IMG/VR virus record: IMGVR_UViG_3300033074_000747
DNA from: an uncultured virus (IMG/VR IMGVR_UViG_3300033074_000747)
Taxonomy: Duplodnaviria; Heunggongvirae; Uroviricota; Caudoviricetes
DNA: 64,000 bases
Strand: one strand, 5' to 3'
Part shown: positions 1 through 64,000 of the stretch, piece by piece
Numbering within the stretch: position 1 is the stretch's first letter
Layout: each line of letters starts with the position of its first letter
Translations under genes and position numbers: made by a program
Notes under the pieces: model-generated
Told to the model about the DNA's origin: nothing
What the model saw: the letters and a program-made list of their open reading frames with translations, nothing else
Databases searched by the model: none

Positions 1-253
1 GGCAGAGGGATACCAGTAGAGGCTCCGATTCGGCCTGGCCGTCCCCCATGACGACTTCCTGACCGTCCTCGGTCTCGACCAGCCTCACCCCGCGCATTGA
101 GGCGGCTCGGTATTTCACGGCCCCTCCCTCGTCACATTCGCACAACAGGTAGCTCAGGCCTCTCCTCTTGACGGGAACCTCGATGGGGGCGACGTCGTCA
201 AACTCGATCGGTAGGTTGATGATCTCCAGATCGACTGCTGTGACAGATTCCAT
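1..253 (-). CDS. Partial ORF running off the window edge; probable tail assembly chaperone
   Basis: ATG at 253 opens MESVTAVDLEIINLPIEFDDVAPIEVPVKRGG..., which stays open to the window edge. It lies downstream of the tail tube gene. Function is from synteny only. Confidence 0.4.
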   Translation of the reverse strand, partial: MESVTAVDLEIINLPIEFDDVAPIEVPVKRRGLSYLLCECDEGGAVKYRAASMRGVRLVETEDGQEVVMGDGQAESEPLLVSLC

Positions 254-301
254 GGTAGTGCTCCAGGATCTCGGCGGGAAGGAGAAAGACCCCCTGCGTT
301 G

Positions 302-640
302 TCAAGCCTTCCCAGCCAATTCTGCATTGACGTCAAGCGGCCCGCCAACGAGGCGGAACTTGACCGCAGGGGGTGTATCAAGTAGGTCTACTGGATCGGA
401 GGGCCGAAGACCTTCCATCCGAGCAGGCCGATCAACACGAGTAGGATGACTGGGAACCCAATATAGGTATAGGGCCAGCTCACCCAGAACATTCCAAACC
501 CAAACAGGATCACCAGAACGAAGATGATCCAAAACCAGATACCTGCGGCCATCTCGCCACCTACCTTTCAATTGAGAGAATCGGTGCCAGTCAATGGGGA
601 TCGCAGGGCCACGAGGACTAAGTGCCAGACACGCTGGCAA
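302..640 (-). CDS. Hypothetical protein (start uncertain)
   Basis: Co-oriented ORF filling the gap between the tail tube and chaperone genes; no recognisable motif. Confidence 0.3.
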   Translation of the reverse strand: MPACLALSPRGPAIPIDWHRFSQLKGRWRDGRRYLVLDHLRSGDPVWVWNVLGELALYLYWVPSHPTRVDRPARMEGLRPSDPVDLLDTPPAVKFRLVGGPLDVNAELAGKA

Positions 641-1094
641 TCACCGGACCGGCCTCCACGTCATTGTCCGGGTCGTAGTTCGTTGGCGCGATGGTGAGGG
701 TTCCTTCGGGGAACTCGTTCTCCACCAGGTCACCGCTCTCGAAAGATCGCACCACGCCCCAGAAGCTCTCCGTCGATCCGTCGGGATAGGTGATCGTGAT
801 CGCCTGATTGTAGTTGAGAATCTCCAGGATCTGCGTCTTGCAGGCCGGATCGTAGGCGCAGGTCACCGTGAACTCGCCGGTGTCGAGCAGCGATCCGGGG
901 GACTTGGTGCGCCACAGGTCGTTCCACTGGGTAGTGATGTCAATGAGGTCCGGCCCCTCGTAAGCCGGGGTGCCGACACTCTTCTCCCAGATGGAGATGT
1001 CGGGGTCACGGCTCAGACCGATCAAGGCCCGGTAGCCGTTCTTCAGCATGATCCCAACTGGGTCTAACCGGGTCACTACGCTTGCACTGGCCAT
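618..1094 (-). CDS. Major tail tube protein (siphovirus type)
   Basis: 158 aa with IDITT...PGSLLDTGEFTVTCAYDP...ITITYPDGSTESFWG, a pattern typical of tail tube proteins; follows the neck genes. Confidence 0.75.
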   Translation of the reverse strand: MASASVVTRLDPVGIMLKNGYRALIGLSRDPDISIWEKSVGTPAYEGPDLIDITTQWNDLWRTKSPGSLLDTGEFTVTCAYDPACKTQILEILNYNQAITITYPDGSTESFWGVVRSFESGDLVENEFPEGTLTIAPTNYDPDNDVEAGPVIASVSGT

Positions 1095-1131
1095 ATTCGT
1101 TTGTCCTCGTTCTTCGTCGGTTGGCTGGGGT

Positions 1132-1590
1132 TTATGCTTGTCGGTCTATCGAGGCCACCGCATTGACGGTGAAGATATTGCGCTTGCTGGCCGGGGTCTC
1201 CTTGTTGAGGTCCATCACGTCGCCGATGCCCGATACCGCATGGATGAAGTAGGTCACCCCATCGATCTCCACGTACTCCTGGTAGCACCCTTCGGCCAGC
1301 GTCGTGGCGATCTCGTCGGCCTTGGCGTATCCATCCGAGGGGGACTGTGATCTCACCCTCACCTGGAATCCGTAGTAGCCCAGGTACGCTCCGCTGATCA
1401 TCACCCGGCCACCGCTCCGACCTCCTGCGGTACCGTAGACGGTGATGACGTCGTCGGGGGTCGGTGGCTCCCGGCGGTAGTACACCGGCCATGCGCCCCC
1501 CTCTCCCGCGAGGGTTCCCAGACCCAGACCCACCAGCAGGCGGGCAATGATCTGAGCATGGTGGTGGGACAGGCTGGTCAACGGCATCAC
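1132..1590 (-). CDS. Tail terminator / neck ('minor capsid') protein
   Basis: EPPTPDDVITVYGT...GFQVRVRS...YAKADEI...FTVN pattern; lies directly upstream of the tail tube gene. Confidence 0.65.
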   Translation of the reverse strand: MMPLTSLSHHHAQIIARLLVGLGLGTLAGEGGAWPVYYRREPPTPDDVITVYGTAGGRSGGRVMISGAYLGYYGFQVRVRSQSPSDGYAKADEIATTLAEGCYQEYVEIDGVTYFIHAVSGIGDVMDLNKETPASKRNIFTVNAVASIDRQA

Positions 1591-1937
1591 TCGATCTCCG
1601 TGAAGGCGCTGGCCCGCAGAACCCCGGTATCGACAGGAACCAGCTCCTGGCTCAATCGCTGGAGCAAGAGTCCTCCCATCAGCAGGGATCTTTCCATGTC
1701 GCCGGTCTTCTGGTAGGTCTTTCGCACCGTGGCGGCCAGCTTGTCGGCGTGCTCCCGTGCAGGCTGCTCCAGGTACTTGGCCTGTCCGACCGGGTGGTGA
1801 GCCTCCAGGTTCTCATGGACGTAGACCGCATAGTTGGCGGTGTACCCGACGACGACGCTGCGGCTCGCCTGCGCGGCCTCGCGCGCTCGCGCCCGTAGCT
1901 TCTGTACCAGTCGATTGAGTCCGTCTACCTTGGCCAT
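1587..1937 (-). CDS. HK97 gp10-like neck/tail-completion protein
   Basis: Likely start MAKVDGLNRL at 1937; motifs VGYTANYAVYVHE, GQAKYLEQPA and VPVDTGVLRAS. Confidence 0.7.
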   Translation of the reverse strand: MAKVDGLNRLVQKLRARAREAAQASRSVVVGYTANYAVYVHENLEAHHPVGQAKYLEQPAREHADKLAATVRKTYQKTGDMERSLLMGGLLLQRLSQELVPVDTGVLRASAFTEIE

Positions 1938-2047
1938 CAGGCCCACCTCCGTCCGCCGATGTACAGCCCGCCGCAGATCCAGTACAGAAATCAGACCGCT
2001 AGCAAGAACAGGGCAACCAGGAGGGCTGTGCCGAGAGCTTCCCGCAT
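1937..2047 (-). pseudogene. Small hydrophobic peptide ORF with an internal TGA
   Basis: GGAGG RBS, then MREALGTALLVALFLLAV*FLYWICGGLYIGGRRWA*. The final TGA overlaps the next ATG. Confidence 0.25.
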
Positions 2048-2050
2048 GAC

Positions 2051-2449
2051 CTATCCTCCGCTTGGGGGTACGTCCATCCTCTTCTTCAGTCCCACTGTCC
2101 GACTGGTGCATCGCCCCTTGACATCCTGAGCCCAGTTGAAGGTCACCACGTCCATGACCTCGTCGTCCTCGCCGCCGCTTCCGGTCCCGCTCCACTGCTC
2201 CACGGCCGAGTAGAGGTTGCTGGGGGCCTTCCACATGCTCGATCCAATCGCCACGTCCTGGTCAATTGCCACGGTGGCGTCCACGGCGATCCGGGTTCCG
2301 TCGGGGGCCAGGGCATCGGAGCGGCCGTACTTCCAGGCCACCCGTACATCCTCTGGCGTTCCCACGGTCGGTTCACCGTCCTCCCCGTAGCCGGAGAGGG
2401 GCCACAGTACAGCCCGATGGACCTTGGCGACGTACTCAGGAGCAGGCAT
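2051..2449 (-). CDS. Head-closure (stopper) protein
   Basis: Synteny between adaptor and neck genes; GYGEDGEPTVGTPEDVRVAW beta-rich pattern. Confidence 0.5.
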   Translation of the reverse strand: MPAPEYVAKVHRAVLWPLSGYGEDGEPTVGTPEDVRVAWKYGRSDALAPDGTRIAVDATVAIDQDVAIGSSMWKAPSNLYSAVEQWSGTGSGGEDDEVMDVVTFNWAQDVKGRCTSRTVGLKKRMDVPPSGG

Positions 2450-2742
2450 CAGTCCCCCGCCGACTCGGTCGGTATCTTGGTCCGCCACTTATCGTTGTGA
2501 AGCGTAGTAGTATCAATCATCCCAGATTGACTCTTCTTGGTATCGCTCCCGCGCAGGGTGAGATCATATTGGGCTAATTCGTCAAACGGCAATCGTATGA
2601 TAATGTCCTTGATGGGTTGGGTCAGATCGATTCCTAATCGCTCGGCGAACGCCTGGAACTCCGGCCAACGAAACACGTCCCAGGATCGGGCGGGGGTCGC
2701 ATACTTCGGATTCATCTTCATTTCGGAATCTGGATTAGTCAA
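2449..2742 (-). CDS. Hypothetical protein
   Basis: Overlaps the neighbouring genes at both ends, consistent with translational coupling. Confidence 0.45.
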   Translation of the reverse strand: MTNPDSEMKMNPKYATPARSWDVFRWPEFQAFAERLGIDLTQPIKDIIIRLPFDELAQYDLTLRGSDTKKSQSGMIDTTTLHNDKWRTKIPTESAGD

Positions 2743-3187
2743 GGTTCCTCTCCTGGTAGGTGGTTCGGTCTCGATAGGGTGTACCGCCCCAGATCAGGCG
2801 GGCGGTCTTTCGGGTAGCCACGGCACGGAGGCATCCCGTGAAGTCAATCGCCATCGCCGCCTGGCCGTACTTGCTGTTCTCCAGGTGCATTCCCGTCTGG
2901 CCCTGGAATGATCCAGAGGACCCGACCCCGTTGCTCTTGGAGGACAGGGCCTGGTCTCGCTGGACGTAGAAGTGCGCTGCCAGCCACCGCTCCAGCATCT
3001 CGGCTTCGTCGGTATCGAGGCTGGCCCCCTTCCGAGTAGCGCAGGCGATCACCCTGGTCACCAGCAGGTTGGCCGTCTCGATGAACACAGTCAGGTCGGT
3101 CTCTCCGTCGTAGTCTCCCTCTCCGCGTGTATGCGTGAGGGAGTCGCCGAGCAGGTCAATCACCTGAGTTGAAGTCGTTCTGGCCAT
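2735..3187 (-). CDS. Head-tail adaptor (DUF4054-like)
   Basis: LERWLAAHF...LENSKYGQAA resembles the 'L.aH....l..T.YGq' adaptor signature. Confidence 0.6.
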   Translation of the reverse strand: MARTTSTQVIDLLGDSLTHTRGEGDYDGETDLTVFIETANLLVTRVIACATRKGASLDTDEAEMLERWLAAHFYVQRDQALSSKSNGVGSSGSFQGQTGMHLENSKYGQAAMAIDFTGCLRAVATRKTARLIWGGTPYRDRTTYQERNLD

Positions 3188-3315
3188 TTCCTCTTCCTCC
3201 AGTGCGGTCCCCGCCGCAGGTCAACCGAAGTCTACTGCGACGGGGCACAGCACTACCTGCCCGTCAAGGCAGTTGCGTCTATGTCGAAGCGGCAGACCGC
3301 CGCGTTGCCTTATCG

Positions 3316-3756
3316 TCAGCCCCCTCCGGAGCAGGCCCCACCGAATCCGCTGCTCCCAAAGGACGAGCCGAACGCGGGTTGGTACACCTGGTACGCTTGA
3401 ACCATAGGTTGGTATATCTGTATCGCTGGTTGCTCAAAGCGGACCCAACGGCCGGAGCGGTGGATCCACCAGCTGCCTGCTGCCTGGCACCACCACTCCC
3501 CACGATGCTTGACGGGAACGGCCCGGCATCCCCTCGCTACGGCCGGAGGATCACAGCGGCACACCGAACACTCGCAGCTTCCGGTGACGTCGCAGAAACA
3601 CTTCGCAGGTGGAGCTTGGGTTGGCCGAGGGGCATTGTTCGCTCCCTCGATCCGGAAGGTGAAGGACAGTAGCAGGACGACTCCGATGATCAGGGCGACG
3701 GTCGAACTGGTCAAGTCTCGCATCGTCAGTTCCTTTCTTGGAATAAACCGGGCCAC
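3316..3756 (-). CDS. Cys-rich membrane or exported protein
   Basis: Hydrophobic N-terminal segment VALIIGVVLLLSF; CFCDVTGSCECSVCRC cluster; Gly-rich tail. Confidence 0.5.
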   Translation of the reverse strand: MARFIPRKELTMRDLTSSTVALIIGVVLLLSFTFRIEGANNAPRPTQAPPAKCFCDVTGSCECSVCRCDPPAVARGCRAVPVKHRGEWWCQAAGSWWIHRSGRWVRFEQPAIQIYQPMVQAYQVYQPAFGSSFGSSGFGGACSGGG

Positions 3757-3811
3757 CTCGGTGATGAGATGACCCGGCCGGTCGCGAAGGCAGCTTCGCG
3801 GGTTGGACTGG

Positions 3812-4084
3812 TTACTCCTCGCAGGAGTCGAGGATCATGTAGGCATGCTCAGCGGCGCACCCCAGGTGGCACAGGATCGCCTCGGCGCAGGATCGGTGGC
3901 AGCAGTGGCCGTCCCCCTCATCATGGGACTTTGCGGCCACTGTCGGTGGGAACAGCTGGTTGAGCAGGTCGCGAAAGAACTTGATGAACGCCATGAAGTC
4001 GAAGGCCCCTACCTGGGCTGCCTTGAACTCCTCCCACTTCTGGTCGCAGGTCTTCTGCTGCTCGGCGGTCAACTTCTTTGGCAT
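3812..4084 (-). CDS. Small Cys/His-rich hypothetical protein
   Basis: GAGAGGA RBS; amphipathic helix followed by HCCHRSC...CHLGC. Confidence 0.5.
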   Translation of the reverse strand: MPKKLTAEQQKTCDQKWEEFKAAQVGAFDFMAFIKFFRDLLNQLFPPTVAAKSHDEGDGHCCHRSCAEAILCHLGCAAEHAYMILDSCEE

Positions 4085-4162
4085 TGTCTTTTCTCCTCTT
4101 CGGGTTGGGGGCGAGGTTGGGTCAGGTAGCTATTGGGTGAATGCTCGTTAGTTGATCTATCA

Positions 4163-5086
4163 CTAGGCGGCGGAGGCCAGCATGGCTCTCGGGGCGACCC
4201 CGCCGTTCATCACGGCCTTGTCGCCGGTGAGGACTCCCATGCCGCCCTCGCTCCAGCTGTCACCCCAGCTGTTCCAGATGCGGATGCCGAGGCCGGTCAT
4301 GACCGTGTCGACTCCCCACACCAGGTTGAACTGCTTGAGGTCGAGTAGCTTGCCAGACTCCGACCGGGTGACGCCCCACTGGCTGACCCCGCTCACCACG
4401 TCAGCTCCACATACGGAGTGGCCCCACCAGTTGAAGTCCATCACCACAGGGATGCCGGTCAGCAGGCAGGTGATGCACTGATCCACGGTCAGGTTGCGGT
4501 TGTACTGGGCCGCGTTGAGATCCCACCAGCCCTCGGAGACACGATAGAGCTTGGCGTTGGCCCGGCACTCCGGCGTGTCGTTCGATCGGCTGACGGACTT
4601 CTGCGGCCAGAACTTGGAGTCGGGCAGACCGTGCTCTCGGATCCAGTCGATACCTTGAGCCCCCCATCCGCCCTCGTCCCGATAATTCTTGATGATGCAC
4701 GCGCCCATGTAGGCGCTCAGGTCTGCGTAGGGTTGGTTGTCTCTCGCTCGGATCAGCAGTGCCGCCGAGCACCCCGAGTGGATCCAGCAGTATCCCCGGC
4801 CGTTCTGGTCGCGAGAGGGTATCCTCAAACCGTTCATGCCAGTGTCCCGTCGGTCGGACAGGCGGCTCTTGGTCGCCAGCTGCTGGGCGATCCGCTCGGC
4901 CACCTCGCTGCGGTTAACCAGGGGCATGTCGATGGCCTGCGAACCCTCGTAGGAGTTCATCGGGTTCTTGGTGTAGTCGCGGGGGACGAGGCCGCGCTTT
5001 CGCTCCTCTCCGTCGATGACCGGGTCCTGCACGAACTGCTGCCAGTTGTGGTCGCCGATGATCAATTCTCGGTCAGATCGCATCAT
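4163..5086 (-). CDS. Papain-like cysteine peptidase (C1 family)
   Basis: RDQNGRGYCW (Gln and catalytic Cys), WWGHSV (His) and IWNSWG (Asn). Confidence 0.8.
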   Translation of the reverse strand: MMRSDRELIIGDHNWQQFVQDPVIDGEERKRGLVPRDYTKNPMNSYEGSQAIDMPLVNRSEVAERIAQQLATKSRLSDRRDTGMNGLRIPSRDQNGRGYCWIHSGCSAALLIRARDNQPYADLSAYMGACIIKNYRDEGGWGAQGIDWIREHGLPDSKFWPQKSVSRSNDTPECRANAKLYRVSEGWWDLNAAQYNRNLTVDQCITCLLTGIPVVMDFNWWGHSVCGADVVSGVSQWGVTRSESGKLLDLKQFNLVWGVDTVMTGLGIRIWNSWGDSWSEGGMGVLTGDKAVMNGGVAPRAMLASAA

Positions 5087-5907
5087 CTCTTCACCGCCTT
5101 TCCGATGTACTTGCCGAACTCGGTCTGCGCTGCCTCCACGGTAGCGGGCAGCGGCCCCTTGGTGACGATCTTGCCCTGCTCGTCAGCGATGACGTAGCTG
5201 GGGGTCGGAGGGGCTGCGGCCAGAATGCCCTTCCACACCGGGTCGATGTTGCTTACGTCAGTGTCCTTGTCGAGAATGTACCAGCGGTAGCTCTTGGCGC
5301 TCTTGGGTGGCAGCTTGCCGTTGAGCCAGGTCCGGATGGAGGCCCCCTGGAGGATAGCTAGCTGGGGCAGCGGGTACTTGGCCACGTCCGCCGTCTCGAA
5401 CACCATCAGCAGGTGGGTTCCGGTCCCGGGGGTCGGGCCTGGCGGGTCCGGTGGCTTGGGCGGGTCCGGTGGAGTAGGTACGTCCCCCACGGCCAAGGTT
5501 ATGGAGCCGAACAGCTGCTCAACCTTCTTGGCATCAAAGTCGACCTTGATCGTCTGGATGCCGATGGTCAGGTCGCCCTTGGGTGCGAAGATCACGTCCA
5601 GGACCGGACCTCTGGGCACCGCCTGCACCGAGGATGGGTAGGTCCACATGTAGACGTTATAGCCCGGCGGAGCGTTGACCGTGAATGGCAGCTTGCGGAC
5701 CACCGTCACTGTCTCGCCGGTGATCGTGAGCGGGACGTCGCTGGAGAGCAGCTGGATCTTCTTGGGGGCAGCCTTGGCCGCCGGTGGTTGGACTGCGTGG
5801 AGCGGCGGGCCTGGGGAAGCTACCAGGTTCATCAGGACGATCGCTGCCGGCAGCAGGGTAAGGATCGCCGCCATCGCTATGGCTCGAAGTCTATTACTGG
5901 GATGCAT
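5083..5907 (-). CDS. Membrane-anchored or exported protein with a Pro-rich linker
   Basis: N-terminal TM or signal segment; PTPPDPPKPPDPPGPTP linker; coupled to the peptidase gene. Confidence 0.6.
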   Translation of the reverse strand: MHPSNRLRAIAMAAILTLLPAAIVLMNLVASPGPPLHAVQPPAAKAAPKKIQLLSSDVPLTITGETVTVVRKLPFTVNAPPGYNVYMWTYPSSVQAVPRGPVLDVIFAPKGDLTIGIQTIKVDFDAKKVEQLFGSITLAVGDVPTPPDPPKPPDPPGPTPGTGTHLLMVFETADVAKYPLPQLAILQGASIRTWLNGKLPPKSAKSYRWYILDKDTDVSNIDPVWKGILAAAPPTPSYVIADEQGKIVTKGPLPATVEAAQTEFGKYIGKAVKR

Positions 5908-5942
5908 TGATGTGATCTCCTCTCGGGGTAGTGCGGTCTGGT

Positions 5943-6479
5943 TCAGGTCGGTCGGTCTATCTTCACTGTCTTCCTTCCTGGGCTAGAGTCGGCCAGCTTC
6001 GTCTCGGCCACGCTGTCCTCGATCTGGGTGATGGTGCGGTTGATGCTCTCGTTGATCTGCTTGAGGTCCTGGTCCACGACGGAGAACAGCTGCACCCGGT
6101 GCCGGTGTCGGGCTATCGCTCGGCTGATGGCGTCGAGCACGCACTGTGGCGACAGGTTGCCCTTCCAGATGAACTCCTGCGCGCCTGACTCCAGGATCTC
6201 CTCGTCGTCGAAGTAGAACCCCGTTATGACGACCAGCGGTATCGTCGGGAACCTGGTGGTGAACTCCCTCACCAGTGACAGGCCGAACCCGTTGGGCAGG
6301 CCGAGGTCGAGCAGCACGGCATCGACCTTGTTCTTGGCCAGGTAGCTCTTGCCCTCCGCCGCTGTCGTCACCCTCTCTACCCGGTAGACGTAACTTAGCT
6401 CTCGAACGATGTACTTGGCCACCAGGTCGTCATCCTCGATCACCAGGACCGAGGGCGGCTCCTTCCCAGCCTCCAGTAT
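5943..6479 (-). CDS. Response-regulator receiver (REC) domain protein with a C-terminal coiled coil; start unclear
   Basis: VLVIEDD, VLLDLGLPNGFG (phosphoacceptor Asp), VVITG and GAQEFIWK. The frame is open to 6971 but overlaps the upstream gene. Confidence 0.75.
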   Translation of the reverse strand: MLEAGKEPPSVLVIEDDDLVAKYIVRELSYVYRVERVTTAAEGKSYLAKNKVDAVLLDLGLPNGFGLSLVREFTTRFPTIPLVVITGFYFDDEEILESGAQEFIWKGNLSPQCVLDAISRAIARHRHRVQLFSVVDQDLKQINESINRTITQIEDSVAETKLADSSPGRKTVKIDRPT

Positions 6480-6481
6480 TC

Positions 6482-6955
6482 CTACGAGCCTGGAGGACTG
6501 CAGTGGTCGGAGTGCCCGGCTGGGTCTGGCAGCGCTATCGGCAAGGGGGTCTGGTCCGTGGACGGCTGGATCTTCCCCCCTAGCCTCTCCTCCGCCATGT
6601 TCAGTCGGGCCGTCAGCCGAACATTGGCCATCTCCATCTCGACCATCTTCATTCTTGCCTCGTCCAGGGCGATCGCGACCCGGGTCAGCCGAGTCTTCAT
6701 GCTCATCGCCTCCTGCTTGAGGTCTTCCATCTGCCGAACCTGGTAGCTGGTCAGCTCCTCGATCTGCTTCAGGTGGTGCTTCTGCTTGGTCTCGATGATC
6801 ATCTCGTACTCGGCCCGGAGCTGGTCGATGCCAGTCTGCCTTCGAGTGGCCATCAGCTTTGCCAGGTTGGCCATCGCTCTCGTGGCCTTGGGGCTGGCGA
6901 GCAGCCCGATCAAGGCGGTGGCTATCGACATGATCACGGCCAACCAGGTATCCAC
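6482..6955 (-). CDS. N-terminal TM plus coiled-coil protein (holin/spanin-like candidate)
   Basis: WLAVIMSIATALIGLL TM segment followed by a long heptad-rich helix. Confidence 0.5.
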   Translation of the reverse strand: MDTWLAVIMSIATALIGLLASPKATRAMANLAKLMATRRQTGIDQLRAEYEMIIETKQKHHLKQIEELTSYQVRQMEDLKQEAMSMKTRLTRVAIALDEARMKMVEMEMANVRLTARLNMAEERLGGKIQPSTDQTPLPIALPDPAGHSDHCSPPGS

Positions 6956-7039
6956 TCCGTAAACCTCCCATCTCTTGGCTCCTGTCGAGATTCGATGTCG
7001 TGTAGAGGGTGTACCAAGTCGATAACTTCGTGCGGCAGC

Positions 7040-7480
7040 TTAGGACAGCGCCTCTTCGATCATCTTGAGCACGTCCTCCTTGGACTTGGCACCCTTCAGG
7101 TCGATCTCCAGGTCCTCGGCCAGACCCTTGAGCTCGTTCAGCGTCTTGCCCTTCAGCTCGTCGGCAGTGACCGGCGGAGGTGCGTCAGCGTGTGCGGATC
7201 TGGCGTTGGCGGCTGCCGCCGTCGTTGCCGCCGGTGGGTTGGCGACTGCCTGGGACGCAGCCCCCTTCATCGCGTCGATCCCCCTCTGGGCGTGAGAGGC
7301 CGCGGTGTTCGCCGGTTGGTTGAGCACCTTACCCTGGGACGCCTCGGGCAGCGTGTCGGGCAGCCGCATGTACTTCTCCGGCCACCGAGCTAGGTTTTTC
7401 TCTGTCTCGATCACGTCGCCTGGTCCATAACTCTTGCCGCCCTCGCAGTAGACCCCTGCCAGTTGTCGGTACTTCGCCAT
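7040..7480 (-). CDS. Capsid-associated protein with a C-terminal HeH / Rho-N-like domain
   Basis: LKGKTLNELKGLAEDLEIDLKGAKSKEDVL; directly follows the major capsid gene. Confidence 0.55.
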   Translation of the reverse strand: MAKYRQLAGVYCEGGKSYGPGDVIETEKNLARWPEKYMRLPDTLPEASQGKVLNQPANTAASHAQRGIDAMKGAASQAVANPPAATTAAAANARSAHADAPPPVTADELKGKTLNELKGLAEDLEIDLKGAKSKEDVLKMIEEALS

Positions 7481-7559
7481 ATGTAGTGCTCCAGTCAAGG
7501 TAAGAGAAAACCGCAGGAGCCGGGTAGATGTCCAATGCGTTGACCCCTGCGGCCGGAGG

Positions 7560-8813
7560 TTAAGAGGTCGTGGCGACCAGGATGCCCGTACGGCCGTTGT
7601 AGTCGGCCCGGAGGTTCGGCACCTGGATGCACATGACCTTGAAGTTGTGACGCAGACCGCCGATGGACGGCCACTGCACGGTGGTGATCGCCATGCCGTT
7701 GATGGCGCGGGCCACCTCGCTGTTCCCCAGCTCGACGAAGATCATCGTGAAGGGGTTGCTCGACGCGGTGAGGAAGTCAAGCCGCTTGATGTCCTTGATG
7801 CCCTTGACGTCCATGAGGCGGCTCCGCAGGGTGCGGCTTGGTGCCACCGCTCCGCTCGTTGTGAGCAGGTAGTGGTCGTCGTCCAGGTAGCGGTCCCAGT
7901 CGGTGGAGTGATAGATCATCACGTCACCGTAGTGGAAGTTGTCGAACAGCAACTCGCGGCAGGCCAGCACCTCACTCACCGTCGTCGAGGGAGACCAGGC
8001 ACCTGCCGTCGGAGCGGTGATGTCAGTCTTCGTGATCCGGTGCGGGAAGTTCAAGTAGCCATACACGCTGCTGGCATTGCTCGTGCCGGTGTAGGTGCCG
8101 GCCGTGGTGTCATGAGCCGTCACGCCGGTGCTGACGTCACCGAAGTTGAAGGCGGTGTCGAGGCCGATGGTCATCCGCTCGATCTTCTCCGCCACCCGGC
8201 GACCTGCCGCCTCGGCCATCGTGGTGTCCAGAGGGGTGTCCCCATTCCGGCTGATCTGGAGGCGGCGCTCCGCGAACCAGAAGTCAGAGTGGGTGATCGG
8301 CAGAGGCAGCGAGCGGAGTCGGAACATCGGAGAGTCGGTGCGTGCCGGAGACATGCCGTCCATGTCCACGACGGCCTCCCCCGGATCGCTCATTGACTCA
8401 TACTCAAACGTCATCCGGCTCATGGCGTTGAAGCCGCCGACCGAGGACGAGGACTCCAGGTCGCCCCAGGCCACGAGCCGCTGGCGAGACGCCTTGACGA
8501 CGGCCTTGTCCAACTCGATCCACTGCTCCTTGCGGAGGGCGGATGCGTTGGCGGTGAGGAAGATCGGGTCGATGTGACCCTTCATCATCAGGTGGGCCAC
8601 CGGCACGCGCTCCCGCACGGGTCGACGCACCCCCTTCTCGACGGTGTAGCGACCATTCTGATTCACGGTGACGCAGGGCATCCCGGCGTAGCGGCCGCGC
8701 TCGGCGATGTAGGGGCGGCGCATGTAGGGGTCGAATCCCTGCTCCATTGCCCCCACGATCCCGCCGCTGTAGTCGCTCCCCCGGACGGGGACGTAGTTGT
8801 CAAGCAAAGGCAT
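7560..8813 (-). CDS. Major capsid protein (HK97 fold, encapsulin/linocin-like)
   Basis: LRKEQWIELDKAV, PLPITHSDF, LDTTMAEAAGRRVAEKIE, VYGYLNFP and the C-terminal FKVMCIQVPNLRAD; follows the scaffold and decoration genes. Confidence 0.85.
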   Translation of the reverse strand: MPLLDNYVPVRGSDYSGGIVGAMEQGFDPYMRRPYIAERGRYAGMPCVTVNQNGRYTVEKGVRRPVRERVPVAHLMMKGHIDPIFLTANASALRKEQWIELDKAVVKASRQRLVAWGDLESSSSVGGFNAMSRMTFEYESMSDPGEAVVDMDGMSPARTDSPMFRLRSLPLPITHSDFWFAERRLQISRNGDTPLDTTMAEAAGRRVAEKIERMTIGLDTAFNFGDVSTGVTAHDTTAGTYTGTSNASSVYGYLNFPHRITKTDITAPTAGAWSPSTTVSEVLACRELLFDNFHYGDVMIYHSTDWDRYLDDDHYLLTTSGAVAPSRTLRSRLMDVKGIKDIKRLDFLTASSNPFTMIFVELGNSEVARAINGMAITTVQWPSIGGLRHNFKVMCIQVPNLRADYNGRTGILVATTS

Positions 8814-8883
8814 CTTCGTTGATCTCCAAGTATTTTTCGTGCTGGGATTCGATGTTTTGCAGTACGAGGGCGAGGGGTTGAAA

Positions 8884-9393
8884 CTAGTACCCGGTGTACT
8901 TCACGTGGGTCAGGTTGTCGGCGGTGAGGTCGGTGAGGGTCTCCAGGCAGATGAACGGTTCGGATTCCGGAGTGCTCGCGCTGATCAGCAACTTGCCGGT
9001 CCCGTCGTCCACGATCAGCTTGTCACCGATCGCGAAGTCGTCCGCCGTGCCGGACTGGTTCTCGATGATCATGTTCAGCTCTTCGCCCGGAACCGGGAAG
9101 TAGAGTATCTCGCGAGTGCCGCTGGTTCGGGCGTCATCATTGGTCAGACCCCGCTCGGCCCCAATCAGGTTGGTGAGAACCGCAATCGGTAAACGAACGC
9201 CGTCGCCCGACATACCCTGGACTCCGGAAGCAGCGGTCGTTCCCGCTGGCTCGTAGGTGAACCGACCGTTGACTGCTGCCGTTCCGTGCTTGAACTCCAT
9301 CACCGTGCCCGGCTTGGGAGTCCCGCTAACGATCACCTCCTCGAAGTGACCCTTGGGATCGGCGGTCACTACGATTTCATTTCCTCTGGCCAT
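8884..9393 (-). CDS. Capsid decoration/cement protein
   Basis: 169-aa beta-rich protein between scaffold and MCP; PKPGTV and FAIGDKLIVDDGTGKL. Confidence 0.6.
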   Translation of the reverse strand: MARGNEIVVTADPKGHFEEVIVSGTPKPGTVMEFKHGTAAVNGRFTYEPAGTTAASGVQGMSGDGVRLPIAVLTNLIGAERGLTNDDARTSGTREILYFPVPGEELNMIIENQSGTADDFAIGDKLIVDDGTGKLLISASTPESEPFICLETLTDLTADNLTHVKYTGY

Positions 9394-9454
9394 TTATCAG
9401 GTCTCCAGATTACGATTCTGTAGGCTGGGTGGATGTTCGGTAAGGGGAGGCCGA

Positions 9455-10372
9455 TCAGACGGCCGCGTTCTCCACGGTCAGGGGCAGGATGTCGTCAGCC
9501 GCGTCGTCCTCGCCCGAGTTGGCGATCGGAGGTCCGCCCGCCTGCCCGGTGAAGTAGCTGAGGACCATGTCGCTGACGGTCTGCTCCTGCGATCGGTTAT
9601 TCGTCGGTATCAGCTCCAGCATCTCGCGGAGGTTCTCCACGGTGTACTGCTCGCCCGCCAGTCGCTGGGCGTGCTTGATCCGGGCCTCCTCGTCCGCCAC
9701 GTTGGCGGTGATCTGGCGGATCAGGTTGACCTTCTCCTTGGCCACGATCTTGCGGGCCGCAGCCAGGGCCTCTCGGTCGCCTGGGGTCATCAAGGCGTAC
9801 ATCTGCTCTCGGTTCATGGTGGGTGTCCCGTTGCTGGTGGTCTTCTTGTTCTTTGCCGACTTCTTGTTCTTCGGCATGTCCTCGTACTCTTCCTCTTCCT
9901 CCTCCATGTCGTCGGCGTTCTCGACGTCCTCCTCGTCCTCACGCTTGGCGATCTTCTCCTTGATGAACGCTGGCATCTCGCCGTTCTTCGTACCCTTCTT
10001 GTTCTCGTAGGTCATCTCTCCAGACTCCCGCAGTCGCGCCATCATGGCGTCATACTCGTCCGGGTCGTCCGCTCCACGGCCCCCCTCCCGCTCGTTCTTC
10101 GCCTTGGCGTTCTTCGCCGCTGCCTTCTTGGCGTTGGTCAGCGGGCGATACTGGAGGCTGCCGTTGGCGGTGATCCGGTACTCGTTGTCACCGATAGCGA
10201 ACCCGGTGCGTGCCGCGTTCGCCACGGTCGAGTCGGACACCAGCTGTTCAAGCTGGGCGTCCTGCATTCCGTTGAGCACCTTCTCCTGCCCCTTCCAGCA
10301 TGAGCAGTTCGTGGTCAGGTACTCGATGGCCTTCGTGCGATCCATGATTATAGGTCTCCTCGGTTTGTTCAT
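9455..10372 (-). CDS. Capsid scaffolding protein
   Basis: Acidic and charged helical protein upstream of the decoration and MCP genes; many [TVI]AN/xN motifs. Confidence 0.6.
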   Translation of the reverse strand: MNKPRRPIIMDRTKAIEYLTTNCSCWKGQEKVLNGMQDAQLEQLVSDSTVANAARTGFAIGDNEYRITANGSLQYRPLTNAKKAAAKNAKAKNEREGGRGADDPDEYDAMMARLRESGEMTYENKKGTKNGEMPAFIKEKIAKREDEEDVENADDMEEEEEEYEDMPKNKKSAKNKKTTSNGTPTMNREQMYALMTPGDREALAAARKIVAKEKVNLIRQITANVADEEARIKHAQRLAGEQYTVENLREMLELIPTNNRSQEQTVSDMVLSYFTGQAGGPPIANSGEDDAADDILPLTVENAAV

Positions 10373-11271
10373 GCTGGGACTGATGTCTGCCAGTTATCAC
10401 TCGTCGATCTCGCCGGGGTCGCCCCTGTCTCGGTCCAGTCGCGGTTGGCTACCCCGACGCCACCGCCCATCTTCTGATAGATGTGACTCACCACGGCCCA
10501 GTACTCCTCGCCGCCGTACCCGCCCTTGTCCGCCGCTGCCTTGGCCCGCTCCCACTTGTCCTCGTCCTGGACCCAGCTGGCGGGGTTCTGGCCGGTCGCC
10601 TCGTACTCCAGGTTGGCGCTGGACCCTAGCTCCCGGTCGCGGTCGGTCAGGATCATCGACCCCCTCTGGGCTGCCTCGTGCGGCTCGCCCTTGCCTGATC
10701 CCGAGCCTACTGGCTTCCATCGGCCTGTGTTCTTGGAGTGAACCTGGCCCGGCTTGGCATTGACGATAGTCTGCCAGTAAGAGGTCCGGTCGACATTGTT
10801 CCACTCCGCTCCGTTCGCCAGGATGTTCTGCGCTGCTGCGATCTTGCTGGCTGCCTCGGCCGACCCTACCTTGGTGCCAACGATACCCTTGGACTCCGGC
10901 TTCTTGTCCTTACCCTTCTTGCCGCCCTTGAGAGACTCCTCGTGTGCCTTCTGCTCCTCTTCTTCCTCCTCGGCCTTGTCCGCTTCCTCCTCCGGAGAGA
11001 ACCGGCCGCCGTCGTCTCGACTGGCATTGAGGATCGCTTCGGCTCGGGCTATCGCATTGCCCACCCGGCACGGGCCGCAGCTGCCGCCGCAGTTGCAGGA
11101 CGACTTCTCGTCATCCTTCTCGTTCTCGGTGACCTCTCCGAACAGTTCGTCTACCAGGCTCATGCGTTCCTCGTCTGTCAGTGGGCGACCCAGGTCGTCC
11201 TCGATATCAGTGATGGAATCCTCGACGATAAGCTCCATGTCCGCGATCAGGTCATATTCCTTGGTTAGCAT
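10369..11271 (-). CDS. Head-associated modular protein
   Basis: Segments bounded by N-motifs (LNASRDDGGRFS, VNAKPGQVHSKNTGRW); C-terminal DEDKWERAK...YWAVVSHIYQKMGG domain. Confidence 0.5.
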   Translation of the reverse strand: MLTKEYDLIADMELIVEDSITDIEDDLGRPLTDEERMSLVDELFGEVTENEKDDEKSSCNCGGSCGPCRVGNAIARAEAILNASRDDGGRFSPEEEADKAEEEEEEQKAHEESLKGGKKGKDKKPESKGIVGTKVGSAEAASKIAAAQNILANGAEWNNVDRTSYWQTIVNAKPGQVHSKNTGRWKPVGSGSGKGEPHEAAQRGSMILTDRDRELGSSANLEYEATGQNPASWVQDEDKWERAKAAADKGGYGGEEYWAVVSHIYQKMGGGVGVANRDWTETGATPARSTSDNWQTSVPA

Positions 11272-12452
11272 CAGATACCCGCCCTCATGAATGCTCCAAC
11301 TGACCCACTGACCCGTTCATAGATCTTATCTCTAGCAGCTGCTGCGTTCTTGAACTTCTGTGAGAGACCCATTGCCTTGGCGACCCTGTGTGGTGACTGT
11401 TTTCCAATTAGTTCGTCAACCTGCCTGTCCATCTCTTTATAGTCTTGAGTCACACCCTTGCCTCGACCACTCACACCTCGTCCGCCACTGCTCTTTGCCT
11501 CACTGATGAACTTGTCCTTCAGATCGTTAATCTTGGTCGCTGTATCCTTGGCCTGAGCCTCCGCCTTCTCAACGGACTTGGAGGTCACCTTAGACTTGAC
11601 TGATACCTTCGCGGCCTTCTCGTCCATCTGAGCCTTCTTCAGCTCGGCCTTCAACGAGTCGAGCTTGGCCTTCGCCTCGGCCACCTTGGCCTTGAGCTTC
11701 TCGACCTTCGACCCGCCCTTGTCGCCCTTCGATGAACCCTTGCCACCGCCTGCGGCACCATCCTTGCAGGTGTCACCACCGTGCTGGTTGCACCAGTTCA
11801 CCGCCAGGTCGGTCCAATCCTGAAGGTCGGTCCAATCCTCGATGGATCTGGCACCGTCGGAGAGTTGATTCACGAAGATCCCGCACCCGTCGTGGTTACT
11901 GCAAGCGCCCACCTGGTCAGGCAGGACAGCGAGATGGTCTGGTCGGTAGTTTCGGGCCTCGCGGTCGTAGGCGCGGCCCCGGCTGTCGAACCCCGGCTTG
12001 ACTGGCACGCTGTCAGTACCAAGGCCGGTGGAGACCTCGATGGGGATGCCCTTCAGCAGTCGCGGGAGCACGCGCGCGCCTGGATGGAGTGTCTTGTCGG
12101 CGGCCTTGACCCTCTCGACGTCGAACCAGCTCTCGGCCTTCAACTTGCCGTCCGGGTCGACTCGATCCTTGCGGACCTCGCCGATCACCAGGCCCTTACC
12201 CTCGTCGCGATCCGACTCGTCAGTGTTGGCGCTGACGGGCGTGCCGTTGCGGGTGGGGTGGTACAGGACGAGCGGCGTGCCGTCCCAGGAACCCTCGCTC
12301 TTGCGGTTCTGGTCTTCGGTGTAGTTGAGTGGCCCCTGGCTACCGGCAAGGACACCAGGGGTGATGAGAGTTGTAGGCGCGACAAGGTAGGTCTTACCGT
12401 TGCGTCGTACCTCGCGGGCCTTACCAGATATGTTAGCGACCAGGGTGTCCAT
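11271..12452 (-). CDS. Prohead protease (DUF2213-like) with a C-terminal extension
   Basis: WDGTPLVLYHP, IEVSTGL and PDHLAVLPDQVGACS..DGCG signature; upstream of the scaffold and MCP genes. Confidence 0.8.
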   Translation of the reverse strand: MDTLVANISGKAREVRRNGKTYLVAPTTLITPGVLAGSQGPLNYTEDQNRKSEGSWDGTPLVLYHPTRNGTPVSANTDESDRDEGKGLVIGEVRKDRVDPDGKLKAESWFDVERVKAADKTLHPGARVLPRLLKGIPIEVSTGLGTDSVPVKPGFDSRGRAYDREARNYRPDHLAVLPDQVGACSNHDGCGIFVNQLSDGARSIEDWTDLQDWTDLAVNWCNQHGGDTCKDGAAGGGKGSSKGDKGGSKVEKLKAKVAEAKAKLDSLKAELKKAQMDEKAAKVSVKSKVTSKSVEKAEAQAKDTATKINDLKDKFISEAKSSGGRGVSGRGKGVTQDYKEMDRQVDELIGKQSPHRVAKAMGLSQKFKNAAAARDKIYERVSGSVGAFMRAGI

Positions 12453-12458
12453 ACCCCT

Positions 12459-12487
12459 AGCCTAGCTAAATCAGGAAAATGCGTAAA
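12459..12487 (-). promoter_or_regulatory. Sigma70-like promoter TTTACG-N17-TAGGCT, possibly producing a leaderless protease mRNA
   Basis: The -10 element ends 7 nt upstream of the ATG at 12452. The same TTTAC -35 occurs at 29640 and 31845. Confidence 0.45.
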
Positions 12488-12514
12488 GGTAGGAGTGGCA
12501 AAGTTTAATGACGT

Positions 12515-12775
12515 TTACTCTGCGTTAGGACTGGCGAGGATACGCACGTGGCGGTATCGGAAGACATTGTCCGGCCCGGTCTTCTCGCGCAGGATCGCCT
12601 GGTGGTGCGGCTTGATCTTCTTGCGGATGCGGAACAGGTGGACCGTCACCGTACAGGTGTCAGCCAGCTCGTCGCCCATCACCCTGCGCATCTCCTCCAG
12701 GGTGTGGTATCGGCCGTCCGAGAGCAGGTCAACGATCCTCTGCTCCGTAGGTGTAAATCGTACACCGTCTATCAT
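12515..12775 (-). CDS. Stand-alone OmpR/PhoB-type winged-helix DNA-binding protein
   Basis: FTPTEQRIVDLL...TVTVHLFRIRKKI matches the Trans_reg_C pattern. Confidence 0.7.
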   Translation of the reverse strand: MIDGVRFTPTEQRIVDLLSDGRYHTLEEMRRVMGDELADTCTVTVHLFRIRKKIKPHHQAILREKTGPDNVFRYRHVRILASPNAE

Positions 12776-12804
12776 GGCTGGGTTCCTCCGTTGTCGGGTT
12801 AGGG

Positions 12805-13101
12805 TTAGTCAACCAACGTGATCGTCTCTGCCGAGTCTCCGACTCCTATCAGTTCAGTCAGGGCAGCCGCCACCCCGGATCTGTCCTCGGCCTGGCTACG
12901 GGCGGCCTCGATCAGCTCTACGCCAAGCTGGAGCGTGTCCTGGGCCTTACCCTTGGCGGCGAACTCTCGCAGCTTCTCGAACGGCCGGGGCAGCTTCCGC
13001 GCCCACTCCTGGAAGGTAGTCCAGGCTCCTATCGGTGCGAGGTAGAGAGGTTCCCACGGTTCGCCGGGTCCGCTGAATACTACTGAGTACGCCATCATCA
13101 A
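12805..13101 (-). CDS. Hypothetical protein
   Basis: Coupled ORF downstream of the effector polyprotein. Confidence 0.45.
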   Translation of the reverse strand: MMMAYSVVFSGPGEPWEPLYLAPIGAWTTFQEWARKLPRPFEKLREFAAKGKAQDTLQLGVELIEAARSQAEDRSGVAAALTELIGVGDSAETITLVD

Positions 13102-13337
13102 TCTCCGAATAAACTGAACCTGGGGAGCACGGCCGACATATCGCCGCAGCTAACTACCAGATCTGTGGATTTAACCAGTCCGATGTATTTCTCGTAATTC
13201 CAGGTGGACCAGTCCCCTTTGGTGACTTGTGCGTAGGCGGCTATCACGGCCTGGACCGGATCAAGACAGTAGCCCCGCCACTTGCCCGTCGATAGGTCCA
13301 ATACTTCGGTCATGGTTACTTCTCGACCTTTGTCCAT
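13098..13337 (-). CDS. Hypothetical protein
   Basis: Overlaps the end of the 13316 ORF; start may be the internal MTEVLDL. Confidence 0.45.
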   Translation of the reverse strand: MDKGREVTMTEVLDLSTGKWRGYCLDPVQAVIAAYAQVTKGDWSTWNYEKYIGLVKSTDLVVSCGDMSAVLPRFSLFGD

Positions 13338-15706
13338 GCCCCTGTAACCTGATCTTTATACACTACTGGGAATGGCCATTCGGCTGCCTCCTCTTTCTCA
13401 AATCGGCTCATATGCTTGGTCACCACCAGACCCTTGATCTCTGATGGTGGTATCTTATCAGCGTACACTCTGCGCTCGAACTCGTAGTCATCGGTATCTG
13501 GGGCCTGGTGATCCTCAATCTTGCCATGATCCTTCAAAGTATCCTCATCCATTACGAACACATACCGTCCAAAACGACCACCCTGCCCCTCGGTCGTCCA
13601 ATCAAGGTTAGATGACATCGAAGTGCTCCCTATATTCCCGCCCGCTCCACCTCCGAATACAGACTCCTCTCCTGGGGTGAATCCTTTCTCCATCACCTGG
13701 ATGGCGGCCTTTGTTGTATGGAATACCGGGGTCTTTACCCCAGGGAAATTGGATGATACGCCTTCCCAGTCCTTGCCGTGATCTCCGTATCTTGCAGCTA
13801 TGGCTTCCTCTTTTTGTCGTTGCATGTACTCGGCATGACTAGTCGATCCGGCTGATCCCGTTGAACTACAACTGTTATCCCTAGCACCTTCTCCGGGACA
13901 AAAGGCATTCAGCACGTCCCGCCACTGGTTTGCCACCGCCGCCACCCTCTGCCGCAGCCGCCGGGCCTGTTCGCGGAGGAGGTCTTTCTTGAGTGCCTTG
14001 CGTTCCTTGTCTCTTCTGCGAACCGATTCATGCGTTTGTTTGGCCTGTCCTCTCAGCTTGGTGAGACGGTCTCCGGACGGCAGTGACCCCTGGGCCTTCT
14101 CAGACAGTTGGTCATCCGGGGTTCCGATGAGCTTCTTCAGCTCGCGCATGTCCTTCACCGGCTGCATCTGACTCAGGCTGTACCGGTCGCTGCCCCTCTT
14201 GTAGTAGATCCGGTTGCCGCTGAAGTTCTCCTTGTTGACCCCTCCGCCGTAGGTCTCCCGGTCGTCGATCACCACCGTGTGGAACGGGTTGCCGGTCGCC
14301 TCGGCGTGGTCCACCTTCCGTACCAATGAGTCGGGGTGGACGCTGATCGAGGTCTTGGAACCCACGGTCATGGACTTCACCTCGATGTCGTGGTCCTGCC
14401 CCTTGATCCGCAGCTTCACGTCGTAGGGCTTCTTGTCCTTCTGACCTGGGTCGGTCGTCTCCTCCTCCGGTATCCCGCCGATGCCCTTAGCTACTTCGTG
14501 CTTCACCTTCTCAGCGTGGTTGTGGATCTTGCCGTCCACCCTCGCGCCGACGTACTTGCCGCCTCCACCGCCCTCCCTAGCCGAGCAGGAATTGTCGTGG
14601 CCACCTCCCTGACCGGTGGGGCAGAAGGCATTAGCTACGTTAATCTGTATGGAAGATGGGTCAAATACTACTAATACTTTTTTTCGGTCCTCCCAGGTTA
14701 TGACTGAATCGTACCCCTTCTCTTGCAGTATGTCGGTCAGTAATACGCCCCAGGGTTTGTCAGATCCTGCTTCCCGCCGCCTTTCCATCTCTGGCCTAAA
14801 TGGACTCTTTGGGCCGGACAGGAAAGGCATATCACCGGTTTCCTCAAAGTCCATATGATCCATCTGTATATAAGGGTTCTTTACAGTTAGCTTCGCGTCC
14901 AAAACTTCTTCACCATACCCTGACGCATGTCTTCTACGGTCAGTGCTACCGGGCCTTGGCAAACCTGATTTAATTTCATCTTCAGTAGGATCTATGAAAA
15001 AGTATACTCCGGCTCCATAATATTGGGTTTTGCCCTCCTCCAAACTGAATCCTTTTGCGCGAACTTTAGTAGCAGAATCCTTAGACGTACCATGAGACCC
15101 TGAGCAAGAGTTATCCCTGCCGCCACCCTCCCCTGTAGGGCAGAAGGCATTCGTCACAGGTATGTAGGACTGAGCCCATGACTCTGCTGAATCCTCGTCC
15201 GTACCCAGGATCGAGTGACCGATCTCATGAAATAGTGTCCGTGGGGAATCTGACTCTCCGTCCCACGTCGAGGCAAATACCGTGCCGGTCTCGAAGTCGA
15301 ACGCTCCTCGCACCTGACCACTCTCCTCGATCCCAGGGTCCACCCCGATCTCCTCCATGCGAGCATACATGTCTTCCGGGTTCTCGAACACCTCGATCCG
15401 CTTGGCTACTGACTGCATCATCTGGGACTGGGGTATCTTACTGACCCATCCGGCGGCCTTCGCTGCAACCTCCTCGGAAGTAGACTCAGGGTCAAAGTCG
15501 ATCGCCACGTTGCCATAGGCCGTCTTCACGCTGCCCGCTGACTTGAAGGTTCGGTCTGAACCGTAGGGGTCCGCTGACATTCCACCCTTTGAGCTGCATA
15601 AATTATCCCTCGCGCCCTCTCCGGGACAGAAGGCATTTTCTACAGAATCGCCTATAGATTTAATAATCCTGGACATAGAGTCTTCTGGCAAGTCTACAGC
15701 TAACAT
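13316..15706 (-). CDS. Four-domain effector polyprotein: HExxH metallopeptidase-like, ART-PolyVal-like, PD-(D/E)XK nuclease-like and a second ART-like domain
   Basis: TLFHEIGH; HGT...YGAGVYF...KNPY...GYDSV...VVFDPSSI; PYDV...DIEVKS; VFHTT...STSMS...EFERRV. Each domain is preceded by NAFCP..DNxCS. Confidence 0.65.
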   Translation of the reverse strand: MLAVDLPEDSMSRIIKSIGDSVENAFCPGEGARDNLCSSKGGMSADPYGSDRTFKSAGSVKTAYGNVAIDFDPESTSEEVAAKAAGWVSKIPQSQMMQSVAKRIEVFENPEDMYARMEEIGVDPGIEESGQVRGAFDFETGTVFASTWDGESDSPRTLFHEIGHSILGTDEDSAESWAQSYIPVTNAFCPTGEGGGRDNSCSGSHGTSKDSATKVRAKGFSLEEGKTQYYGAGVYFFIDPTEDEIKSGLPRPGSTDRRRHASGYGEEVLDAKLTVKNPYIQMDHMDFEETGDMPFLSGPKSPFRPEMERRREAGSDKPWGVLLTDILQEKGYDSVITWEDRKKVLVVFDPSSIQINVANAFCPTGQGGGHDNSCSAREGGGGGKYVGARVDGKIHNHAEKVKHEVAKGIGGIPEEETTDPGQKDKKPYDVKLRIKGQDHDIEVKSMTVGSKTSISVHPDSLVRKVDHAEATGNPFHTVVIDDRETYGGGVNKENFSGNRIYYKRGSDRYSLSQMQPVKDMRELKKLIGTPDDQLSEKAQGSLPSGDRLTKLRGQAKQTHESVRRRDKERKALKKDLLREQARRLRQRVAAVANQWRDVLNAFCPGEGARDNSCSSTGSAGSTSHAEYMQRQKEEAIAARYGDHGKDWEGVSSNFPGVKTPVFHTTKAAIQVMEKGFTPGEESVFGGGAGGNIGSTSMSSNLDWTTEGQGGRFGRYVFVMDEDTLKDHGKIEDHQAPDTDDYEFERRVYADKIPPSEIKGLVVTKHMSRFEKEEAAEWPFPVVYKDQVTGAWTKVEK
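13865..13909 (-). repeat. Peptide-coding repeat NAFCPGEGARDNSCS
   Basis: Read directly; copy 4 of 4 in the 13316 ORF. Confidence 0.95.
14582..14632 (-). repeat. Peptide-coding repeat NAFCPTGQGGGHDNSCS
   Basis: Read directly; copy 3 of 4 in the 13316 ORF. Confidence 0.95.
15101..15151 (-). repeat. Peptide-coding repeat NAFCPTGEGGGRDNSCS
   Basis: Read directly; copy 2 of 4 in the 13316 ORF. Confidence 0.95.
15593..15637 (-). repeat. Peptide-coding repeat NAFCPGEGARDNLCS
   Basis: Read directly; copy 1 of 4 in the 13316 ORF. Confidence 0.95.
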
Positions 15707-15708
15707 AA

Positions 15709-18663
15709 TTACACCCCCAAATACTCAACTTCGACATGATTAGGTCCTGACCCAGTCACACGAAACCGAGCGTTTGCTGGAAGCAATATCTCGGACGCCC
15801 TCGCTTCCACGAATACTCCAGGAGATCCTTGTTTGGCACTAATCCTCATCTGGTATTTACCAAAGATATTGGCTACATCGCTGGATCTTGATGTGCTACA
15901 AAACTTAGCGCCTACTGTCATCTCCTCTCCAACAGATAGACTCCTTAGACTATCTATGTACGGACCCTCCAGACCCCTATACAAAGTCTCGTCTTGTGGT
16001 AGCGAATTGGAGGTGACTATATCTTGCAGAATCTTGCCTTCCTCTGTTGGCTCGCCTGTAAACACGTTAGTGTAAGTTATAGGGGCATCATTAGTGTACC
16101 TTATAACCAGTGGATGATCGTTTGCTTGTCCGTATAGTTTAGTGGTGTCTTTGGCGGATTCTACCATCCTATCGAGTGATTCTTCTGAGAAAGATCTATG
16201 ACTCCCTGTTTTGTCAAGAGCATCTTTGAGCTTTGCCAGTGACTCTTTAACCTTAGCTCCTACTGACTCCAGAACCTCTGAACTGACCCTGGATGGATCC
16301 CTACCTTTCTTCTCTTTCTTTGACAACTCCTTCAGCGCCCCCGGCCCCTTGACTATCTCCCCATCCTCACCGATTTGAACGTGGGTGCCCTTGATCGTAA
16401 TCCAATCGCCCTCCTCGGCATTATTAATTGAAGAGAACATATTGTCAACCAACGCCATAGCCTCGTACTCCCAGTCGGCCAACAGCACTGGTCGAGGATC
16501 GGTTCTCTGATTGAGGATGCTATGCGGCCGCACCGGGTCCAGGTCGATGGTGAACTCGTCGTCGTCCTCCGCGCTCGCGCGTACCGCCCGCTCGATGGAC
16601 TTGGCTCCACGTACCTGGTCATCCTCATCCTCGCCCACGTTGGCAGGAGTCCAGCTACATCTGCAGTGAGGGTGACGTGGGATGAGGCCCCTCGCCTCCT
16701 CGATCTTCAGCACTACGCCCTCCATCGCCTCACACTTAGGGCATACCTTCTCGTCGGGGGTGACGATCCACTCGACCATCACGCCGACCTCCTCCACCCC
16801 CAGGTTCTCCAGCGCGTCCAGCTGGCCCTCGGAGTGGGCACGTATCAGCTCGGTCCTTGCGATGCTCTCGGCCCGCACCCGGCTGATCCCATCCACGCTC
16901 TCCGTGATCTGACGTGCCACCTCGTCGGGGGCTGCCCCGGTCACCAGCCCCTCGCTCAGGGCGCGGAGGGTCTTGGTGCTCATCTCCTCGGTCATCCCCT
17001 CCAGGTCTACCATCGCCCTCTTGACCAGTGACTCCAGCCGCTCCCTCTGTGCCCTCTGGGCAAAGCTATCCTTGAGGAACTGCTCGCGGCTTCCCTGGTA
17101 GAAGGATGCCGGGTCGGACACCCTCACCGGCCGCCCCTTGGGTCCTGCCTTGCCAGCCTTCATCCGGGCCTGGGCCGTGTCGTCGAACGCTCGCCCAGCC
17201 CCGCGCGCGTACCCCTGGCGTATGTACTCGGCCCACACGTCAAGGTTCTCGTCGCTCAGCAGCTCCTCGTGCAGGGTCTCCCTCAGCCAACTCTCGAACC
17301 GGGCAATACGATCCGCCACGGGGAGATGAGACCAGGACACGTTAGCCGTCGGCCCCAGCTCGATCAGCGTCTTGTTCCCAACCTTGTCGGAGAAGGTAAG
17401 CCGGTCGAAGGTCAGCTCAGCCCCCTCTCCCTGCCAGCTGCCCACGTACTTCCTCCCCTCGCCCGGCCGGAGGTAGGCGACCGTGATGTGAGGCCGGTAG
17501 ACGGGGTGGGTGTCGGTGTGCTTCAGAGACCCGGAGAGTAGCTTATTCAGTCGGTAGAGGTCATCTCCTTCCACGTCCACCTTCAGCACGTCGTACATAT
17601 CACTTCCGCGCTGGGCCTGCCCCTCGTTGGCTGGGAAGAGGCTCAGCGGTCCCAGTTTGATCTTCACCGGGCCGAACCCCGACACGACCTGGCGAACCCT
17701 CTCGGCGTCGTCGGCGTGCAGGCCGTACTTTACCGTGACATGGGGGTCCGTCTCCCGTCCGTGCTTTGCCAGCTCCTCGTCGGGTATCCGGGCGGCCTCC
17801 TGGAAGATGAGGCCTGACACCGATCCCTCGGGCAGGTCGAACTGGGTGGAGCTGAACTCGAACGGCCCCTCGCGGTTCTCCAGTAGAGTGTTTGACGTAA
17901 GACCCTTATGATTAAAAACTGCATATGTGTGATCAGTCTTCTTGACACCATTTACTCCAGCTCGCGATAATGATACTTGAATATCCCTCTCTATCGGTCC
18001 ACGAACTTGAGATTTGATCGCCTTCATTTCCTCTTTAGATATTCTGCCGGCATCATAATCTGCTTCCGCATTGTCCTCAATATCGTATCTACGAGACCTA
18101 ACTTTTTTATCAACTTCATCGTACAACCTACGACCGTACTCAGAAGTCAGATCTAGTATAGAGCTTACCGGCTTGACCTCATGAACTTTACCATAACTTG
18201 ACGCACTGGTCTCATCATCGAAGAACCATGTCCCGAGATCCGACTGATTTCCGCCAGTCATGGGGCTGTCGGAGTCGCTACCCCTATATAGTCTGGGAGA
18301 CTTGATAAGCTGAGATCTATCAACCCTGACCTTGACGTCGATACCTCCATTGCCCCCCTTGGGGCTGCAACTGTTATCGCGAGCGCCCTCCCCAGGACAG
18401 AAAGCATTGAACACGCCTTGGCCCGGCTCCCGGCTCTTCAGTCCCAGAGCGTCGTCCTTCACCAGCAGGTCGAAGATCCGCATCTTGATACGCGACATCT
18501 TGGCCCGCAGCTTCTGGAGGAATACCCTGCGCATCGTGGCCGTGCGCGTGGGATCGGCCTTCAGCGGGTTTGGCCCCTTCAGCCTCTTGGCCTTGGTAGG
18601 CTTGCCCCGCTTCTTGGTGTTGGCCGAATAAAGTGCCTGACGTTTTCTCGATCGGACCTTCAT
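15709..18663 (-). CDS. MuF/gp7-family head morphogenesis protein fused to ART-like, 2H phosphoesterase and VIP2-like ART domains
   Basis: MuF: RAESIARTE...VCPKC...PRHPHCRC. 2H: PHVT/PHIT. C-terminal ART: LYRG...FCSTS...SEILL. N-terminal domain: LYRG...GTWF...SYG...YAVFN. Confidence 0.85.
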   Translation of the reverse strand: MKVRSRKRQALYSANTKKRGKPTKAKRLKGPNPLKADPTRTATMRRVFLQKLRAKMSRIKMRIFDLLVKDDALGLKSREPGQGVFNAFCPGEGARDNSCSPKGGNGGIDVKVRVDRSQLIKSPRLYRGSDSDSPMTGGNQSDLGTWFFDDETSASSYGKVHEVKPVSSILDLTSEYGRRLYDEVDKKVRSRRYDIEDNAEADYDAGRISKEEMKAIKSQVRGPIERDIQVSLSRAGVNGVKKTDHTYAVFNHKGLTSNTLLENREGPFEFSSTQFDLPEGSVSGLIFQEAARIPDEELAKHGRETDPHVTVKYGLHADDAERVRQVVSGFGPVKIKLGPLSLFPANEGQAQRGSDMYDVLKVDVEGDDLYRLNKLLSGSLKHTDTHPVYRPHITVAYLRPGEGRKYVGSWQGEGAELTFDRLTFSDKVGNKTLIELGPTANVSWSHLPVADRIARFESWLRETLHEELLSDENLDVWAEYIRQGYARGAGRAFDDTAQARMKAGKAGPKGRPVRVSDPASFYQGSREQFLKDSFAQRAQRERLESLVKRAMVDLEGMTEEMSTKTLRALSEGLVTGAAPDEVARQITESVDGISRVRAESIARTELIRAHSEGQLDALENLGVEEVGVMVEWIVTPDEKVCPKCEAMEGVVLKIEEARGLIPRHPHCRCSWTPANVGEDEDDQVRGAKSIERAVRASAEDDDEFTIDLDPVRPHSILNQRTDPRPVLLADWEYEAMALVDNMFSSINNAEEGDWITIKGTHVQIGEDGEIVKGPGALKELSKKEKKGRDPSRVSSEVLESVGAKVKESLAKLKDALDKTGSHRSFSEESLDRMVESAKDTTKLYGQANDHPLVIRYTNDAPITYTNVFTGEPTEEGKILQDIVTSNSLPQDETLYRGLEGPYIDSLRSLSVGEEMTVGAKFCSTSRSSDVANIFGKYQMRISAKQGSPGVFVEARASEILLPANARFRVTGSGPNHVEVEYLGV
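18364..18408 (-). repeat. Peptide-coding repeat NAFCPGEGARDNSCS
   Basis: Read directly; lies inside the MuF ORF. Confidence 0.95.
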
Positions 18664-18680
18664 AATACGATTACCCAGTG

Positions 18681-19079
18681 CTAGACGTTGGAGGCAGCAA
18701 TCTTGATATACCCGTGGATAATAACGTCAACTTGCCCTGACCCACTGGCCTTCACCTTGGGGTAGGTTCCAGCCCTACATATGTGAGGGACTGGCAGTGT
18801 CTGGTATGCCATGACACTCGTAGTGACCACTCCCCTGGCAATTAACTCGCCTACGCTTAATGAGCTGTCAGGCCCGTCGAACAATTGGAGTATGATAGAC
18901 CCGCCTATGGCGGTCGTGGACATCGAGCAGCTGGTAATAACCACCTCGTCGTCGTCTGCTAAACTGATCGTCGTGGTACCAGACCCACCTAGTTCATAGA
19001 GTGTGAGTCGACTAGCCTCCTCGCTCAGGTTACTGGCATCTGCACTGCTGAACTCTCCGTGAAATGGCTTGGTCTTCAT
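18681..19079 (-). CDS. Small beta-rich virion structural protein
   Basis: Start MKTKPF overlaps the upstream stop (ATGA); jelly-roll-like composition. Confidence 0.45.
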   Translation of the reverse strand: MKTKPFHGEFSSADASNLSEEASRLTLYELGGSGTTTISLADDDEVVITSCSMSTTAIGGSIILQLFDGPDSSLSVGELIARGVVTTSVMAYQTLPVPHICRAGTYPKVKASGSGQVDVIIHGYIKIAASNV

Positions 19080-19363
19080 GTCAAATACTCCCCCTTGTCG
19101 TTTGGCCGGAATGTGACTCGAACGCTCCTCCACCGCCTGCGCCGCTTGACCAGGATGACCGCTGCGGCCGCCTCGTTGTCCCTGCGGATCTGCTCCTCCT
19201 CGTCCAGGTACAGCGGGGTCGGCACGATGACTTCGGCCCGCGGAGACGGCCCGTCGAGGACCGAGACCCCGCCACCTCCTCCCTGGGAAGGAGAGGGGAC
19301 GTCGGACAGGTCCCAGCTGTTCCCCCAGGATGACCCCCAACTATCGCCCCAGCTGCTTGGCAT
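19076..19363 (-). CDS. Hypothetical protein with SWG repeats
   Basis: SSWGDSWGSSWGNSW N-terminus; coupled on both sides. Confidence 0.5.
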   Translation of the reverse strand: MPSSWGDSWGSSWGNSWDLSDVPSPSQGGGGGVSVLDGPSPRAEVIVPTPLYLDEEEQIRRDNEAAAAVILVKRRRRWRSVRVTFRPNDKGEYLT

Positions 19364-20880
19364 CAGGCTGGCCCCCAAGGATCTTCGCTCGTACCCGTGC
19401 CGTCCACCTCGACCCCGTTGACGTACTTCACGTCAGCCTTCATCATCCCGTCGGCGGTGAGCGCTGCCGGTATCCGGCTCGCCAGGCTTGACAGGCTGGA
19501 TGCGGAGGCCGCTGACTTGGCCGCGTCGTAGGCCGCGTCCAGGGTCAGGCCTGTAGTGGTATTCGGCCCCTGCTCCAGAGCGTTCGCCGTGAAGCGTGAC
19601 ACCCCACCGTCATTCTCGACAAGTTCATTGAGTAGAGCATCTGCCGCCCCCGGCTTGCTTGCAGGATCGTAGGTTGTCGCTAAGAGGTGATCCAGGTGGT
19701 ACGTCTCGATGGCCGCGTCCGCCTCGGCGTTCACGTCGGCCTTGGCCTGGGTCCCCAGCGATCCGATGGACCCGGACAGGTCACCAGTGATGTTGCCAGT
19801 GATCGCTACCGTCCAGGACGTGATGTTCGCTAGTCCGTTGGCTGGTAGCTGGATGTTGGTCCCAGCCGTGAGGGTGCGCGTGGCGTTGCCCCAGACCGCC
19901 GTCGCGATGGCGGCGAGGGTAGCAGTCGCGTCCCCTTCGTTGATCAGGAACTCCTCCACCTTGGCAGCAATAGCGGCCAGGAGCGCGGTGGCGTCCCCTT
20001 CATCGAGTATTACTGCTTCCGTCGCCGCCGCTATTGCCGCCAGAGCAGTTGCATTGGGCGCGTCCACCAGATCCATCTCGTCGCCTGCTTGCGCCGCATT
20101 ATCCGTACCGCGCATGTCTGTATTCGTCGTGGTCGTGTCTACTAGGACTACCCCCTGCACCTTGTGAGCTGCCGGGTCATACCCCGCATCTGCAAAGTCT
20201 TTCCAGTCGGTAACGCTCTGCCCGTCCCCCAGAATCTCCTTCACGTCCACGTGCGCCATACCATCCGATTCGATGGTGAGAGTTCTCCCCGCCGTCGTCG
20301 GCTGGAGCCAGTTCTGGACGGACCTCCCCTCCGGCTGGTAGATCGTGTAGGTGTCGCTGCTGTCCGGTTGGGCTGTGTTCCACGCAGGCGAGACCTTTCC
20401 CACCTTGGTACTGCCCACGTAGTCGTTGATGATGCGCGCCTCCGTCGTCCCATCGATCACCGCCACGCACAGGCATCCACTGTAGAAGTCATCGACAGAA
20501 CTGTCGCCGCTGGCTAGTTGGATGTCCCCGGTGTCGTTGCTCCCCTGGCACGTCCCTGAGGAGAGAACGGGCAGCTTACGCGGATACAGCGTGAGGATCG
20601 TGGTCTTGGCTCCGGTGCTCTGGATGCGTACAGTTACAATGTCGGCCGTCGTCTCTGCGGCTGTGAGAATGAGGTAGACCACCCCGGAGGAAGTCGCGAT
20701 CTCCACAGCCTCGTTGGTACAGTCCGTGAATGTATCGCCATTGAGAGATACCTCTGAGTCAGGGGAGGACGGACTTACAGGATCGCCATCCGCATCCAGG
20801 AGCGGGGCCACTACAGTGTAGCTGACCCCATAGACGGGATAGGGGAGCGCATTGTTTCTGAACGCTGTCACTTCTGCCAT
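19363..20880 (-). CDS. Virion structural / fibre-like protein
   Basis: 505 aa, rich in Ala/Thr/Asp; internal EGDATA-LAAIA repeats; C-terminal GTGTSEDPWGP. Confidence 0.5.
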   Translation of the reverse strand: MAEVTAFRNNALPYPVYGVSYTVVAPLLDADGDPVSPSSPDSEVSLNGDTFTDCTNEAVEIATSSGVVYLILTAAETTADIVTVRIQSTGAKTTILTLYPRKLPVLSSGTCQGSNDTGDIQLASGDSSVDDFYSGCLCVAVIDGTTEARIINDYVGSTKVGKVSPAWNTAQPDSSDTYTIYQPEGRSVQNWLQPTTAGRTLTIESDGMAHVDVKEILGDGQSVTDWKDFADAGYDPAAHKVQGVVLVDTTTTNTDMRGTDNAAQAGDEMDLVDAPNATALAAIAAATEAVILDEGDATALLAAIAAKVEEFLINEGDATATLAAIATAVWGNATRTLTAGTNIQLPANGLANITSWTVAITGNITGDLSGSIGSLGTQAKADVNAEADAAIETYHLDHLLATTYDPASKPGAADALLNELVENDGGVSRFTANALEQGPNTTTGLTLDAAYDAAKSAASASSLSSLASRIPAALTADGMMKADVKYVNGVEVDGTGTSEDPWGPA

Positions 20881-22059
20881 CTACCACCCTCGCATTCCAA
20901 TAGCTCTTCCGAATGGTCCTGTATTGTGCCTCACCCCGCCCATGCGCTTCATAGCCGGGTGTCCCACCGCAGGGGCCGCAGGTATGTAATCCACCATGAG
21001 ACCGAGCGAGGACAGGCCTGTCACTCCTGTGAGATTCTCCTTAACCCCTATCTCCAGGTTCTGAACTTCCGACAGTGTCCAGGCAACACCCGTGTCGGGG
21101 CTGACGCTCTGGAAGAACCCTTTAGCGAGAGTGTAGCTACCGCCGGACAGGTTTGCCACCTCGTAGTCAGCCCCGCCTATGCGGAAGAAAAATCGAACCC
21201 CCGCAGACCCTGATATAGCCGCAGTCGCGCCGATTGGGCAAACTGCATTGATCGTACCGGACAGAGCGGAACCGTCGACCGTGAAAGACTCCTTGTCTCC
21301 CACCGATCCTGTAGATGCAAGGTACGTCGTTGCTCCGTCCGTGGGCCAGTCATCCACTTGCTCGTAGTGACTACCTGTTCCAGCCCCGATGGAGAATGTG
21401 GAATAAGTTCCGTCTGCATTAGGTAGGAGGAGTACCGACTGTCCGGCTCCGATCCAATCGTCGTCCCTGGTACAGATGTCGTCAAAGAAATACTCGATGG
21501 ACTGGCTTGAGCGATTGATACTCTTGCCAAATACTGCGTATCGGTGCTGGTTGGTAGAGAGGTTCCCAGTACCGGATATCTCAGACACCCCGTCTACCTT
21601 CACCTCCCATGCCGCCGTGGTCCCGGTCCCGCACATGACCTCGATCAAGTACCAGGTGCCAGCATCCAGCACAGAGGCCCCGGTGTCCAATAATGCGTTG
21701 GCAGAGTTGTACGCCAGGATGTTCCCTGAGCTATTGATGCGGAGCGCGAGCTTGTGAGAAGATGTCGCGACGACCGCAAAGGCAAAGAATATCTCGCTGT
21801 TAGCAGCTGGTTTCGTGGCGTACCGGAAATAGAATCTTGAGTAGAGAGTATCTACCAGTATCGCATTGTTCGTGTTACCGAACGCGCTCCCGGATTTACC
21901 GTAAGCTGCATAGGTAGCCCCCGTAGTGGACGGGGAAAGAGTCTGGAGGCTCCTTGACCCCGTCCTAGCAACAGAGGAGGATATGGCAGCATTGCTGGAC
22001 GCGGAATACAGACCGCTGCTGCCATGCTCATGCGAATCAAAGTGGTAGACCGTCATCAA
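20881..22059 (-). CDS. Beta-sandwich (LamG/lectin-like) virion surface protein
   Basis: GTWYLIEV...EVKVDG...YFFDDI concanavalin-like pattern, then a second beta domain. Confidence 0.5.
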   Translation of the reverse strand: MMTVYHFDSHEHGSSGLYSASSNAAISSSVARTGSRSLQTLSPSTTGATYAAYGKSGSAFGNTNNAILVDTLYSRFYFRYATKPAANSEIFFAFAVVATSSHKLALRINSSGNILAYNSANALLDTGASVLDAGTWYLIEVMCGTGTTAAWEVKVDGVSEISGTGNLSTNQHRYAVFGKSINRSSQSIEYFFDDICTRDDDWIGAGQSVLLLPNADGTYSTFSIGAGTGSHYEQVDDWPTDGATTYLASTGSVGDKESFTVDGSALSGTINAVCPIGATAAISGSAGVRFFFRIGGADYEVANLSGGSYTLAKGFFQSVSPDTGVAWTLSEVQNLEIGVKENLTGVTGLSSLGLMVDYIPAAPAVGHPAMKRMGGVRHNTGPFGRAIGMRGW

Positions 22060-22616
22060 TTAATGAGCGTATCGCCCACTCCCACATCGACAAGAAGATC
22101 AGCATTGCCGGGGCCGAGTGGATCATAGAACGTGTCAGCACCAGCCCCGCCGGATACTGTATCCCGCTCACCATCATCCGTTGTGGTGCTGAGATCCGGA
22201 ATCAAAACATCATCACCAGCACCGCTGGTGAGGTAGTCACGACCAGCACCGCCCCAAAGGGTATCGTTGCCTGATCCACCGACCAGAGTATCGTTCCCGT
22301 CGCTGCCGGTCAGCAGATCGTTCCCATTCCCTCCAGTGAGCCGGTCATTGCCGTCCTCTCCGTAGAGTTCAGCATCCAGACTCCCGACGTGCTGGACCAC
22401 GTCGTTGCCGTCACCAGCAAATACCTGAACGATGCCAGTCACGTTGAATGATCCGTAATTCACTCCGTTGATGCGCACTGTTGCGGCAGCCGGGTTGGTC
22501 GTGGTGACTGTAATGAAGTCATTCGTGGCGTCACCGATCACCACGAGGTTTCCCCCGCCGTCCAGTCCAGCCGATGCTGGTGTAATGCGCATCTCAAGTT
22601 CTTCACATCGTAGCAT
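22056..22616 (-). CDS. RTX (hemolysin-type Ca-binding) repeat protein with a planctomycete-type N-terminal motif
   Basis: Multiple GGxGxDxL nonapeptides; N-terminal LRCEELEMRITPA. Confidence 0.75.
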   Translation of the reverse strand: MLRCEELEMRITPASAGLDGGGNLVVIGDATNDFITVTTTNPAAATVRINGVNYGSFNVTGIVQVFAGDGNDVVQHVGSLDAELYGEDGNDRLTGGNGNDLLTGSDGNDTLVGGSGNDTLWGGAGRDYLTSGAGDDVLIPDLSTTTDDGERDTVSGGAGADTFYDPLGPGNADLLVDVGVGDTLIN

Positions 22617-22643
22617 GGTAGTCCTCCCAAAGTTAGAGTGTTT

Positions 22644-23483
22644 TCAATCGGGCGAGATCTTCGCCCGCTTTATTCTACCCTTGGGGTCATGCTCGAACTC
22701 GACCGTCTCAGATCCCTCCTCCGGCACGTTGAAGTTCACGTTGATCGGTGGCTGCGGAGGGATCGTCACCTGAGCCGGAGCCACGTCGATCCTGGGGTTG
22801 AAGTGGACCACCGGGGCCTCCTGCCGAGGCACGTTGACTATCGGGGCCGGAGACGGCGGCACCTTCAGCTCATTGACGATGCTCACCGGGGTCTCTGGCA
22901 CGATGATGTTCGGACTGTTATGGACGGTCACCGGAGGGTTGTTCACGGTCACGTTCGGAGCAGGGTTGGGCGGCACGTTCACGGTGATGTTCTGCGGGCT
23001 GTCCGACTCCTGGTAGTTGACCGTGACGTTGATCACTGGTGCCACCTTCTCCCGTGAGGGTAGGGTAGCCTGGACTGTCGGTTGGTTGGCCGGGGCCGGA
23101 GGATCGGCGGTGACCTGGACCGTCGGATTGGCGTTGGCGGCGGTGACCTTGCCCTTCTTGAGAGCCTCTTTCTCATCCTTCTGGGGGTTTGGGTCCTGAA
23201 GGCTGCCGTCCTTCTTCAGTGCCGGCGGCTTCACGGCCGTGCCCACCTGCTTGCCGGACTTGGCCACTCGGTCAGACCACTCCTCCTTCTCCCGCATCTC
23301 CTGCTCCCAGTACTCCTCCTCGGGGGTCAGCTTCTTGTTCGCCAGCTGTGATTCCGCTGCCTTTCCCATGTCGGTCGCTCCCTTCTTCTTGATGTTCGCC
23401 TCGATGTCCTCGATGCGGTCCGGTGTCCTCTTGGCCCAGTCCGCGTTCTTCAGGTCACTGTCCGGGTATATCTTCTTCGCCAT
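22644..23483 (-). CDS. Head-region protein with V-N-V-P-rich repeats
   Basis: ITVNVPP, VTVNNPP and IVNVP repeats; C-terminal VEFEHDPKGRI. Confidence 0.5.
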   Translation of the reverse strand: MAKKIYPDSDLKNADWAKRTPDRIEDIEANIKKKGATDMGKAAESQLANKKLTPEEEYWEQEMREKEEWSDRVAKSGKQVGTAVKPPALKKDGSLQDPNPQKDEKEALKKGKVTAANANPTVQVTADPPAPANQPTVQATLPSREKVAPVINVTVNYQESDSPQNITVNVPPNPAPNVTVNNPPVTVHNSPNIIVPETPVSIVNELKVPPSPAPIVNVPRQEAPVVHFNPRIDVAPAQVTIPPQPPINVNFNVPEEGSETVEFEHDPKGRIKRAKISPD

Positions 23484-24430
23484 TACGTCGGACCTCCCTC
23501 GTATGCGTAGGCTCCGGCCTTGCTGACGCCACGAGCCATGACCACTACCTCGCCCTCGCTCAGGCAGCCGAACCCGGTGCGCGGCGTGCTGAGGATGTCG
23601 CCGACCCGTACGTCGGCCCTCACCATCATACCGTACTTCTCCCCGCCCGAGAACCCTGCCGCCGTGGGCCGGTGGAAGGAGAAGGAGCTGATCGGTTGCA
23701 GCTCCACGCTCACCGACTCGAACAGGTCCTCCCGCTCGGTGAAGCGGGCCTCGGCCGTATGCTTGCTCATCCCCTCGATCGCCTTCTCGTCGTTGAAGGC
23801 CATGCCCCGGTACAGGGTGATCTTGTCGTCGGGGCCGAACCCCATGCTCTTGAAGTCCTCCTGGGTCGCCTCGTACATCTGCCGGAGGATCGCCTGGTTG
23901 ATCTCCATCATGGCGTCCGCCGTGTCCATCACCCCTTTGTCCTCGTTCTCATCCAGGGTGTCCTTGAAGTGCTGCGGGTAGTCCCGGTCCGCCATGAACT
24001 CCTGGGAGGCGGCGATCTGGACCGCCAGGGCGTCTGGGTTGTGGTCGCCCGAGGTGTCGGCCCACTGGTCGACCGCACTCTTGACGTACGCCTTGGCCTC
24101 CTGCGGGCTGCCGAACCCCTCGTGCTCCATCAGCCGCCGGGTCAGGTCCTCGGTCAGACCTATCTTGTTCGCAGCCCTGGACGCATCGCTCACGTCGAAG
24201 GGGTCGTCGCCGGCCCCGGTCCCCTGCAGCATGTAGGTCTTCAGGATCGAGTTGCGGCCCATCGCAAGAGCCGACCCGCCCTTGTCTCCTGGAGAGCAGG
24301 AGTTATCGCTACCTCCGCCCTCGCCCGTGGGACAGAAGGCGTTGGCAATGGTAGTCCATCCCAGATCGCTCGGAACGTCGACCCAGCGGACCTTCCTCGG
24401 CCTGTCAGCCGTTAGATCAGACCAGCTCAT
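23483..24430 (-). CDS. ADP-ribosyltransferase-like protein (R-S-E class) with an NAFCP tag
   Basis: ITLYRG, PISSFS and SEGEVVV motifs; likely start MSWSDL at 24430. Confidence 0.6.
   Translation of the reverse strand: MSWSDLTADRPRKVRWVDVPSDLGWTTIANAFCPTGEGGGSDNSCSPGDKGGSALAMGRNSILKTYMLQGTGAGDDPFDVSDASRAANKIGLTEDLTRRLMEHEGFGSPQEAKAYVKSAVDQWADTSGDHNPDALAVQIAASQEFMADRDYPQHFKDTLDENEDKGVMDTADAMMEINQAILRQMYEATQEDFKSMGFGPDDKITLYRGMAFNDEKAIEGMSKHTAEARFTEREDLFESVSVELQPISSFSFHRPTAAGFSGGEKYGMMVRADVRVGDILSTPRTGFGCLSEGEVVVMARGVSKAGAYAYEGGPT
24293..24343 (-). repeat. Peptide-coding repeat NAFCPTGEGGGSDNSCS
   Basis: Read directly; near the N-terminus of the stand-alone ART ORF. Confidence 0.95.
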
Positions 24431-24431
24431 C

Positions 24432-25742
24432 TCAGGTGTTGCCTCCCCAGATGCGGCCGCCCATCGTGGCTCCACGGACGATATGCGGTGGTATCCCCTC
24501 TCGCTCCTTCACAGTCTTCGTGGCGAACCGGGCCAGCGCTCGACGGTCGATGCTCAATGCCTCGCTCGGTATCCCGTCCAGCAGCTTGGGAGGGCTGCCG
24601 TTCTGGACGAAGGTGAATCGAGCGTTGGGGTTGTCACGGTTCCGCTCGTAGAAGGACTGGTGGTTGCGAGCCCCGATGGCGTAGGAGTCCGCGAACACCT
24701 GCGCGTCGACCATGCGGCCATCCCTCGGGTCCTGCGCCCTCTTCACCACCCCCCGCTCGGGGTGAGCCCACTGGTTCTCCGGATCGGCGTGGACGTAGAC
24801 GTAGTTCACCTTGAGGCCCCGCCTCTCGGCCTCCTGCTGTATCCAGGGGTTCTCCGTGGCGTTCTGGTCCCCTGCTGAATCCCAGATCACGGCACTGCGG
24901 TCGGCGATGGCAGCGGCCTGGGGGACGTTCGGGTTGCCGTCTGCGTCCTTGCTGTTGATGGCGTAGCCCTTGCCCGCTCCGCATCCTCCGACCGTGACCA
25001 TGATCTCCTCGCCTGGCTTCATCGTGTCGAGGTGCTGGACGAAGGCCCTCTTGCAGACCGCGTTGGCCGTCTGGTGGAGCGCCAGGTTCAGGGTCGCCCG
25101 GTTCTGGCTCCGCTCCTCCTGGCTCAGCTCGTCGGACTTCCAGGCCCGGTGCAGGTCCTTGGCGTCATCGGTTCCGAACGTCGGCGGTTTACCCTTGGCG
25201 GCAGCGGCGGCCACTACCATACTGCGGAAGTCGGAGGCCAGCCCGTCTGGATTCTTCTCGAACGCCTCGATGAACTCGCCCTCCACCGCCCTCTCGTGCT
25301 CGGTCAGGTTGGGCAGCCGATTCATGCCGGGTGGAGGCGGAACCTCCTTGGCGGGTACGCCCACGCGCGAGTACTCGGTCACCCCGTCCCCGTCGATGTC
25401 GGCCTCCACGTCAGGAACGTAGGCGTTGCCCGGCGGAGGTGCTGTCTTCGCCTCCTTGGAGATCGCCCCACCCCCGCCGCTACATCGGCCCCGCTCGTCC
25501 CTCTCGCATCGTGCGAAGTAGGACTCATTGACCGCCAGCTCGCCTGCGACCTCCGGCAGCGTCATCATGTGGTTGGCCAGCTTCAGAACGGATTCCAGGT
25601 CATCGTGCTCGGTCCCGTCCAGGTGGTTTGCCGCCACCACGGTGAGACCGGCTAGCAAGTCCAGTCGTTCCTTGTCGTCCTCATAGGGCGTGAACTCACG
25701 TACCAGCCGCTCCTGCGCTTCAGGCGTCTTTAGATTGATCAT
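24432..25742 (-). CDS. Zeta-toxin-family P-loop kinase
   Basis: VTVGGCGAGKG Walker A, VIWDS, VNYVYVHADP and RAQ...GRMV as in zeta/PezT-type kinases. Confidence 0.65.
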   Translation of the reverse strand: MINLKTPEAQERLVREFTPYEDDKERLDLLAGLTVVAANHLDGTEHDDLESVLKLANHMMTLPEVAGELAVNESYFARCERDERGRCSGGGGAISKEAKTAPPPGNAYVPDVEADIDGDGVTEYSRVGVPAKEVPPPPGMNRLPNLTEHERAVEGEFIEAFEKNPDGLASDFRSMVVAAAAAKGKPPTFGTDDAKDLHRAWKSDELSQEERSQNRATLNLALHQTANAVCKRAFVQHLDTMKPGEEIMVTVGGCGAGKGYAINSKDADGNPNVPQAAAIADRSAVIWDSAGDQNATENPWIQQEAERRGLKVNYVYVHADPENQWAHPERGVVKRAQDPRDGRMVDAQVFADSYAIGARNHQSFYERNRDNPNARFTFVQNGSPPKLLDGIPSEALSIDRRALARFATKTVKEREGIPPHIVRGATMGGRIWGGNT

Positions 25743-28342
25743 GCCAGTGTCTCCAGGTCTAGTCCCCTTAGATGTCCCTCGTCTATATCAATCCACCCCT
25801 CCTCGATCAGCTCCCCCTCGTCTGGGTCGATCGAATCTGTGTTGCTTGTCGCCTCGTTCCCCAGGAGGAACTTCAGCATCTTACGACCGCCGCCCCCACG
25901 GAGAAAGGAGGCCCCCCGTCCCATCATCTCCGCCGTGCCGCTGGCCACCTCTCCGATGGCGATGACCCCCACGGTGGAAGCCGGTCCAGGGAGTATCGTG
26001 CTATCCAGGGCGGCGGTCACCGTGCCCACGATGTTGCCCACAGTCTTCGAGGCCCCGAAGTTCTTCTGGACAGACTTACTCACCACTTGTTGCTGGAGTA
26101 CTGCCCCCTGCCACGCCGTCTTGGCAACCTCGGGGATTATGTCGGCCACCTTGCCCACTGTCTTATCCGCCAGCTCGCCGATCAGGTCGGGGTGACGTTC
26201 CAGCGCCCCGGTCGCCTCCTTCAGTCTCTGGGAGATGGCGTCCTGGCTCTTGCCCGTGGCATCGGCGAGGTCGTCCACCCGCTCCATCAGGGACTTGGCC
26301 GATCCTCCTCCGCCCTTACCTTCCCCTGGACAGGGGCCGGGAATGCCGGAGCCAGGCCCACCGCAGTTCTCCAGGTCAACCCACTGATTTGCCACCTCCA
26401 CGTCATACCAGTAGAGGTCAACCGTAGCCTGCGAAGGTTCCGTATTGGAGGTGGGCCTGTCATCCTCTTCCTCCTCGGGTTCTTCGTCCGTCCCCTCTTC
26501 ATCCTCATCTTCCTCATCCGTCGGCCCCTCCTGGGAGGAATCCTTACCGGCGGGCTGTGGTGCTACGGGCGGTTGAGGTTTGGGCTGGGCCGGGGGTCCA
26601 GTGGGGGCAGGTCCGCTCGGGGGTGCACCTGTTGGTGGTCCCGGAGGTATGCCAGCTGCTGCTTGCGCCACCTGGGCTTCCTCGGCCTCGGCTGCCTTCT
26701 CTTCCGCTAGCTCGGCGGCAGCCTCCAGGATGACACGGGCCTCCTCCTCGTCATATCCCAGCTCGCGGGTGAAAAGGTCCATCGGCGCCATCAGCGCTTC
26801 CAGTCCACCCTGGACGTAGCTGCTCAGTGCCCCCAGTCGCTTCGTGGCGATGTCGGCCTTCTCCGCATCGGTCACGCTCGCCAGGTCCGGCCACTCGACG
26901 CTGAAGCCACCCTTCCTCTCGCCGACCACCTTGCCCTTGGCGTTGACGATCAGCAGTCGTCGGTTGAGGGTTATCAGCCTGCGACCGCCCGACAGATCCT
27001 CCAGCACGACGGGGGTGCTGAGATCATGTCGCTTGGTGTAAATGGACTGGGTGTTCGAGGTGACCTTCTTTCCATCCTTGGCACGGGCCGGAGCCGGGAG
27101 TACCCCTAGCCAGATCAGCCGGTTGACGAAGGGGGCCACGATCCGAGGGGTGGCGTAGATGTTCTGCCGACCTCGAACCCGCCCGCTCCAGGATATCGCG
27201 TCCTGGGAGGAGGCAAGCTCGCCCCGCTCCGATCCCTTGAAGATGCGGACAGGGACGTTCAGCTTGATGCAGATGACGTTGATCTGGGACTCGACCTGCG
27301 GCGAGGGGTCGATCACCGAGGGGCTGAGCAGCTGGGGCGTGAACCCCGGTGCCGCCATCACCCGGTCCAGCCCCGAGTAGAACTCCTCCATGCGGGCCTT
27401 GAAGCTCTCCTCGTCGATGTCGATGTCACCGCCCAGCTGCGGGTCGGTGCCCAGGAACAACTGGGAGAAGCAGGTCTTCCAGTATCCCTCCGGCCCGGCG
27501 CAGTGCATCTTCTGGATGCCGAGGACGTTGTTGAGCACCGGTCGGAGTCGAGGGACCGCGTAGACCTCCGAGGGGGACGCCTGGTGGAAGGTGTCGGCCA
27601 GGTGGACGATCCGAGTCCAGTGGACGTTGCGGGTGGTGATCGGCGGGCCGACGCCGCTCATCCGGTTGGGATCGTGGAAGGTCAGGGAGTACATGTCGGG
27701 CTTGCCGAACCGGCGGCTGGTCGGGTTGGTGTCATGGGAGACGACCTGGGACAGGTACTCCGGGAAGCAGCGGATGTAGGTCAGCTTGCGCTTGCCCTCT
27801 TTATAGGTCGTCGGCTTCACCGGAACCGAGAGATCGGCCCCGTCGTCGGAGAACCCTAGCAGCATCACGCCGTAGCTGCCTATGCCGCTCATCTCATCGG
27901 CCCGGCGCATATACTCCCACACCAGGCTGCCGGCCTCGTCCTGATACCAGGATTCCTCCTCCTCGGTGAGGTCCTGACCCAGGGAATCCCAGGCGGCCTC
28001 GAAGTCGGTCACCTCGTCTGCATCCTCGCTCTCGTAGACAGTCGGCTGCACCTGCCAGGTCTCATGGGGGAAATACTCCACGACTCTCGCAGCGACGGCC
28101 TCCCGGTCGTACAGCTCCTGGTACTTCTGGGGGGTGAGGTCGCCCGTGTCCGGGTAGTGGCACTCCTTGTAGATGTCCCGGAACTCGTCCATGAGCTCGC
28201 GGGCCAAGCGAGTGCGCGAGTAGATATGATTGATGATCATCGAGGACCAAGACCTGCGCATCCGGCTCTCGGCCGGGGTCGCCCCGGTCTCACTGGTTCC
28301 GTTCGCATGCGGAGTGGTGGACCCGTTCGTGTTTTCAGGCAT
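25739..28342 (-). CDS. Portal protein (DUF1073-like) with a long C-terminal extension
   Basis: YDREAVAARVV, RFGKPDMY, VHWTRIVHL and VPVRIFKGSERGELASSQD; Pro-rich and acidic linker, then an extra domain. Start may extend to 28387. Confidence 0.8.
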   Translation of the reverse strand: MPENTNGSTTPHANGTSETGATPAESRMRRSWSSMIINHIYSRTRLARELMDEFRDIYKECHYPDTGDLTPQKYQELYDREAVAARVVEYFPHETWQVQPTVYESEDADEVTDFEAAWDSLGQDLTEEEESWYQDEAGSLVWEYMRRADEMSGIGSYGVMLLGFSDDGADLSVPVKPTTYKEGKRKLTYIRCFPEYLSQVVSHDTNPTSRRFGKPDMYSLTFHDPNRMSGVGPPITTRNVHWTRIVHLADTFHQASPSEVYAVPRLRPVLNNVLGIQKMHCAGPEGYWKTCFSQLFLGTDPQLGGDIDIDEESFKARMEEFYSGLDRVMAAPGFTPQLLSPSVIDPSPQVESQINVICIKLNVPVRIFKGSERGELASSQDAISWSGRVRGRQNIYATPRIVAPFVNRLIWLGVLPAPARAKDGKKVTSNTQSIYTKRHDLSTPVVLEDLSGGRRLITLNRRLLIVNAKGKVVGERKGGFSVEWPDLASVTDAEKADIATKRLGALSSYVQGGLEALMAPMDLFTRELGYDEEEARVILEAAAELAEEKAAEAEEAQVAQAAAGIPPGPPTGAPPSGPAPTGPPAQPKPQPPVAPQPAGKDSSQEGPTDEEDEDEEGTDEEPEEEEDDRPTSNTEPSQATVDLYWYDVEVANQWVDLENCGGPGSGIPGPCPGEGKGGGGSAKSLMERVDDLADATGKSQDAISQRLKEATGALERHPDLIGELADKTVGKVADIIPEVAKTAWQGAVLQQQVVSKSVQKNFGASKTVGNIVGTVTAALDSTILPGPASTVGVIAIGEVASGTAEMMGRGASFLRGGGGRKMLKFLLGNEATSNTDSIDPDEGELIEEGWIDIDEGHLRGLDLETLA

Positions 28343-28492
28343 CGGCAGACCGGGTGTGGAGTGGCTGGCTGGGAATAGACCCACCACCGAATCGGGGGAG
28401 ACGGTGGCGGACCAGGTTGGAGAACCGTATACGCGGATAATTATATACTACCCCGCTCGAAGAAAGCTAGGGTAATTATTTTTCCTCAAATC

Positions 28493-28999
28493 TCAGGCCA
28501 GTGGATTCTCCATCTTGGCTTGTCTGGCCCTGCCCCGCAGCCGGGCGAGCGCCCCCTCTACGTCGGCCTCCATCTGCCTCCAGGTCAGACCTCTCTCCCT
28601 CGCCATCACCGCGTTGGGCACGCCGAGCAGGTATCTCCTCTCCAGGATCTCAGCGTCATGCGGATCGAGCAGGCCGAGCAGCTGGGAGCATGCAGCGTGG
28701 TAGTGCGGGTCCGGATCGTCTCTGGATCCTGGCTCGCCCGCGATCGGCTGCGACCGAGGAGCCCGGTTCACGCTCCGGGCATACTGGCTCAGAGCCCCTC
28801 GTATTCGCCAGACCAGGTGGGTGCTGAGGGAGATGTGGTCAGGCTTGGGCATGTTCAGTGCCCGCCACAGGGCCACCAAGCCCACCGCCTCCAGGTCGTC
28901 CAGGTAGTTGACCCATCGGTGGTCGTGGGCGTAACGACCCACCACCTTCCTCACCAGACCCCGATGAGCCAGTATGAGCCTGTCCTCGTCGGTGAGCAT
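28493..28999 (-). CDS. Sigma70-family sigma factor (regions 2 and 4)
   Basis: GLVRKVVGRY...DDLEAVGLVALWRA...WRIRGAL; LDPHDAEILERRY plus HTH. Confidence 0.7.
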   Translation of the reverse strand: MLTDEDRLILAHRGLVRKVVGRYAHDHRWVNYLDDLEAVGLVALWRALNMPKPDHISLSTHLVWRIRGALSQYARSVNRAPRSQPIAGEPGSRDDPDPHYHAACSQLLGLLDPHDAEILERRYLLGVPNAVMARERGLTWRQMEADVEGALARLRGRARQAKMENPLA

Positions 29000-29615
29000 C
29001 CTTGAACCCTCGCTACTCTGGTGAGGTCCTTTATAGCCTAACTAATACCTTATAAGTAGCTTATTATACCGGATCTGCTCCCTGGAACGCGCCCCCTCGC
29101 CTATCCATCCCCCCACTTCTGGCCCCGCCCTGTCCGGGCCGACACAGGTATCGAGGCCAGTGATGGTGGTCGCGGACAGGGCGGCGACTACCTTGCTTCG
29201 ATACCTGCCAGTGGTACGGTGGTAGTATGAGTATGGGTCAGACGCAGGGCTACTGCTCGGCTACGAGTGCTGGCTCCGTCTCCAGCTCGCCGGTTCGCTG
29301 CAAGGTGTCCTGCCCGTCAACCTGCGTCGGTTCACCCCGAAGAATACTGCTTTCCCAAGACTCCGGATCAAGTCCGGGCCTCCCGAACCACTCCAGTCCA
29401 ACCCCGCCCCACGCATGGAACGCAGCCGATCTGGCCTGGTGCAGCTCTCCACCGGCAACGGAACGGATCTCGGCTGGTCGCCTTCCCCTCATCGACTCCC
29501 GGTCATCCTCACTGAGACCACCAGGTCGGTCGAGCTGTCGGGGCGTCGGAGGCTCGCTGCCAGTTGCGTCCTCCATCCGCTGGCCGGGGTTTAATCCGCA
29601 CGGCCGATAACGGGT

Positions 29616-29645
29616 AGTATACCCTACTTTCCGGGGAAAAGTAAA
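29616..29645 (-). promoter_or_regulatory. Sigma70-like promoter TTTACT-N18-TATACT
   Basis: Intergenic, just downstream of the terminase stop. Confidence 0.5.
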
Positions 29646-29658
29646 GGGGTAATGAGGT

Positions 29659-30570
29659 CTAGTACGCCTTGGCCTTGCGGCGGCGAGACACGCGGGTCAT
29701 CAGGTGGTAGGCGATCACCAGGGCGTCGGCCTCGTCCGGGCTCATTCCCAGCAGGTCGGTCAGGCTGGGGGTCTTCTTGCCGTGGCTCTTGGTCACGCTC
29801 CTCTTAGGCAGCATATACATCACGTTCTCGGCGTCTCTCAGCTTGGGAATCTTGCTCAGCTGGTGCCACAGCCGAGCGTAGGCCGGACCATAGTGGGGAC
29901 CTGGTATGGCGAAGGGAACTGGATTGTGGATCGGATCCAACCGCTTGGCCAGCTCACCGTACATCAGGGCTCGCAGGTTCTTGTACTCCTGCTTTTTCTC
30001 GGCGTCCTCCTTGCGCTGGGCCACCGTCCTCTGACCCTGCCTGATCTCGGGCTTCACCGAGTCACCGAAGAAGATCGCCTGGACCTCCTTGCATCCGGGA
30101 AGCAGCCTGATATTGTCGACGTGCTGCTGGCCGCCCCCTCCCTTGTCGTAGCCCACCTTATTCCCAGGGATGGAGTAGCGGCTCATCAGCTCCAGGGTCT
30201 TGGGGTTGATCTTGGCCGTGTCGGGGGTCTTCTCCCCGATCACCTCGATGATGCCGTCCCAGTCGATCGGAACCCAGGCCGAGTTGTCGCCGCCCTCGGC
30301 ACTGTCAACCCCAAGAGCAGCCCCCTTCCTGCCCGTACTCTTGATCTTCTCGAACTGCTCGGCGCAGAGCTTCAGGGACGACTCGGGATACAGGAGCAGC
30401 TGAGGCCCCTTGTAGAACTCAGCATCAAGGCCGACCGTCTGCCTTTGGATGTCCCATGTCCGTCGCCTCTCCTCATACTCCTCCAGGGTCAGCACTCCGG
30501 GGAATACCCTTCGCCCCGCCCGGACGTTTGGGCTGTCGGCGGCCGCGATCTTGATCACCTTGCGGATCAC
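29659..30570 (-). CDS. terL: Terminase large subunit, C-terminal nuclease part
   Basis: LGVDSAEGGDNSA, GYDKGGGG, YKNLRALMY and SPDEADALV RNase H-like motifs. Confidence 0.8.
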   Translation of the reverse strand: MIRKVIKIAAADSPNVRAGRRVFPGVLTLEEYEERRRTWDIQRQTVGLDAEFYKGPQLLLYPESSLKLCAEQFEKIKSTGRKGAALGVDSAEGGDNSAWVPIDWDGIIEVIGEKTPDTAKINPKTLELMSRYSIPGNKVGYDKGGGGQQHVDNIRLLPGCKEVQAIFFGDSVKPEIRQGQRTVAQRKEDAEKKQEYKNLRALMYGELAKRLDPIHNPVPFAIPGPHYGPAYARLWHQLSKIPKLRDAENVMYMLPKRSVTKSHGKKTPSLTDLLGMSPDEADALVIAYHLMTRVSRRRKAKAY

Positions 30571-31277
30571 TCTATGTCCCCCTCCTCCACCATCTTGCGA
30601 AAAAAGTTCTCTGTGTCGTTTGGATTTCCGAAGATGAGGAACTTCTTGGCCCAGCCCTGGGCGAACTCGTAGATGGCATCCTGAGATCCTGACGCCTCGT
30701 CGATCACCATCAGGTTGTAGGCCGCGTGTGCTCCAGAGATGCCCTCACCCGTGCTGCTCACCCGACCGATCAGGTAGTTCAGCGGCTCCTTGCCCTCGCT
30801 CCTCTCAGCCGCCAGCGATATGTCCATCTGGTTCAGCACCAGCGGGCCGCCCTGGCTCTGGAGCAGTGGGACCTTGCTACCCAACATAAATCGGCTGATC
30901 TCACCCCAGAGGTTGCGGAGCTGGTTGCCATCGACCGAGGTGGTCACGATCCGGCGAGTATGGATCTGCCATTCGGGTTGGTCAGGACTCGTCCGGTCGC
31001 TCTCCACCTCCAGGAAGTACCTCCTGGGAAAGAACAGCCAGGGAGCAAGAAAGAACAGGACACAGATGTAGCCAGCCGTGTAGTCCTTTCCCAGCTTGTT
31101 CCCGGCGGTGACCACCGTCTCCTTGTTCAGGGCTACCGACTCGATCATCATCTGCTGCTTGTCGTAGAACCGAGCACCTGGCCAGTACATCTTACCCAGA
31201 GCTAGGATCTGTCTCAGCTCGCGGCTCTTGGGGTTCAGCTCGAAGCTCAGGGGATTGATCGAGATTGAGTTGTTCAT
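30567..31277 (-). CDS. terL: Terminase large subunit, N-terminal ATPase part
   Basis: AGNKLGKD Walker A, LMVIDEA Walker B and FGNP coupling motif. Confidence 0.8.
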   Translation of the reverse strand: MNNSISINPLSFELNPKSRELRQILALGKMYWPGARFYDKQQMMIESVALNKETVVTAGNKLGKDYTAGYICVLFFLAPWLFFPRRYFLEVESDRTSPDQPEWQIHTRRIVTTSVDGNQLRNLWGEISRFMLGSKVPLLQSQGGPLVLNQMDISLAAERSEGKEPLNYLIGRVSSTGEGISGAHAAYNLMVIDEASGSQDAIYEFAQGWAKKFLIFGNPNDTENFFRKMVEEGDIE

Positions 31278-31764
31278 CCTGCTCCTCGATCATTCGCTTG
31301 TAGAGTTGGTAAGGGTCAATGACCATGACTTGATTGACGTTCACCTCGGTGCCACCCTTGGCCTTTCCCGCAGCCTCCGGGTTGTCCCTCTCGTACTGCA
31401 TCTTGTCGGCCTGGAACAGCGCCTTGGCGTTCTGAGCCAGGAGGTATCGGTCAGGTGGTTTCTTCACCTGATTACCATCCTTGTCGACCACGATGTCATT
31501 CTCCAGGAACGGCTCGATGAGCCGGTCGATCACGATCGGCTTCTTGTCCTCTGGAACCTCCCAGCCATTCCTTATCGCCTCGCGGTCGAGAGAGGGAATC
31601 CGCGCCTCATCCTGCGTCGAGGGGTCTACGACCTCCGACTTCACCGCTCCCTCTGGCGTGGTCTCGATGACGTTGTGCAGCTGCGCATCCTCACGCGCCT
31701 TGCTGTACTTCTCCTTCAGCTTTTGCTTCCGGTTCCGATTCTTGCCTGTCGGATTCTTCGCCAT
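31192..31764 (-). CDS. Probable terminase small subunit
   Basis: Immediately upstream of terL; size and charge are consistent. Confidence 0.5.
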   Translation of the reverse strand: MAKNPTGKNRNRKQKLKEKYSKAREDAQLHNVIETTPEGAVKSEVVDPSTQDEARIPSLDREAIRNGWEVPEDKKPIVIDRLIEPFLENDIVVDKDGNQVKKPPDRYLLAQNAKALFQADKMQYERDNPEAAGKAKGGTEVNVNQVMVIDPYQLYKRMIEEQDEQLNLDQSPELRAEPQEPRAETDPSSG

Positions 31765-31821
31765 TCGAGCACCCCCGCCGAGCTACGGCCGGACATCTTC
31801 GGGGCGCGAAAACTATCGGCT

Positions 31822-31850
31822 ACTATACCTGCGCGCCCTCGCCAGGTAAA
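31822..31850 (-). promoter_or_regulatory. Sigma70-like promoter TTTACC-N17-TATAGT for the packaging genes
   Basis: Intergenic, upstream of the terS candidate. Confidence 0.55.
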
Positions 31851-31894
31851 GGCCGAGATTACATACTACACCTAACCCGTTGTCCGGCAACTAC

Positions 31895-32248
31895 TTAGAG
31901 AATCGTGGCCAGGTCGAAGTTCCAGTGCTGCTCGTTGATCAGGTAGTAGACCACCTCCCGCTCCTCCTCGATCAGGCCCCACTCCAGTGCCATCTTCACC
32001 CCTGCGTCCGTTCCCGTCAGCTCGCAGAATGGTCCGAATGGAACGGCAAGCTGGTCCCTCGATACCGCCCCCTCCAGTCCAGCCACGTGGTATCTTCCGG
32101 TGGGCCGGTCCTTCTCCATCGCACTGTCGGGCCGTATCTCGATCCCCGACAGCCTGTCGATCGGGCTGATCTGTGGAGGGGTCTCGACCAGGGACCTCCG
32201 CAGCAATTCAATATTATCCGGATGAGTTACCAGCATCTTATTGAACAT
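31895..32248 (-). CDS. Hypothetical protein
   Basis: GAGG RBS; co-oriented with neighbours. Confidence 0.45.
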   Translation of the reverse strand: MFNKMLVTHPDNIELLRRSLVETPPQISPIDRLSGIEIRPDSAMEKDRPTGRYHVAGLEGAVSRDQLAVPFGPFCELTGTDAGVKMALEWGLIEEEREVVYYLINEQHWNFDLATIL

Positions 32249-32259
32249 GGTGCTACCTC

Positions 32260-32466
32260 TTACTTCACTGGGGTATCCCTCGCCCTATCAACCTCAGCTC
32301 TTACCCGATCAGTGCTCAGCTTTATGAGTTCGGTCATCTGCTTCTCGGTCACAAGACCGTGCGCTACCAGCACAGACTGGATGGCCACCAACGACCCAAG
32401 CATGTTGATCGTAATATCCCGAGTATCGTCGGCCAGCATACTAATAGCAGTTCTATCGAACATCAT
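32260..32466 (-). CDS. Hypothetical protein
   Basis: Coupled to the dcd stop. Confidence 0.4.
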   Translation of the reverse strand: MMFDRTAISMLADDTRDITINMLGSLVAIQSVLVAHGLVTEKQMTELIKLSTDRVRAEVDRARDTPVK

Positions 32467-33059
32467 TTCACCCCCTCGTAGAAGCGACTGGCTGTGGGAC
32501 CGGTCTGGTCTTGATAGCGGCCGTCGTAAGGTTCAATTTTCCCCTCTACCGTCTCGAAGGACACCTGACATATCTTCATCCCAGGGTAGATCCGCACCGG
32601 CTGGACTACGTCAATCTCCAACGTCCATTGGCCTCGGAATCCCACGTCACCCTTACCAGCTGTGGCGTGGACCCGGATGCCCAGTCGCCCTACGCTGCTC
32701 CGGCCGTCGATGACTGGGACATGGTAGGGCGTGTCGGTATACTCAATCGTCGACCCCAGGTAGATGATCCCAGGGTAAAGAACAATTCCGTCGCTTGGAA
32801 TAGTAATTGCATAGGTTGGGTTGTCTGACTCTGGGTCCAGTGGTCGTACGAGTCTTTCGGTCAATCCATCGAATGAATTGAGCTTTTTCTCGAACGACAC
32901 ATAGGTCAGCAGATTGCTACTCAGCCGGAGATCTACGCTGTTCGGCCCCATCTGGCCGCCCTCCTCGGTAGGCCGCCAGTCGATGGTCTCGTTCGGCTCC
33001 ATCCGAATGCGGCCAGCGGCCAGTTCCTCGGTGATCTTACTTCGGGTCAGTATCGCCAT
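32463..33059 (-). CDS. dcd: dCTP deaminase
   Basis: PNSVDLRL, GRSSVGRLG, DVGFRGQWTLEI, ICQVSF and YDGRYQDQ. Confidence 0.9.
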   Translation of the reverse strand: MAILTRSKITEELAAGRIRMEPNETIDWRPTEEGGQMGPNSVDLRLSSNLLTYVSFEKKLNSFDGLTERLVRPLDPESDNPTYAITIPSDGIVLYPGIIYLGSTIEYTDTPYHVPVIDGRSSVGRLGIRVHATAGKGDVGFRGQWTLEIDVVQPVRIYPGMKICQVSFETVEGKIEPYDGRYQDQTGPTASRFYEGVK

Positions 33060-34869
33060 TGGGTCTCCGATTGCGCAGCGGGCCGAATGGGTCCGCTACT
33101 GGTCGCTTCTTGGTAGGGGGTGATACCAGGGGCTTTCGCTCCGGTCGCGGAATCAGTTGTGCCGTGGTTCCTCGATCCATCAGCGCTCCCTCGATGCGGG
33201 GGATGGCGTTATAGTCCAGGTAGTCCTTGCTCAGATCGATACCCACGCAGTGCCGCCCCAGGTCGATGCAGACCTCCACCGTGGTTCCCGATCCGAGGAA
33301 GGGATCGAGGACCACGCAGGGCCGAACGGGATGCTCATCCAGGGGTAGGTCGCTGACGTACTCTACGACTGTAGTATCTGATTCTTCATAGCCGAGGGGA
33401 GCACGCAGCGTACTCCCTTCCCGACTATTAACTGTCTCAGCTTTTTTCTCGTGAGTTCCCAGCCCAGTAATAGCAACGAGCTTGGTTGTTTTGATTTTCT
33501 CCAGGCGGCCGTTACACTCGCACCCAGGTCGCCACCCCAGCGTCGTTGAGTCTACTAAAAACCTCTTCAGCTTGGTTTCGTTATCATGGAGTCCTGTACC
33601 AATGTACTTGGATTCTAGCCCTGGCCTCGTAGCATATCGGTGTTCCTCCGTCACCCTCACCCACGGGGTCCCGCAGTCGGCACAGCATCCGTGCTCGCTG
33701 GTCCCCGCCTTGATCATCGGCTCGATCAGCTTCGGCGGGTAGGTGGCGAAGTGAGCGCCAGGGTATCCTTGCGATGAGACGCGCCAAACGTCGCTGCGTT
33801 CGCCGATTGACTCCAGGTAATCCTCCAGCATCGCCGGGTCGCGCTCGCCTAGCCAGTCCAGCAGGGCGCGGTGGTCGTCTACGGACCAGACGGAGCGCTT
33901 GTTGGCACCAGAACTGGGGATAACAGGTTTCCCACCACGCTCACTAAACCCATCATTCCTTTTGTGGATACCTGTAGGCGATAGGTTGCCACCGTTTGTT
34001 TCCGGGTTCCACGTCCTTATGTAACTTTCCTTCACCGCCTCCGCATCGTAGTAGTACCCCTGCCGCTTGGCGAACAGGAACACGTACTCATGGGCCTTCG
34101 TGCAGCGGTTCTTGGCGCTCTCGGGCATCGGCGAAGGCTTCGCCCAGATGATGTCCTGGCGTAGAATCCAGCCGTCCGCCTGGAGTGCCAGCGCTACGCG
34201 CCAGGGGATGCCAACGAGGTTGCCGGAGGGTAGACCAGATTTAGCACCAGTAGACCTATCATACGCATCTTTAAGAGCGTTATGCTTTGGACTTGGTTTT
34301 ATTACATCATTAAGCCCTATGGTATTTCCGCCACCGCCGTATGAGTCCCCCAAGTTCAGCCACAGCGTGCCGTCGTCCCGCAGCACCCGCCGCACCTCGC
34401 GGAACACGGCCACCATGTTGCAGACGAAGCACCGGCCGCACTGGGCCTGACCCTTCGTATCGCAGTCGGGCGATGGCTCTGACCCCAGCTGCATGTCGAT
34501 ACGGCGAGCGCCGCACTTGCCGCACTGACCGTTCTTCCACGGTTCCCGCTCGTGGTTTTGGTTCGTAGCCCGACCAGACAAGGTGCTTGTCGGGTCTTTC
34601 GGTAGGTTGGGTTTTATTCTCAGGTGATCGCACCCAGGGTCCCCGCCCTCCCACGTCCCGGTGCCGTAGTCGCGGAGGCCCCAATAGGGCGGAGAGGTGA
34701 CGCACATGTGGATTGATTCGGCGGGTAGGCGTGATAGAACGTCGATCACGTGACCCTGGTACAGCCGAACGGTCGAGCTGTCCTTGGTCTGCCAGTAGGG
34801 GTCGAGTTGGGTGATACGTCGTAAGGGCTTGGGTGGCAAGGGTTTATACCTCCAATGTAGCTGGTTCAA
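33037..34869 (-). CDS. N4/N6 DNA methyltransferase (beta class) with Cys-rich insertions
   Basis: TSPPYWGLRDY (motif IV) precedes VLDPFLGSGTT (motif I); also IIWAKP..MPES and HFATYP. Confidence 0.9.
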   Translation of the reverse strand: MNQLHWRYKPLPPKPLRRITQLDPYWQTKDSSTVRLYQGHVIDVLSRLPAESIHMCVTSPPYWGLRDYGTGTWEGGDPGCDHLRIKPNLPKDPTSTLSGRATNQNHEREPWKNGQCGKCGARRIDMQLGSEPSPDCDTKGQAQCGRCFVCNMVAVFREVRRVLRDDGTLWLNLGDSYGGGGNTIGLNDVIKPSPKHNALKDAYDRSTGAKSGLPSGNLVGIPWRVALALQADGWILRQDIIWAKPSPMPESAKNRCTKAHEYVFLFAKRQGYYYDAEAVKESYIRTWNPETNGGNLSPTGIHKRNDGFSERGGKPVIPSSGANKRSVWSVDDHRALLDWLGERDPAMLEDYLESIGERSDVWRVSSQGYPGAHFATYPPKLIEPMIKAGTSEHGCCADCGTPWVRVTEEHRYATRPGLESKYIGTGLHDNETKLKRFLVDSTTLGWRPGCECNGRLEKIKTTKLVAITGLGTHEKKAETVNSREGSTLRAPLGYEESDTTVVEYVSDLPLDEHPVRPCVVLDPFLGSGTTVEVCIDLGRHCVGIDLSKDYLDYNAIPRIEGALMDRGTTAQLIPRPERKPLVSPPTKKRPVADPFGPLRNRRPNGDTDPK

Positions 34870-34870
34870 G

Positions 34871-35458
34871 TTACATGCTGGCCGTCATCTCGCCGCCGCA
34901 CCCGCAAGTCGGCAGCCCGGACTCCTCGATCCACTTGAAGCTGATCGTCACCTTGCACCCGCACTCGACGCACTCCAGTGACGTGGTGGATGGTGGCTTC
35001 ACCGTCAGCTTGCCGACCGGGAGCAGGGCGGCGTGAGGGTAGGGACCGAGCTTGCTGATCATTCCCTCCAGCAGGCCGTTCAGGTAGTCGCCGGGCATCA
35101 CACTCTTCGGCTTGCCCTTCGTCAGTCCCACGTCGCGGCAGACGATCAGGAACATCCCCTTGTGCTGGGCGGCGATCCCGGCGGCCACGTGGGCGGTCTC
35201 GTGGCATAGCGTGCCCGCCACGTCGAGGGGCTGGTCCAGGGTCGGGCTGATGAAAATCTCGTGGTGACCGCCCTTGGACGACTCCAGGGCGTGGCACTCC
35301 CCGACCACCCGGCTCCGGCTCCCCAGGCCGCCCTTGCAGGGCCAGCCGCAGGTCACCCGGTAGGGCTTCAGGGCGAACTTCTTGAACAGAGGTTGGACCA
35401 TCTGCCCAAGCTCGGTCAGCCAGGCCTCTCGGTTCTTGTCGGTTTTGGGATTGACCAT
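34871..35458 (-). CDS. SprT-like zinc metalloprotease with a C-terminal Zn ribbon
   Basis: TLCHETAH...HKGMF; CVECG...CGCG. Confidence 0.7.
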   Translation of the reverse strand: MVNPKTDKNREAWLTELGQMVQPLFKKFALKPYRVTCGWPCKGGLGSRSRVVGECHALESSKGGHHEIFISPTLDQPLDVAGTLCHETAHVAAGIAAQHKGMFLIVCRDVGLTKGKPKSVMPGDYLNGLLEGMISKLGPYPHAALLPVGKLTVKPPSTTSLECVECGCKVTISFKWIEESGLPTCGCGGEMTASM

Positions 35459-35829
35459 TAGACTTCCAGCCTGTTATAAATCAACTTATCTCTGAATTCC
35501 TCAGCTAGCCACTTGATGTCAGAATTGGATAACTTAAACCACTCTGACGTCTTACCACGGTTACACACCATTTTAGTACGAAATTTCTTGTGTAGAATTG
35601 TTTCTGTATGATGGGCATCATCTAGGGTGGGAAACTTGATTACCATCACCTCATCCACAAACGCGCTAAACCTGGGTACATTGGCGATAACGGCATATTG
35701 CTGTCGGGCGTAAGCCCTGCGATTTCTCAGTTTCCATGTATACCCTATCTTATAAATCATTGGACCAGGAGTGTCCCCTATAGGGGCCATAAGATACACA
35801 AGTCCAGCCACCTTAGTATCGTTGCTCAT
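35458..35829 (-). CDS. GIY-YIG / T5orf172-like nuclease
   Basis: VYLM...YKIGYT...ETILHKKF...SEWFKL; AT-rich relative to its neighbours. Confidence 0.7.
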   Translation of the reverse strand: MSNDTKVAGLVYLMAPIGDTPGPMIYKIGYTWKLRNRRAYARQQYAVIANVPRFSAFVDEVMVIKFPTLDDAHHTETILHKKFRTKMVCNRGKTSEWFKLSNSDIKWLAEEFRDKLIYNRLEV

Positions 35830-35841
35830 ACTTACTCCTCG

Positions 35842-38160
35842 CTACGTTGGACGGTCGATCACCACATTATAGTATAACCTGGCCATCGCCTCGGTCAGCC
35901 GCCACACCGGTCGGGGCGGGCCGTCGGCCGTCCTCGGTGGCGTCGTCTTCTCCACCACCTTCAGCTTGCTCATAAACCGGAGCAGGGCGCGGATCTTGTC
36001 GTCTGTTTCGTTCAGCAGCGTGGCTAGCACACGAGGATCTACCCCTGCCTGGCCCTTCCCCATCGACTCATAGATGATCCGCACGATCTCCTGGGTATGG
36101 CCTCGTGCTGTGTCCAGGGCCACCGAGCGGGTGAGGGCGATCACCATGTCATCGACCTCCGGCTTGTTGAACACGACGGCCAGGCACTTCGCCAGCCGGA
36201 CGTGCTGAGAGATGAGGCGAAACGACATCTCGCGCTCCACCTTCTCGTGCTGCCGGGTCGACGGCCGGGCACGCATCAGGGCGACGAACTTGGCGAACCG
36301 TTGGCAGGAGCGGAGGTGCCGCTCGGGGAACTGCACCTGCTCCAGCAGCTCCATCGCGTTGTCACGCAGATAGTTAAGGTAGCCGCCCGTCATCCGCTTG
36401 GCCTCCACCATTCCGGGGCCGTCCCGACTCTCCATCTTGCCGTCCGATCGGTAGGCCATCTCCGCGTCGGCCCGGTTGGCCACTCGCCAGCCGATCTCGT
36501 CCTCCAGCTCGTCGTCGATCTCGTCTACGATCACGCAGTCGAGGAACCGCTCGCCCAGCTCGCTCTGGTCGATGGAGCGGAGGGACGAGGTGCCGCACAG
36601 CAGCCAGGTCATGCTGATCCCCTCGTAGTCCTTGCTGGCCTTGTTGCGGTAGTGGGTCCGGCTCACCCGGTCGTACACGTCGCGGGCCTCGGAGAGGATC
36701 TGGCTCAGGTTGGGCGACTGGAGCAGCGTATCACCGTCCTTGGTCACCAGCGTCTTGTTCTTCAAGCTGGAGAGCAGGCTGTTGTCCTCGTCCTCGTCGC
36801 GGGTCAGGCGGAATCCCGAGTGGAATCCCCGGATGGTGGACTTGGCCAGGACGTACTTCTTGTTGACGCTGAGGGCCTCGCACAGCGTACTCTTGCCGCA
36901 GGCCGGTGGACCGATCACCTTGATCCAGAGCTGGTCACCCACCGCCTCGGTGCTGACACAGACGGCCAGCATCACGGCCAGCGCCTTGTCCAGCCCGTCG
37001 ATCCACTTCAGACCACTCTTGCGCCAGGTGAGCTGGAGACTCTTCCACTCCGTACACTCGGCGCAATCCACCGTCACCGAGCCGCGCTTCGCCCCCGCCG
37101 ATGACCAGCCGGAGGGGATCGGCTCGATCCTTGATAGTAGCTGGCGAAGGCGATCGGGCCTGCCCCCCTTCGTCCCGTCACCCTCGCGCAGCCAGTCTCT
37201 CAGATCGTATCCCGTCGCCAGCGACGGGTCGTAGCCGTCCGGCCCCCACTTCAGGTAGCTGACCGAGGTCGGCTGGTCCTCGAACTTGGCCATCACCCGG
37301 CAGGCCCGCTTCGTTCCCTCTAACCCCGAGGGCGGCTGCTCCGGGGGCTTCAACGGGACCGCGCAGGTGGGGCACTCCTCGTAGGTGATCTTCGACCACG
37401 ACTTGGTGCACTTGGGGCATTTCAACCGAGGATGGTCGCTGTCGTAGAGGATCACCACATCGCGGCCGCCGATCAGCTGGCCCCACTGCTCCATGAACAC
37501 GTTGGCACCCGGAGCAGCGATCACCGAGGCATCGGCGAGCAGGCTGGTCCCCCGAGCGCTCGCCATCGCCATCCACTCCGATCCGTCCGGCCGAACGGCC
37601 CTGCGGCATCCCAGCATGACCTCGTGCAGGGCCATAGCGTCCCACGGCCCTTCGCAGATGTAGACCGTGCGGCAAGCCTTGTCGAAGAGAGGGACCCCGA
37701 ACAGGTAGTGACCCAGGCCCGAGGTAGCCATCAGCGTGCTCTTGGACCGGCCCGGCAGTCTTTCCCAGCGGTAGAGCTGGCATACCCGGCCCGCTGTGTT
37801 AAACCCTGGCACTATCCATTCCCCCGTGATACCTGACACGCGCACGCCCCATTTCTCCAGTGTTTCCGGGCCGAGCAGGCCACGCTCGTCTGCCAGGTGC
37901 TTCAAGGGTGTAAGATCCGACCGGCTCTCCTCCCAGACCGTCCGCACGAACACGGTAGAATTTCCAGCCCGGCTACATACCTTGCAGTCCCACAGGCCCT
38001 CGGACAGGCCGACGAAGAACTTGCCCTCAGCACCGCAGAAGGGGCACTCCGCGACCGCCTGGCTGTGTCCGATCGTCTTAAAGTCCACACCGTGCTCGAC
38101 GAATGGCTTCAGCTGGGTGGGAATCTCTTCGGCCTGCTTCCTCTTAACTGGCGTTGGCAT
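35842..38160 (-). CDS. Primase-helicase (Zn ribbon, TOPRIM, P-loop ATPase)
   Basis: CPFC...CKVC; ICEGPWDA and LYDSD; GPPACGKST. Confidence 0.8.
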   Translation of the reverse strand: MPTPVKRKQAEEIPTQLKPFVEHGVDFKTIGHSQAVAECPFCGAEGKFFVGLSEGLWDCKVCSRAGNSTVFVRTVWEESRSDLTPLKHLADERGLLGPETLEKWGVRVSGITGEWIVPGFNTAGRVCQLYRWERLPGRSKSTLMATSGLGHYLFGVPLFDKACRTVYICEGPWDAMALHEVMLGCRRAVRPDGSEWMAMASARGTSLLADASVIAAPGANVFMEQWGQLIGGRDVVILYDSDHPRLKCPKCTKSWSKITYEECPTCAVPLKPPEQPPSGLEGTKRACRVMAKFEDQPTSVSYLKWGPDGYDPSLATGYDLRDWLREGDGTKGGRPDRLRQLLSRIEPIPSGWSSAGAKRGSVTVDCAECTEWKSLQLTWRKSGLKWIDGLDKALAVMLAVCVSTEAVGDQLWIKVIGPPACGKSTLCEALSVNKKYVLAKSTIRGFHSGFRLTRDEDEDNSLLSSLKNKTLVTKDGDTLLQSPNLSQILSEARDVYDRVSRTHYRNKASKDYEGISMTWLLCGTSSLRSIDQSELGERFLDCVIVDEIDDELEDEIGWRVANRADAEMAYRSDGKMESRDGPGMVEAKRMTGGYLNYLRDNAMELLEQVQFPERHLRSCQRFAKFVALMRARPSTRQHEKVEREMSFRLISQHVRLAKCLAVVFNKPEVDDMVIALTRSVALDTARGHTQEIVRIIYESMGKGQAGVDPRVLATLLNETDDKIRALLRFMSKLKVVEKTTPPRTADGPPRPVWRLTEAMARLYYNVVIDRPT

Positions 38161-38368
38161 CGTTACCTCCAAGGTCTGTTGATCGGATTCCCTCATATTT
38201 GCCCAGCTCAGACAACTCCTCTTTGGTATATGGAGCGAGAGGGGCGACCTCGACAATCTGAAATTGCTTGCCGCACCAACCGCATAGGATATCACGGGTT
38301 CCTAGCCCGAATAAACCCCATACCTTGTTGACTTGCTGGCAGTGAGGGCACGTCTGATGTTGATCCAT
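38144..38368 (-). CDS. Small Zn-ribbon protein
   Basis: CPHC...CGWC. Confidence 0.5.
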   Translation of the reverse strand: MDQHQTCPHCQQVNKVWGLFGLGTRDILCGWCGKQFQIVEVAPLAPYTKEELSELGKYEGIRSTDLGGNDANAS

Positions 38369-38844
38369 TACTCCTCCGATACGTCAAGAGGATGTGAGTT
38401 GATGGGGACTTGCCGGGACTGTTGTCGTAGCCTCTCATCCATAAACTGATCCAACGAGCGACGAAGCGACTCTGCCTCAGCCTGTCGGTCACGACCATTC
38501 TCGACCGCCCTCTCTTCGCTGTACTTGTCGGGATACCTTACCCGCAGCTTCTGAATATTAGCCTCCATCGCCATCTCCAGCGTGATCCCCGCCGCGTCGC
38601 AGAGCTGGCTGAGCCGCCATAGACAATCACCCACCTCCTCCAGCAGGTTAGGCACATCCAACTCACGGCCGTATTCGATATGACGCATCACGGCCGTGCA
38701 GACCTCGCCCGCGTCCGCTGCCAGGCCCCTCGCCGCGTTATCCAGTCGCATTGCCTGCGGCCCCAGTAGCGTGAGACGAGCCAGGATGGGTTCCTGATTC
38801 GCTTCCGTTCGCCTCGCCAGTTGTTGGTATTCGTTGACGTTCAC
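38368..38844 (-). CDS. MazG-like nucleotide pyrophosphohydrolase
   Basis: NEYQQLA...GEV...EEVGDCLW...NIQKLRVRYP. Confidence 0.8.
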   Translation of the reverse strand: MNVNEYQQLARRTEANQEPILARLTLLGPQAMRLDNAARGLAADAGEVCTAVMRHIEYGRELDVPNLLEEVGDCLWRLSQLCDAAGITLEMAMEANIQKLRVRYPDKYSEERAVENGRDRQAEAESLRRSLDQFMDERLRQQSRQVPINSHPLDVSEE

Positions 38845-39079
38845 CAGACTTCTCCTTCTCTTGTTTAGCCTTCTCCAACTCGATCAACTTGCCCAGGAAG
38901 TGATACGCCTTCTCCAGGTCTTGTATCCCGTTCTTGTCCTGATATCGCTCTACATACTTGGTGATGCAGCCGATAAAGTAGCCAGGGCCGAACAACCTCC
39001 ATTGACGGTCCCAATGTTGCTCTCCCTCGATCTTCCGGTAGTGGTTGCCCCCCACTTGCACGTCGTTAAATGAAGTCAT
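38738..39079 (-). CDS. DUF3310 protein (putative nucleotide kinase)
   Basis: QVGGNHY...GCITKYVERY..KNGIQDLEKA. Confidence 0.75.
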   Translation of the reverse strand: MTSFNDVQVGGNHYRKIEGEQHWDRQWRLFGPGYFIGCITKYVERYQDKNGIQDLEKAYHFLGKLIELEKAKQEKEKSGERQRIPTTGEANGSESGTHPGSSHATGAAGNATG

Positions 39080-40330
39080 CTATTCTACCCTGCCTTTCTC
39101 GGCCGACTGAGCCTTTCGCTTTTCGATCCGTCGCTGTAACCAAGCCACGCAGGCGATCCGCCAGTCGTCGGCCCCGATCACCTCAGCCATCTGCATCGCC
39201 CCGTCCAGGTTCCCATTCTTGTACGAATGCCAGGCCAGACACATTGGCTGCGCGGTGTTCGCCAGGAACGGCTCTGAATATCCCATCATCGAGGACGATC
39301 CCCGGTGGCGCTCGACGAACATGCCGACCTCCTCGTCAAAGGCCGCCGGGTCCATCACCAGGTCTCGGAGCCGGAGCATGCTGCCCCACAATTTGACCTG
39401 CTCGGAGAACGGAACCCTGCTGAGATCGGCGTCCGTGTAGAAGTCGGGCATCGGGTCCGCAAGCCACTCCTCCGGCTTCCAGTTGTTCGTGTAGACGTGA
39501 GCGTTGGACGACACCTGGTGGTACTCGCCGACGTCAAGGTCGAGCCGTGCCGCGAGATACTCCTGGAGGATAGAGAAGTGAACCGCGTTGGCCCCGAGCG
39601 TTCCCCAGATCAGGTCGTTGCTCCGGTTGAACACCGTCATGTTGAGGTATCGCGGTTGTTCATGGGGATACCCTTTACAAACGCTGCACACGGCCTGATC
39701 TCCTTGCACCCCCTCGTAAACTACTCCCCCTTTCCCACCGCACTCAGGGCACGTTCCCGTTTCCACCTCGAACACGGCGGAGAGATTGCAGCAGACGTCC
39801 TTGGACCCTTCAGAATCTGGGTTGATGATCTTCCCGATCTTCAACAGGTCATCCTCCACGTTCCACATCGAGAGAACGGCGCGGCGGGAGTGCGGGTCGG
39901 CCTTGAGGTGGTTAACGATGACGTTGAGCTGATCTGTAGATTGCCATTCTCGCATCTCTCCGATCGCCGTGTTGAACGTAGTAAGTTGACCACCGGCGTG
40001 CCTCCACCGATACCCGTAAGCTCCGTTGAACGTCTGCCCGTCGTCGCTGTAGCTGCTGATTCGGGAGTTGTAGTAGGCCAGCGGTGCCACGTCGTTCCGG
40101 CCCGCCAACATCCAAAGGGCCTCGTACAGGTGGAAGAACGGATTAGCGTCGCGAGCCGCGTTGAAGAGCACGCGCTCGCGCGGGTGAGTGTAGGTGATCG
40201 TGAACGGCCGAGGTATCCGCAGGACTTCTCCATTGCGGCTGGCTGATGTCTCGGTGGAGATCTTCCCGGTGTGAATTCCCTCGACAATCTCCCGGAAGGC
40301 GGTGTTGACATTCCGTGTGATCAAGTGCAT
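39080..40330 (-). CDS. Thymidylate-synthase-family enzyme, probably dUMP hydroxymethyltransferase
   Basis: RDANPFFHLYEALW, GAYGYRWR, SRRAVLSMW, KDVCCN, NRSNDLIWG..GAN and NAHVY. Confidence 0.8.
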   Translation of the reverse strand: MHLITRNVNTAFREIVEGIHTGKISTETSASRNGEVLRIPRPFTITYTHPRERVLFNAARDANPFFHLYEALWMLAGRNDVAPLAYYNSRISSYSDDGQTFNGAYGYRWRHAGGQLTTFNTAIGEMREWQSTDQLNVIVNHLKADPHSRRAVLSMWNVEDDLLKIGKIINPDSEGSKDVCCNLSAVFEVETGTCPECGGKGGVVYEGVQGDQAVCSVCKGYPHEQPRYLNMTVFNRSNDLIWGTLGANAVHFSILQEYLAARLDLDVGEYHQVSSNAHVYTNNWKPEEWLADPMPDFYTDADLSRVPFSEQVKLWGSMLRLRDLVMDPAAFDEEVGMFVERHRGSSSMMGYSEPFLANTAQPMCLAWHSYKNGNLDGAMQMAEVIGADDWRIACVAWLQRRIEKRKAQSAEKGRVE

Positions 40331-40971
40331 GGCTGGGTTCTCCGGATTAGATAGGGGTTGGTGCTGTCGTTTCGTTCAAGTAGGTCGTTGAGCGATTGGG
40401 TGACGCAGCCTATTGGATCAGCCCGGTGCTCGTGGAGCTGATTGTGGATGCGCGGGAACACGATGGCGTGACCCCCGGCCTCCCGGAACCGTTGGCAGTT
40501 GATGTCACTATCGTCGATCAGGATTGACTCCGGATTGGCGAACAGGTGCTTGTGAGGCGTGGGAATCAATCGGTCGAACCGGTCACCAAATCGCCGCTTA
40601 CCCCATTTTACCTTGCCCGAATAGCCAGAGGCGCACCAGCCTGGTGAGGTAAGGATGTACCATTCGAGGCCGCGATCCTTCGCCAGGTCGAACAGATTGG
40701 GAGCCCACGGGAGATCGGGTAGGCCAGCCCAAAATTCCTCATCGCCGTTGATCCGGCTCCAGAAGTGGTTATCGGTCAGGCCCTCCTCCGGGTTGATCCA
40801 ATCGGGTAGCATACCCCTCGATATAAGGTAGTCGCTCAACGGTTTAACGCAGCTCCATACCCCCGGTTGCCAGTGGGGTTCGATCAAGCCAGGGGAGCTA
40901 ACCCCCCATAAACGACAGGCACCACCGACGAAATCGACCAAAACGTCGTCCAGGTCCAAAAATAATTTCAT
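40321..40971 (-). CDS. HAD-family 5'(3')-deoxyribonucleotidase
   Basis: LDLDDVLVDF, ILTSP and LIDD. Confidence 0.8.
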   Translation of the reverse strand: MKLFLDLDDVLVDFVGGACRLWGVSSPGLIEPHWQPGVWSCVKPLSDYLISRGMLPDWINPEEGLTDNHFWSRINGDEEFWAGLPDLPWAPNLFDLAKDRGLEWYILTSPGWCASGYSGKVKWGKRRFGDRFDRLIPTPHKHLFANPESILIDDSDINCQRFREAGGHAIVFPRIHNQLHEHRADPIGCVTQSLNDLLERNDSTNPYLIRRTQPCT

Positions 40972-41156
40972 GTCTAAACCCTTGATATCCATAAAGTTAT
41001 GGCTGGATCCAAAAATTTTTCGATAAAATTGTTGATTTGGTGGCCCATATCGGGTCCGGCTTGCGTATAATATAGTAGGCAGGCAAAACAAGGGACTAAC
41101 AAAGTAGCCCACCCAATCAGGGCTCTCCCAAACAAGCGCCAGCCAGGAGCACTACC

Positions 41157-41564
41157 ATGACCGAGAACAACACCAACACGACCGTGACTGACAACGCCGA
41201 AGAGACCAAGGTTGTCAAAACCCCCAAGGCCAAAAAGGCAGCCCCCAAGGCCAAGTCAGTCAAAACCCCCAAGGTCACAACTCCCAAGGCATCCAAGCCA
41301 GCTGCCAAGGTTGCAACCCCCAAGGCAGCCAAGGCCAATGGCCGCCTCCGCTATGATGACGCTCGTGCCAAGGTCCTGTCGGTCCTGGCCAGCGGCCCAG
41401 CCACCAAAATCTCTCTGTTCCGGATGGGCTTCTACCAGGACTGTACCAAGCTCTTCCGCGACCTCGAGTCCGACGGGCTCATCAAGGCCCGCAAGCCGGA
41501 AGAGGGCGAGCGGGTAGTCTTGTGGGAGCTCACCGCCAAGGGCCGCAAGGCAGCTGGTAAGTAA
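41157..41564 (+). CDS. Histone-H1-like Lys/Ala/Pro-rich protein with a C-terminal winged helix
   Basis: AGGAG RBS, repeated (V)xTPK.AxK, C-terminal LESDGLI...WELTAKG; TATAAT at 41066. Confidence 0.7.
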   Translation: MTENNTNTTVTDNAEETKVVKTPKAKKAAPKAKSVKTPKVTTPKASKPAAKVATPKAAKANGRLRYDDARAKVLSVLASGPATKISLFRMGFYQDCTKLFRDLESDGLIKARKPEEGERVVLWELTAKGRKAAGK

Positions 41565-41584
41565 CCTACCCTAACACCAATCCC

Positions 41585-41618
41585 AACCCCAGCAGTCATT
41601 CTGCTGGGGTTTCTTTTT
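41585..41618 (+). terminator. Intrinsic terminator
   Basis: AACCCCAGCAG-tcatt-CTGCTGGGGTT hairpin followed by TCTTTTT. Confidence 0.75.
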
Positions 41619-42669
41619 GATCAATTTTTTGCACTCTCAGAGTCCCCAGGTCGTAAAGTGGTGGCAAACAAGGGGTATTACCCCCTATTTCCCAACCACG
41701 CAGCACAGGGACCGTGAGAGACTCTCCCGCAATAGCCGCATTAATGGCCTGGGTGGTGGTCCGGTCTGGTGCTGGCATGGTTTTCTTGCCATACTTGTCT
41801 GGCAACAACCCCACGCGCGGCGACAGGGCATCACACCACTGGCAAGGTACGAACTCACGGCTGCCCGCATACAGCACTCTGCGGGCAGCTTCAAATCCCG
41901 GGGCGTGCCACAACCCATCCAGGGTTTCATAGTCGAGTAGGTTGCCAATTTTATAGATACCACGAAAGTCATTGCAGCATAAGGCCACATTGCCATCCCA
42001 CCGAATAGCCAGTTCTCTGAATGGCTTGGCGCATCGCTTGTGAAGCGCCGGGTTCACCTCATGTGGCTTGCCACCACCTCCACAATGAGTATTCACCCTG
42101 TCATAGGGCTTGGTGAGGTGGGAGACGTCTGACTTGACAATCACCCCCGGTGGCTTTCGGTTCCCCTGTGACCAGAATTTCACCTGCTCATCAGAACCAT
42201 CATATCGGTAGATTGGTACATCACCTGAGTAGCCTGCCAGTGCCTTTTGCACAAAGTCGCATCCGTCATACTCATCAAGGCAGATCCAGTCAACCCCAGA
42301 CCTGACCAGCCGGTCTATAAGATCTGGCTTCTTCGAGAATCCTGTACCATTACTCACCACCGAGAGCGATCTTAAGCCGACCCTCGCCAAGGCCGCTACC
42401 ATATCCACAATCTGAGGATGCATGGTAGGTTCACCGTGCATCGCCAATTCAATACGTGGGTTCCAACGATGGTTCTTGATAGCGTGTGCCAGGCGAACGC
42501 ACAGACCATCCATCGTTTCACAGGTCATATATTTGTACCCACCCCGTGTCTCTCTGATCCCCTGAACGCCACAGAACTGGCAATTGAGTGAACATCCTTC
42601 AACCAGTTCGATCTGTATGGCATTAGGAGGATCCTGAGGCGTGATCGATAGTTTTGGGACCGGCGGCAT
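41596..42669 (-). CDS. Radical SAM protein with a SPASM/Twitch domain
   Basis: CSLNCQFC, HGEPTMHP and CAKPF...CCND...CQWC. Confidence 0.85.
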   Translation of the reverse strand: MPPVPKLSITPQDPPNAIQIELVEGCSLNCQFCGVQGIRETRGGYKYMTCETMDGLCVRLAHAIKNHRWNPRIELAMHGEPTMHPQIVDMVAALARVGLRSLSVVSNGTGFSKKPDLIDRLVRSGVDWICLDEYDGCDFVQKALAGYSGDVPIYRYDGSDEQVKFWSQGNRKPPGVIVKSDVSHLTKPYDRVNTHCGGGGKPHEVNPALHKRCAKPFRELAIRWDGNVALCCNDFRGIYKIGNLLDYETLDGLWHAPGFEAARRVLYAGSREFVPCQWCDALSPRVGLLPDKYGKKTMPAPDRTTTQAINAAIAGESLTVPVLRGWEIGGNTPCLPPLYDLGTLRVQKIDQKETPAE

Positions 42670-42681
42670 TGGAACTCCTCA

Positions 42682-43722
42682 CTATTGGTTTTGATTAAAC
42701 GTATTGATGTACTGCTCAGCAATTTTCCGAGCATCATGATTCACCATGATGTTATAGGATTTACGGACCATACTTCGTATTTCAGATTCACTTCGTTCGG
42801 TCTCGAGGCAGTCGATAAGCTCATCTGAACTGCCTACCGCGAGACAGTTTACATCAGGCTTCCAAATCCCATCTGGTGTAACCCAGGCCCGATTCAGAAT
42901 CAAGCAACATCCCGCGTCCATTGCTTCGAGAAGAGTATACTGGGTGCCGCCACCATCACCCTTGATTTCTGTCAAGTCTACAAGATAGGTCGCCTGTGAT
43001 GCGATCTCCTGTGCGGTCCCCATTTCCTTACCGAAGGTCATCTTCAGGTGGTCAGGTAATTCTGAATCCTGTTTGAATTCCGGATATTTACGTGACCCGT
43101 CTGCTCGTGGTCTTATAAAAGCATTGAAGGTGAAGAATCGATCATCGTATCCTCGAAGCCAGATTTGTGATTTGGCTTTTAACCTACGATTCGCTTCGAC
43201 TATCCACTTCGTTCTCTTGATCGCGCCAAGCCTTGATAATGTGACTGCCAGTTTGAGCCGAGGGTAGGTGAATGTGAATCCATCCAAATGCCGTACGAAC
43301 GGATGTGGAATGAACGTGGCATTGGGACATATTCTAGTGTTGTTCTTTCTGATAATGATGATCCGGCGACTGTCAGTCCACTCTGTCGATGAGAAGTTTC
43401 CCAGGTCATTGGGATCATGAATCGTGATGAATGCACCTTGACCTAACAAGTACCGGGTCGGTCCTTCATACTCTTTACCAATGCAGGCAGCAACCAGCGT
43501 ATGTCCAGAGAGCTGGGCGATGTATTCTACCGGCGCATTACGTTGCTCACATCCATATCCAAAGTCTTTGATGTTACCGAGCTTTTTTCCCACCCGGTAA
43601 ATCATTGGATTGTATCCTGCCAGTTTCAGTCCATGATAAAGATGTGCCGTGTAGGTGATAGTTCCCCCATACTTATTCGGATTCAGTAAAACCAGGTTCA
43701 CGTCGATTGACTGTTCACTCAT
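42682..43722 (-). CDS. GT-B-fold glycosyltransferase
   Basis: YGGTITYTAHL, SRLGAIK and GGTQYTLLEAMDAG. Confidence 0.7.
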   Translation of the reverse strand: MSEQSIDVNLVLLNPNKYGGTITYTAHLYHGLKLAGYNPMIYRVGKKLGNIKDFGYGCEQRNAPVEYIAQLSGHTLVAACIGKEYEGPTRYLLGQGAFITIHDPNDLGNFSSTEWTDSRRIIIIRKNNTRICPNATFIPHPFVRHLDGFTFTYPRLKLAVTLSRLGAIKRTKWIVEANRRLKAKSQIWLRGYDDRFFTFNAFIRPRADGSRKYPEFKQDSELPDHLKMTFGKEMGTAQEIASQATYLVDLTEIKGDGGGTQYTLLEAMDAGCCLILNRAWVTPDGIWKPDVNCLAVGSSDELIDCLETERSESEIRSMVRKSYNIMVNHDARKIAEQYINTFNQNQ

Positions 43723-44552
43723 ACTGTTGCCCCACTTTTCTGTGATGCCGACCATGCCTTCCACCAGTACACGATCACATCGGCACGCTCTTTGAAGTCT
43801 CTCCATGCCGGACTCGTATCCTTTGATACCTTGGTGACCACCTTGACGAAGTCTGGAAATGCAGCCGCCAGTCCTTCAGCTCCTCGCCGTTGCACTTCTG
43901 CGGTTCTATAAATGCTACATCCACCAGAGCTCCCACTCCCCTCCTGGTTCCACACATAGTCATGAATGACGAGATTCGGATGACCAGTGCTGAGTAGACT
44001 AAGGGTGAAATGGAAGTCCTCCATGACTGGGAGACTATCCCAACGAACACCCGTTGCCAGTACCTTTTCACGGTCGAAGAAGTGGAAGTCGTTCACTCGT
44101 TCGCAGTCAACAAACAGGTGGCCCCACTTGATCCAACCCTTGGCACGCGGGCCGCTATTATCCTTCCGATTGTTCCCCTGCCGAGCACCTACACCACCGT
44201 GAATATACCCCTCGCTGACACACTTCTCAATACACTCGATCATTGGATCAAGGTTTTCACACTTCTCCAGTTTTGTCACGGCTGGATCTGGTCGGTAGCT
44301 AAATCGCATATCATCGCTGGCTACAATGACAATATCGGCACTGCTGTTCTCCATAATCCATTGTCGAGTTGGCCCTATCCCATTCAAAGGGCATCCCATC
44401 ACTTTGAGCCAGTATTTCTTATGTAAAGCCACCTCGTCCGCAGGGCACACCAGGATCGGCTCATGCGATGAGTATTCAAGAAACTCCCGCAAGGTGACCT
44501 GTCTGTTGACACCGATCCGACCACGAGTTGGGATGTAGATGCGAGTACTCAT
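43719..44552 (-). CDS. GT-A glycosyltransferase of the TET/JBP-associated (TAGT/GREB1-like) type
   Basis: IYIPTRGR, IGPTRQWI, SDDM, MEDFHFTL and GGCSIYRT. Confidence 0.75.
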   Translation of the reverse strand: MSTRIYIPTRGRIGVNRQVTLREFLEYSSHEPILVCPADEVALHKKYWLKVMGCPLNGIGPTRQWIMENSSADIVIVASDDMRFSYRPDPAVTKLEKCENLDPMIECIEKCVSEGYIHGGVGARQGNNRKDNSGPRAKGWIKWGHLFVDCERVNDFHFFDREKVLATGVRWDSLPVMEDFHFTLSLLSTGHPNLVIHDYVWNQEGSGSSGGCSIYRTAEVQRRGAEGLAAAFPDFVKVVTKVSKDTSPAWRDFKERADVIVYWWKAWSASQKSGATV

Positions 44553-45469
44553 GTGCCATTATACCTCCGCTTTGATCGACCCTCGCCAAGTCGCAACCGT
44601 TCATATTTATCGAACTCACAAAGACTATGCTCAACCTCACGCATTTCAAATCTCGGCATATCCTTCAACCTTGATCTAAGGACTTCGAGAAGAATTCGAG
44701 TCTGTACACCCCAGGTATCACTCGAAATAGTTGCCTCGAGAGGAGTTCCCATGAGCCTGTTCATTCCCCGCTTGGCACCAGGGCCGATATTACACCATGA
44801 ATCGACATCACTAGCATTTTCAAGCAAGCTCGTATACCGTAGGTCACACACGATCTCATAGGACATGAACCCACCAAGGCCCCTAAATTTTCGAAGGGCC
44901 GCCCACAGTGCCTGAAGTCTACAATCTTCTCGGCAGACCTTCACCAGGTCTTTCCTGGCCTCCCAAATTTTGGTAATGCAACCACACACTGATGGGATTT
45001 TACTCCCTCTGGGGCCGTTACCAGCCTTGACCATGAACGCGCCCGTAAACACGGGGTTATTCCCGTTATCCCACAGGTGGTTTAGCCTTGCAACAGCCTC
45101 CTCCTCATCCCACTTGAGGAGCAGGTTTGATTTCCCCCAGGATCGATCCCATGACGTGACCTCATCACTCCTTAAGTGACCCATCAATATGAGCCCGGTG
45201 GTTGGCAAATTGAACCATCGAAATGCCACCGTAGCAAACAGCACGCGCGGATCGTCCTTCAGTGGATCACGTACATTCTCGCGAAACCAGACTGACACCT
45301 TGTCATTTTCACGATAAGGGTTCGTAAAGAAATATCGCTGGAGGATTTCATCATCGGTCCAGGGTTTATCGCGGCCCGCCTGCCTCCGCTTGTAGATCTC
45401 GTGTCGTTCCTTCACCCAGTATAGAAACCTCTCTGTCGGATTCAGCTGTCCTACCTGGTCTGGGTTCAT
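44549..45469 (-). CDS. aGPT-Pplase1-family (5-hmdU DNA kinase helical domain) base-modification protein
   Basis: FLYWVKERHEI...PWTDDEIL..YFFTNPYREND, GGFMSYEIVCD, GPGAKRG and EHSLCEFDKY. Confidence 0.8.
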   Translation of the reverse strand: MNPDQVGQLNPTERFLYWVKERHEIYKRRQAGRDKPWTDDEILQRYFFTNPYRENDKVSVWFRENVRDPLKDDPRVLFATVAFRWFNLPTTGLILMGHLRSDEVTSWDRSWGKSNLLLKWDEEEAVARLNHLWDNGNNPVFTGAFMVKAGNGPRGSKIPSVCGCITKIWEARKDLVKVCREDCRLQALWAALRKFRGLGGFMSYEIVCDLRYTSLLENASDVDSWCNIGPGAKRGMNRLMGTPLEATISSDTWGVQTRILLEVLRSRLKDMPRFEMREVEHSLCEFDKYERLRLGEGRSKRRYNGT

Positions 45470-47949
45470 ATCGATTCTCCTTCACCCCAGTTGTGAGTAT
45501 GGTACTCGCAGCTCACCGGTGTCGGCAAGCCCAGATCATCGCCGCCCAACGACATTACGGATTGGATCTTGCGAATGCGCCACAGGTTGCTTCTCCGCAT
45601 CAGCTTCACCCCGTCCGGCCGCGAGGGGTCTAGGTCTTCTCTCGGATGAATACGACTCTTGGGAAAGTCGAACACCAGCTCGTCATGAACCTGCATCACG
45701 ATCCGGCCGTCGAACCCCGACGAGGCCCGCCAGCTGTCAAGTAGATTCTGACATCGGATCATCGCCTTCATCATCCACCACATGGCGGTTCCCTGGGAGA
45801 AGTAGTTAAGAGGGATGGTGGGCTTGACGTCTCCTCGATCTGACCGTGAGCACATCAGCGGATAACCACGAGCCGGGTCTACGGTCTTGTCCGGCATCGT
45901 CTCGATGTATCCGTGCTTGTTGGCGAATCGGATGCACTTCTGGTTGAGCTGCTCCAGTCGGTTGAAGCGCTCTCGGAGTCGGGCGTGGCTGCCATTGCGG
46001 TGGAATGCCCTGTCTGCCGTGCCGCCTCCCTCCGCGCGGTCCACTGCCCCATAGAGCACCGCGAACCCCCCATTCTTACACCACTGATACCAGGTGTCCG
46101 CGTATTTCTTCTTGACGTAGGGACCGACCAGGCTCAGGTCAATCTTCTTGCCCTTGTGCTTGCCTTCCCATTCCCATACCCCCTCCTTCAACGACTTGTC
46201 CCAGATGTCTGGATAGACGGTGTGGAAATTCAGCAGGTGGTTGCTGCCGTAGTAGGGTGGTTCGTCCGGCCGCTCGAACAGGCCGATCATCTCGACCTCC
46301 TCGGCGGCATAGGCGGGGATGCGCAGCTCGATGTTTCGAGCGTCACAGCTCCACCACTCACGGTCCGGAGCGGGGCCGAAGCAGTATCGCAGTGACCGGA
46401 GCTGAAGGCCCGACCCCTTGCACTCTTTGCATCCCTCGCCGCGACACGTTGGGCACTCGATCTCTTGCTTGGAGATGTTCTGTTCATTTGGATTGTTGCT
46501 GCTCCACCGCAACGTGTCCGTCCCCGTCGGATTCAGGTTGGGGTGGAGGCAGTACCACAACTGGCGACCCGTATCGTCAAAGATCCCCAGTGGTATCCAG
46601 AATTTGCGATACCCGGCCATGTACGCCAGGGCGGTGTCCTTCTTCCTCTTACCCGTCAGGGACCGCACGAAGTCCAACCCAGGCCCCTCCGGCAGTGAGC
46701 TGAGGTAATGTTCCATCACGGCCTTGTTGAGCGTCGGGGCCGACGTCTTCCCCTTGGGGTTGCGCATCTGAGGTAGCTTCAGCCCCTCGAACATAAACTG
46801 GCGGAGGCTGTTGTTCGGGCTGGCCCCCTTCGGTAGTTCCAGCTCATAGCCCATGTCGGCGGCCGTCTGGACGCAGCACTCCCCAGCCTCGATGCTCTCC
46901 TGCCGGTAGCGGGCCTCTAACTCATCCAGGTTGGCCGCGCTCACCGTCACCCCCGTCTCCTCCATCCGGTAGGCCACGGGGATCACCTTCATCCGTTCGC
47001 GGAAGATCGCCTCCAGGTTCCTCTGCTTGATGTGACGCAGCATTACCGGCCACAAGCTCACGGTCACCGCGCTGTCAGCGTTGGCATAGTCGCGTAGCAC
47101 AGTCCACCAGGGGTGATCGCCCTCCATGATCTCCGGAGGTCGGTATTGCCAGCCCGGTAGTTCAGACACACGGTCGATCTTCAAGAGCCTACCGAAGTCA
47201 ACCCCGCGAGGTTGCTTCTGCGGTAGGTTCATCCAGGCCAATCTCGCGTCGCTCGTCTCCCACAGGTGCTTCACCAGGGCACGGGGCAGCCACGTGTCGT
47301 ACTTCCACGGTTCGGCCCCAGCACTGGGGATGTCGGGCAGGTCATCGGAGGCGATCCGCCACTGGGCCAGCGGATTGTCGTCCTCGAACAGCGCTCCCTC
47401 GGTTCCCTTCGCGGCCGCCCTCTTTACCTTGAGTTTGGCCTGCTGGACCATGCGCCGGGCCTCCTTAGTCGCCTCCTTCAGCTTCTCCTCGTGCGGCTCG
47501 ATGTCGGTCCCAAGGTAGTGCAAGGCCATGTCGGTCAGGTTGTGGGGCTGGTTCGACGCTAGGAGGTGACCGGCGATGAGCGTGTCCTTCACCGCCTTCC
47601 AGCACTCGTAGACATCGAAGCCCTGATCCCACAGGCCGATGAACCGCAGTGCCGTGAAGTCAAACTTGGCATTCTGGAGTATCAGCCCGCCGCTGTCCTG
47701 CTCGTAGTCGCCGATCGGCCCTGATGGTCCGCTGGCGAATAGCAACTCGGCGATCTCGCGCACGTCCTCGTCCGGTATCTGCGGTTGTCGGGTCAGTGGG
47801 TCGACGTCCCATTCAAAGTAGTACTGCTCCCCTTCCCCCGTACACATGGTGACGAAGAACGGCCGAGCGCCGTGATAGAAGTCTACACCAGTAGTCTCAG
47901 TGTCGAGCGATATCACTTGATCCTCCCGTTCATCAGGCATGGTTGACAC
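45466..47949 (-). CDS. polA: Family A DNA polymerase
   Basis: DTET exonuclease I motif, TDTLRWSSNNPNEQNI, motif A DARNIELR, motif B KNGGFAVLYG and motif C QVHDEL. Confidence 0.9.
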   Translation of the reverse strand: MSTMPDEREDQVISLDTETTGVDFYHGARPFFVTMCTGEGEQYYFEWDVDPLTRQPQIPDEDVREIAELLFASGPSGPIGDYEQDSGGLILQNAKFDFTALRFIGLWDQGFDVYECWKAVKDTLIAGHLLASNQPHNLTDMALHYLGTDIEPHEEKLKEATKEARRMVQQAKLKVKRAAAKGTEGALFEDDNPLAQWRIASDDLPDIPSAGAEPWKYDTWLPRALVKHLWETSDARLAWMNLPQKQPRGVDFGRLLKIDRVSELPGWQYRPPEIMEGDHPWWTVLRDYANADSAVTVSLWPVMLRHIKQRNLEAIFRERMKVIPVAYRMEETGVTVSAANLDELEARYRQESIEAGECCVQTAADMGYELELPKGASPNNSLRQFMFEGLKLPQMRNPKGKTSAPTLNKAVMEHYLSSLPEGPGLDFVRSLTGKRKKDTALAYMAGYRKFWIPLGIFDDTGRQLWYCLHPNLNPTGTDTLRWSSNNPNEQNISKQEIECPTCRGEGCKECKGSGLQLRSLRYCFGPAPDREWWSCDARNIELRIPAYAAEEVEMIGLFERPDEPPYYGSNHLLNFHTVYPDIWDKSLKEGVWEWEGKHKGKKIDLSLVGPYVKKKYADTWYQWCKNGGFAVLYGAVDRAEGGGTADRAFHRNGSHARLRERFNRLEQLNQKCIRFANKHGYIETMPDKTVDPARGYPLMCSRSDRGDVKPTIPLNYFSQGTAMWWMMKAMIRCQNLLDSWRASSGFDGRIVMQVHDELVFDFPKSRIHPREDLDPSRPDGVKLMRRSNLWRIRKIQSVMSLGGDDLGLPTPVSCEYHTHNWGEGESI

Positions 47950-48180
47950 GTTCGGCCTCGGCTGTCCTCTCCGGTCCCCTCGCAGGCGGGGCAGGACATC
48001 TTCTTCTCCTGGATCTTCCGCAGCAGGGCGACGGTCTTGGGGTGCAACTTCTTGGCCATCTTCTGGCCTACGTCCCGTTTGGGGATCGGTGGCATGGAAC
48101 CTCCTGGATGTAGATGGGCCGGTGCGCCGCCGTCAAGTCGGCGAGGTGGGAGCAAACGATCACCATTCTGCGCACCGGCT

Positions 48181-48522
48181 TTATTGGTCGTCTGGTTCGG
48201 GGGTGGGATAGGACGAGTGGAGCTCGGTCAGGATCTCGATGAGATGACCCACCTCGTCTCGCTTCATCTCCTTCTTGATCGCGGCCAGCGTGACGATCCT
48301 CTCCTCCTCGGGCTGGATGAGCATCCTCCAGGCGTCGCAAGCGATGCGCTCGCCGCAGTGTCGTGGTCCGTCGATCTGGCCCTTGAGCATGTTCACTAGG
48401 CCGTCTACCTTCCGCAGGTCGCGGTAGGGGTACTCCTGGCCTGCGAACGTGCGCGCCAGTCCCTTGGTCTCCCTGTCCTTGACGATGCTGAGCAGGTCAT
48501 TGAATGCCTTCACTATGTCCAT
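48181..48522 (-). CDS. Hypothetical protein
   Basis: GGAG RBS; co-oriented with neighbours. Confidence 0.45.
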   Translation of the reverse strand: MDIVKAFNDLLSIVKDRETKGLARTFAGQEYPYRDLRKVDGLVNMLKGQIDGPRHCGERIACDAWRMLIQPEEERIVTLAAIKKEMKRDEVGHLIEILTELHSSYPTPEPDDQ

Positions 48523-48538
48523 GATCTTATCTCCATAA

Positions 48539-48689
48539 GGTCCACATGCCGGATTTGAACCGGCCGGTGCTTAGATCGACCACAGCCTAAGCGCTGTGTG
48601 GTAGAAGACGACCTGTGACGCCAAAGAACAGCATCGAGGGGAAGTCATTCTCTGGTCTCGCGGGTTAGCCAATCCCCGCCCATGTGGAC
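48539..48689 (-). ncRNA. tRNA-like RNA with a long structured central insert
   Basis: GTCCACAT/ATGTGGAC 8-bp terminal stem, GCGGG/CCCGC D-like arm, GCCGG-TTCAAAT-CCGGC T arm, and ~95 nt in place of the anticodon and variable arms. Confidence 0.55.
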
Positions 48690-48702
48690 TCGTTTCAACT
48701 GA

Positions 48703-49077
48703 TCACAGGCCGAGGATCAGGCGCTGGATGATCGTCATGGCGATCGGAAGCAGCGTATCCTTGAACAGCGTCCGCCAGTCGATGGCACGCATGCCCTCGC
48801 CGCTGTAGGCCGCGTCGATCTGAGACTTGGCCGACTCCAGCATAGTAGCCATCTCGTCGTTGGACTTCTCGGCGACGGCCGCCAGGGCCAGAGGCTGGGT
48901 CACCGGAGCGTGGTCGTGGGGAACGTAGCTCAGGCCCGCTCCGACCAGGACCCAGGAGCAGTGGAGGGCGCAACCCGTGTCGACGCCGGGCTTGCCGCGC
49001 AGGTAGTCGACCACGTTGGTGATCCCGGCGATCACCTGGTCGATGTTCGGATACTCAGGAACGCATACATGAGCCAT
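48703..49077 (-). CDS. Hypothetical protein with a hydrophobic C-terminus
   Basis: AAGGAG RBS; lies between the RNA genes. Confidence 0.55.
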   Translation of the reverse strand: MAHVCVPEYPNIDQVIAGITNVVDYLRGKPGVDTGCALHCSWVLVGAGLSYVPHDHAPVTQPLALAAVAEKSNDEMATMLESAKSQIDAAYSGEGMRAIDWRTLFKDTLLPIAMTIIQRLILGL

Positions 49078-49112
49078 AGTTCGTCTCCTTCGGTCTAGAG
49101 GTTATGAAACAG

Positions 49113-49184
49113 TACTCCCGGTCGGACTCGAACCGACGACTACGGACATATAAGGCCCGCCCTCTGCCGCTGAGTTACGGGAGC
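49113..49184 (-). tRNA. tRNA-Ile (anticodon UAU)
   Basis: GCTCCCG/CGGGAGT acceptor stem, CGGGC-CTTATAT-GTCCG anticodon arm and GTCGG-TTCGAGT-CCGAC T arm; no encoded CCA. Confidence 0.75.
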
Positions 49185-49187
49185 AGG

Positions 49188-49257
49188 TTGCCGGGGTTGG
49201 ACTCGAACCAACAGTCCAGGGTGCGACCCTTCGCTCTACCAATTGGCGTACCCGGCA
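49188..49257 (-). ncRNA. tRNA-like RNA with a shortened anticodon arm
   Basis: TGCCGGG/CCCGGCA acceptor stem, AATTGGTA D loop and GTTGG-TTCGAGT-CCAAC T arm; anticodon arm is only 13 nt (AGGGT-CGC-ACCCT). Confidence 0.6.
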
Positions 49258-49372
49258 AGCGCCGCCCGCTTCACCCACGGGCGAGAGGAGGAAAGGTTCA
49301 AACCAGGTCGTTACCCCCCGTCGATCCTCCAGGGAGCAGGCCCCTTCGATGGCCCGCCAGTTCTCAGCAGTT

Positions 49373-49714
49373 CTACCAGTCTTGAGTGGACTCCTTGTCA
49401 CTGCTCACGACGATCTTGGTCTCGCGGCGGCTGCCGTCGGGCTTTCCTCCGTTCAGGTAGTGGACCCGGTCCGCCGCCTCCGACTGGGTCTGGTGGTCGC
49501 TGTCGTTCACCCACTCCCCGCTCGGAGTGTAGTAGCCTACCGCCCATGTCGATCGTTCGGTATGTCGATACACCCACATGATGTAACCCTCGCCGTCGTC
49601 CACGGGGTCTGGATCTGGCTCCGGCCTGCCTCCGTCCTCGAACCACCGAGCGGGATCGTAGGATTGCCAGACCATGTCCCTCCACAACTCACGCATACTT
49701 CTACTCTTGCTCAT
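49373..49714 (-). CDS. Hypothetical protein
   Basis: WAVGYYTPSGEW...EAADRVHYLNGG, a phage-type small domain. Confidence 0.5.
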   Translation of the reverse strand: MSKSRSMRELWRDMVWQSYDPARWFEDGGRPEPDPDPVDDGEGYIMWVYRHTERSTWAVGYYTPSGEWVNDSDHQTQSEAADRVHYLNGGKPDGSRRETKIVVSSDKESTQDW

Positions 49715-49839
49715 CGTAATTCTCTCCCTGGTGCGGTCTTGGGGTAGTGCGCCAACTCCGATCAGGGCCTTCCACGATATAGCCCGGCCCGACCCAATCC
49801 CGGCTCGTGGCGTCCGGGAGGGGTCGGGCCAATGGCTCC

Positions 49840-51015
49840 CTAGCTTTCCAGATCATCCCACGAGACGTCCTTGTAGAACAACTTCTTGTTGTCCATATTC
49901 TGGAGCCGCATCGTGCGGGCGTCCGTGTCGACTGCCTTGACCTCGACCTCGATGGCCTTGGCCACCTTCTTCTTGGTCTTGGGGTCAATGGGCTTGTACT
50001 GGTAGATCTCGCCCACCTGCGGAGCCCAGTCGTCCTCGCCGCCCGATGCCGCGTCGTCCGAGCCAGGCCCGTCGCCCAGCGTGGCGGCCGCGATCATGTC
50101 GGCCACCTCACCCCAGCTCTTGGCTCCATTGATCTGATCCTCGGTGATACCCGCCTCCTCTGCGGCGGCGGTGAGCTGAGCAATGGCCTCGTCGTCTCCC
50201 TCGTCGGCGGCCGCTCCCAGGGCGATGATCCCCAGCGACGCCTCGCCGTCTCCAGCGTCCGGATCGAGAATATCCGGCTCGTCGGGCGCGGCCTCCGGCT
50301 CGGAATACTCACCGTTGGGTGACGCCGTGTCATGCATCGAGGGGGCCTCACCCTCCTCCGGGATATACTCGCACACGCCGTTCCAGTTGTGATAGATCAT
50401 CGGGTCGCGGCCAGCGTAGGGGTTGGCCTTCATGGCTGCGTCCTTGGTCGGCCACGACTTCTTCTCGTCGGCGATCCTCCGGCTGCCGTTCGCCTCCTCG
50501 TTCCACACGGTCCAGCGGCCCTTGCCGTCGCCGTCGATCACCTGCTTCGGCATGGCCGAGGTGCGGAACCGGAAGTAAGGTGCCGCCGCCTTGAGCGACT
50601 CGGCCACCGACTCCAGCTCGTCGTAGCTGATCTTGCTCGTGTCGGCCCCCAGCTTGCGCAGCTCGTTGTAGATCCAGTCCACGTGCTCGTCCACGGTCTT
50701 GCGGGTGCGGGTCGGCGTATCGTACAGAGGCTCGCTGATCTGCGTCCTTAGGCCCTTCACCGACTGGCCGTCGGCGGAGAACGCCGGGGTGAGCACTACC
50801 CCGGCCGCATAGAACATGTACTCACCGGCCCCCTGCTGAGCGTCGTCGCGGATCTGGGTGAACTTGCAGTCCACCAGCTGGGCTATCCCGTTGAGACCCG
50901 GCGGTAGGTCCACCCGCCCCATCCTCGTCTCGTCGCTCTTGTGCTTCTCGTGAGCCGTCTTCAGCCGGTTTCCCAGCTTCGCTACCAACCCGCTCTTACC
51001 CTTCTGCATCGGCAT
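49840..51015 (-). CDS. Probable ssDNA-binding / recombination accessory protein
   Basis: Downstream of the Sak4-like ATPase; long acidic linker; small C-terminal beta domain. Confidence 0.45.
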   Translation of the reverse strand: MPMQKGKSGLVAKLGNRLKTAHEKHKSDETRMGRVDLPPGLNGIAQLVDCKFTQIRDDAQQGAGEYMFYAAGVVLTPAFSADGQSVKGLRTQISEPLYDTPTRTRKTVDEHVDWIYNELRKLGADTSKISYDELESVAESLKAAAPYFRFRTSAMPKQVIDGDGKGRWTVWNEEANGSRRIADEKKSWPTKDAAMKANPYAGRDPMIYHNWNGVCEYIPEEGEAPSMHDTASPNGEYSEPEAAPDEPDILDPDAGDGEASLGIIALGAAADEGDDEAIAQLTAAAEEAGITEDQINGAKSWGEVADMIAAATLGDGPGSDDAASGGEDDWAPQVGEIYQYKPIDPKTKKKVAKAIEVEVKAVDTDARTMRLQNMDNKKLFYKDVSWDDLES

Positions 51016-51085
51016 AGTCTACTCCTGTCAGTTACGTTGATTGTGATTCGTCCGTTACGATCTCTTCTCTGCCCGGCCCGTCAGA

Positions 51086-51436
51086 TCAGGTTCCCATCAT
51101 CTTCTTGATAAGGTCCTCCGGCGAGATCTGGTCTGACGGATCGTCGGCCACCGATCGGTTCTCGGTGTCGCCCCTCAGCATGGCCCCGGCGAGCTCCGTC
51201 GACTGGCAGATTGCGTTCGACAGCTGGAGCCTCGTGTTCGCTACCGAAGCGACTACATCGTGGCACGCCTCGCTGCCGTTCTTCAGGTGGACTTGAAGAC
51301 CCCTCACGACCAGCTCCAGCTTGGTCGACAGCTTGATCATGCTGGCCGCCGCCTCCTGGAGGACGTCGGCATGGGTCTTGCGCCACGGGTTCTCCGGTGT
51401 TTTCATGTTTGCTCCTTGGTGATAGAAAGCTACCAT
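51086..51436 (-). CDS. Hypothetical helical protein
   Basis: AAGGAG RBS before the internal MKTPEN start. Confidence 0.45.
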   Translation of the reverse strand: MVAFYHQGANMKTPENPWRKTHADVLQEAAASMIKLSTKLELVVRGLQVHLKNGSEACHDVVASVANTRLQLSNAICQSTELAGAMLRGDTENRSVADDPSDQISPEDLIKKMMGT

Positions 51437-51485
51437 TTCGCTTAACTCCTACCCTTTTATTTTACCCTAGCCGCGCGGCCGGAGA

Positions 51486-52334
51486 CTACTTGCCTCCGTT
51501 GATTACCGCCATTAGCTTGTCGTAGGTCGGGTCTACGATCACGTCAGGAACCGTTCGACCTTTCGGCAGACGGAACTTGGTGTAGAACACGTCGTGGGGC
51601 TCACATCGAGCGCAGTACTCCACCCCCTTTCCCCGCTCTCGGATCGTCGTGGGCGGCTGACCCTTGACCGCCGATACCTGCTTCTCGACGATCCGGGGCC
51701 GCTTGAAGAACTGCATCGCGTAGTCCACGGCCGGATGCAGCCATCCCGCCAGCGACGGGGTGACACCCACTCCCACCGTCGGATGGATGATATCGCTGAC
51801 AGAGGCGTCGTCCCCTCCGCCGAACACCCGCTCCTGTCCTACGATCACCACGTTGCCGGGCAGCGAGAGCAGGGCGCGGAGGATCTCCTTGCACTGGGCC
51901 GTCGATTGGCCCCACTGCTGCTGAGTTGCCAAGCCCCAACCCTTCTGCTCGGGCAGAGCCTCGATACCCAGGATCTCCTTCATGGTCTGGTCCTGGAGAC
52001 CGGACACGTGGTCGAGCACCGTGTTGTCGTAGTCCTCGGCCTCGGTGATCCAGTCGTTCAGCTGCTCCACCGAGCTGACGATGCGGGCGTCGATCCGCTT
52101 GCGATTCTCGGGCGTGTCGATGCTCCTCAGCTCGCCCGGCCTCTTTCCTCCGCTGCATACCAGCACCAGGGTCCGTCCGGGGAATGTCGCCCAGAACGTC
52201 GTCTTGCCGGTTCCTGACTGACCATAGGCCAGCACCTTTAGCCCGCCCGCCATGTCCCAGGCGGAGTGACCGTTACTGGGCTGCGAGGTCGGGGTCATAC
52301 CCGTAGGCTTCTGCTTCGTCGGTCGCGGGGGCAT
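51486..52334 (-). CDS. AAA_24 / Sak4-like ATPase (recombinase)
   Basis: YGQSGTGKTT, TVLDHV and VVIVGQE. Confidence 0.8.
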   Translation of the reverse strand: MPPRPTKQKPTGMTPTSQPSNGHSAWDMAGGLKVLAYGQSGTGKTTFWATFPGRTLVLVCSGGKRPGELRSIDTPENRKRIDARIVSSVEQLNDWITEAEDYDNTVLDHVSGLQDQTMKEILGIEALPEQKGWGLATQQQWGQSTAQCKEILRALLSLPGNVVIVGQERVFGGGDDASVSDIIHPTVGVGVTPSLAGWLHPAVDYAMQFFKRPRIVEKQVSAVKGQPPTTIRERGKGVEYCARCEPHDVFYTKFRLPKGRTVPDVIVDPTYDKLMAVINGGK

Positions 52335-52457
52335 TGTTACTCCTGTCTGTCAGTGAATCAAGGTAGTTCTGAATCCTCCGGTACGTCTCCAGAGTCCTAG
52401 CACACTCGTTCTGGGCGATCAGCATCTTCAGTCTCGTGACCTCCTCGTAGTTCAAGC

Positions 52458-53783
52458 TCATGCTGGCTCCTCCAACTCTCCGAACAGGGTCTCCGCCCGC
52501 CGTAGGCCGATCTCCGACCCGCTGGCGAGATACTCATCGACATCCGTGTAACCACCCTCGTCCATGATGTTCCGCACTCCGAAGGGATGCCTCCAGTGTG
52601 GAGTCGGTATAAACCTACCATCACTGGTCCGAAAAGTGCGAGGTCTAAATGGATCTCGCTTGGATTCATCTAACTCGGCATAGCAATGGATCACCCACTC
52701 CCACCAGTCGCATAGCTGCTCCAGGATCGGGTCCAGGAACTCGCGGCGGAACTTGGCGATGTCGCCGGGAGTCACCACCACGTTCCACCGCATGAAGTAG
52801 GTCTCTGGCTCGTCCCGGATGTACTGCACCACCCGGTCGTAGAAGTCGGCCTTTGACTCCTCCGGCTTGGCGCCGACCCGTCCAGCCCCTCGGCACTTGA
52901 GACACTTCACGGCGTCCTTGTAACCAGTCCCCTTGCACGGCCCGCACTTGCTCCCGGCAGTGGCTTTATGACGGATGATGCTGCCCTTACCCCCGGAGAG
53001 CGGGCGGCGAATCACATTGTAGCGCACGCCGATGATCGGCAATTTCTTGAACAGTCCGTTCAGCTGGTCCTGGCTCAGCTTCGTCGTCTTTGGGTCGTAA
53101 CCATGGAAGGGCTTGTTGAGATCCCTGATCGGTACATCACAGCTCTCCAGGGCGATCAGATACATCATCGTCTGGAGGTCAAAAGTCAATTGGCGGCGCA
53201 TCTGGCCTTCGTTGATCTGGCCCTTGGTCTTGTTCTCCATCAGCCAAATCCCCGCGTTGGCCCCCTTGCCCACCAGGTCTACGCTGTCCCACTTCCCTCG
53301 CAGGCGTACCGTCCGGCCCGAGGGTAGCCGATACGGGACGTCGAACACCTGCTCCTGGAGTAGCGGAGTTCGGCTCTCGATATCCGGGTGCTTGGCCCAG
53401 TAGTCGACGTAGAGCGGGAACTGCCGCTTACAGATGTTGTACCAGTGGTCGACCTGCTCCTGCTGCGTAGGATGCTGGCGACAGAGGTTGCGAGCGTATG
53501 CCTGGAGCTGCTCGATGACCTTCGCCATCGACAGTCCCTCGGCGTGCCGCTCCTCGCAGAGGTGCCACATGTTGCCGAACTCCATGCGGTGGTCGAACCC
53601 CGAGTCACTCGTGAGTCCCTCGACCACCTTCAGCCGGAACCGCTCGCGACACACCAGGAACCGCGACAGCATCGACTGGGTGACGCCGCCCTGAGGCCCC
53701 TCTCCGCAGGGACCAGCCCACAGTGGCTCAGCTCGCGGCCTGGGTCGCGGTCGAGTATTCTTCAACTTGTCTGACAGGCTCAT
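52458..53783 (-). CDS. PD-(D/E)XK exonuclease (Cas4/RecB-like)
   Basis: TQSMLSRFLVCRERF, FGNMWH, LRGKWDSV...MENKT...QTMMY; CxxC insert. Confidence 0.75.
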   Translation of the reverse strand: MSLSDKLKNTRPRPRPRAEPLWAGPCGEGPQGGVTQSMLSRFLVCRERFRLKVVEGLTSDSGFDHRMEFGNMWHLCEERHAEGLSMAKVIEQLQAYARNLCRQHPTQQEQVDHWYNICKRQFPLYVDYWAKHPDIESRTPLLQEQVFDVPYRLPSGRTVRLRGKWDSVDLVGKGANAGIWLMENKTKGQINEGQMRRQLTFDLQTMMYLIALESCDVPIRDLNKPFHGYDPKTTKLSQDQLNGLFKKLPIIGVRYNVIRRPLSGGKGSIIRHKATAGSKCGPCKGTGYKDAVKCLKCRGAGRVGAKPEESKADFYDRVVQYIRDEPETYFMRWNVVVTPGDIAKFRREFLDPILEQLCDWWEWVIHCYAELDESKRDPFRPRTFRTSDGRFIPTPHWRHPFGVRNIMDEGGYTDVDEYLASGSEIGLRRAETLFGELEEPA

Positions 53784-53873
53784 CGTTTGCTCCTCGATGT
53801 TGGATCGAAATTCCAGGGAAACTACTATTATACCCTCTCCTATTAAAATACTAGGTAGGTAGGTTATTCCAGC

Positions 53874-54539
53874 CTATGGAGCCAGCTCCTCCACGGCATT
53901 CGCCAGTCGCACGACGCACTTCTGGATCATCATCCCCTGCTGGACCACGCTGGCGCGGAGGATCGCCGCCGGGTGGGTGATGTTGATCTGCGGGATGTCG
54001 CGATGGAGCTTCACCCCCTTCTTGTATTCTGGATCCAGGTAGTCCCTCGCTAGTGTACCGACGCACACGACCAGCTTGAGCCGGTTCCCTCGATCGCACA
54101 GGGCGATGAAGTCCTGGAGCCGCCCGGAGCAGCACTGGACCTGCTCCTTGGTCGGCTCGCCCGCCTTGCCACCCTGCTCGTGGTCACGGGGAATACAACC
54201 CACCAGGTTGCCGAGGGCGTAGGTCAGGTTCACCCCGGCCAGTCCCTCGGCGATAATCTGGTCGAGCAGCTTGCCCGCTGGACCGACGAACGGGTCACCG
54301 ATCACGTCCTCACTCTCGCCTGGCCCCTCGCCGATGAACGCCACGTCGCAGGGGACAGACCCCCTTCCCAGCACCACGTTCCTCGCACCGGCGCACTCCG
54401 TCGAACCACAGCCCGACCTCCAGCGGTCCACGTGCTCGGCCCAACTCCTGGAGAAGGTAGGTAGGGGTTGGCGTGTCGGAACGGGGCTGAGGGAGGCGGT
54501 CAACTCGGCCCTCAGCGGCTTGGGTCTTGGTTTTGGCAT
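53874..54539 (-). CDS. Uracil-DNA glycosylase family 4-like
   Basis: FIGEGPGESED..GDPFVGPAGKLL, HPAAILR and Fe-S Cys residues. Confidence 0.85.
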   Translation of the reverse strand: MPKPRPKPLRAELTASLSPVPTRQPLPTFSRSWAEHVDRWRSGCGSTECAGARNVVLGRGSVPCDVAFIGEGPGESEDVIGDPFVGPAGKLLDQIIAEGLAGVNLTYALGNLVGCIPRDHEQGGKAGEPTKEQVQCCSGRLQDFIALCDRGNRLKLVVCVGTLARDYLDPEYKKGVKLHRDIPQINITHPAAILRASVVQQGMMIQKCVVRLANAVEELAP

Positions 54540-54576
54540 CGTTACTCCTTCTCTTGGGTTGGATAGGATGGATCAG

Positions 54577-55083
54577 TCAGCATGTTCGAGGTCCTCCGGT
54601 TCTGGGGGTCTGAGTTCGATCGTCCAGTCGATACTCCATCTGGTAGATGTCCGATCCGTCGTCCGTCTGCCATGACAGGGTCTTCGTCCATCGGAACCCG
54701 AGCGAGCGCAGGACCACCTGGCCGCGCACGTCTCGCTCGGTCATCCGGTACACCAGCCGACTGCGGCGGCGGCTGGATATGCTGCCCTTCAGCTGGTCGA
54801 TCATCTGGCGGGCGATCCCACGGCCCTGCATCCCCTCGGCCACGGCCAGGTTCAAGATCAGTATGCATCCTCGGTGCAGCTCGTAGATCATGAACCCGAC
54901 GACCACCCCGCGATACTCGGCCACCTTACCGATGCAGTTGCGCTGACCGAGGCACTCCCTGAACTCCTCCTTGGTCCAGGGCTCCTCGTACCCGTCTCTC
55001 TCGATCTGGAGCACCGCCTCCATATCTGACTGGACCATCCAGCGCATGTGGACCCGCACGAAGTCTTCGACTCTGTCCGCCAT
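54577..55083 (-). CDS. rimI: RimI-like GNAT acetyltransferase
   Basis: VHMRWM...QRNCIGKVAE...VVGFMIYELH...ILNLAV...QGRGIA. Confidence 0.75.
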   Translation of the reverse strand: MADRVEDFVRVHMRWMVQSDMEAVLQIERDGYEEPWTKEEFRECLGQRNCIGKVAEYRGVVVGFMIYELHRGCILILNLAVAEGMQGRGIARQMIDQLKGSISSRRRSRLVYRMTERDVRGQVVLRSLGFRWTKTLSWQTDDGSDIYQMEYRLDDRTQTPRTGGPRTC

Positions 55084-55124
55084 CGGGAATCCTCCCAAGA
55101 GAACGGCCGGGAATTTGATGTCGC

Positions 55125-55472
55125 TCATTCGAGTGCTCCTGTACCACGTTCTAGGACATAATCCCAAACTACCTCAGCGGGAGCGCCTTCTAGCCCGATA
55201 GTAGCCCCCAATGCCGATAGTAGATTACGACCTGCCCTATCGTAGTTCTCTCGGTACCTACCATTCTGATATCGCTTGGATCGGTGTGCCCCCTCGATAA
55301 TTTGGGTTTCATACGTCATACCCTTCTGGCGGGTAGCCTCCGAGACGTAGCCTACGAATAGGCAAGCCTCCTTGAATCCATAACCATAGTCTATGGCTAT
55401 ATTCAAGTAGTCGGCTGCGCATTGGATTTTCCCTGGAGTAAATCGTCGGGTATTCCATACATGTCGGGCCAT
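55125..55472 (-). CDS. Hypothetical protein (AT-richer)
   Basis: Likely start MARHVW overlaps the resolvase stop. Confidence 0.4.
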   Translation of the reverse strand: MARHVWNTRRFTPGKIQCAADYLNIAIDYGYGFKEACLFVGYVSEATRQKGMTYETQIIEGAHRSKRYQNGRYRENYDRAGRNLLSALGATIGLEGAPAEVVWDYVLERGTGALE

Positions 55473-56005
55473 TACTTGTGGGTCCTCCGGCAGTGCTCGG
55501 CGATCAGGAGGGCGTCGCAGTTCTTCAGGGTCATCCTCACGTCGGGAAACATCCGCTGTGCCGTGGCCTTCAGCCGGTTCTTCCACTCGCGCTCGTCCGC
55601 GTCCCCGCGCTCGGGGATACCCAGACCCTTCTGCCAGCGCTTCGGCGGACAGTCCTCCCAGGGGACCTCCAGCGCCGTCAGGAAGGCCCGACACTGCATG
55701 TAGTTGGCGTAGAGCAGGCATGTGCTCTTCAGTATCGAGGACTGCCACGAGCCTCCGCTGAACCATCGTGTAGGCCGAGGGATCTGCTGCTCGATCATCG
55801 CGAAGATGTACTGGTCTAGGATGTGCTTGGTTCGGTATACCAAGGAGTCCAACAGCTCGTCCATGTCAGCCTCCGTGTCGGGCATGACTACCGATCGGTG
55901 GACCGGCCCGTGGATCCAGGCGATGCCCCCGTTGAGGCCTGGATCTATCCCGAGGAACACCGGCCCCTCGTGAGTAGTTGACAGGTCATTCGGCTTGATC
56001 TTCAT
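55472..56005 (-). CDS. RuvC-like Holliday junction resolvase
   Basis: FLGIDPGLNGG, MIEQ, PKRWQK and DALLIAEH. Confidence 0.8.
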   Translation of the reverse strand: MKIKPNDLSTTHEGPVFLGIDPGLNGGIAWIHGPVHRSVVMPDTEADMDELLDSLVYRTKHILDQYIFAMIEQQIPRPTRWFSGGSWQSSILKSTCLLYANYMQCRAFLTALEVPWEDCPPKRWQKGLGIPERGDADEREWKNRLKATAQRMFPDVRMTLKNCDALLIAEHCRRTHK

Positions 56006-56268
56006 ACCTTACTCCTCTGTCTCTCCAGATGTCGCTTGATCGACTCCCTCGATACGTTTCCCAATATCCCCTTGGCCACCCGGATTTTGAACAGATCCCA
56101 GGCTGCCAGCACGAACTCCGTTGAGGTCGAGTTACCAGCCAGTCCCATGCGATGAATGAACTCGTTCGGCGGGAACCTCTGATAGAACGGGTCAGCGGCA
56201 GCCCGCCGCATCTCCTGGAGGAAAACAGATCTGTTCGTCATGGGTAATCTCCTTGGCAGGTTGGTCAT
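56002..56268 (-). CDS. Hypothetical protein
   Basis: ATGA-coupled on both sides. Confidence 0.45.
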   Translation of the reverse strand: MTNLPRRLPMTNRSVFLQEMRRAAADPFYQRFPPNEFIHRMGLAGNSTSTEFVLAAWDLFKIRVAKGILGNVSRESIKRHLERQRSKV

Positions 56269-56606
56269 TCGGATGGGGCACGACCCTTGAGATTGATTCG
56301 GGTGTCTCTCTTCAGGCCCAGCTTCATGTACTCGTCGGGGTGGCAGACCAGCGGATGCTCCTGGACGCCGTAGCTGGTGCCGTTGTGGTCAATACGGCAT
56401 CCTCGGTCGTAGGGGTTCTCGGTCTGGGCCTTGCTGACGTCATACTCCCAGTCATGGTCGGCTTGATCCGTGACGTCCTTCGCATACTCGCTGGCCAGGC
56501 GGGCGTGCTATCTCGCCTGCTCCTCGTTGGAGTATACGGCGACGATCCAGACCGTCCAGTCGCTAAACTCACCAGTCGGCCCGTAGACCGCCCAGACCTT
56601 GTTCAC
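56265..56606 (-). pseudogene. 114-codon gene interrupted by an in-frame TAG at 56508-56510
   Basis: The GTG start overlaps the upstream TGA and the final TGA overlaps the downstream ATG. Reads MNKVWAVYGPTGEFSDW...EEQAR*HARLASE... Confidence 0.55.
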
Positions 56607-56836
56607 TTGCTCTCCTCTCTTCCAGGGTTAGACACGGTGACCTCCAGGCCGTAGGGATGCTCCCGGACCTGGACGATGCGGTGATAGCGGCGGGCCGCGT
56701 TGTGTACCTGCTGCGCCATGATGATCGTGTCGCACTGGTACTCGAATCCACGGCGCAGCACCGTCTTCCTCTTGCTGAACCACTTCGGCCAGTCGTACTT
56801 TCGAGGCCGATGCGCTGGCAGTTTCTCTGATTTCAT
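56603..56836 (-). CDS. Small basic putative DNA-binding protein
   Basis: RPRKYDWPKWF N-terminus; first gene of the leftward operon. Confidence 0.5.
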   Translation of the reverse strand: MKSEKLPAHRPRKYDWPKWFSKRKTVLRRGFEYQCDTIIMAQQVHNAARRYHRIVQVREHPYGLEVTVSNPGREESK

Positions 56837-56839
56837 TTT

Positions 56840-57300
56840 GCCTCTCCCAATAAGATCTTGCTCCAGCCTTTATTTTAAGCTACCCGGTGGCCTTTTCCGT
56901 CGGTGAAACTTTTTCGCTGGCCGTGCTGTTTTCCTATTTACATACCTACCAGAATTCATTATACTACGTTTAATGACAAGGTCTGTATGTATGTAAGTAT
57001 GTATATACTTATAGTATTAAGGGATCAGCTACTTGAAAGGTAGCTAATATTCCCTACCCATCTGGTACGCCCCCTTCCGACCAACAACCCACCCCACCGG
57101 CATAAGTTACCCAGCCGAGTAAATTTTGTAGAAACCCGGTTTTTTGTGGCCCATCTAGTGACCCGCTGCCGCATATATAGGTAGGGGCAAGCAAGGCACC
57201 AGCAAAATAAAACCAAAAAAGTTACCTTCTGCCCTTTACTTTTATTAAAACAAAACTACAATAGTATTAGGTAAGGCCACTGGCCACACGCCTAACGCCC
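56840..57300. promoter_or_regulatory. AT-rich divergent control region (strand switch)
   Basis: No credible ORF; visibly AT-rich; TTTACT..TACAAT at 57235-57262; gene orientation flips here. Confidence 0.6.
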
Positions 57301-57383
57301 AAAAGTCAGTTCCTTGACAACTCGGCCTGCAAAAGCAAAAACAAGGTAGGCTGCGGCAAGATGCCGCTCAAAAGGTCACTGTA

Positions 57384-57790
57384 GCTAGTTGGTTCGGTTG
57401 GGTATCCCTCAATGGGTGGAATGGCCCTAAGCTAACTAGCCACGAGCACCAACCTGGTAACGGGTGTAGCCTGGGCCAAGTGAGTGAGTAGCAGGCAACA
57501 CAGGGGAGCCAGACGGGCATTATGGCCCGGTAGTGAGCCGGACGGAAAGCGCAAGCCGGTAAGCAGACCCCAGCCGCAAGGCAAAACTGGCCTACTCGAT
57601 TCTAGCATCAGACTGACGGTTGGGTATCCCGGCAACACCGGGTGGAATGGCCCTAACAGTCTCCGATTAACCGTAACGACTGCCCAGGGGAAGACGGGGT
57701 GAGGCACTACTAGGTTGAGTAGCAAACGGGTCAAAGTACCCGTGGGTCAGCCGGTAAGAGTCCGGCTCCGAAGAGCAAGAGCGAAACCCA
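57384..57790 (+). ncRNA. Tandem pair of structured RNA motif units
   Basis: Two copies of CGGTTGGGTATCCC-hairpin-GGGTGGAATGGCCCTAA closed by different outer stems, plus shared TGAGTAGCA and AGCCGGTAAG blocks. Confidence 0.55.
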
Positions 57791-57807
57791 ATCACAAGGA
57801 GCGAACA

Positions 57808-57978
57808 ATGAACACCCACGCAACACGGCCCTCTGGCATCGTTCCCGTGACCGTCGAGTACACGGCCCGGGGCCGCAGGGTCACCAAGACGTTCGCCGAT
57901 GCCTACGCGGCTCGGCGGTTCTACGCAGCCAAGTTCAAGGCGGGGGCCAACCCCCGAGTCGTCAAGGGTCCAATCTAA
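57808..57978 (+). CDS. Small basic early protein
   Basis: AAGGAG RBS before MNTHATR. Confidence 0.55.
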   Translation: MNTHATRPSGIVPVTVEYTARGRRVTKTFADAYAARRFYAAKFKAGANPRVVKGPI

Positions 57979-58076
57979 CCAGAGGAGTAAATCGCAGACC
58001 CACGCCGGTTCGCCCGGCGGTAATGCGGCAAGTGGGGTGGGTAGCCCCCGACGCTACTAGCACAAAGGAGCAAGTC

Positions 58077-58313
58077 GTGACCTACGCACATGAGGCAGCC
58101 ATCAAGGCACTGAAGCGACGAGCCAACGACGCCCGTGAGCTCGCCGACAAGTTGGACAAGTATGCGTCGGCTCTCGAAGACGACCGTGAAGTGTCCTTGA
58201 CCGATCGCTACTGCTGGGCCATCAACGAGATCGAGAATTTCATGCGAAATCTCGACTTCAACCACCTGGCCAAGCATGCGGCCGAGCTGGCTAAAGAATC
58301 ATCGGCCCGCTAG
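58077..58313 (+). CDS. Hypothetical early protein
   Basis: AAGGAG RBS before GTG (MTYAHE). Confidence 0.5.
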   Translation: MTYAHEAAIKALKRRANDARELADKLDKYASALEDDREVSLTDRYCWAINEIENFMRNLDFNHLAKHAAELAKESSAR

Positions 58314-58381
58314 AGCCTATCTAGCTCGCCCAGGCTGGAGGGGTGCTTAACCCCTCGCCGTCAGAGACAAAGGAGCAAACA

Positions 58382-58834
58382 ATGATCACTCGTGACTTCT
58401 TGACAGCAGGCAAGGCGGTATTCACCGTCGAGATCCCGCCCGCATTCGCAGCGGAGTTCAAGACCCCTCCGCACTACACCTACAAGATCCGCAAGAAGAA
58501 GGGCGACGCGAAGTGGGCTGACAAGTTCTTCGTCGGCCTCTTGACCGGACCAGACAATGAGGCTGACTACACATACCTCGGCGTGTTCGAGGATGGGGCA
58601 GTCCGTCTGACCGATGCAAGTAAGCTCAGCGAAGATAGCTGGCCTATCCGCATCCTTCGGCGGATCGTCGCCAAGATCTGGACCAACGAAGAGAGCAAGA
58701 TCACCGAGGCAGGCTGGGATGTCCACCACGAGGGCACTTGCTGCCGCTGCGGTCGGACCCTTACTGTACCCGAATCGGTTAAGACGGGCATCGGCCCCGA
58801 GTGCCGCAAGCACGTTGAATCAGCTGCATTCTGA
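58382..58834 (+). CDS. DUF6011-like Zn-finger protein
   Basis: CCRCGRTLTVPESVKTGIGPEC C-terminus; AAGGAG RBS. Confidence 0.75.
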   Translation: MITRDFLTAGKAVFTVEIPPAFAAEFKTPPHYTYKIRKKKGDAKWADKFFVGLLTGPDNEADYTYLGVFEDGAVRLTDASKLSEDSWPIRILRRIVAKIWTNEESKITEAGWDVHHEGTCCRCGRTLTVPESVKTGIGPECRKHVESAAF

Positions 58835-58907
58835 CCGGTCCCTCTACCACCCCAGGTGTTCGCCCGCTGGGGGACTACAGCGACCGTCCATTAGAAAGGA
58901 GCAAACC

Positions 58908-59417
58908 ATGATCGAGCTGAAACGTATCATCAAGGGGGTGTCCTACCTGTTCCGGTGGCACCCCGAGTTCTCCCACTGGGGGGTGTCCGCCGGAGAGAAG
59001 AGGACTGACCGCTTCTGGCGTCACTACGCTGTCGTGGTATCGCCCGGCGGCACGCCGATCCGATGCAGCTGCCCCGACCACTCGGAGAGGGGCCGTCGCT
59101 GCAAGCACATGCGTGAAGTGGACGAGATCAACATCTACCACCCGCAACCCCTGACCTCCGTCGAGGGTGTCTTGGAGGTGTTCGCCGAGACCGTAGGCAA
59201 GCCGCTGGCCCGGATGGCGGACCCCAGCTACTGGGCCTGCGAGGATCGTAGCAGGGCCGACACCTACGCCCCGATGGCGAACGCGGCCCGATGGTACTAC
59301 CACCGGGTGAAAACCGAGGGCAAGGACGCCAAGGCCGAGCTGGTCGAACTTCGCAAGGTAATCCGCACCGGCATCGAGGCGAACGCCATCGACCGGCTGC
59401 TTGAGAGAATCCCTTAA
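58908..59417 (+). CDS. SWIM zinc-finger protein
   Basis: CSCPD...CKH. Confidence 0.7.
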   Translation: MIELKRIIKGVSYLFRWHPEFSHWGVSAGEKRTDRFWRHYAVVVSPGGTPIRCSCPDHSERGRRCKHMREVDEINIYHPQPLTSVEGVLEVFAETVGKPLARMADPSYWACEDRSRADTYAPMANAARWYYHRVKTEGKDAKAELVELRKVIRTGIEANAIDRLLERIP

Positions 59418-59438
59418 CCTTTACGACAGGAGCGAGCA

Positions 59439-59690
59439 ATGGCAAAAATCAAAGCTACCCCCATCCGCAAGGATCTCGACGACTGGCTCAAGGACCAGTG
59501 TGGCTGGTTCTCGGAGATGGAGGCCGACGGTATGGACGTTGACCTGGCGTCCGCCGCCTGGGACATCGCGGACAGCATACTGGCGTTCCCAGACCCAGAC
59601 GCCAAGGCCGCTATCAACTATCTCCGCTCTACCGGAGTGGAAGACCTGAAGGGATGTCTGGCCGACTACCTGGCTGACGTAGCGTACTAG
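59439..59690 (+). CDS. Small acidic protein
   Basis: AGGAG RBS; rich in Asp/Glu. Confidence 0.55.
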   Translation: MAKIKATPIRKDLDDWLKDQCGWFSEMEADGMDVDLASAAWDIADSILAFPDPDAKAAINYLRSTGVEDLKGCLADYLADVAY

Positions 59691-59804
59691 GGATCATCAA
59701 TATCGCAGAGGAGGCCGGCAGCCCAGGCCGGTCTAATGCCCCCGACTCCGGGAGTGCCGGAGCGGGCCGTTCCAAGGCGGCATTATCGACTGGAGGAGCA
59801 AACG

Positions 59805-60008
59805 ATGAAAGTATGCAACCACTGCGGTGAGGAGTTCGGCGGTCGCGACGGCGAGAACGTCTGCGACACCTGCGAGCAACTGATGGACGCCCGCAAGAAA
59901 GCCAAGCTCGCCAAGCGGCGGCAGGCACGCAAGGAGCGTGACGAGGTCCTGCGCTCCGTCGGCTTGAAGAAGGTCCGAGGGGCGCTGGGTGGCACCTATT
60001 GGGAGTAG
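59805..60008 (+). CDS. Small Zn-ribbon protein
   Basis: GGAGGAG RBS; CNHC...CDTC; ends in GALGGTYWE. Confidence 0.55.
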   Translation: MKVCNHCGEEFGGRDGENVCDTCEQLMDARKKAKLAKRRQARKERDEVLRSVGLKKVRGALGGTYWE

Positions 60009-60096
60009 ACGCAGAGTGGCCCGGCCTCGCCCGCCAGGATTAATGCGGCAGGCCGGTCACAAGCCCCGGCTACCTCTAACCAACGAAAGGAGACCT

Positions 60097-60162
60097 ATGC
60101 AAACATTCCTGCCATACTCCGATTTCGCCCAATCCGCCCGATGCCTGGACAAAAGGAGATGA
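60097..60162 (+). pseudogene. N-terminal remnant of a pyrimidine-dimer glycosylase-like (MSMEG_6728/DenV family) gene
   Basis: AAGGAG RBS, then MQTFLPYSDFAQSARCLDKRR*. Confidence 0.6.
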
Positions 60163-60163
60163 G

Positions 60164-60397
60164 ATGTTAACCAAACTTGAAGCAACGGATTTGGTACGGG
60201 CCGCTTGTCGTGTCTGGGAGGCGTTCCGAGCATACGGTCCAGTCGATGACGGGAGGCCAGAAGGTAACGAGTTTGAAAGCGCCCTTGTGGAACTTGGAGG
60301 GACAGCGCACTACTGCGAAAAGCGACTGAAGTCACGAAAGCCGCATCCTGTCCGTTGCCAGTGCCAAGTATGTATTCCTAGCCCCTTTGCTCAGTAG
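60164..60397 (+). CDS. Hypothetical protein
   Basis: AAGGAG upstream; C-terminal CQCQVC. Confidence 0.45.
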   Translation: MLTKLEATDLVRAACRVWEAFRAYGPVDDGRPEGNEFESALVELGGTAHYCEKRLKSRKPHPVRCQCQVCIPSPFAQ

Positions 60398-60440
60398 TAC
60401 CACTGCCATCGCCCGGCGGGTCAACACAGGAGATGAAACG

Positions 60441-60755
60441 ATGAAGAAGAACGAAATCAAGGTTGGCGGCCTCTACCGAGCCAAGGTCAGCGGCAAGCTG
60501 GTCACCGTTCGGGTGGACGCCATCCGGGTTCGAGACGGCTACGGGACCATGAAGGACACGACCGTGTATGACATCACCAACCTCTCCACTGGCCGCAAGA
60601 CCACCTTCAAGTCGGCCGTGAAGTTCCGCAGCGAGGTCAAGGTATCCCCGTCACAAGCCGATGATTACAAGAGGACCACTCAATATCAGATGCTCAACGA
60701 CCAGGATCGGGCCGCGATGGACGCCCAGGTCGTCCGACAAAGAGAGGAGACCTAA
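60441..60755 (+). CDS. Hypothetical protein (SH3-like beta N-terminus)
   Basis: AGGAG RBS; MKKNEIKVGGLYRAKVSG. Confidence 0.55.
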   Translation: MKKNEIKVGGLYRAKVSGKLVTVRVDAIRVRDGYGTMKDTTVYDITNLSTGRKTTFKSAVKFRSEVKVSPSQADDYKRTTQYQMLNDQDRAAMDAQVVRQREET

Positions 60756-60757
60756 CC

Positions 60758-61213
60758 ATGATCACACGAGAGCAGGCCGAGACCTGCAATGAGTTCTACC
60801 ACCTCCGTCACCGCAACCCCAACGGATCAGCGGTCAAGGCTGTACGGGACGGCCCGCTGCAAGGCTGGACCGATAGCGACGGGATATTCCACTGGCAGTT
60901 GACAGTTCGGTATCACCAGGGCTACGCCTACCAGATCGTGTCTGGGACTGCCCACGAGTGGACCACTGAGGACCCGGTGGTGTACTCTATCGTCGGCCTG
61001 AAGCACGGAGAGCCGACGGCCACGGTGCTCTACAAGACCAAGACCCTGAAGGCGGCGGCGGCGGAGTGGACCCGTCTCAACGAGCATCCCACCGAGCCGT
61101 TCGCCGCCTTTGACGAAGTGTTGATCTCCGACCCGGACGGAATGCTGCTCGTCCCCGACACGCAGGGGGTGAGTGAGTTCGGCTGGGTCTATACCAATTC
61201 CCTCTCACTGTAG
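60758..61213 (+). CDS. Hypothetical protein
   Basis: GAGGAG RBS. Confidence 0.5.
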   Translation: MITREQAETCNEFYHLRHRNPNGSAVKAVRDGPLQGWTDSDGIFHWQLTVRYHQGYAYQIVSGTAHEWTTEDPVVYSIVGLKHGEPTATVLYKTKTLKAAAAEWTRLNEHPTEPFAAFDEVLISDPDGMLLVPDTQGVSEFGWVYTNSLSL

Positions 61214-61222
61214 GAGACCGCG

Positions 61223-61477
61223 ATGAAACGAACCATAGCGTTGACGGAGGTAGACTCGCAGACCAGCCTGCTCACCCCTCGCCAAGTCGGTGAGCTACTC
61301 GGAGTCATGAACTCCAACATTGATGGCGTCAAGGGCGGGCATAATGCAGTTATTGACTGGACCAACCGCACGATACGGGTACTATCGGCAAGCAAGCCAT
61401 TGATACGAAAAGGAAAGATGGTTGTGTTGTCCGGCGGACCTGCCTTTGCCCAGGACATCGTAATTGAACTGAGCTGA
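61223..61477 (+). CDS. Hypothetical protein
   Basis: AGGAG RBS. Confidence 0.5.
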   Translation: MKRTIALTEVDSQTSLLTPRQVGELLGVMNSNIDGVKGGHNAVIDWTNRTIRVLSASKPLIRKGKMVVLSGGPAFAQDIVIELS

Positions 61478-61580
61478 CCCCTCCTCCACCGCAGCCTAGC
61501 CCACTGCGGAACAGGAGCGGCCAGTCCACTACGGACGGCGCTTGTAACCCCAGATCCCCGATAGCGGGGAAGGAGCAAAC

Positions 61581-61844
61581 ATGGCGAAGAGCAAGAACCC
61601 AGCGGCACCCGCGAAGGACGCCCCCAAGTGCCCGATCACCCGCGAGCAGTTCGCGGACGCCAAGCCCCTCGTCGTTGAGATCGACGGCAAGCAGGTCGTG
61701 GCCCCCCGCAAGGACTTCTCCAGCGACAGCTTCGGCTGGTATGCCAACGAGAAGGTCGTGGTGATCATCGACGGCGTGCCGTGCAAGGTCCAGGCGAACA
61801 TCAGCCTGGTGGTCGTCGGATCCAAAGACCTACCCAAGGAGTAA
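61581..61844 (+). CDS. Hypothetical protein
   Basis: AAGGAG RBS; FSSDSFGWY...VQANISLVVVGSK phage-type domain. Confidence 0.6.
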   Translation: MAKSKNPAAPAKDAPKCPITREQFADAKPLVVEIDGKQVVAPRKDFSSDSFGWYANEKVVVIIDGVPCKVQANISLVVVGSKDLPKE

Positions 61845-61850
61845 CTGATC

Positions 61851-62093
61851 ATGGCAAAGCAGAAGACCAAACCCATCCCGTTCGCCAACTCCGCCGTGCA
61901 GATGCCGGACGGGGCCTGGGAGTGGGATCTCGCGGGCCGACGATGGCGTTGGACCGGGCCGACCGGCATCAACTTGTGGGTGTTCCAGAACGACGAATGG
62001 AACCCCGCGATCCATGCTGACGAGTTGGAACTCGCAGCTATGTTCGCCGAGGGTTTCCAGGCCGGCATCGGCTACCAGGAGAGGAGCAAGTAA
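61851..62093 (+). CDS. Hypothetical protein
   Basis: AAGGAG RBS. Confidence 0.5.
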   Translation: MAKQKTKPIPFANSAVQMPDGAWEWDLAGRRWRWTGPTGINLWVFQNDEWNPAIHADELELAAMFAEGFQAGIGYQERSK

Positions 62094-62096
62094 CCG

Positions 62097-62306
62097 ATGA
62101 GCTACGTCATCCAGCGGGTTCTCGGGGTCGGCGGGTTCGCCGCCCGCTCCGGGGACCGGTGGGTGCTCACCACCCGCCTCACCGATGCCACCCGGTTCAA
62201 CAGCCGGGAGGAGGCAGCCCAGATCATCCACCAGAAGTTCAAGGGGGCCGAGGGACTCACCGCCGTCGCACTGGGGTGGGCCGAGGCCCTGGTCGAGAAG
62301 TCTTAA
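62097..62306 (+). CDS. Hypothetical protein
   Basis: GAGGAG RBS; ATRFNSREEA motif. Confidence 0.5.
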   Translation: MSYVIQRVLGVGGFAARSGDRWVLTTRLTDATRFNSREEAAQIIHQKFKGAEGLTAVALGWAEALVEKS

Positions 62307-62601
62307 CTACCAATCAGGAGCAAACATGTACCATACGTCAACGAGCCGATCCGCCGTCGGCACCAACATCACTGACAATCCGTGCCTGTGCGGCCGTCCG
62401 GGGTACTGCCCCGTTCACGGCACCTACGAGACCACCGCCGACCGAGAGGCACTGAGCCTCACGCCAAGGTCCGCAGGCATCCAGCGCCGTCCGGCCGGAG
62501 GAGGGTTCCGGATCATCCGAGAGCGGCACTACGAATAGGCCGAGAGTATAATAGGTAGTTTTATTCCGCACCCCATCACCATTAACATAGGAGGTTATCT
62601 C

Positions 62602-63111
62602 GTGTCCTACAACTGTCAAGTGTGCCACGTCCATGTCCCTCCCCGATGCCCCCGGCGGACCTACGCCGTCCAGAGAGACCTGGGAAACCGAACGGAGATC
62701 GAGCGGGAGATCCCTGTGTGCCTAGGCTGCTCGCTACTCCTGGAGGGCGGCATCCCCCTGGCGGTCCTTCAGCGGCGCCACGGGCCGCCACCCCGACGAA
62801 CGGCACCGGCCCTACCCCCAGGGGGAGCACAGCCCCGGCGCAGGATCAAGTTCCGTCGGTACCGGGAGGACCCCAACGCCACGGTCCTGGTCGAGCCAAG
62901 ATCAGAGACCAAGGTAGTGGTTGCTTCGCCACCTGCTCCCAAGCCTGCCCCGGTGTTCTTCCAGCCCACCGTGGTGAAGAAGCCTCTCCCTGCCGATGGG
63001 CGAGAGGGTAAGAGGAAGACAGCCCCCCGATGCGAGCGGTGCCGCAAGGTGATCACCGGCCTGGTCGCTGCCGCTGGCGGCCGGGTCTGCGTTAAGTGCC
63101 AATCCAAGTGA
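62602..63111 (+). CDS. Basic Pro-rich protein with two CxxC pairs
   Basis: AGGAGG RBS; CQVC/CLGC and CERC/CVKC. Confidence 0.5.
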   Translation: MSYNCQVCHVHVPPRCPRRTYAVQRDLGNRTEIEREIPVCLGCSLLLEGGIPLAVLQRRHGPPPRRTAPALPPGGAQPRRRIKFRRYREDPNATVLVEPRSETKVVVASPPAPKPAPVFFQPTVVKKPLPADGREGKRKTAPRCERCRKVITGLVAAAGGRVCVKCQSK

Positions 63112-63202
63112 CCCCTCTATCGCGCCCTCTGATCACCCAGCGGAGGGCAACTAGAGCGGCCAGACTTTCTGACCGTGAGTTCTAATCCAAAAGAGGTGAG
63201 CT

Positions 63203-63442
63203 ATGTCCGTTCCCAAGAGTGTTGAGGGTCGTCATCGTCGCCGTCGCCGTTACATTGACGCTATCGATCCGTTGCGTCAGCGCTACAGCTGCACGGCAGC
63301 GCAGGTCTATTCCAACGTCATGTCCGAGTTGAATGCGGCGGATTCCCGTGCCAGTCAGATGGAGACGGCACTGAACAAGGCAAATGAGGAGACGGATCAG
63401 GTCAAAATGGAGCTGCTGAAGTTGCGAGCGTCGATCAAGTAA
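63203..63442 (+). CDS. Small coiled-coil protein
   Basis: GAGGT RBS. Confidence 0.5.
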   Translation: MSVPKSVEGRHRRRRRYIDAIDPLRQRYSCTAAQVYSNVMSELNAADSRASQMETALNKANEETDQVKMELLKLRASIK

Positions 63443-63554
63443 CTGACCCCTCTATCGGCCCCACCTCGCCCAGGGGTGGGGGATTAGAGCGGCCAGGCGG
63501 TATTCCAGCCTCAGTAAGATGCTGTCGACCTGACCCCTAGAGGAGTAAGCGACA

Positions 63555-64000
63555 ATGGCAAAGTCAAATGCGAAAGTAGTAACCAAGAAACCAGTTCCGC
63601 AGAAGGGGACCAAACCGGCCCCTAAGAAGCGAACGGACCCGGTGGCCGACGACACCCTGGAGCTGGTCTACCCCAACCGGCACTATGTCATGTTCGGGGA
63701 CTTCGAGGGGGCCGACCAGCCCCCGTTCACGGCCGACAACGCCAAGCTGCTGCTCGGCTGGGAGGGTGAGACCAAGCCGGACAAGGACGGGAAGGGTGGG
63801 GTGAGCTTCGGCGGGGACGCGATGAGCACCGACATGTTCGGCCTCAAGTTCCGCTGCACCCACAACATCTCCAATCGGCCGTTCGACCGCCGCCGGTCAA
63901 TGCAGTACGCCCAGGACGTGCTCTGCCGCCGATGGAAGTTCAACCTGGAGCCGATGATCATCGGCAAGCACGGCAACGTCGTGTCGGCCCAGCACCGGCT
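63555..64000 (+). CDS. ParB-like N-terminal domain protein (partial)
   Basis: GAGGAG RBS; NRP...YAQDV...W..N.EPMII...G.VVSAQHR resembles the ParB/Srx 'DGQHR' core; runs off the window. Confidence 0.55.
   Translation, partial: MAKSNAKVVTKKPVPQKGTKPAPKKRTDPVADDTLELVYPNRHYVMFGDFEGADQPPFTADNAKLLLGWEGETKPDKDGKGGVSFGGDAMSTDMFGLKFRCTHNISNRPFDRRRSMQYAQDVLCRRWKFNLEPMIIGKHGNVVSAQHR

Follow-up and report, generated by a model that had tools for sequence, protein, structure and literature searches.

The window analysed in our study, a stretch of 64 000 nucleotides from an uncultured virus (IMG/VR IMGVR_UViG_3300033074_000747), covers a phage head region with genes for a portal protein, a MuF protein, a protease of the T4 gp21 fold that carries a scaffold-like tail, and a capsid protein (Table 1). 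Three genes, all on the minus strand, contain six copies of a peptide tag with the consensus [VI]-x-N-A-F-C-P-(T)-G-x-G-(G)-x-x-D-N-x-C-S, which occurs in two forms, C-x11-C and a shorter C-x9-C, with three copies of each.

Table 1. Positions of the head genes, tags, related junctions and other features discussed in the text
Feature	Position	Strand	Remarks
Major capsid protein	7560..8813	-	PF19774 DUF6260 at residues 89-412; 89-aa N-terminal propeptide
Predicted capsid-protein cut, L-T-A-N↓A-S	8541-8558	-
Acidic scaffold-like protein	9455..10372	-	four [TVI]-x-N-[AV] motifs, one C-terminal
Head-region protein	10369..11271	-	four-Cys knuckle (11068-11103); three [TVI]-x-N-[AV] motifs
Prohead protease	11271..12452	-	residues 1-200, fused to coiled-coil scaffold-like tail
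Degenerate protease/tail junction	11736..11807	-	L-A-V-N, two-Cys loop, Gly run; pLDDT 41-53 (AlphaFold, no metal or disulfide modelled)
Free-standing cargo polyprotein, 796 aa	13316..15706	-	23-aa leader and four tagged modules: 24-185 HExxH; 186-358 ART-PolyVal-like; 359-599 PDDEXK-like lead; 600-796 without assignment
Tag 4 of 796-aa protein, short form	13868..13909	-	Asn residue 600, codon start 13909; regex
Tag 3 of 796-aa protein, C-x11-C form	14585..14632	-	Asn residue 359, codon start 14632; regex, core count, HMM
Tag 2 of 796-aa protein, C-x11-C form	15104..15151	-	Asn residue 186, codon start 15151; regex, core count, HMM
Tag 1 of 796-aa protein, short C-x9-C form	15596..15637	-	Asn residue 24, codon start 15637; regex, core count, HMM
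MuF polyprotein, 984 aa	15709..18663	-	N-terminal segment (1-85), tag, unmatched module, 2H phosphoesterase (299-403), N441 site, MuF core (~446-693), ART-like end
Bare P-T-A-N↓V-S motif (N441) at MuF core start	17335..17352	-	no Cys loop
Tag of MuF polyprotein, short form	18367..18408	-	Asn residue 86, codon start 18408; adjoins end of MuF N-terminal segment
Free-standing tagged DRAT-like ADP-ribosyltransferase, 330 aa	23483..24475	-
Tag of DRAT-like protein, C-x11-C form	24296..24343	-	Asn residue 45, codon start 24343; regex, core count, HMM
436-aa protein	24432..25742	-	L-A-V-N / C-x6-C / GGGG junction (25467-25538) before P-loop-bearing module
Portal protein	25739..28387	-	PF06381, phrog_146; C-terminal add-on of ~190 aa
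Portal junction	26303..26395	-	V-A-N-Q-W..., second Cys-loop kind (N-C-G-G-x-G-x-G-x-P-G-P-C), Gly run
Radical-SAM protein with SPASM domain	41596-42669		PF04055 E 1.9e-10; PF13186 E 9.2e-9

A six-frame regular-expression scan of the window for N-x-F-C...C returned exactly six matches, on the minus strand only, and an HMM of the tag run over all six frames scored the six tags at 36.9-56.5 bits, the next-best match reaching 10.1 bits. The back-translated 14-base core AAYGCNTTYTGYCC occurred 6 times against 0.01 expected, a count that none of 100 shuffles reached. This confirmed the six copies in three genes claimed in the preliminary description, which gives each of these sites by its low end. 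Between copies, the third base is shared at only 5-9 of 15-16 identical residues, the flanking DNA is unrelated (15-40 % nucleotide identity) and the longest DNA common to all six is just the 14-base core, degenerate positions included. The scrambled synonymous positions and unrelated flanks indicate that the tag copies are kept by selection on the peptide and not on the DNA. These features speak against the tag being a DNA-level cassette border that promotes recombinational shuffling of effector modules, comparable to pre-toxin motifs in polymorphic toxins; despite the very diverse partner domains and the highly mosaic modules behind the tags (for most window modules, the set of 180 tagged proteins held few relatives or none), we give this reading very little credence.

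The modules behind the tags bear out the earlier domain calls in part. In the 796-aa protein, residues 160-164 form the HExxH motif and a weak match to a PHROG metalloprotease was obtained (E 0.0015), and the 330-aa protein, which probably starts at the ATG at 24430, could be named a DRAT-like ADP-ribosyltransferase (Atlas 0.92; structure match TM 0.58, which reaches the naming threshold). Two further calls are weak or sub-threshold leads: module 2 of the 796-aa protein matched Pfam ART-PolyVal at E 4.4e-4 and 21.4 bits, under the 31.2-bit cut-off, and module 3 gave PDDEXK_14/Hjc/RecU leads only (Atlas score 0.89, TM 0.40-0.54). An enzyme had been placed behind every tag; the domain search gave no match for module 4 of the 796-aa protein or for the opening module of the MuF protein. 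Nor are all effectors tagged, as neither the 2H phosphoesterase of the MuF protein (PF13563, 29 bits, over the cut-off) nor its C-terminal ART-like end (PF03496, E 0.009) carries a tag. The 436-aa protein has relatives in 10 tag-bearing locus groups.

By its fold, the protease of the window belongs to the capsid proteases. The best structural match was T4 gp21 (5jbl_A; Z 10.2, rmsd 3.3 Å, 139 residues aligned), followed by herpesvirus assemblins at Z 6-8, and H65, S141, D172 and H173 were invariant among 19 sequences. The preliminary description had pointed to DUF2213 proteases; no Pfam match of this protein to that family was found at E ≤ 0.01, and the fold is T4 gp21/assemblin-like. The Cys-loop type of the portal junction is also found in loci L116 and L035. 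The stretch VANQW.D..N precedes both this loop and tag 4 of the 796-aa protein.

Beyond the window, the tag peptide is widespread among uncultured phages, being present in 1352 protein clusters out of 1.84 billion; a search for a cultured phage bearing it found none. The literature search found no published description of the tag, in agreement with the preliminary description, and the peptide seems undescribed. Its carriers are MuF, portal and protease chains with ARTs, nucleases, GNATs, topoisomerase IB and more. The carriers of tag chains are procapsid proteins: 1-5 tagged modules split the MuF N-terminal segment from the MuF core in 76 of 83 proteins, the portal leads tagged chains in 11 proteins and the protease domain does so in 7, one of them with 10 tags. 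As had been proposed, the tags lie at domain boundaries and nearly all head a module. None was found inside MuF-core, portal, protease or 2H spans, where 53.8, 8.6, 3.1 and 5.1, respectively, were expected. Among 180 tagged proteins, 39 % have their first tag in the N-terminal 60 residues, fewer than 60 residues follow the last tag in only 5, and the median tag-to-tag spacing is 239 residues (5th percentile 124). An association with the protease family of the window was not upheld, as other head lineages account for half of the long loci that bear tags; of 82 loci chosen for the similarity of their protease, only 15 had a tag within 10 kb, which indicates that this protease family works without the tag.

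On sequence comparison the tag consists of two parts, a distinction that is new here: a universal core from position +1, [AGV][FYW]C[PA]TGxGGGxDxxC, and preceding residues that vary with phage lineage, VxN in this lineage and ExR, xxK, GLxL or F/Y in others. Where a locus group holds a relative of the window protease, 87 of 90 tags have N at position 0; across the 212 tags of groups without such a relative this position is R in 114, N in 58 and K in 20, each group being uniform (R 41/41, R 31/31, K 9/11, K 4/4, L 6/6). The other lineages have other head genes (portals phrog_12/2662/113; proteases phrog_80/9644 and phrog_3894/976), the link between lineage and protease for the non-N classes being based on eight annotated loci. 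Enrichment of E-x-R in the head proteins of the R lineage was only partly positive, poor ORF calls hampering the search. Free-standing tagged proteins keep the full lineage motif, even with a leader of 4-9 residues, and in none of 78 does the core directly follow Met, which argues that the protease-side motif itself is needed.

The same motif recurs in this lineage on proteins of kinds known to be protease substrates, with [TV]-x-N↓A at the capsid propeptide/core border, at the MuF core border and repeatedly in scaffold-like proteins. Among 63 homologues, tag-free phages included, the capsid border, which coincides with the start of Pfam DUF6260, has N in 58 and N↓A in 52, and the motif stands just before the MuF core in 66 of 103 proteins compared with 134 of 1477 control windows. 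The four motifs of the acidic scaffold-like protein compare with 0.46 expected (0 of 300 shuffles reach four) and the three of the adjoining head-region protein with 0.34, whereas about 30 non-head proteins of the window have five altogether, which is not above expectation. On this comparison of sequences, the predicted cut after Asn at the tags, already proposed in the preliminary description, has strong comparative support, although at the capsid and MuF borders the conservation of N↓A could reflect a place in the folds themselves rather than a cutting site. The capsid core and MuF core carry the bare motif without a Cys loop, which suggests that the loop is specific to cargo.

Cutting at the tags might instead be the work of the embedded HExxH peptidase or of self-cleavage, by Asn cyclisation or at an acid-labile Asp-Pro, which we consider quite improbable. 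Besides the HExxH and weak metalloprotease match of the first 796-aa module, some tagged proteins contain PF07737 (anthrax-lethal-factor-like peptidase), zincin-like peptidases have been proposed to process polyvalent proteins (Iyer et al. 2017, PMC5512222), and in 65 % of tags the glycines are followed by D-P. However, the search for relatives of the HExxH module found them in only 6 of the 180 tagged proteins and in no locus group, D-N replaces D-P in 6 of 6 window tags, and the motif shared with the border of the capsid protein speaks for the capsid protease. Other lineages have R, K, L, F or Y at position 0, so Asn cyclisation cannot be the general mechanism. The replacement of Asn by R, K or L also counts against thioether stapling of the N-x-x-C and D-x-x-C halves by a radical-SAM/SPASM enzyme, as in NxxC-type ranthipeptides, whose thioether bonds are installed by such enzymes. 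The window does encode a radical-SAM/SPASM protein, a radical-SAM gene of the same PHROGs adjoins head genes in locus L115, and PF04055 matched in 4 of 5 tag-rich phage genomes, the fifth having no radical-SAM gene that we could find. Yet PF04055 also matched in 3 of 5 related tag-free genomes, relatives of the window enzyme were found in 0 of 5 tag-rich genomes, and that enzyme sits among thymidine-hypermodification genes (5-hmdU DNA kinase, glycosyltransferase-like and thymidylate-synthase-like), which leaves stapling extremely improbable.

The tag could also be a structural spacer only, a zinc-knuckle-like or disulfide-stapled cap with a flexible linker, in chains that stay uncut and whose modules fold independently. 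This would accord with the near invariance of the glycines, the Asp and both Cys (100 and 97 % of 641 tags for the two Cys), with the four-Cys CxxC...CxxC or two-Cys loops that other phages have at the place of the tag behind the protease domain, and with the four-Cys knuckle of the window's head-region protein; in our own reading, the C-P-T-G and D-P-T-C halves resemble two CPxC knuckles, each minus one Cys. A spacer leaves unexplained the lineage-dependent three residues before the core, their match to the capsid/MuF border motif and the motif-bearing 4-9-residue leaders of free-standing proteins, and AlphaFold gave no confident fold for the tag (mean pLDDT 65 and no secondary structure when modelled alone, with no metal or disulfide in the model). 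We regard a mere spacer as rather unlikely.

Most likely, the tag comprises a site for the prohead protease and, behind it, a Cys loop specific to cargo, which the released module retains. From the anatomy, distribution, protease fold and motif statistics we infer cutting, packaging and injection: a two-Cys peptide right after a likely head-protease site suggests that the enzymes are probably freed inside the capsid and then injected along with the DNA. The residues [VT]-x-N would form the P3-P1 side of a site cut by the phage's own T4-gp21-like prohead protease, and the universal A-F-C-P-(T)-G-x-G-G-(G)-x-D-x-x-C with its Gly/Ser linker would label cargo modules only. Cargo would enter either by fusion to proteins built into the procapsid (portal, MuF N-terminal segment, protease) or as free-standing proteins with a short leader. 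Within the procapsid the protease would cut after Asn, leaving the Cys loop at the new N-terminus with Ala or Val as first residue. N-terminal Ala and Val are stabilising under the bacterial N-end rule. The modules (ART-like, PDDEXK-like nuclease, 2H phosphoesterase, HExxH peptidase) would exit the capsid together with the DNA, to act in the host at an early stage. Our best guess is that the Cys loop is a small metal- or disulfide-stapled cap marking cargo for capture or retention in the procapsid. Taken as a whole, this explanation of a protease-cut two-part junction, a cargo label and injected modules appears reasonably probable. The universality of the 17-residue core across phages with different proteases was counted against it.

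Among known systems, polymorphic toxins, said to be the subject of work by Zhang et al. in 2012, have pre-toxin junction motifs such as VENN in CdiA. Like these, the tag is a short conserved peptide exactly before highly variable effector domains; unlike them, it would serve capsid rather than secretion delivery, is dissimilar in sequence, recurs within a single chain and is not conserved at the level of DNA. In T4, the internal proteins and Alt carry a capsid targeting sequence that is processed by the prohead protease gp21, the targeting peptide preceding the cut and being discarded. Procapsid-loaded effectors, an assemblin-fold protease (that of the window being nearest in fold to T4 gp21 itself, Z 10.2), a short P3-x-P1 motif and injection would be common to both, with cut and injection predicted here. 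In contrast to T4, the conserved 17-residue element follows the predicted cut and would stay on the cargo, is common to phages with different proteases and cutting motifs, and occurs up to 10 times per chain. Giant phages SPN3US and phiKZ also have ejection proteins cut by the prohead protease (PMC5694885, PMC7411985, PMC10052503), many head-internal proteins being processed at a short consensus by a gp21-like protease before they are ejected, as would happen here; the abstract openings hold no hint of a Cys-loop header or of bead-on-a-string polyproteins. Phage-type polyvalent proteins, for which ART-PolyVal, ART, 2H, GNAT, ParB, NUDIX and zincin-like peptidase domains and MuF/portal fusions are described (Iyer, Burroughs, Anand, de Souza and Aravind 2017, PMC5512222), share with the tagged chains the domain repertoire, the fusions and the idea of packaging and injection. 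That paper attributes processing mainly to embedded metallopeptidases and places assemblin-like peptidases at C-termini, whereas the protease here is N-terminal to the tagged chains; the terms 'cysteine', 'linker' and 'glycine-rich' occur 0 times in the paper. Relative to the model as given there, the new element is a junction tag coupled to the motif of the prohead protease.

A six-frame regular-expression scan of the window found exactly six N-x-F-C...C sites, and a tag HMM scored these six copies at 36.9-56.5 bits, with everything else at or below 10.1 bits. For the back-translated core, the universal part of the tag from position +1 on, 6 matches were found against 0.01 expected, and none of 100 shuffles reached 6. 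The six copies in three genes reported in the preliminary description were therefore borne out by scan, shuffles and HMM alike. Three of the tags are C-x11-C and three are the shorter C-x9-C. Between copies the third codon base is common to only 5-9 of 15-16 identical residues and the flanking DNA is unrelated, which indicates, on sequence grounds, that selection acts on the tag peptide and not on the DNA. A DNA-level repeat or recombination signal was dropped because synonymous sites are scrambled, and it is against this same pattern that a cassette border acting at the DNA level has to be weighed as a rival explanation.

Tag anatomy was studied in 641 tags from 180 proteins, with the consensus [TV]-x-N-[AV]-F-C-P-T-G-[PEK]-G-G-G-[VI]-D-[PN]-[ST]-C-[SG]-P with Gly/Ser-rich residues after it. 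All tags have the first Cys and 97 % have the second; the spacing is C-x11-C in 619 and C-x9-C in only 9, so the short form in the window is rare. In 39 % of the proteins the first tag is no more than 60 residues from the N-terminus, the median inter-tag spacing is 239 (5th percentile 124; n = 461) and fewer than 60 residues follow the last tag in only 5 of the 180 proteins, several of which are apparently degenerate or truncated. No tag fell inside MuF-core, portal, protease or 2H phosphoesterase (2H) spans, against 53.8, 8.6, 3.1 and 5.1 expected, and the earlier claim that the tag marks domain boundaries rather than occurring within domains holds for these four families. An uncut spacer is a rival reading of the tag. 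The ligands on offer are two Cys and one Asp, and a zinc ribbon or zinc knuckle was rejected, as the four ligands in two knuckles are absent. The tag occupies the position that four-Cys motifs hold in other phages, and on this one hint the universal core may form a cap stapled by metal or disulfide. Modelled alone with AlphaFold, the tag had a mean pLDDT of 65 and no secondary structure.

Searches beyond the window used several approaches. A DNA pattern for N-A-F-C-P-T-G matched 73 IMG/VR stretches with 76 distinct peptides, 65 of which were stop-free and had, in the unconstrained tail, a second Cys with D/K/V three residues ahead; nearly all of these 65 read G-x-G-G-G-x-D-x-x-C. A single tag region as a protein-database query returned only 2 candidates, and alignment-based searches were needed. 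Searched with a profile of 71 tag 40-mers (A1), 1.84 billion proteins yielded 1352 cluster representatives at E <= 0.001, of which 402 reached E <= 1e-10 and 75 reached E <= 1e-30; single proteins carried as many as 10 tags. In a word-indexed search that scored 8000 proteins, 300 came out at E <= 0.01. The commonest domain partner was MuF (PF04233), followed by portal (PF06381), ART-PolyVal, ADPrib_exo_Tox, topoisomerase IB, GNATs, 2H, HNH, ParB, NUDIX, zeta-toxin-like kinases, sigma-70 regions and an anthrax-lethal-factor-like peptidase, a repertoire that is also that of phage-type polyvalent proteins (PMC5512222). A stricter core pattern, run on 185,579 prokaryote species with a single genome per species, found only 6 stretches, on 5 short MAG contigs. 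Among 50,697 cultured-phage records, tblastn with the 796-aa protein, a three-tag protein (P0081) and a 40-residue tag piece found no tag carrier, the sole match being at chance level (E = 2), with the proviso that the BLAST low-complexity filter may hide tags. As far as these searches reach, the tag appears to be widespread and confined to uncultured phages. PDB sequence searches with the three tagged proteins and the protease returned nothing relevant.

The head-region genes under study all lie on the minus strand of the phage genome, the right half of the window holds replication and DNA-modification genes, and the contig with the 796-aa protein is 99,456 bases long. The principal features are listed in the table.

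Coordinates of head-region and DNA-modification features in the window
Feature	Position	Strand	Match or remark
Protein with response-regulator receiver domain	5943-6971		PF00072, E 1.1e-12, residues 175-271; downstream of capsid gene
Probable major capsid protein	7560-8813	-	PF19774 residues 89-412, phrog_771
Two acidic proteins	10369-11271 and 9455-10372	-	
393-aa protein	11271-12452	-	phrog_760
796-aa protein	13316-15706	-	four modules
984-aa MuF protein	15709-18663	-	PF04233, E 6.3e-14
Five ORFs after the 330-aa gene	22644-23483, 22056-22616, 20881-22059, 19363-20880, 18681-19340	-	
330-aa protein, tagged	23483-24475	-	
436-aa protein	24432-25742	-	without Pfam match
Portal	25739-28387	-	PF06381, phrog_146
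Thymidylate-synthase-like protein	39080-40330	-	
Deoxyribonucleotidase-like protein	40321-41112	-	
Radical-SAM/SPASM protein	41596-42669	-	
Glycosyltransferase-like protein	42682-43806	-	
5-hmdU DNA kinase	44549-45469	-	PF18723, E 2.4e-46

The 984-aa protein belongs, by sequence, to the MuF / SPP1 gp7 head morphogenesis family (PF04233, 53.1 bits against a 29.6-bit cut-off, residues 567-670; phrog_758, E 6.4e-27) and holds 2H, MuF and an ART-like end, and the four modules of the 796-aa protein show different weak affinities. Two of the five ORFs between the 330-aa and MuF genes had no family match; another of the five, at 22056-22616 amid head and tail genes, encodes 186 aa with RTX calcium-binding repeats (PF00353, E 8.3e-19). 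The 436-aa protein, which has relatives in 10 tag-bearing locus groups (numbered with L), contains the P-loop G-G-C-G-A-G-K-G after a C-x6-C/GGGG junction and may be cargo of the zeta-toxin-like kinase kind.

Tagged modules are carried in several ways. The N-terminal segment of MuF proteins (MuFN), their first ~60-85 residues, reads D-P-T-R-T...E-D-A-F-G-L across 83 MuF proteins (residues 1-85 in the window) and is contiguous with the MuF core in 7 of them; in the other 76, including that of the window, the two are parted by one to five tagged modules, with the tag usually ~1-11 residues behind MuFN. In the uninterrupted MuFs a [TV]-x-N motif comes next. Because cargo is inserted behind MuFN and this motif follows it where no cargo is present, MuFN may either be a propeptide that is cleaved off or be what really anchors MuF in the procapsid. 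Portals head tagged chains in 11 proteins and the N-terminal protease domain of the window's 393-aa protein does so in 7, one with 10 tags. Elsewhere this protease domain is followed by a canonical tag (L011, L133), a second loop type N-C-G-G-x-G-G-x-P-G-P-C (L116) or four-Cys CxxC...CxxC motifs (L050, L102, L071). The second junction loop, [DEN]-N-C-G-G-x-G-G-x-P-G-P-C with a Gly run, is also seen at the C-terminal add-on of the window portal (26303-26395) and at protease borders in other phages (L116, L035), and may be a sister of the main tag. Degenerate junctions, in the form [AV]-x-N plus a two-Cys loop and a Gly run, occur at comparable places in the window portal, protease protein and 436-aa protein.

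In 78 free-standing proteins, defined by a first tag within 70 residues of the initial Met, the shortest leaders are of 4-9 residues and keep the full lineage motif; one has the seven-residue L-P-x-G-L-x-L motif immediately after Met, and none of the 78 has the core directly after Met. This suggests a requirement for the protease-side residues themselves. The leader of the 796-aa protein has 23 residues, and for the 330-aa protein the ATG at 24430 is the probable start, giving a leader of 29 residues. A T4-type capsid targeting sequence was rejected: in that system the discarded peptide ends at the cut, whereas here the conserved element follows the predicted cut and leaders are as short as 4 residues.

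The protein encoded at 11271-12452 had been described as a DUF2213 protease, an assignment that found no support, as no Pfam family matched the whole 393-aa protein at E <= 0.01; the only match was phrog_760 (E 7.4e-24), a PHROG of unassigned function. In the AlphaFold model pLDDT is >90 over residues 10-195, falling to 41-53 at the junction. Foldseek placed herpesvirus assemblins and T4 gp21 in its top rows, with weak E-values of 7.5e-3 and above, and VIA-align gave Z 10.2 with T4 gp21 (5jbl_A; rmsd 3.3 A over 139 residues) and Z 8.2 with the VZV protease. Our reading of this model is an assemblin-fold prohead protease with a coiled-coil scaffold-like tail. Across 19 protease sequences (alignment A2), H65, S141, D172, H173, C184 and C190 are invariant and include the candidate catalytic Ser/His. 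Residues 184-191 and their counterparts form an invariant G-A-C-S-x-x-D-G-C-G end, a short Cys pair next to the junction. At least 545 relatives of the protease were found in IMG/VR, and only 15 of 82 loci selected by protease had a tag within 10 kb, which counts against the processing model proposed below. Complex prediction with the protease domain (A2, residues 1-200) and the 40-residue tag alignment (A1) scored 0.02 (mark 0.32), a value that speaks neither for nor against an interaction. Cutting by the embedded HExxH peptidase, or self-cleavage, is the rival to cutting by this protease. In the adjacent acidic protein (10369-11271), the C-terminal half contains a small conserved domain, N-P-x-S-W-V-x-D-E-D-K-W-E-x-A-K-x-A-A-D-K...Y-x-A-V-V-x-x-I-Y-x-x-M-G-G, which has its own gene here and stands behind the protease as a fusion in other phages (L123, L149, L071).

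Comparison of lineages revealed a two-part tag, with a core that is alike in all lineages seen and a position 0, three residues before the first Cys, that varies with phage lineage. Locus groups with a relative of the window protease have N at position 0 in 87 of 90 tags, with V/T/L/A/I at -2, whereas in groups without one position 0 is R in 114, N in 58 and K in 20 of 212 tags. The motif is uniform within each group: E-x-R in L127 (41/41), L100 (31/31), L117 and L099; x-x-K in L097 (9/11), L109 (4/4), L101, L115 and L119; L-P-x-G-L-x-L in L079 (6/6); and F or Y at position 0 in L124. Among 20 tag-bearing groups with at least 14 kb of sequence, window-like head genes were present in 10 and not in the other 10. 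PHROG annotation of eight loci of non-N lineages gave portals phrog_12, 2662 and 113 and proteases phrog_80/9644 and phrog_3894/976, and here too tags stand on portal, MuF and protease-bearing proteins and on giant ones of 2300-2900 aa. The link between protease and motif in these lineages is suggested by these few annotated loci. In the R lineage E-x-R is enriched in portal chains, the capsid proteins being equivocal because several long ORFs there look spurious; the K-lineage capsid protein alignment showed no obvious border motif.

The lineage motif was also found in proteins that are likely substrates of the protease in this lineage. [TVI]-x-N-[AV] occurs four times in the scaffold-like 9455-10372 protein against 0.46 expected (0/300 shuffles reach 4), three times in the 10369-11271 protein against 0.34 expected and twice in the capsid protein, with 5 in all across ~30 non-head proteins. 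The capsid site L-T-A-N|A-S, at residue 89, is the exact start of Pfam DUF6260, with variable sequence upstream and a conserved core (A-T-x-L-R-K-x-E-W) downstream; this column reads N in 58 and N|A in 52 of 63 same-lineage capsid homologues, and the same pattern is seen in tag-free phages. The motif stands just ahead of the MuF core in 66 of 103 proteins compared to 134 of 1477 control windows (9 %), and most other MuF rows listed have [TV]-x-N with a different next residue. The window MuF protein has a bare P-T-A-N|V-S at N441, without a Cys loop. From the capsid, MuF-core and tag evidence together, the bare motif appears to head structural units, and the motif with an added Cys loop to head cargo modules. 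These N|A borders could instead be features of the fold rather than cuts.

Taken together, we consider it reasonably probable that cargo is co-assembled into the procapsid, either fused to portal, MuFN or protease or as a free tagged protein; that a gp21-like protease then cuts after Asn; and that each module is freed with the Cys loop at a new N-terminus starting with Ala or Val and is ejected along with the DNA. Both residues are stabilising at the N-terminus under the bacterial N-end rule. Four pieces would be predicted from the 796-aa protein and, from the MuF protein, at least MuFN, a tagged module plus 2H piece (87-441) and the MuF core plus ART-like end. A more speculative extension, which we think rather unlikely, is that the core is a portable cargo label, active once a prohead protease of any family exposes a free N-terminus, with unrelated head lineages having coupled one label to their own protease motif. 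The new amino group, two cysteines and Asp might, for instance, form a metal-binding hook that holds cargo in the capsid or primes ejection.

A radical-SAM staple on the tag would be a different role for the Cys loop, and the window does encode an rSAM/SPASM gene, but this gene sits in a thymidine-hypermodification cluster, relatives of its enzyme were found in 0 of 5 tag-rich genomes, and PF04055 was present in 4/5 tag-rich and 3/5 tag-free genomes, showing no association with tags. NxxC-type radical-SAM-modified peptides co-occur with a dedicated rSAM/SPASM maturase, and the tag was rejected as such a peptide because the genome tallies showed no such co-occurrence. The hypermodification-like cluster spans 39080-45469 on the minus strand, and the phage probably carries a modified thymine.

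The preliminary description knew of no published account of the tag, and we found none in the full-text literature: the core string returned only unrelated parechovirus papers, and work on MuF, polyvalent proteins, capsid targeting and prohead protease cleavage held no description. The words 'cysteine', 'linker' and 'glycine-rich' are absent from the text of PMC5512222, whose supplementary alignments could show the motif. The lineage covariation of position 0 and the capsid and MuF border evidence are new here.

Phages inject effector proteins along with their DNA and, to our knowledge, the sorting of large, changing effector sets into the capsid is known for a few model phages only. Here, hundreds of distinct enzyme modules are headed by one short label, which spans at least four or five lineages with different head proteases. 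If the proposed mechanism is true, the label would act as a general signal by which injected cargo is sorted or processed. The arsenal that uncultured phages inject could then be listed from sequence alone by taking each module preceded by a tag, and each lineage's protease specificity would be predicted by the residues ahead of the tag. The tag would also be a candidate means of getting foreign proteins into phage heads. Under the portable-label reading, any protein might be capsid-loadable with three to seven protease-side residues and the 17-residue core.

In comparison with known systems, the modelled protease shares its fold with the assemblin-fold capsid maturation proteases, T4 gp21, HK97 gp4 and herpesvirus assemblin. 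The 796-aa and MuF proteins resemble phage-type polyvalent proteins (Iyer et al. 2017) in combining several unrelated effector-type domains per chain, and also in their setting, as polyvalent proteins occur among portal/terminase-type genes or as MuF/portal fusions and the window genes, one of them a MuF fusion, likewise lie between portal and protease.

Follow-up and report, generated by a model that had tools for sequence, protein, structure and literature searches.

A phage cassette predicted to replace thymine with a glycosylated, radical-SAM-tailored hydroxymethyluracil

Described relatives of the cassette

Phages M6/YuA and PaMx11 (Pseudomonas), ViI (Salmonella) and SH-Ab 15599 (Acinetobacter) carry clusters in which a thymidylate synthase (TS)-type dUMP hydroxymethylase and an adjacent PF18723 gene accompany a DUF3310 protein, a dNMP nucleotidase function and polA, with 5-hydroxymethyluracil (hmU) modified after replication (accessible portions of PMC8989533, PMC5889632, PMC11472151 and PMC13458397). 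The cassette that we describe here, from an uncultured virus (IMG/VR IMGVR_UViG_3300033074_000747), shares these features, including a hydroxymethylase of the same lineage and a predicted post-replicative step. In contrast to those clusters as described there, it lacks a P-loop 5-HMUDK, a PF18724 transferase and tailoring enzymes of the PLP, FAD or acetyltransferase kind; glycosyltransferases are found instead, and its radical SAM (rSAM) enzyme is BtrN-like, whereas that of M6 is an SPL-like isomerase. Part of the cassette has been noted in HTVC023P-type pelagiphages, where TS and aG/PT-PPlase1 genes near PolA were named "partner AMGs" and interpreted as M6-like hypermodification (PMC9599517); the accessible text of that paper mentions neither a radical SAM gene nor the missing kinase and transferase.

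Glycosylated hydroxymethylpyrimidines provide further comparisons. As in base J synthesis by the kinetoplastid JBP hydroxylase and glucosyltransferase (JGT), the predicted role of a TAGT-type GT-A enzyme is to attach a sugar to hmU in DNA at its hydroxymethyl group, and a TET/JBP dioxygenase is the hydroxymethyl source in 5 of 80 relatives. Unlike base J, hmU would here be made before replication by the TS homologue, and it therefore probably replaces thymine throughout the genome; the cassette also adds a GT-B enzyme, a twitch rSAM enzyme and PF18723, and contains no J-binding domain. Phage 5hmC glycosylation (T-even gp42 with alpha/beta-GT; clusters of C5-MT, TET (5mYOX) and GT) likewise proceeds from a hydroxymethylpyrimidine to GT-A and/or GT-B (accessible text of PMC8256090 and bioRxiv 2023.12.21.572611), and GT-A/GT-B contigs adjoining ThyS were already mined by Pyle et al. 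(the same preprint, cited in PMC13229309 as Cell Rep 2024). Those systems differ from ours, in which the base is of the uracil type (Asn, not Asp) and PF18723 and the BtrN-like rSAM enzyme are conserved partners. Neither PMC8256090 nor PMC13229309 uses the words radical, rSAM or SPASM in its main text, and "radical SAM", rSAM and SPASM are likewise absent from the accessible text of the Pyle preprint (bioRxiv 2023.12.21.572611). Finally, the jumbo phages SP-15, YerA41 and Carin-5 replace thymine with a hexose-bearing base and have glycosyltransferase genes near the DNA polymerase, a dCTP deaminase and a TS homologue, but as far as the available text describes them, their bases carry a (di)hydroxypentyl linker with phosphate, their polymerases belong to a separate UDG-fused family, and they have NDP-sugar genes (PMC12686479, PMC13697223). 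We found no published description of the DNA chemistry proposed below in the searchable literature, and it may be undescribed.

Cassette layout and the predicted supply of hydroxymethyluracil

The stretch that we analyzed (the window) spans 64 kb of a 99,456-bp contig, about 35 kb of which lies outside it. ORF calling, Pfam and PHROGs place genes for MazG, a DUF3310 protein, the TS homologue, an HAD nucleotidase, a radical SAM/SPASM enzyme, a GT-B enzyme, a TAGT GT-A enzyme and a PF18723 protein on the minus strand adjoining polA, in agreement with a first-pass annotation that had named these genes and their positions, as well as dcd at 32.5 kb. We read gene identities, motifs, folds, neighborhood conservation, fusions and the absence of kinase and transferase directly from these data.

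The TS-family enzyme (39080..40330, minus; Pfam E 2.3e-20, phrog_5131 E 1.7e-97) has its nearest relatives in the M6 and PaMx11 enzymes and shares 36% identity with M6 gp58 along its full length (E 6e-69). All 68 homologues compared, including those of M6, PaMx11 and PhiJL001, keep its catalytic Cys181 and uracil-specifying Asn248. The best solved relative is the CMP hydroxymethylase MilA (E 1.2e-13), and pairwise alignment matches Asn248 to the base-specifying Asn of TS, a position at which MilA has Asp. Scores against NCBIfam TS equivalogs fall far below their cut-offs (42-61 bits versus 108-405), and a CxxC...CxxC insert lies at about residues 194-218. We read the protein as a probable uracil-type dUMP hydroxymethylase of the M6/PaMx11 lineage, an assignment in which sequence alone cannot tell a hydroxymethylase from a methylating TS.

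Family assignments suggest how hmU might be made and supplied for replication. The dCTP deaminase (dcd, 32463..33059, minus; Pfam DCD E 6.3e-34, phrog_1663 E 5.5e-41) and the MazG-like NTP pyrophosphatase (38368..38844, minus, with the true start probably the ATG at 38751; Pfam MazG E 1.7e-7, phrog_229 E 2.2e-31), a putative dUTP/dTTP pyrophosphatase, would provide dUMP, which the TS homologue would convert to 5-hmdUMP. The DUF3310 protein (38738..39079, minus; Pfam DUF3310 E 6.1e-7, phrog_236 E 1.3e-13) is 46% identical to M6 gp61 and 35% to PhiJL001 gp26, and related PHROG families carry the label "nucleotide kinase"; as a candidate hmdUMP kinase, it may bring hmdUMP to the triphosphate together with host kinases. 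Thymidine nucleotides would be drained by MazG and by the HAD/NT5C-like 5'-deoxynucleotidase (40321..41112, minus), a putative dTMP-removing enzyme that matches phrog_2643, "5'-3' deoxyribonucleotidase", at E 5.3e-15. This protein reaches Pfam NT5C at E 0.025 only, under the cut-off, which relatives 39-41% identical in loci L013 and L045 exceed; its true start is probably at about 40971, and a DxDxV motif follows the internal Met. The adjacent family A DNA polymerase (polA, 45466..47949, minus; Pfam DNA_pol_A E 5.4e-21, phrog_17 E 4e-57), which abuts the cassette, would then polymerize hmU DNA. A family 4 uracil-DNA glycosylase (53874..54539, minus; Pfam UDG E 9.1e-15, TIGR00758 E 1.6e-18, under cut-off) possibly polices dU in such DNA.

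Within the cluster, an opposite-strand ORF of 135 aa (41157..41564, plus) encodes a tail rich in Lys, Ala and Pro and, after it, a possible winged-helix end; it has weak PadR/SarA-type matches (E 0.003-0.008) and no Pfam match at E 0.001, and the AT skew changes sign there. The gap at 41117-41599 is thus occupied by this real-looking plus-strand gene and not by genes on the minus strand.

Glycosyltransferases and a BtrN-like radical SAM enzyme

We consider it fairly probable that the cassette directs thymine replacement and hypermodification in two stages, with hmU in DNA glycosylated without the help of a kinase, after which radical chemistry tailors the sugar; in this pathway we infer every substrate, the order of the steps and the final structure. 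A sugar-modified, radical-SAM-tailored hmU had been proposed in the first-pass annotation, and this reading is favored by the uracil-type TS, the TAGT motifs, the BtrN-like rSAM enzyme, the linkage of these genes, TAGT-rSAM fusions and loci with TET/JBP.

The TAGT-family GT-A glycosyltransferase (43719..44552, minus; Pfam TAGT E 1.9e-12, 48 bits, cut-off 27.5) matches phrog_842, labeled beta-glucosyl-HMC-alpha-glucosyltransferase, at E 4.5e-32. Across 31 sequences D80, D81 and D179 are invariant and D79, M177 and E178 nearly so, keeping the DDD/DxD and MED/ED motifs. Characterized phage GT-A enzymes act on 5hmC in DNA, and JGT is their top AFDB structural homologue (accessible text of bioRxiv 2023.12.21.572611). 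The TAGT enzyme may thus, as the base J glucosyltransferase does, transfer a sugar onto the 5-hydroxymethyl group, the donor being a host NDP-sugar; the cluster contains no genes for NDP-sugar synthesis. The neighboring GT-B-fold glycosyltransferase (42682..43806, minus, with the true start probably at residue 18, position 43755) has no family-level assignment (Pfam Glyco_trans_1_2 E 9.6e-4, sub-threshold), and we base the call on its nearest ESM Atlas clusters, which are glycosyltransferases (TM 0.69-0.81) including Glycos_transf_1 and a PF11440 AGT cluster, and on the GT4-like motifs HDP, HPY and DGGGTQY..EA.DAG, conserved among 19 homologues. It would add or vary a second sugar.

The Radical_SAM + SPASM enzyme (41596..42669, minus; Pfam E 1.9e-10 and 9.2e-9) most resembles BtrN (PDB 4m7t), the 2-deoxy-scyllo-inosamine dehydrogenase of butirosin synthesis. 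BtrN acts on an aminocyclitol, not on a DNA-bound sugar, and BtrN-type enzymes take hydrogen from a carbinol carbon. Compared with PDB sequences, the family profile matches BtrN at E 9.2e-16 (second match, 3e-5), with homology across the core and twitch domain; the AlphaFold2 (AF2) model (pLDDT 84.5) aligns with BtrN by VIA over 233 of 246 residues (Z 22.6, rmsd 3.0; runner-up entry, Z 15.3). The CxxxCxxC motif and C213, C231, C276 and C279 are invariant across 41 sequences, and profile comparison aligns the motif and the four auxiliary-cluster cysteines with BtrN. Judged from profile and model, this twitch radical SAM enzyme is closely related to BtrN in structure and sequence, although it shares about 19% identity with BtrN, is about 100 residues longer and has DNA-modification genes as its genomic partners. 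Other Foldseek matches include the sugar-acting enzymes DesII, BlsE, SpeY and AbmM. It would rework the DNA-bound sugar, most likely by carbinol hydrogen abstraction that turns a sugar hydroxyl into a ketone.

Deposited phage genomes contain no relatives of this enzyme at E 1e-10; IMG/VR contigs encoding them number 194, and we counted genes within 6 kb of the rSAM gene in 80 of these loci. TAGT and/or GT-B occurs in 71, the TS homologue in 64, PF18723 in 61 and all three in 57; the cassette is common in uncultured phages. A further family in the PF18723-rSAM slot (7 loci) looks, from the Atlas, like a divergent TAGT. Two distinct proteins, P0121 and P0125 (40% identical), are TAGT-rSAM fusions, each with Pfam TAGT, Radical_SAM and SPASM. 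A TET/JBP dioxygenase lies near the rSAM gene in five of the 80 viral loci (L020, L021, L023, L024, L030) and in an Actinomadura prophage (L094); L020, L021, L024, L030 and L094 have a ParB homologue, with no ParB match in L023, and L024 and L094 a GT-B homologue. All of these loci lack a TS match, and the module therefore accompanies either known source of 5-hydroxymethylpyrimidine in DNA.

This last pattern, and the presence in hmU of a carbinol carbon, the BtrN-type target, also fit a different action, in which the rSAM enzyme could work on the base. It would oxidize hmU's own hydroxymethyl (or glycosyloxymethyl) carbon, for example to 5-formyluracil or a bond-forming radical, with PF18723 and the glycosyltransferases building on the product. 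In nine of the 80 loci neither TAGT nor GT-B is matched within 6 kb, and the PF18723 Cys may correspond to the C6-attacking Cys of PUGT (accessible text of PMC11472151). We nevertheless regard this as unlikely: oxidation of the hydroxyl would destroy the glycosyltransferase acceptor, several Foldseek neighbors modify sugars, and the linkage to glycosyltransferases in 71 of 80 loci and the TAGT-rSAM fusions fit consecutive steps on one sugar-bearing substrate.

The PF18723 protein, the missing kinase and the low-GC block

The proposed pathway would use no DNA kinase. By Pfam, the P-loop 5-hmdU DNA kinase and the amino-acid:DNA transferase are absent from 58 ORFs of the window. M6 gp54 and gp51 and PaMx11 gp49 and gp46 gave no tblastn match in the window, and M6 gp52 and gp53 gave chance-level matches only, so that PLP, FAD and SPL-type rSAM partners are lacking. 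Frames of at least 80 aa contain three Walker A motifs, two of them in the primase/helicase and a Sak4-like ATPase. The aGPT-Pplase route cited in the first-pass annotation was not borne out, since the protein belongs to clade 1 (PF18723) and the window contains neither the DNA kinase nor PF18724, the proven transferase.

An amine or amino-acid hypermodification in the style of M6/PaMx11 would require these enzymes to be divergent, host-encoded or located in the unseen 35 kb, with the glycosyltransferases and rSAM enzyme as side decorations. PF18723 is a hallmark of such clusters, the window omits part of the contig, and the Pfam kinase model detects even a proven kinase partner poorly, scoring PaMx11 gp49 at 17 bits, below its cut-off, so that a divergent kinase could be missed. 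Against it, PF18748 or PF18724 matches occur in none of five relatives rated 100% complete by CheckV, nor in the complete PhiJL001 genome, the AADT (PF18724) being judged at the Pfam cut-off and outside the PF18723 gene itself; M6 and PaMx11 were the positive controls for this search. Walker A motifs are likewise absent from 23 unassigned neighbors in 10 loci, and 86 neighboring ORFs give no match to PF18748, PF18747 or PF18724 at E 1e-4. With the tailoring partners of M6 also absent, we give this explanation little credence.

The PF18723 protein (HMUDK_hel, formerly aGPT-Pplase clade 1; 44549..45469, minus; Pfam E 2.4e-46) is 34-41% identical to genes of M6/PaMx11-type clusters. In M6, clade 1 is dispensable for the in vitro transfer step (accessible text of PMC8989533). 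The AF2 model (pLDDT 90.7) has as its best VIA match PaMx11 gp46/PUGT (8z2n; Z 11.8, rmsd 4.1, 225 aligned), and all 36 sequences compared keep C284, E285 and K288. An invariant Cys stands four residues past a conserved Glu, the spacing of Glu243 and Cys247 in PUGT, where Glu243 binds metal and the catalytic Cys247 attacks C6 (accessible text of PMC11472151). Its modeled structure marks the protein as a paralogue of the amino-acid:DNA transferase that has the HhH fold and keeps an invariant Cys, and it may be a base-flipping, Cys-dependent member of the same hypermodification pathway.

These resemblances, together with the absence of the kinase that usually creates the leaving group, would also suit a route in which glycosylation replaces phosphorylation as activation: TAGT would make glycosyloxymethyl-uracil, and the PF18723 Cys would attack C6, expel the sugar (possibly rSAM-oxidized) and install another nucleophile, yielding a sugar-free base. 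We judge this quite improbable: the idea is pure inference with no donor nucleophile indicated, the hhalign match between PF18723 and the catalytic segment of the transferase is not significant (probability 0.7%, E 0.08), and the extra glycosyltransferases of many loci (GT-B or second TAGT-like paralogues) make better sense with a retained glycan. Least probable of all is that the glycosyltransferases and rSAM enzyme never touch DNA, acting on protein, host envelope or small molecules and leaving plain hmU at most, or ordinary T; the GT-A, GT-B and twitch rSAM folds are generic and the GT-B enzyme lacks a family, but the genes sit in a replication/nucleotide module by polA, away from structural genes, are linked in 57 of 80 loci to PF18723 and the TS homologue and in others to TET/JBP and ParB, and have the 5hmC-modifying, JGT-like GT-A enzymes as precedent (accessible text of bioRxiv 2023.12.21.572611).

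The four genes of the favored glycosylation-and-tailoring stage differ in composition from their surroundings, and the AT-richer block seen on first reading holds up. Sliding GC is 0.48-0.52 between 42.0 and 45.6 kb and about 0.58-0.64 elsewhere; GC3 is 0.55 for rSAM, 0.49 for GT-B, 0.55 for TAGT and 0.55 for PF18723, against 0.79 for polA, 0.78 for TS and 0.84 for the primase/helicase. GC3 suggests that the block is a recent acquisition. Its earlier description as a "swappable module" also draws support from the glycosyltransferase set, which varies across loci in the slot between PF18723 and rSAM, and from locus L013, whose TAGT is 71% identical to ours while neighboring genes there are 39-53% identical; the four post-replicative genes may thus form a lower-GC module swapped between phages.

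Gene content and predicted hydroxymethyluracil supply

The window carries phage-type genes for a portal, head proteins, polA, a primase/helicase, a Sak4-like ATPase and an exonuclease, nearly all on the minus strand. Pfam and PHROGs recovered every gene that a first-pass annotation had named in a thymidine-hypermodification cluster at 38368–45469 (−), and the dcd gene that it had placed near 32.5 kb is present at 32463–33059. The cluster comprises MazG, DUF3310, a 416-aa homologue of the thymidylate synthase (TS) family (39080–40330), a HAD/NT5C-like nucleotidase, a protein with Pfam Radical_SAM and SPASM matches (rSAM; 41596–42669), a 374-aa GT-B protein whose Pfam match is sub-threshold (42682–43806), a TAGT-type glycosyltransferase (43719–44552) and a 306-aa PF18723 protein (44549–45469), with polA directly after (45466–47949). 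Families related to the DUF3310 protein are labelled nucleotide kinase in PHROGs. The AT-richer block suspected earlier is real: GC3 is 0.49–0.55 in the four genes at 41596–45469, as against 0.78–0.84 in the TS, polA and primase/helicase genes. Inside the cluster, a 135-aa ORF at 41157–41564 occupies the opposite (+) strand; its N-terminal half is Lys/Ala/Pro-rich and histone-H1-like, its end is possibly a winged helix, and AT skew changes sign there. We dismissed the minus-strand ORFs 41117–41338 and 41432–41599, whose low-complexity frames mirror the plus-strand ORF. Several viral loci with rSAM relatives (L007, L012 and L045) likewise have ORFs on the opposite strand between their rSAM and TS genes.

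The TS homologue aligns over its full length with gp58 of phage M6 (36% identity) and is 34% identical to PhiJL001 gp24; at the DNA level it is matched best by TS genes from M6-, PaMx11- and Ab18-like phages. It falls short of the NCBIfam TS equivalog cut-offs (best 61 bits versus 174.55; others 42–54 versus 108–405), and with them a canonical ThyA reading fails. Among proteins of solved structure it is nearest to MilA, a CMP hydroxymethylase, with true TS enzymes ranking behind. At the base-specifying site of TS, pairwise alignment places Asn in the window protein, whereas MilA has Asp, the residue characteristic of dCMP/CMP hydroxymethylases such as T4 gp42; because of this Asn, we ruled out a dCMP/CMP hydroxymethylase. 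An alignment of 68 TS homologues (the window, 64 loci with the cassette, M6, PaMx11 and PhiJL001) shows the catalytic Cys181, Asn248 and an RSND motif to be invariant in 68 of 68. From lineage and context we infer that the enzyme would make hmdUMP, not dTMP, and thereby act as a dUMP hydroxymethylase. Together, dcd, MazG, the nucleotidase, DUF3310 and a family 4 UDG are the usual tool-kit of a phage that replaces T. Residues 194–218 of the TS homologue (~39677–39751) form an inserted, zinc-ribbon-like CxxC...CxxC segment common to about three or four of the 68 aligned sequences.

Glycosyltransferases and a BtrN-like radical SAM enzyme

The TAGT protein scores 48 bits with Pfam PF20691 (cut-off 27.5), and across 31 sequences its DxD/ED motifs hold D80, D81 and D179 invariant and D79, M177 and E178 nearly so. 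When a family profile (A7) was compared with PDB sequences, the best match was a GT-A aligned around the DxD motif, at E 0.41. In loci with rSAM relatives, the neighbours of the TAGT or other glycosyltransferase (GT) genes include a TS homologue or a TET/JBP enzyme, and on this gene context TAGT is predicted to put a sugar on 5-hydroxymethylpyrimidine in DNA, a step that we hold to be probable as part of the mechanism as a whole. We assign the GT-B protein from ESM Atlas clusters together with a conserved motif. For the Atlas's own model of the protein, the nearest clusters were glycosyltransferases, including Glycos_transf_1 (TM 0.69–0.81), and a GT4-like motif, DGGGTQY..EA.DAG, is conserved in 19 homologues, in keeping with a two-Rossmann GT-B fold and a C-terminal nucleotide-sugar motif. 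One Atlas match belonged to a cluster that is 100% PF11440 (T4 AGT); Pfam gave no PF11440 match, and the family profile (A3) reached at best E 0.39 among PDB sequences.

Homologues of the rSAM protein number at least 826 at E 1e-5. In a 41-sequence alignment the CxxxCxxC motif (C26, C30 and C33) and four further cysteines (C213, C231, C276 and C279) are invariant. Searched against PDB sequences, the family profile found BtrN at E 9.2e-16, with the next match at 3e-5 and both domains aligned. An AF2 model (pLDDT 84.5) likewise matched BtrN (Foldseek E 5.8e-12; Z 22.6, rmsd 3.0, 233 of 246 residues aligned), the next structural entry standing seven Z units lower at 15.3. C26, C30 and C33 align with BtrN, as do the four twitch-domain cysteines, whose BtrN counterparts we take to be the ligands of its auxiliary [4Fe-4S] cluster. 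BtrN oxidizes a secondary alcohol of an aminocyclitol, and we infer from the sequence match that the window enzyme could carry out a two-electron oxidation of a secondary alcohol. The two proteins thus share the CxxxCxxC motif, the auxiliary cysteines and the fold, whereas the genomic partners of the window enzyme are DNA-modification genes. The window enzyme might instead act on a carbon of the base, a reading that we consider unlikely, although it is the best placed of the alternatives to sugar tailoring; among the other Foldseek neighbours of the model, several (DesII, BlsE, SpeY and AbmM) act on sugars. Complex prediction for TAGT with rSAM returned a score of 0.00, which speaks neither for nor against a complex. 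By tblastn, the rSAM protein had no match at E 1e-10 in 50,697 deposited phage records. In one metagenomic homologue (P0134) an intein that carries an HNH endonuclease splits the sequence (Pfam Intein_splicing, E 1.3e-12).

The PF18723 protein and searches for a kinase or transferase

In every reconstituted pathway described in the reports on phages M6, ViI, PaMx11 and SH-Ab 15599, phosphorylation of hmU precedes attachment of an amine or amino acid (PMC8989533, PMC5889632, PMC11472151, PMC13458397). Systems of the M6/ViI/PaMx11 type share with the window a TS-family enzyme and a PF18723 protein, whereas their kinase and PF18724 transferase are absent from it. In Pfam, PF18723 is now named HMUDK_hel and PF18724 ADDT; the proven transferases (M6 gp51 and PaMx11 gp46) fall into PF18724, the proven kinase M6 gp54 into PF18748, and M6 gp55 and PaMx11 gp50 into PF18723.

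Encoded in the same cassette as the TS homologue, the window PF18723 protein matches its family at E 2.4e-46 and is 33–45% identical to M6 gp55, PaMx11 gp50 and PhiJL001 gp19. In M6 lysates gp55 is described as dispensable for the formation of N-alpha-glycinylthymidine (PMC8989533). An AF2 model (pLDDT 90.7) lay closest (VIA) to the transferase PaMx11 gp46/PUGT (Z 11.8, rmsd 4.1, 225 aligned), followed by HhH DNA glycosylases at Z 10–11, scores of 10–12 being a range in which helical proteins can match through their arrangement alone. Foldseek returned no match to the model at E 0.001 or better, and the family profile (A2) found only a chance match (E 1) among PDB sequences. Thirty-six family members keep R22, D56, R84, K157, D209, D221, a GPG..RG hairpin, C284, E285 and K288 invariant, and a conserved Glu stands four residues ahead of Cys284. 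In PUGT, according to its report, Glu243 is a metal ligand and Cys247 attacks C6 (PMC11472151). When PF18723 was compared by hhalign with two amino-acid:DNA transferases, the Glu...Cys segment was all that aligned, at a probability of 0.7%, which we count as no more than a lead. Given the PUGT-like fold, the invariant residues including C284 and the Glu...Cys spacing, we regard PF18723 as likely to be an active, base-flipping, Cys-dependent enzyme. In the closest syntenic relative of the window cassette (L007), two tandem PF18723 paralogues precede TAGT at 7483–9215, where the window has one.

Pfam matched neither a P-loop 5-hmdU DNA kinase (PF18748/PF18747) nor a PF18724 transferase among the 58 window ORFs (64 kb of a 99,456-bp contig), and the window PF18723 protein itself gave no PF18724 match even at E 1. 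Searching the window by tblastn with the kinases M6 gp54 and PaMx11 gp49 and the transferases M6 gp51 and PaMx11 gp46 was negative, and in reading frames of at least 80 aa Walker A motifs were confined to three proteins: the primase/helicase, the Sak4-like ATPase and the product of an unrelated ORF. The same held more widely: 0 of five relatives rated 100% complete by CheckV had a kinase or PF18724 match, the PhiJL001 genome had no kinase match, and among 86 ORFs from 10 rSAM loci Pfam confirmed the cassette families but matched neither kinase nor transferase, with no Walker A motif in any of the 23 unassigned neighbours. These searches detected the positive controls M6 and PaMx11 (PF18724 scores of 160 and 97 bits), although the PaMx11 kinase reached only 17 bits with the Pfam kinase model, so that a divergent kinase could be missed. 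A phosphorylation and transferase route of this kind, overlooked in the window, is in our judgement improbable.

Conservation across viral loci and the proposed modification

Used as single sequences, the rSAM and GT-B proteins found no relative in IMG/VR; an alignment was needed, and searching with that of rSAM yielded 194 relatives, from which we kept 80 loci and counted genes within 6 kb of rSAM. A TAGT homologue was present in 60 of the 80 and a GT-B in 17, with one or both in 71; a TS homologue occurred in 64, PF18723 in 61, and a GT, PF18723 and TS together in 57. The order polA, PF18723, GT(s), rSAM, TS, primase/helicase recurs in L007, L013, L045/L046, L006, L011, L047 and L050. The slot between PF18723/TAGT and rSAM is empty in some loci; in others it is filled by a single GT-B or a pair of GT-B paralogues, by a methyltransferase of FkbM type or by members of a family that is TAGT-like in the Atlas. 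A partial cassette, with TS, TAGT and PF18723 but no rSAM, is carried by two cultured phages, PhiJL001 and Brevibacterium phage LuckyBarnes. The window TAGT is 71% identical to that of L013, whereas the rSAM, polA, TS and PF18723 proteins of that locus are only 39–53% identical to their window counterparts. Taken with the contrast in GC3, this unevenness points to a mobile module, and the variable slot adds to the support for a swappable block proposed in the first-pass annotation.

TAGT and rSAM also occur fused. One locus (L029) encodes a single 579-aa protein with TAGT at its N-terminus and rSAM at its C-terminus, and among 1.84 billion representatives searched, another fusion of this kind turned up (588 aa, 40% identical to the first); both carry Pfam TAGT, Radical_SAM and SPASM matches. 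Two further proteins were examined for such extensions: P0149 (534 aa) showed none resembling TAGT, and the N-terminus of P0135 is only weakly GT-B-like (probability 40%).

Loci that lack a TS homologue offer a second context. In L020, L021 and L030, rSAM accompanies a TET/JBP dioxygenase and ParB; in L024 the ParB, GT-B, rSAM and TET genes are contiguous, and in L023 rSAM adjoins TET. In a prophage of Actinomadura rayongensis DSM 102126 (L094), rSAM is found together with a C5 DNA methylase, a homologue of ParB and a 670-aa protein whose N-terminus is GT-B-like and whose C-terminus is Tet_JBP. Phage 5mYOX enzymes linked to ParB are described as predicted T-dioxygenases (PMC13229309). The GT and rSAM are thus found with either source of 5-hydroxymethylpyrimidine, TS or TET, and this linkage is the strongest argument that they act on the hydroxymethyl handle. 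It also speaks against the least probable of the alternatives, that the GTs and rSAM have non-DNA targets. The prophage cassette (NZ_WUTW01000008.1, ~151–168 kb) sits beside a small terminase gene; because its host is a cultured actinomycete, the prophage makes the TET-linked module available in culture.

We consider it reasonably probable, on comparative sequence evidence, that hmU DNA is made before replication, that TAGT would then glycosylate the hydroxymethyl group, that GT-B would extend or vary the glycan, and that the BtrN-like rSAM would oxidize or otherwise rework the DNA-bound sugar, with PF18723 acting within the same pathway and no DNA kinase needed. The earlier proposal of a sugar-modified, rSAM-tailored hmU accordingly gains comparative support. 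Only tentatively do we extend this to a widespread kinase-free hypermodification of thymine, in which glycosylated hmU, derived from a TS-type hydroxymethylase or from TET/JBP with ParB, might receive a new substituent through rSAM and a Cys-dependent PF18723. That substituent may be a sugar in keto, rearranged or C-linked form; alternatively, the sugar may serve as a leaving group. As a reading in its own right, set against tailoring of a retained sugar, the leaving-group route seems to us quite improbable, even with a likely Cys-dependent enzyme in the cassette.

Hypermodification of hydroxymethylpyrimidine is of a known kind; the kinase-free variant predicted here, with GT, rSAM and PF18723, is new. 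Literature on glycosylated hmU, on rSAM with glycosyltransferases and on thymidine hypermodification yielded no description of the cassette. Pyle et al. mined contigs with GT-A and GT-B genes next to ThyS (bioRxiv 2023.12.21.572611), and the main text of that preprint contains none of the terms "radical SAM", rSAM or SPASM; the word "radical" is likewise absent from the main texts of the TET and T-dioxygenase papers (PMC8256090, PMC13229309). A pelagiphage study describes TS and PPlase1 close to PolA, accompanied by nucleotidase and glucosyltransferase genes, and reads the set as M6-like (PMC9599517). Sugar-bearing thymidines have been detected in SP-15, YerA41 and Carin-5, where the genes differ and, in the accounts given, the pathway has not been worked out (PMC12686479, PMC13697223).

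The cassette is compact, with three to five genes and no kinase, and is represented on 194 or more IMG/VR contigs. In it a glycosyltransferase of base-J type is paired with an rSAM of sugar-oxidizing type, and it includes PF18723, the sole conserved protein of the known clusters still without an assigned function. If the proposal is correct, it predicts new DNA nucleosides, with masses to look for, and the activity of PF18723 could be isolated in the setting of the cassette. On the tentative wider reading, at least one hitherto unseen DNA base would result, and rSAM would be the second radical SAM family known to act on a DNA modification. Such enzymes would permit site-independent labelling of hmU in DNA, and the modification would bear on phage escape from restriction and from glycosylase-based defences.

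Other genes in the window merit mention. A 610-aa N6/N4 DNA methyltransferase (33037–34869, −), in which a large insert divides the Pfam match across residues 53–399, suggests that the phage may carry a second, methyl-type DNA modification. Between the primase/helicase gene and the phrog_6361 gene, a T5orf172/MUG113-type gene (35458–35829, −), GIY-YIG-like and typical of homing endonucleases, has a GC of 0.43 and a GC3 of 0.48, far below its neighbours, and is probably a mobile insert. In the replication module, the family 4 UDG gene (53874–54539, −) adjoins a GNAT acetyltransferase gene (54577–55167, −); a UDG also lies within the cassette of another viral locus (L005). A possible phage sigma factor, a small protein containing sigma-70 region 2, is encoded immediately downstream of the portal gene (28493–28999, −).

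Follow-up and report, generated by a model that had tools for sequence, protein, structure and literature searches.

Two copies of an uncatalogued hairpin and a type III hammerhead variant ahead of the early genes of an uncultured phage

In an uncultured phage whose G+C content is about 60%, the region 57384-57790 heads the plus-strand operon of small (early) genes. It contains two hairpins of about 55 nt (57384-57440 and 57610-57662) in which 31 loop and stem-base nucleotides are identical while the stems have been replaced and still pair. It also contains, directly before the first early gene, a sequence that is by its layout a type III hammerhead ribozyme. Our tentative interpretation, which we consider quite possible though somewhat less likely than not, is that of a leader RNA on the plus strand in which selection has preserved two hairpins for recognition and which a weakened hammerhead would sever from the mRNA. 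The term window refers throughout to the complete stretch of 64,000 nucleotides that was analyzed.

Two hairpins with common loops and differing stems

The two hairpins are composed as follows.

57384-57440, plus strand: hairpin copy A, with closing stem P1 at 57384-57393/57431-57440 (10 bp, 2 of them G-U)
57395-57405 and 57417-57430, plus strand: 5' loop strand CGGUUGGGUAU and 3' loop strand UGGAAUGGCCCUAA of copy A
57406-57408/57414-57416, plus strand: inner stem P2 of copy A, CCC/GGG, with loop UCAAU
57610-57662, plus strand: hairpin copy B, with P1 AGACUG/CAGUCU at 57610-57615/57657-57662 (6 bp)
57617-57627 and 57643-57656, plus strand: loop strands of copy B, identical to those of copy A
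57628-57632/57638-57642, plus strand: P2 of copy B, CCCGG/CCGGG, with loop CAACA

The original prediction had placed two copies at 57395 and 57617, and all of its strings are found where it put them. CGGTTGGGTATCCC, which starts at these two positions, and GGGTGGAATGGCCCTAA, located at 57414 and 57640, are both 100% identical between the copies. Script-checked pairing bears out the further statements that the inner hairpin differs yet stays paired (CCC/GGG vs. CCCGG/CCGGG, i.e., 3 bp in copy A vs. 5 bp in copy B) and that the closing stems, GCUAGUUGGU/GCUAACUAGC in copy A vs. AGACUG/CAGUCU in copy B, differ yet are complementary. The P1 register is common to both copies, starting 1 nt before CGG and directly after CUAA, and the stem sequences are unrelated to each other. 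In copy A, an additional inner helix GGGU/GCCC is possible (57400-57403/57424-57427), and P1, GGGU/GCCC and P2 together amount to 17 bp in copy A and 15 bp in copy B. The copies are spaced by 222-226 nt, with a gap of about 170 nt between them.

In random sequence of the window's composition, a P1 helix at fixed register reaches at least 6 bp with p = 0.0031 and at least 10 bp with p = 2.5e-5, the joint chance of both helices being about 0.0031 x 2.5e-5. The 17-mer GGGTGGAATGGCCCTAA has two matches in the window when three mismatches are allowed, compared with a mean of 0.15 in shuffled sequence and at least two matches in 0 of 100 shuffles. Exact copies of the 14-mer CGGTTGGGTATCCC in the window are restricted to these two sites, and its 10 near-matches with two to three mismatches are at chance level (12 found in all vs. 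7.4 expected).

Copy A folds with -23.8 kcal/mol on the plus strand (z = -2.44, reached by 4 of 200 shuffles) and with -12.5 kcal/mol on the minus strand (z = 0.11). For copy B the plus-strand fold (-19.4 kcal/mol, z = -0.92) and the minus-strand fold (-19.1 kcal/mol, z = -1.89) are so similar that energy alone does not tell its strand. On the opposite strand, both G-U pairs of the copy A P1 helix turn into C-A mismatches. Invariant loops combined with stems that were replaced yet continue to pair support a folded nucleic-acid element under selection, the compensatory nature of the stem changes being judged from two copies in one genome.

With regard to known families, the original prediction had recognized none. 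This holds for the hairpins, on which Rfam 15 (1.1-kb search) returned nothing at E values up to 10, and fails for 57740-57792, the hammerhead treated below. In searches with 80-90 nt around each hairpin the best rows were unrelated families that differed between the copies, namely the MS2 operator (11.3 bits, minus strand) and bxd_4 (10.1 bits) for copy A and the eL15 leader (12.6 bits) for copy B. Models for twister and twister-sister gave no match on the hairpins in searches that did find twister-P5 at 57993-58049, and a likeness of CGGTTGGGTATCCC to twister's GGGGTGGGTAGCCC in 11 of 14 positions is at chance level by estimate. A search of the rest of the window for sequences antisense to the two loop strands gave none beyond chance. 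Our statement that the hairpin is uncatalogued is confined to Rfam 15; the literature search was aimed at hammerheads, and a motif of this kind is not text-searchable.

The hammerhead and the early operon

The hairpins lie in the 970-bp intergenic region between two divergent operons, adjoined by an A+T-rich stretch at 57200-57260. The operon-head location stated in the original prediction is borne out: small genes run rightward on the plus strand from 57808 onward. The leftward operon carries the replication genes, and an 817-aa ORF encodes a primase/helicase. The following elements accompany the hairpins.

57235-57262, plus strand: candidate sigma-70-type promoter TTTACT-16-TACAAT (9 of 12 consensus positions), with a putative leader start near 57270
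57740-57792, plus strand: type III hammerhead, core variant; full-length match to model R2, 66.0 bits, E 1.3e-18
57743-57747/57786-57790, plus strand: stem III of the hammerhead, UGGGU/ACCCA, 5 bp
57749-57754/57762-57767, plus strand: stem I, AGCCGG/CCGGCU, 6 bp, with loop UAAGAGU
57775-57782, plus strand: stem II, GC/GC, 2 bp, with loop AAGA
57748/57749, plus strand: predicted cut between C57748 and A57749, after the cleavage triplet GUC
57796-57801, plus strand: Shine-Dalgarno sequence AAGGAG, followed by ATG at 57808
57808-57978, plus strand: first early gene, 56 aa
57993-58049, plus strand: twister-P5-like ribozyme in the gap between genes 1 and 2; 37.2 bits, slightly below the Rfam gathering score of 37.6, E 6.8e-6 (1.1-kb Rfam search)
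60010-60069, plus strand: twister-P5 ribozyme between two further early genes; 42.2 bits, above the same gathering score

The region is non-coding. Five ORFs inside it have GC3 values of 0.51-0.62 compared with 0.75-0.85 in nine genes read in frame, which rules them out as coding, and the spacing of two conserved blocks differs by 4 nt between the copies, which also counts for a non-coding nature. The two longest ORFs of the leader, the only ones searched against PHROG, gave no match. Promoter-like sites number two in 1.5 kb compared with 0.8 +/- 0.8 in shuffles, a difference that is not significant alone; promoters for a phage RNA polymerase were dismissed, no gene for such an enzyme occurring among the large ORFs tested. 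Terminator-like sites were not found on the plus strand between 57384 and 57808. The first early gene has a GC3 of 0.81 and no match in Pfam or PHROG, and its start block AAGGAGC(A/G)AAC(A/C)ATG recurs at 58370 and 58896. A 267-aa early ORF had no relative in a viral scan, and a third tRNA considered at 48548-48564 was not found there. The hammerhead, both twisters and the small genes share the plus strand. The same operon contains a second orphan RNA module, module X, in three copies (61475, 63109 and 63444), and in this module, as in the leader hairpin, single-stranded nucleotides are invariant and stems are altered yet still paired.

By sequence and predicted layout, 57740-57792 is a type III hammerhead and a member of a phage intergenic family: three helices surround the core, stem III is open, and stems I and II are closed by loops. 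GAAA is present at 57783-57786, with G12, A13 and A14 in place, U57747 is paired with A57786 as the A15.1-U16.1 pair, and the cleavage triplet is of the NUH form. The core at 57768-57774 reads CCGAAGA compared with CUGAUGA in the family, owing to U4C at 57769 and U7A at 57772; measured against the consensus C3 U4 G5 A6 N7 G8 A9 it departs at position 4, position 7 being free. The motif lies 6 nt before the ribosome site of the first gene. AGCCGGTAAG at 57749, which the original prediction had listed as a block of its unrecognized RNA, is stem I of this hammerhead.

Model R2 was built from 24 distinct sequences from other phages, with the window left out. Covariation among these sequences is real: 94% of the cells are paired, both partners have changed in 8 of the 14 pairs, and none of 500 shuffles attains the covariation score. 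One 20-nt word recovered 38 IMG/VR stretches of the subfamily, and 57740-57792 is, bar two core positions, nearly letter for letter a member of it. In most of the 31 distinct family sequences listed, the hammerhead lies shortly 5' of a ribosome site and start codon, as it does here. In contrast to its relatives, it has the core CCGAAGA, with a change at a conserved position. It covers only the last quarter of the original finding. Rfam gave no hammerhead row on 57740-57792 even at E values up to 10 and, at the gathering score, called none at six loci with canonical relatives; Rfam's hammerhead models seem blind to this phage subfamily with its short, 2-bp stem II. Given U4C and the silence of Rfam, the predicted hammerhead may not cut. 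With type III hammerheads flanking phage and prophage genes it has in common the three stems, GUC, GAAA, the A15.1-U16.1 pair and a 2-bp stem II; a stem II of just two base pairs is frequent according to Perreault et al. (2011; PMC3088659). The same source describes prophage hammerheads as flanking genes and possibly processing long transcripts, and a naturally occurring U4C variant as cutting much less in vitro while still supporting viroid infectivity (Perreault et al., 2011; PMC3088659).

Apart from the hairpins, the two units share the following blocks.

57449-57462, plus strand: block CCAACC-UG-GUAACG after copy A; its counterpart after copy B, UAACC-GUAACG, is at 57668-57678
57457 and 57673, plus strand: GTAACG
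57485 and 57716, plus strand: TGAGTAGCA
57554 and 57749, plus strand: AGCCGGTAAG
57514-57529, plus strand: hairpin CGGGC-AUUAUG-GCCCG of unit 1 (script-checked pairing)
57726-57743, plus strand: counterpart hairpin ACGGGU-CAAAGU-ACCCGU directly before the hammerhead, one C-G pair being changed to U-A

GTAACG, TGAGTAGCA and AGCCGGTAAG are thus present at both units, as originally described. The first block could pair with the 5' loop strand (GGUUGG:CCAACC in copy A, CGGUUG:UAACCG in copy B), and a pseudoknot between loop strand and AACC block was rejected, complementarity of the same length occurring in 684 and 554 of 2000 shuffles. We read the hairpins at 57514-57529 and 57726-57743 as probable homologs on the basis of their sequences; a MAFFT alignment of the units does not pair them with each other. 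Outside the 31 of 31 identical positions, the aligned units have 88 matches, 18 mismatches and 68 gap columns, and their similarity there exceeds that of shuffles only marginally (global score 34 vs. 21.3 +/- 5.9, reached by 17 of 500; local score 40 vs. 28.2 +/- 5.1, reached by 13 of 500). The tandemly duplicated unit of about 220 nt that had been proposed is consequently well founded as far as the two hairpins are concerned and weakly supported beyond them. Likewise, the step from conserved structure to a functional RNA stands for a folded, non-coding element under selection and not for the units as wholes: neither these nor the whole leader fold better than shuffles (z = 0.31, -0.16 and 0.03), and the copy B hairpin is absent from the minimum-energy fold of the whole leader. 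No hammerhead was detected in unit 1 (best score 4.5 bits with filters off).

Homolog searches and sequencing runs

Homologs of the hairpin were found in none of the collections searched, i.e., Rfam 15, GenBank phages, IMG/VR, JGI metagenomes, GTDB genomes and related phages, the collection scans being confined to exact patterns. A blastn search of 57040-57810 against 50,697 GenBank phage records was without a match. In IMG/VR, the full hairpin motif and the pattern GGGTAT..TGGAATGGCCCTAA each returned 0 stretches, TTGGGTAT..TGGAATGGCCC returned five, none of them with the stems and one (L029) inside a 451-aa ORF, and CGGTTGGGTAT..TGGAATG returned 18, none of which scored with model R1. Two stretches each from JGI metagenomes and GTDB genomes all are without P1 and P2 and score about 15-23 bits with model R1 compared with 68-76 bits for the window.

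The same model was applied to 28 loci around relatives of a PDDEXK nuclease (26-48% identity), where the best score was 15.3 bits (E about 1) and a fuzzy regular expression gave nothing convincing; Rfam found a single tRNA and no twister at the nine of these loci that were scanned. Model R1 had no matches at the 38 hammerhead loci and found the hairpin in none of five complete or near-complete records of related phages. Because the hairpin is absent from these relatives, it would, if functional, be lineage-specific.

For sequencing run X2, all eight contig pieces are at least 99% alike to the window and take in both hairpins; as the run comes from the study to which the likely source also belongs, it provides no independent confirmation. 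Contigs from three further runs (X3, X6 and X7) span 58900-60059 and, in short pieces with unlike flanks, 57744-57801 (hammerhead) and 58016-58059 (twister); they leave the hairpins uncovered and are no evidence of their absence. In one X3 contig, position 57592 is joined to 57722 and copy B is skipped, its shorter side having 28 letters and 80% likeness, and a join with so short and unlike a side often stems from a repeat or another organism.

Possible roles of the hairpins

According to our preferred reading, 57270-57807 would be the untranslated plus-strand leader of the rightward early operon and the hairpin an uncatalogued module with an asymmetric internal loop, the strands of which (CGGUUGGGUAU and UGGAAUGGCCCUAA) form its invariant part, while closing and apical stems are free to change provided that pairing is maintained. 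The two hairpins would then serve as RNA recognition modules, most likely for a phage or host protein that would read loop nucleotides held out by the helices; this protein might be a nuclease or might regulate the early transcript. Cleavage by the hammerhead between C57748 and A57749 would free a leader of about 480 nt, with the hairpin at 57726-57743 at its 3' end, from the first cistron; U4C probably slows cutting, and part of the transcripts may retain the leader. The arrangement may go back to the tandem duplication of a module that comprised hairpin, hammerhead and ribosome site, whereupon the upstream copy would have lost hammerhead and ribosome site and kept the hairpin letter for letter. 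Retention of the hairpin in a decayed upstream copy would point to selection on the hairpin itself. In favor of this proposal, copy A folds better than shuffles on the plus strand only. On the other hand, two copies in one genome provide no independent covariation, and most known protein operators are smaller than this invariant loop of 25 nt, which would suit a ribozyme or an aptamer just as well.

Several known systems offer partial parallels. The early transcript of phage T7 has an RNase III site in the leader before gene 0.3, and its long untranslated leader at an operon head, severed by RNA processing, as well as its repeated internal-loop hairpins are reminiscent of the arrangement proposed here; cutting here would, however, be achieved by a ribozyme and not by a host enzyme, about 25 loop nucleotides are invariant, and there is no sequence relationship. 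The put RNAs of phage HK022 are cis-acting antiterminators that occur in two copies per genome, in different operons, with two stem-loops each, and that need their tether to act. With the present case they have in common a folded RNA that occurs twice, each time 3' of an early promoter (a putative one here), and a structure that is kept while stem sequences differ; unlike put, as far as the comparison goes, both copies are located in one leader and a downstream ribozyme would cut the tether. Glycine and NAD+-I riboswitches are tandem aptamers and thus also present two similar bulged-hairpin domains in one 5' leader. They differ from the present case, in which no Rfam match exists at E values up to 10, the copies are about 170 nt apart, no expression platform is seen and a single genome is concerned.

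Among the alternatives, the hairpin could be a new class of small self-cleaving ribozyme, cuts at each copy then yielding a unit-length RNA of about 222-226 nt. It is accompanied on its transcript by three motifs of known self-cleaving classes, Rfam has no family that fits it, and with about 55 nt, some 25 invariant internal-loop nucleotides and free stems it comes nearer to small ribozymes than to protein operators; moreover, the twister-sister, pistol and hatchet classes were reportedly found by looking near known ribozymes. Real ribozyme classes, however, are usually widespread, and no homologs of this hairpin were found in IMG/VR, JGI metagenomes or GTDB genomes. It lies within the leader and not, like the twisters, in a slot after a stop codon, its proposed pseudoknot partner is at chance level and cleavage is putative; we consider such a class rather unlikely.

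A similarly low probability attaches to the hairpins as processing signals for a host ribonuclease, by analogy with T7, where RNase III sites trim the early leader and separate cistrons. Two helical segments around an asymmetric internal loop, repeated on one early transcript, would suit this role, and the operon is evidently organized around RNA processing, although processing between genes is here assigned to ribozymes. The helices, totaling only 13-19 bp, are short for RNase III, and an enzyme that needs little sequence would leave about 25 perfectly conserved loop nucleotides unexplained.

It appears quite improbable that the element works as DNA, either as two 31-bp composite protein sites or as single-strand hairpins of an origin or control region. 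The position between divergent operons beside the A+T-rich stretch at 57200-57260, the replication genes in the leftward operon and the equally good folding of copy B on both strands would agree with such a role. A binding site has no need of flanks that differ yet remain complementary, however, and the two G-U pairs of copy A are mismatches in DNA or on the opposite strand; in addition, two copies spaced by 222-226 bp are unlike iterons, and all neighboring elements are plus-strand RNA motifs. Equally doubtful is the view that copy 2 is a decaying, functionless tandem duplication with loops kept identical by gene conversion or chance. The lack of homologs in any collection searched, the visible decay of unit 1, which is without a hammerhead, and the unremarkable folding energies of the whole units speak for it, but gene conversion would not leave replaced yet complementary P1 strands beside 31 identical positions, nor would decay be expected to remove the hammerhead and spare every loop nucleotide.

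Very unlikely, finally, are tandem small-molecule aptamers controlling the operon or gating the folding of the hammerhead, for which invariant loops, free stems, two copies in a 5' leader and a pairing of GGUUGGG (57618-57624) with CCCAAUC (57787-57793) over seven positions (six Watson-Crick, one G-U) that would compete with the 5-bp stem III, a long-range helix proposed by RNAalifold in both units, can be adduced, but shuffles of such G+C-rich sequence often show complementary stretches just as long, neither copy has a terminator or a platform sequestering the ribosome-binding site beside it, the copies are about 170 nt apart with no gene after copy A, and riboswitch classes normally occur in many genomes while this hairpin is found in no other.

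Since 2011 phage operons have been known to be punctuated by ribozymes, and a further hammerhead is by itself routine. The present one also suggests that Rfam's hammerhead models miss the phage subfamily with a 2-bp stem II. What is unusual is that one predicted early transcript combines a hammerhead and two twisters with two uncatalogued modules, in two and three copies, and such neighborhoods have yielded new ribozyme classes before. That the hairpin, perhaps along with module X, represents a new catalytic or ligand-sensing RNA class, be it a self-cleaving ribozyme or a sensor gating the hammerhead, is in our view unlikely; if true, a self-cleaving hairpin would release unit-length leader RNA and a sensor would make a natural allosteric ribozyme. 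The system is compact, and within a few hundred nucleotides cutting by the hairpins, binding to them or their influence on the hammerhead would be directly testable.

Two hairpin copies in the predicted early leader

The predicted untranslated leader of the rightward early operon carries two copies of a hairpin, in which the strands of the loop are invariant and the stems replaceable. The features concerned are:

57270-57807, plus strand, predicted untranslated leader at the head of the small-gene (early) operon
57384-57440, plus strand, hairpin copy A
57610-57662, plus strand, hairpin copy B
57740-57792, plus strand, hammerhead
57993-58049, plus strand, twister-P5 match between early genes, 37.2 bits (slightly below Rfam's 37.6-bit gathering threshold)
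60010-60069, plus strand, twister-P5 match between early genes, 42.2 bits (over the same threshold)

A 14-nt block is identical at 57395 and 57617, and a 17-nt block at 57414 and 57640. The 17-mer occurs twice in the window with up to three mismatches, compared with 0.15 times in shuffles, and at least two occurrences were found in 0 of 100 shuffles. The closing stem P1 is formed by GCUAGUUGGU/GCUAACUAGC in copy A and by AGACUG/CAGUCU in copy B, i.e., by unrelated sequences in the same register, and the apical stem P2 by CCC/GGG and CCCGG/CCGGG, respectively. In random sequence of the same composition, at least six P1 pairs at fixed register arise with p = 0.0031 and at least ten with p = 2.5e-5. 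In agreement with the original prediction, the identical blocks are thus present well above chance, and stems that differ in sequence are complementary in both copies. That this conservation is not protein-coding follows from the distance between the two blocks, which differs by 4 nt between the copies, and from the low GC3 of the leader ORFs (0.51-0.62; 0.75-0.85 for nine in-frame genes, a tenth having been excluded because its entry was shifted by one base).

With regard to known families, a search of 1.1 kb against Rfam returned nothing for the hairpins up to an E-value of 10, and searches of 80-90 nt returned unrelated rows only, which differed between copies A and B. The covariance model R1, built from copies A and B, had no match in 28 loci of nuclease relatives, 38 hammerhead loci and five whole related virus records (0/5). 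Exact patterns in IMG/VR, JGI metagenomes and GTDB genomes yielded only matches without stems, scored by R1 at 13-23 bits or not at all, and the hairpin region was without match in blastn against GenBank phages. The hairpin is thus uncatalogued, and in these searches no contig other than this one has so far been seen to carry it.

A hammerhead at the end of the second unit

The hairpins had been assigned to two tandem units of about 220 nt (unit 1 with copy A, unit 2 with copy B) without known family. This does not hold for the last quarter of unit 2, where R2, a hammerhead model derived from 24 phage sequences with the window left out, identifies 57740-57792 as a type III hammerhead (66.0 bits, E 1.3e-18; next best match 9.4 bits). 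The copy has all three stems (III, I and II) as well as GAAA and the GUC triplet, and AAGGAG begins 6 nt 3' of the element. The block AGCCGGTAAG at 57749 exists as described, but as hammerhead stem I rather than as part of an unrecognised element. Unit 1 contains no hammerhead (best 4.5 bits, filters off).

Three other runs have contigs in which short pieces of 57744-57801 recur between different flanking sequences. In IMG/VR, the stem word GCCGGTAAGAGTCCGGC is present in 10 stretches, seven of which continue with CUGAUGAG...GAAAC while three do not, and CTGATGAGCAAGAGCGAAAC in 38 stretches (39 matches; 31 distinct 95-mers, 24 distinct 53-mers). In the alignment of 24 sequences the type III structure is paired in 94% of cells, as compared to 24-44% in slid controls, and 8 of 14 pairs have changed on both sides; the covariation score was reached by 0 of 500 shuffles. 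The 38 IMG/VR stretches (L048-L085) represent a phage hammerhead subfamily in which core and stem II form the fixed word CUGAUGAGCAAGAGCGAAAC; most of the sequences listed have a G+C-rich hairpin upstream of it and a ribosome site downstream. Rfam 15 reported no hammerhead at 57740-57792 nor, at gathering score, in six loci with canonical relatives. The core reads CCGAAGA in the window vs. CUGAUGA in the family, i.e., it is changed at U4C and at position 7, the latter being free in hammerheads. The element adds a new member, whose core is off-consensus, to a known family. According to Perreault et al. (2011, PMC3088659), U4C "considerably decreases activity in vitro" but still allows viroids to infect, a two-base-pair stem II is common in hammerheads, and prophage hammerheads flank genes, possibly processing long transcripts.

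Alignment of the units outside the hairpins has 88 matches against 18 mismatches and 68 gap columns, a similarity marginally above dinucleotide shuffles (global score reached by 17/500, local by 13/500). Collinear blocks common to both are AACC plus GUAACG, UGAGUAGCA, a hairpin CGGG(C/U)-N6-(G/A)CCCG and CCCA..C.CAAGG, and CAAGGCAAAAC at the end of unit 1 has the ribosome site CAAGGAGCGAAC as its counterpart in unit 2. Neither the two whole units nor the whole leader fold better than shuffled sequence (z = 0.31, -0.16, 0.03). The units may stem from an old tandem duplication of the entire leader module, with the hairpin alone kept intact; statistical support for homology is weak outside the hairpins of about 55 nt. 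Decay of unit 1 would then be uneven, hammerhead and ribosome site being gone and the hairpin untouched, which suggests selection on the hairpin itself.

Likely active strand and genomic setting

The active form is likely plus-strand RNA. P1 of copy A includes two G-U pairs and a possible inner helix GGGU/GCCC one, all of which would be mismatches in DNA or on the other strand. Copy A folds better than shuffles on the plus strand only (z = -2.44 vs. 0.11 on the minus strand), while copy B is ambiguous (-0.92 vs. -1.89), and the plus strand also holds the hammerhead, both twister-P5 motifs and all downstream genes. In the lower-scoring twister-P5 match the pseudoknot strands seem swapped (CCC...GGG vs. 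consensus GGG...CCC).

The contig is phage-like, with about 60% G+C. The minus strand carries nearly all large ORFs up to 56836, among them portal, MuF fusion, DNA polymerase A, PD-(D/E)XK nuclease, AAA_24 ATPase, UDG, thymidylate synthase and primase/helicase, and small plus-strand genes without family extend from 57808 to the window end. Hairpins and hammerhead lie in the divergent gap (56837-57807, 970 bp). No close cultured phage was found by polymerase tblastn (identity at best about 25-29%); nuclease relatives in IMG/VR share 26-48% identity. Tandem rightward promoters may be present in the gap at two A+T-rich strings of similar sequence, ATAGTATTA(A)GG (57011-57023 and 57259-57272, plus strand), which are separated by about 250 bp. 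Close to each lies a promoter-like site, at 56937-56965 and at 57235-57262, the latter a consensus match only. A near-identical initiation block, AAGGAGC(A/G)AAC(A/C)ATGA, precedes several early genes (57796-57815, 58370-58389, 58896-58915 and 60734-60771) and places the starts of the ORFs listed as 58614-59417 and 58343-58834 at 58908 and 58382, respectively. tRNA genes for Ile(UAU) and Ala(CGC) lie side by side at 49112-49257 (minus strand), the latter with a lower score (40.2 bits) and an anticodon-loop region shortened in the Rfam alignment.

Proposed role and a second RNA module

The leader would be transcribed together with the operon and severed from the first cistron by the hammerhead, probably slowed by U4C; the hammerhead family, here downstream of the hairpins, normally sits before ribosome sites. 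The hairpins would serve as recognition modules on the leader, most likely for a protein. Instead, the hairpin may act as a ribozyme, as an aptamer or as a signal for a nuclease. Its loop may also gate the hammerhead through a possible pairing of GGUUGGG with CCCAAUC, overlapping stem III, a helix proposed by RNAalifold too, but helices of this length are common by chance in this sequence. Taken together, the original observation is confirmed and its interpretation as a functional structured RNA partly supported: the hairpins are real, with loops kept and stems replaced, whereas the 220-nt unit is weakly supported outside them and the last quarter of unit 2 belongs to a known family.

A 984-aa protein (15709-18663, minus strand) combines a phage Mu F-like head domain with a 2',5' RNA ligase/2H-phosphoesterase domain. 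Substrates of enzymes with this fold include 2',3'-cyclic phosphate ends and cyclic nucleotide signals; that the domain is perhaps linked to the 2',3'-cyclic phosphate ends that the phage's ribozymes would make is only a thought.

Further downstream in the same operon, three plus-strand copies of another element, module X (61475-61524, 63109-63163 and 63444-63496), each begin at the TGA that ends a small gene, which is the slot occupied by the twisters elsewhere in the operon. All three copies have the same flanks, UGACCCCUC and GAGCGGCCAG. The outer stem (CUCCU/AGGAG or CUCUA/UAGAG) and the inner stem (CCGCAG/CUGCGG, GCCCUC/GAGGGC or CCCCACC/GGUGGGG, always with CCCA in the loop) covary across the three copies. 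The pattern has three matches in the window, 0 in 100 shuffles and none in 103 fetched loci; module X is a second uncatalogued RNA module of the operon. The arrangement as a whole, in which a structured leader is combined with ribozymes that separate small early genes, is known in kind (PMC3088659). Within the limit set by the absence of any homologue found, the hairpins are a moderate lead for new RNA classes.
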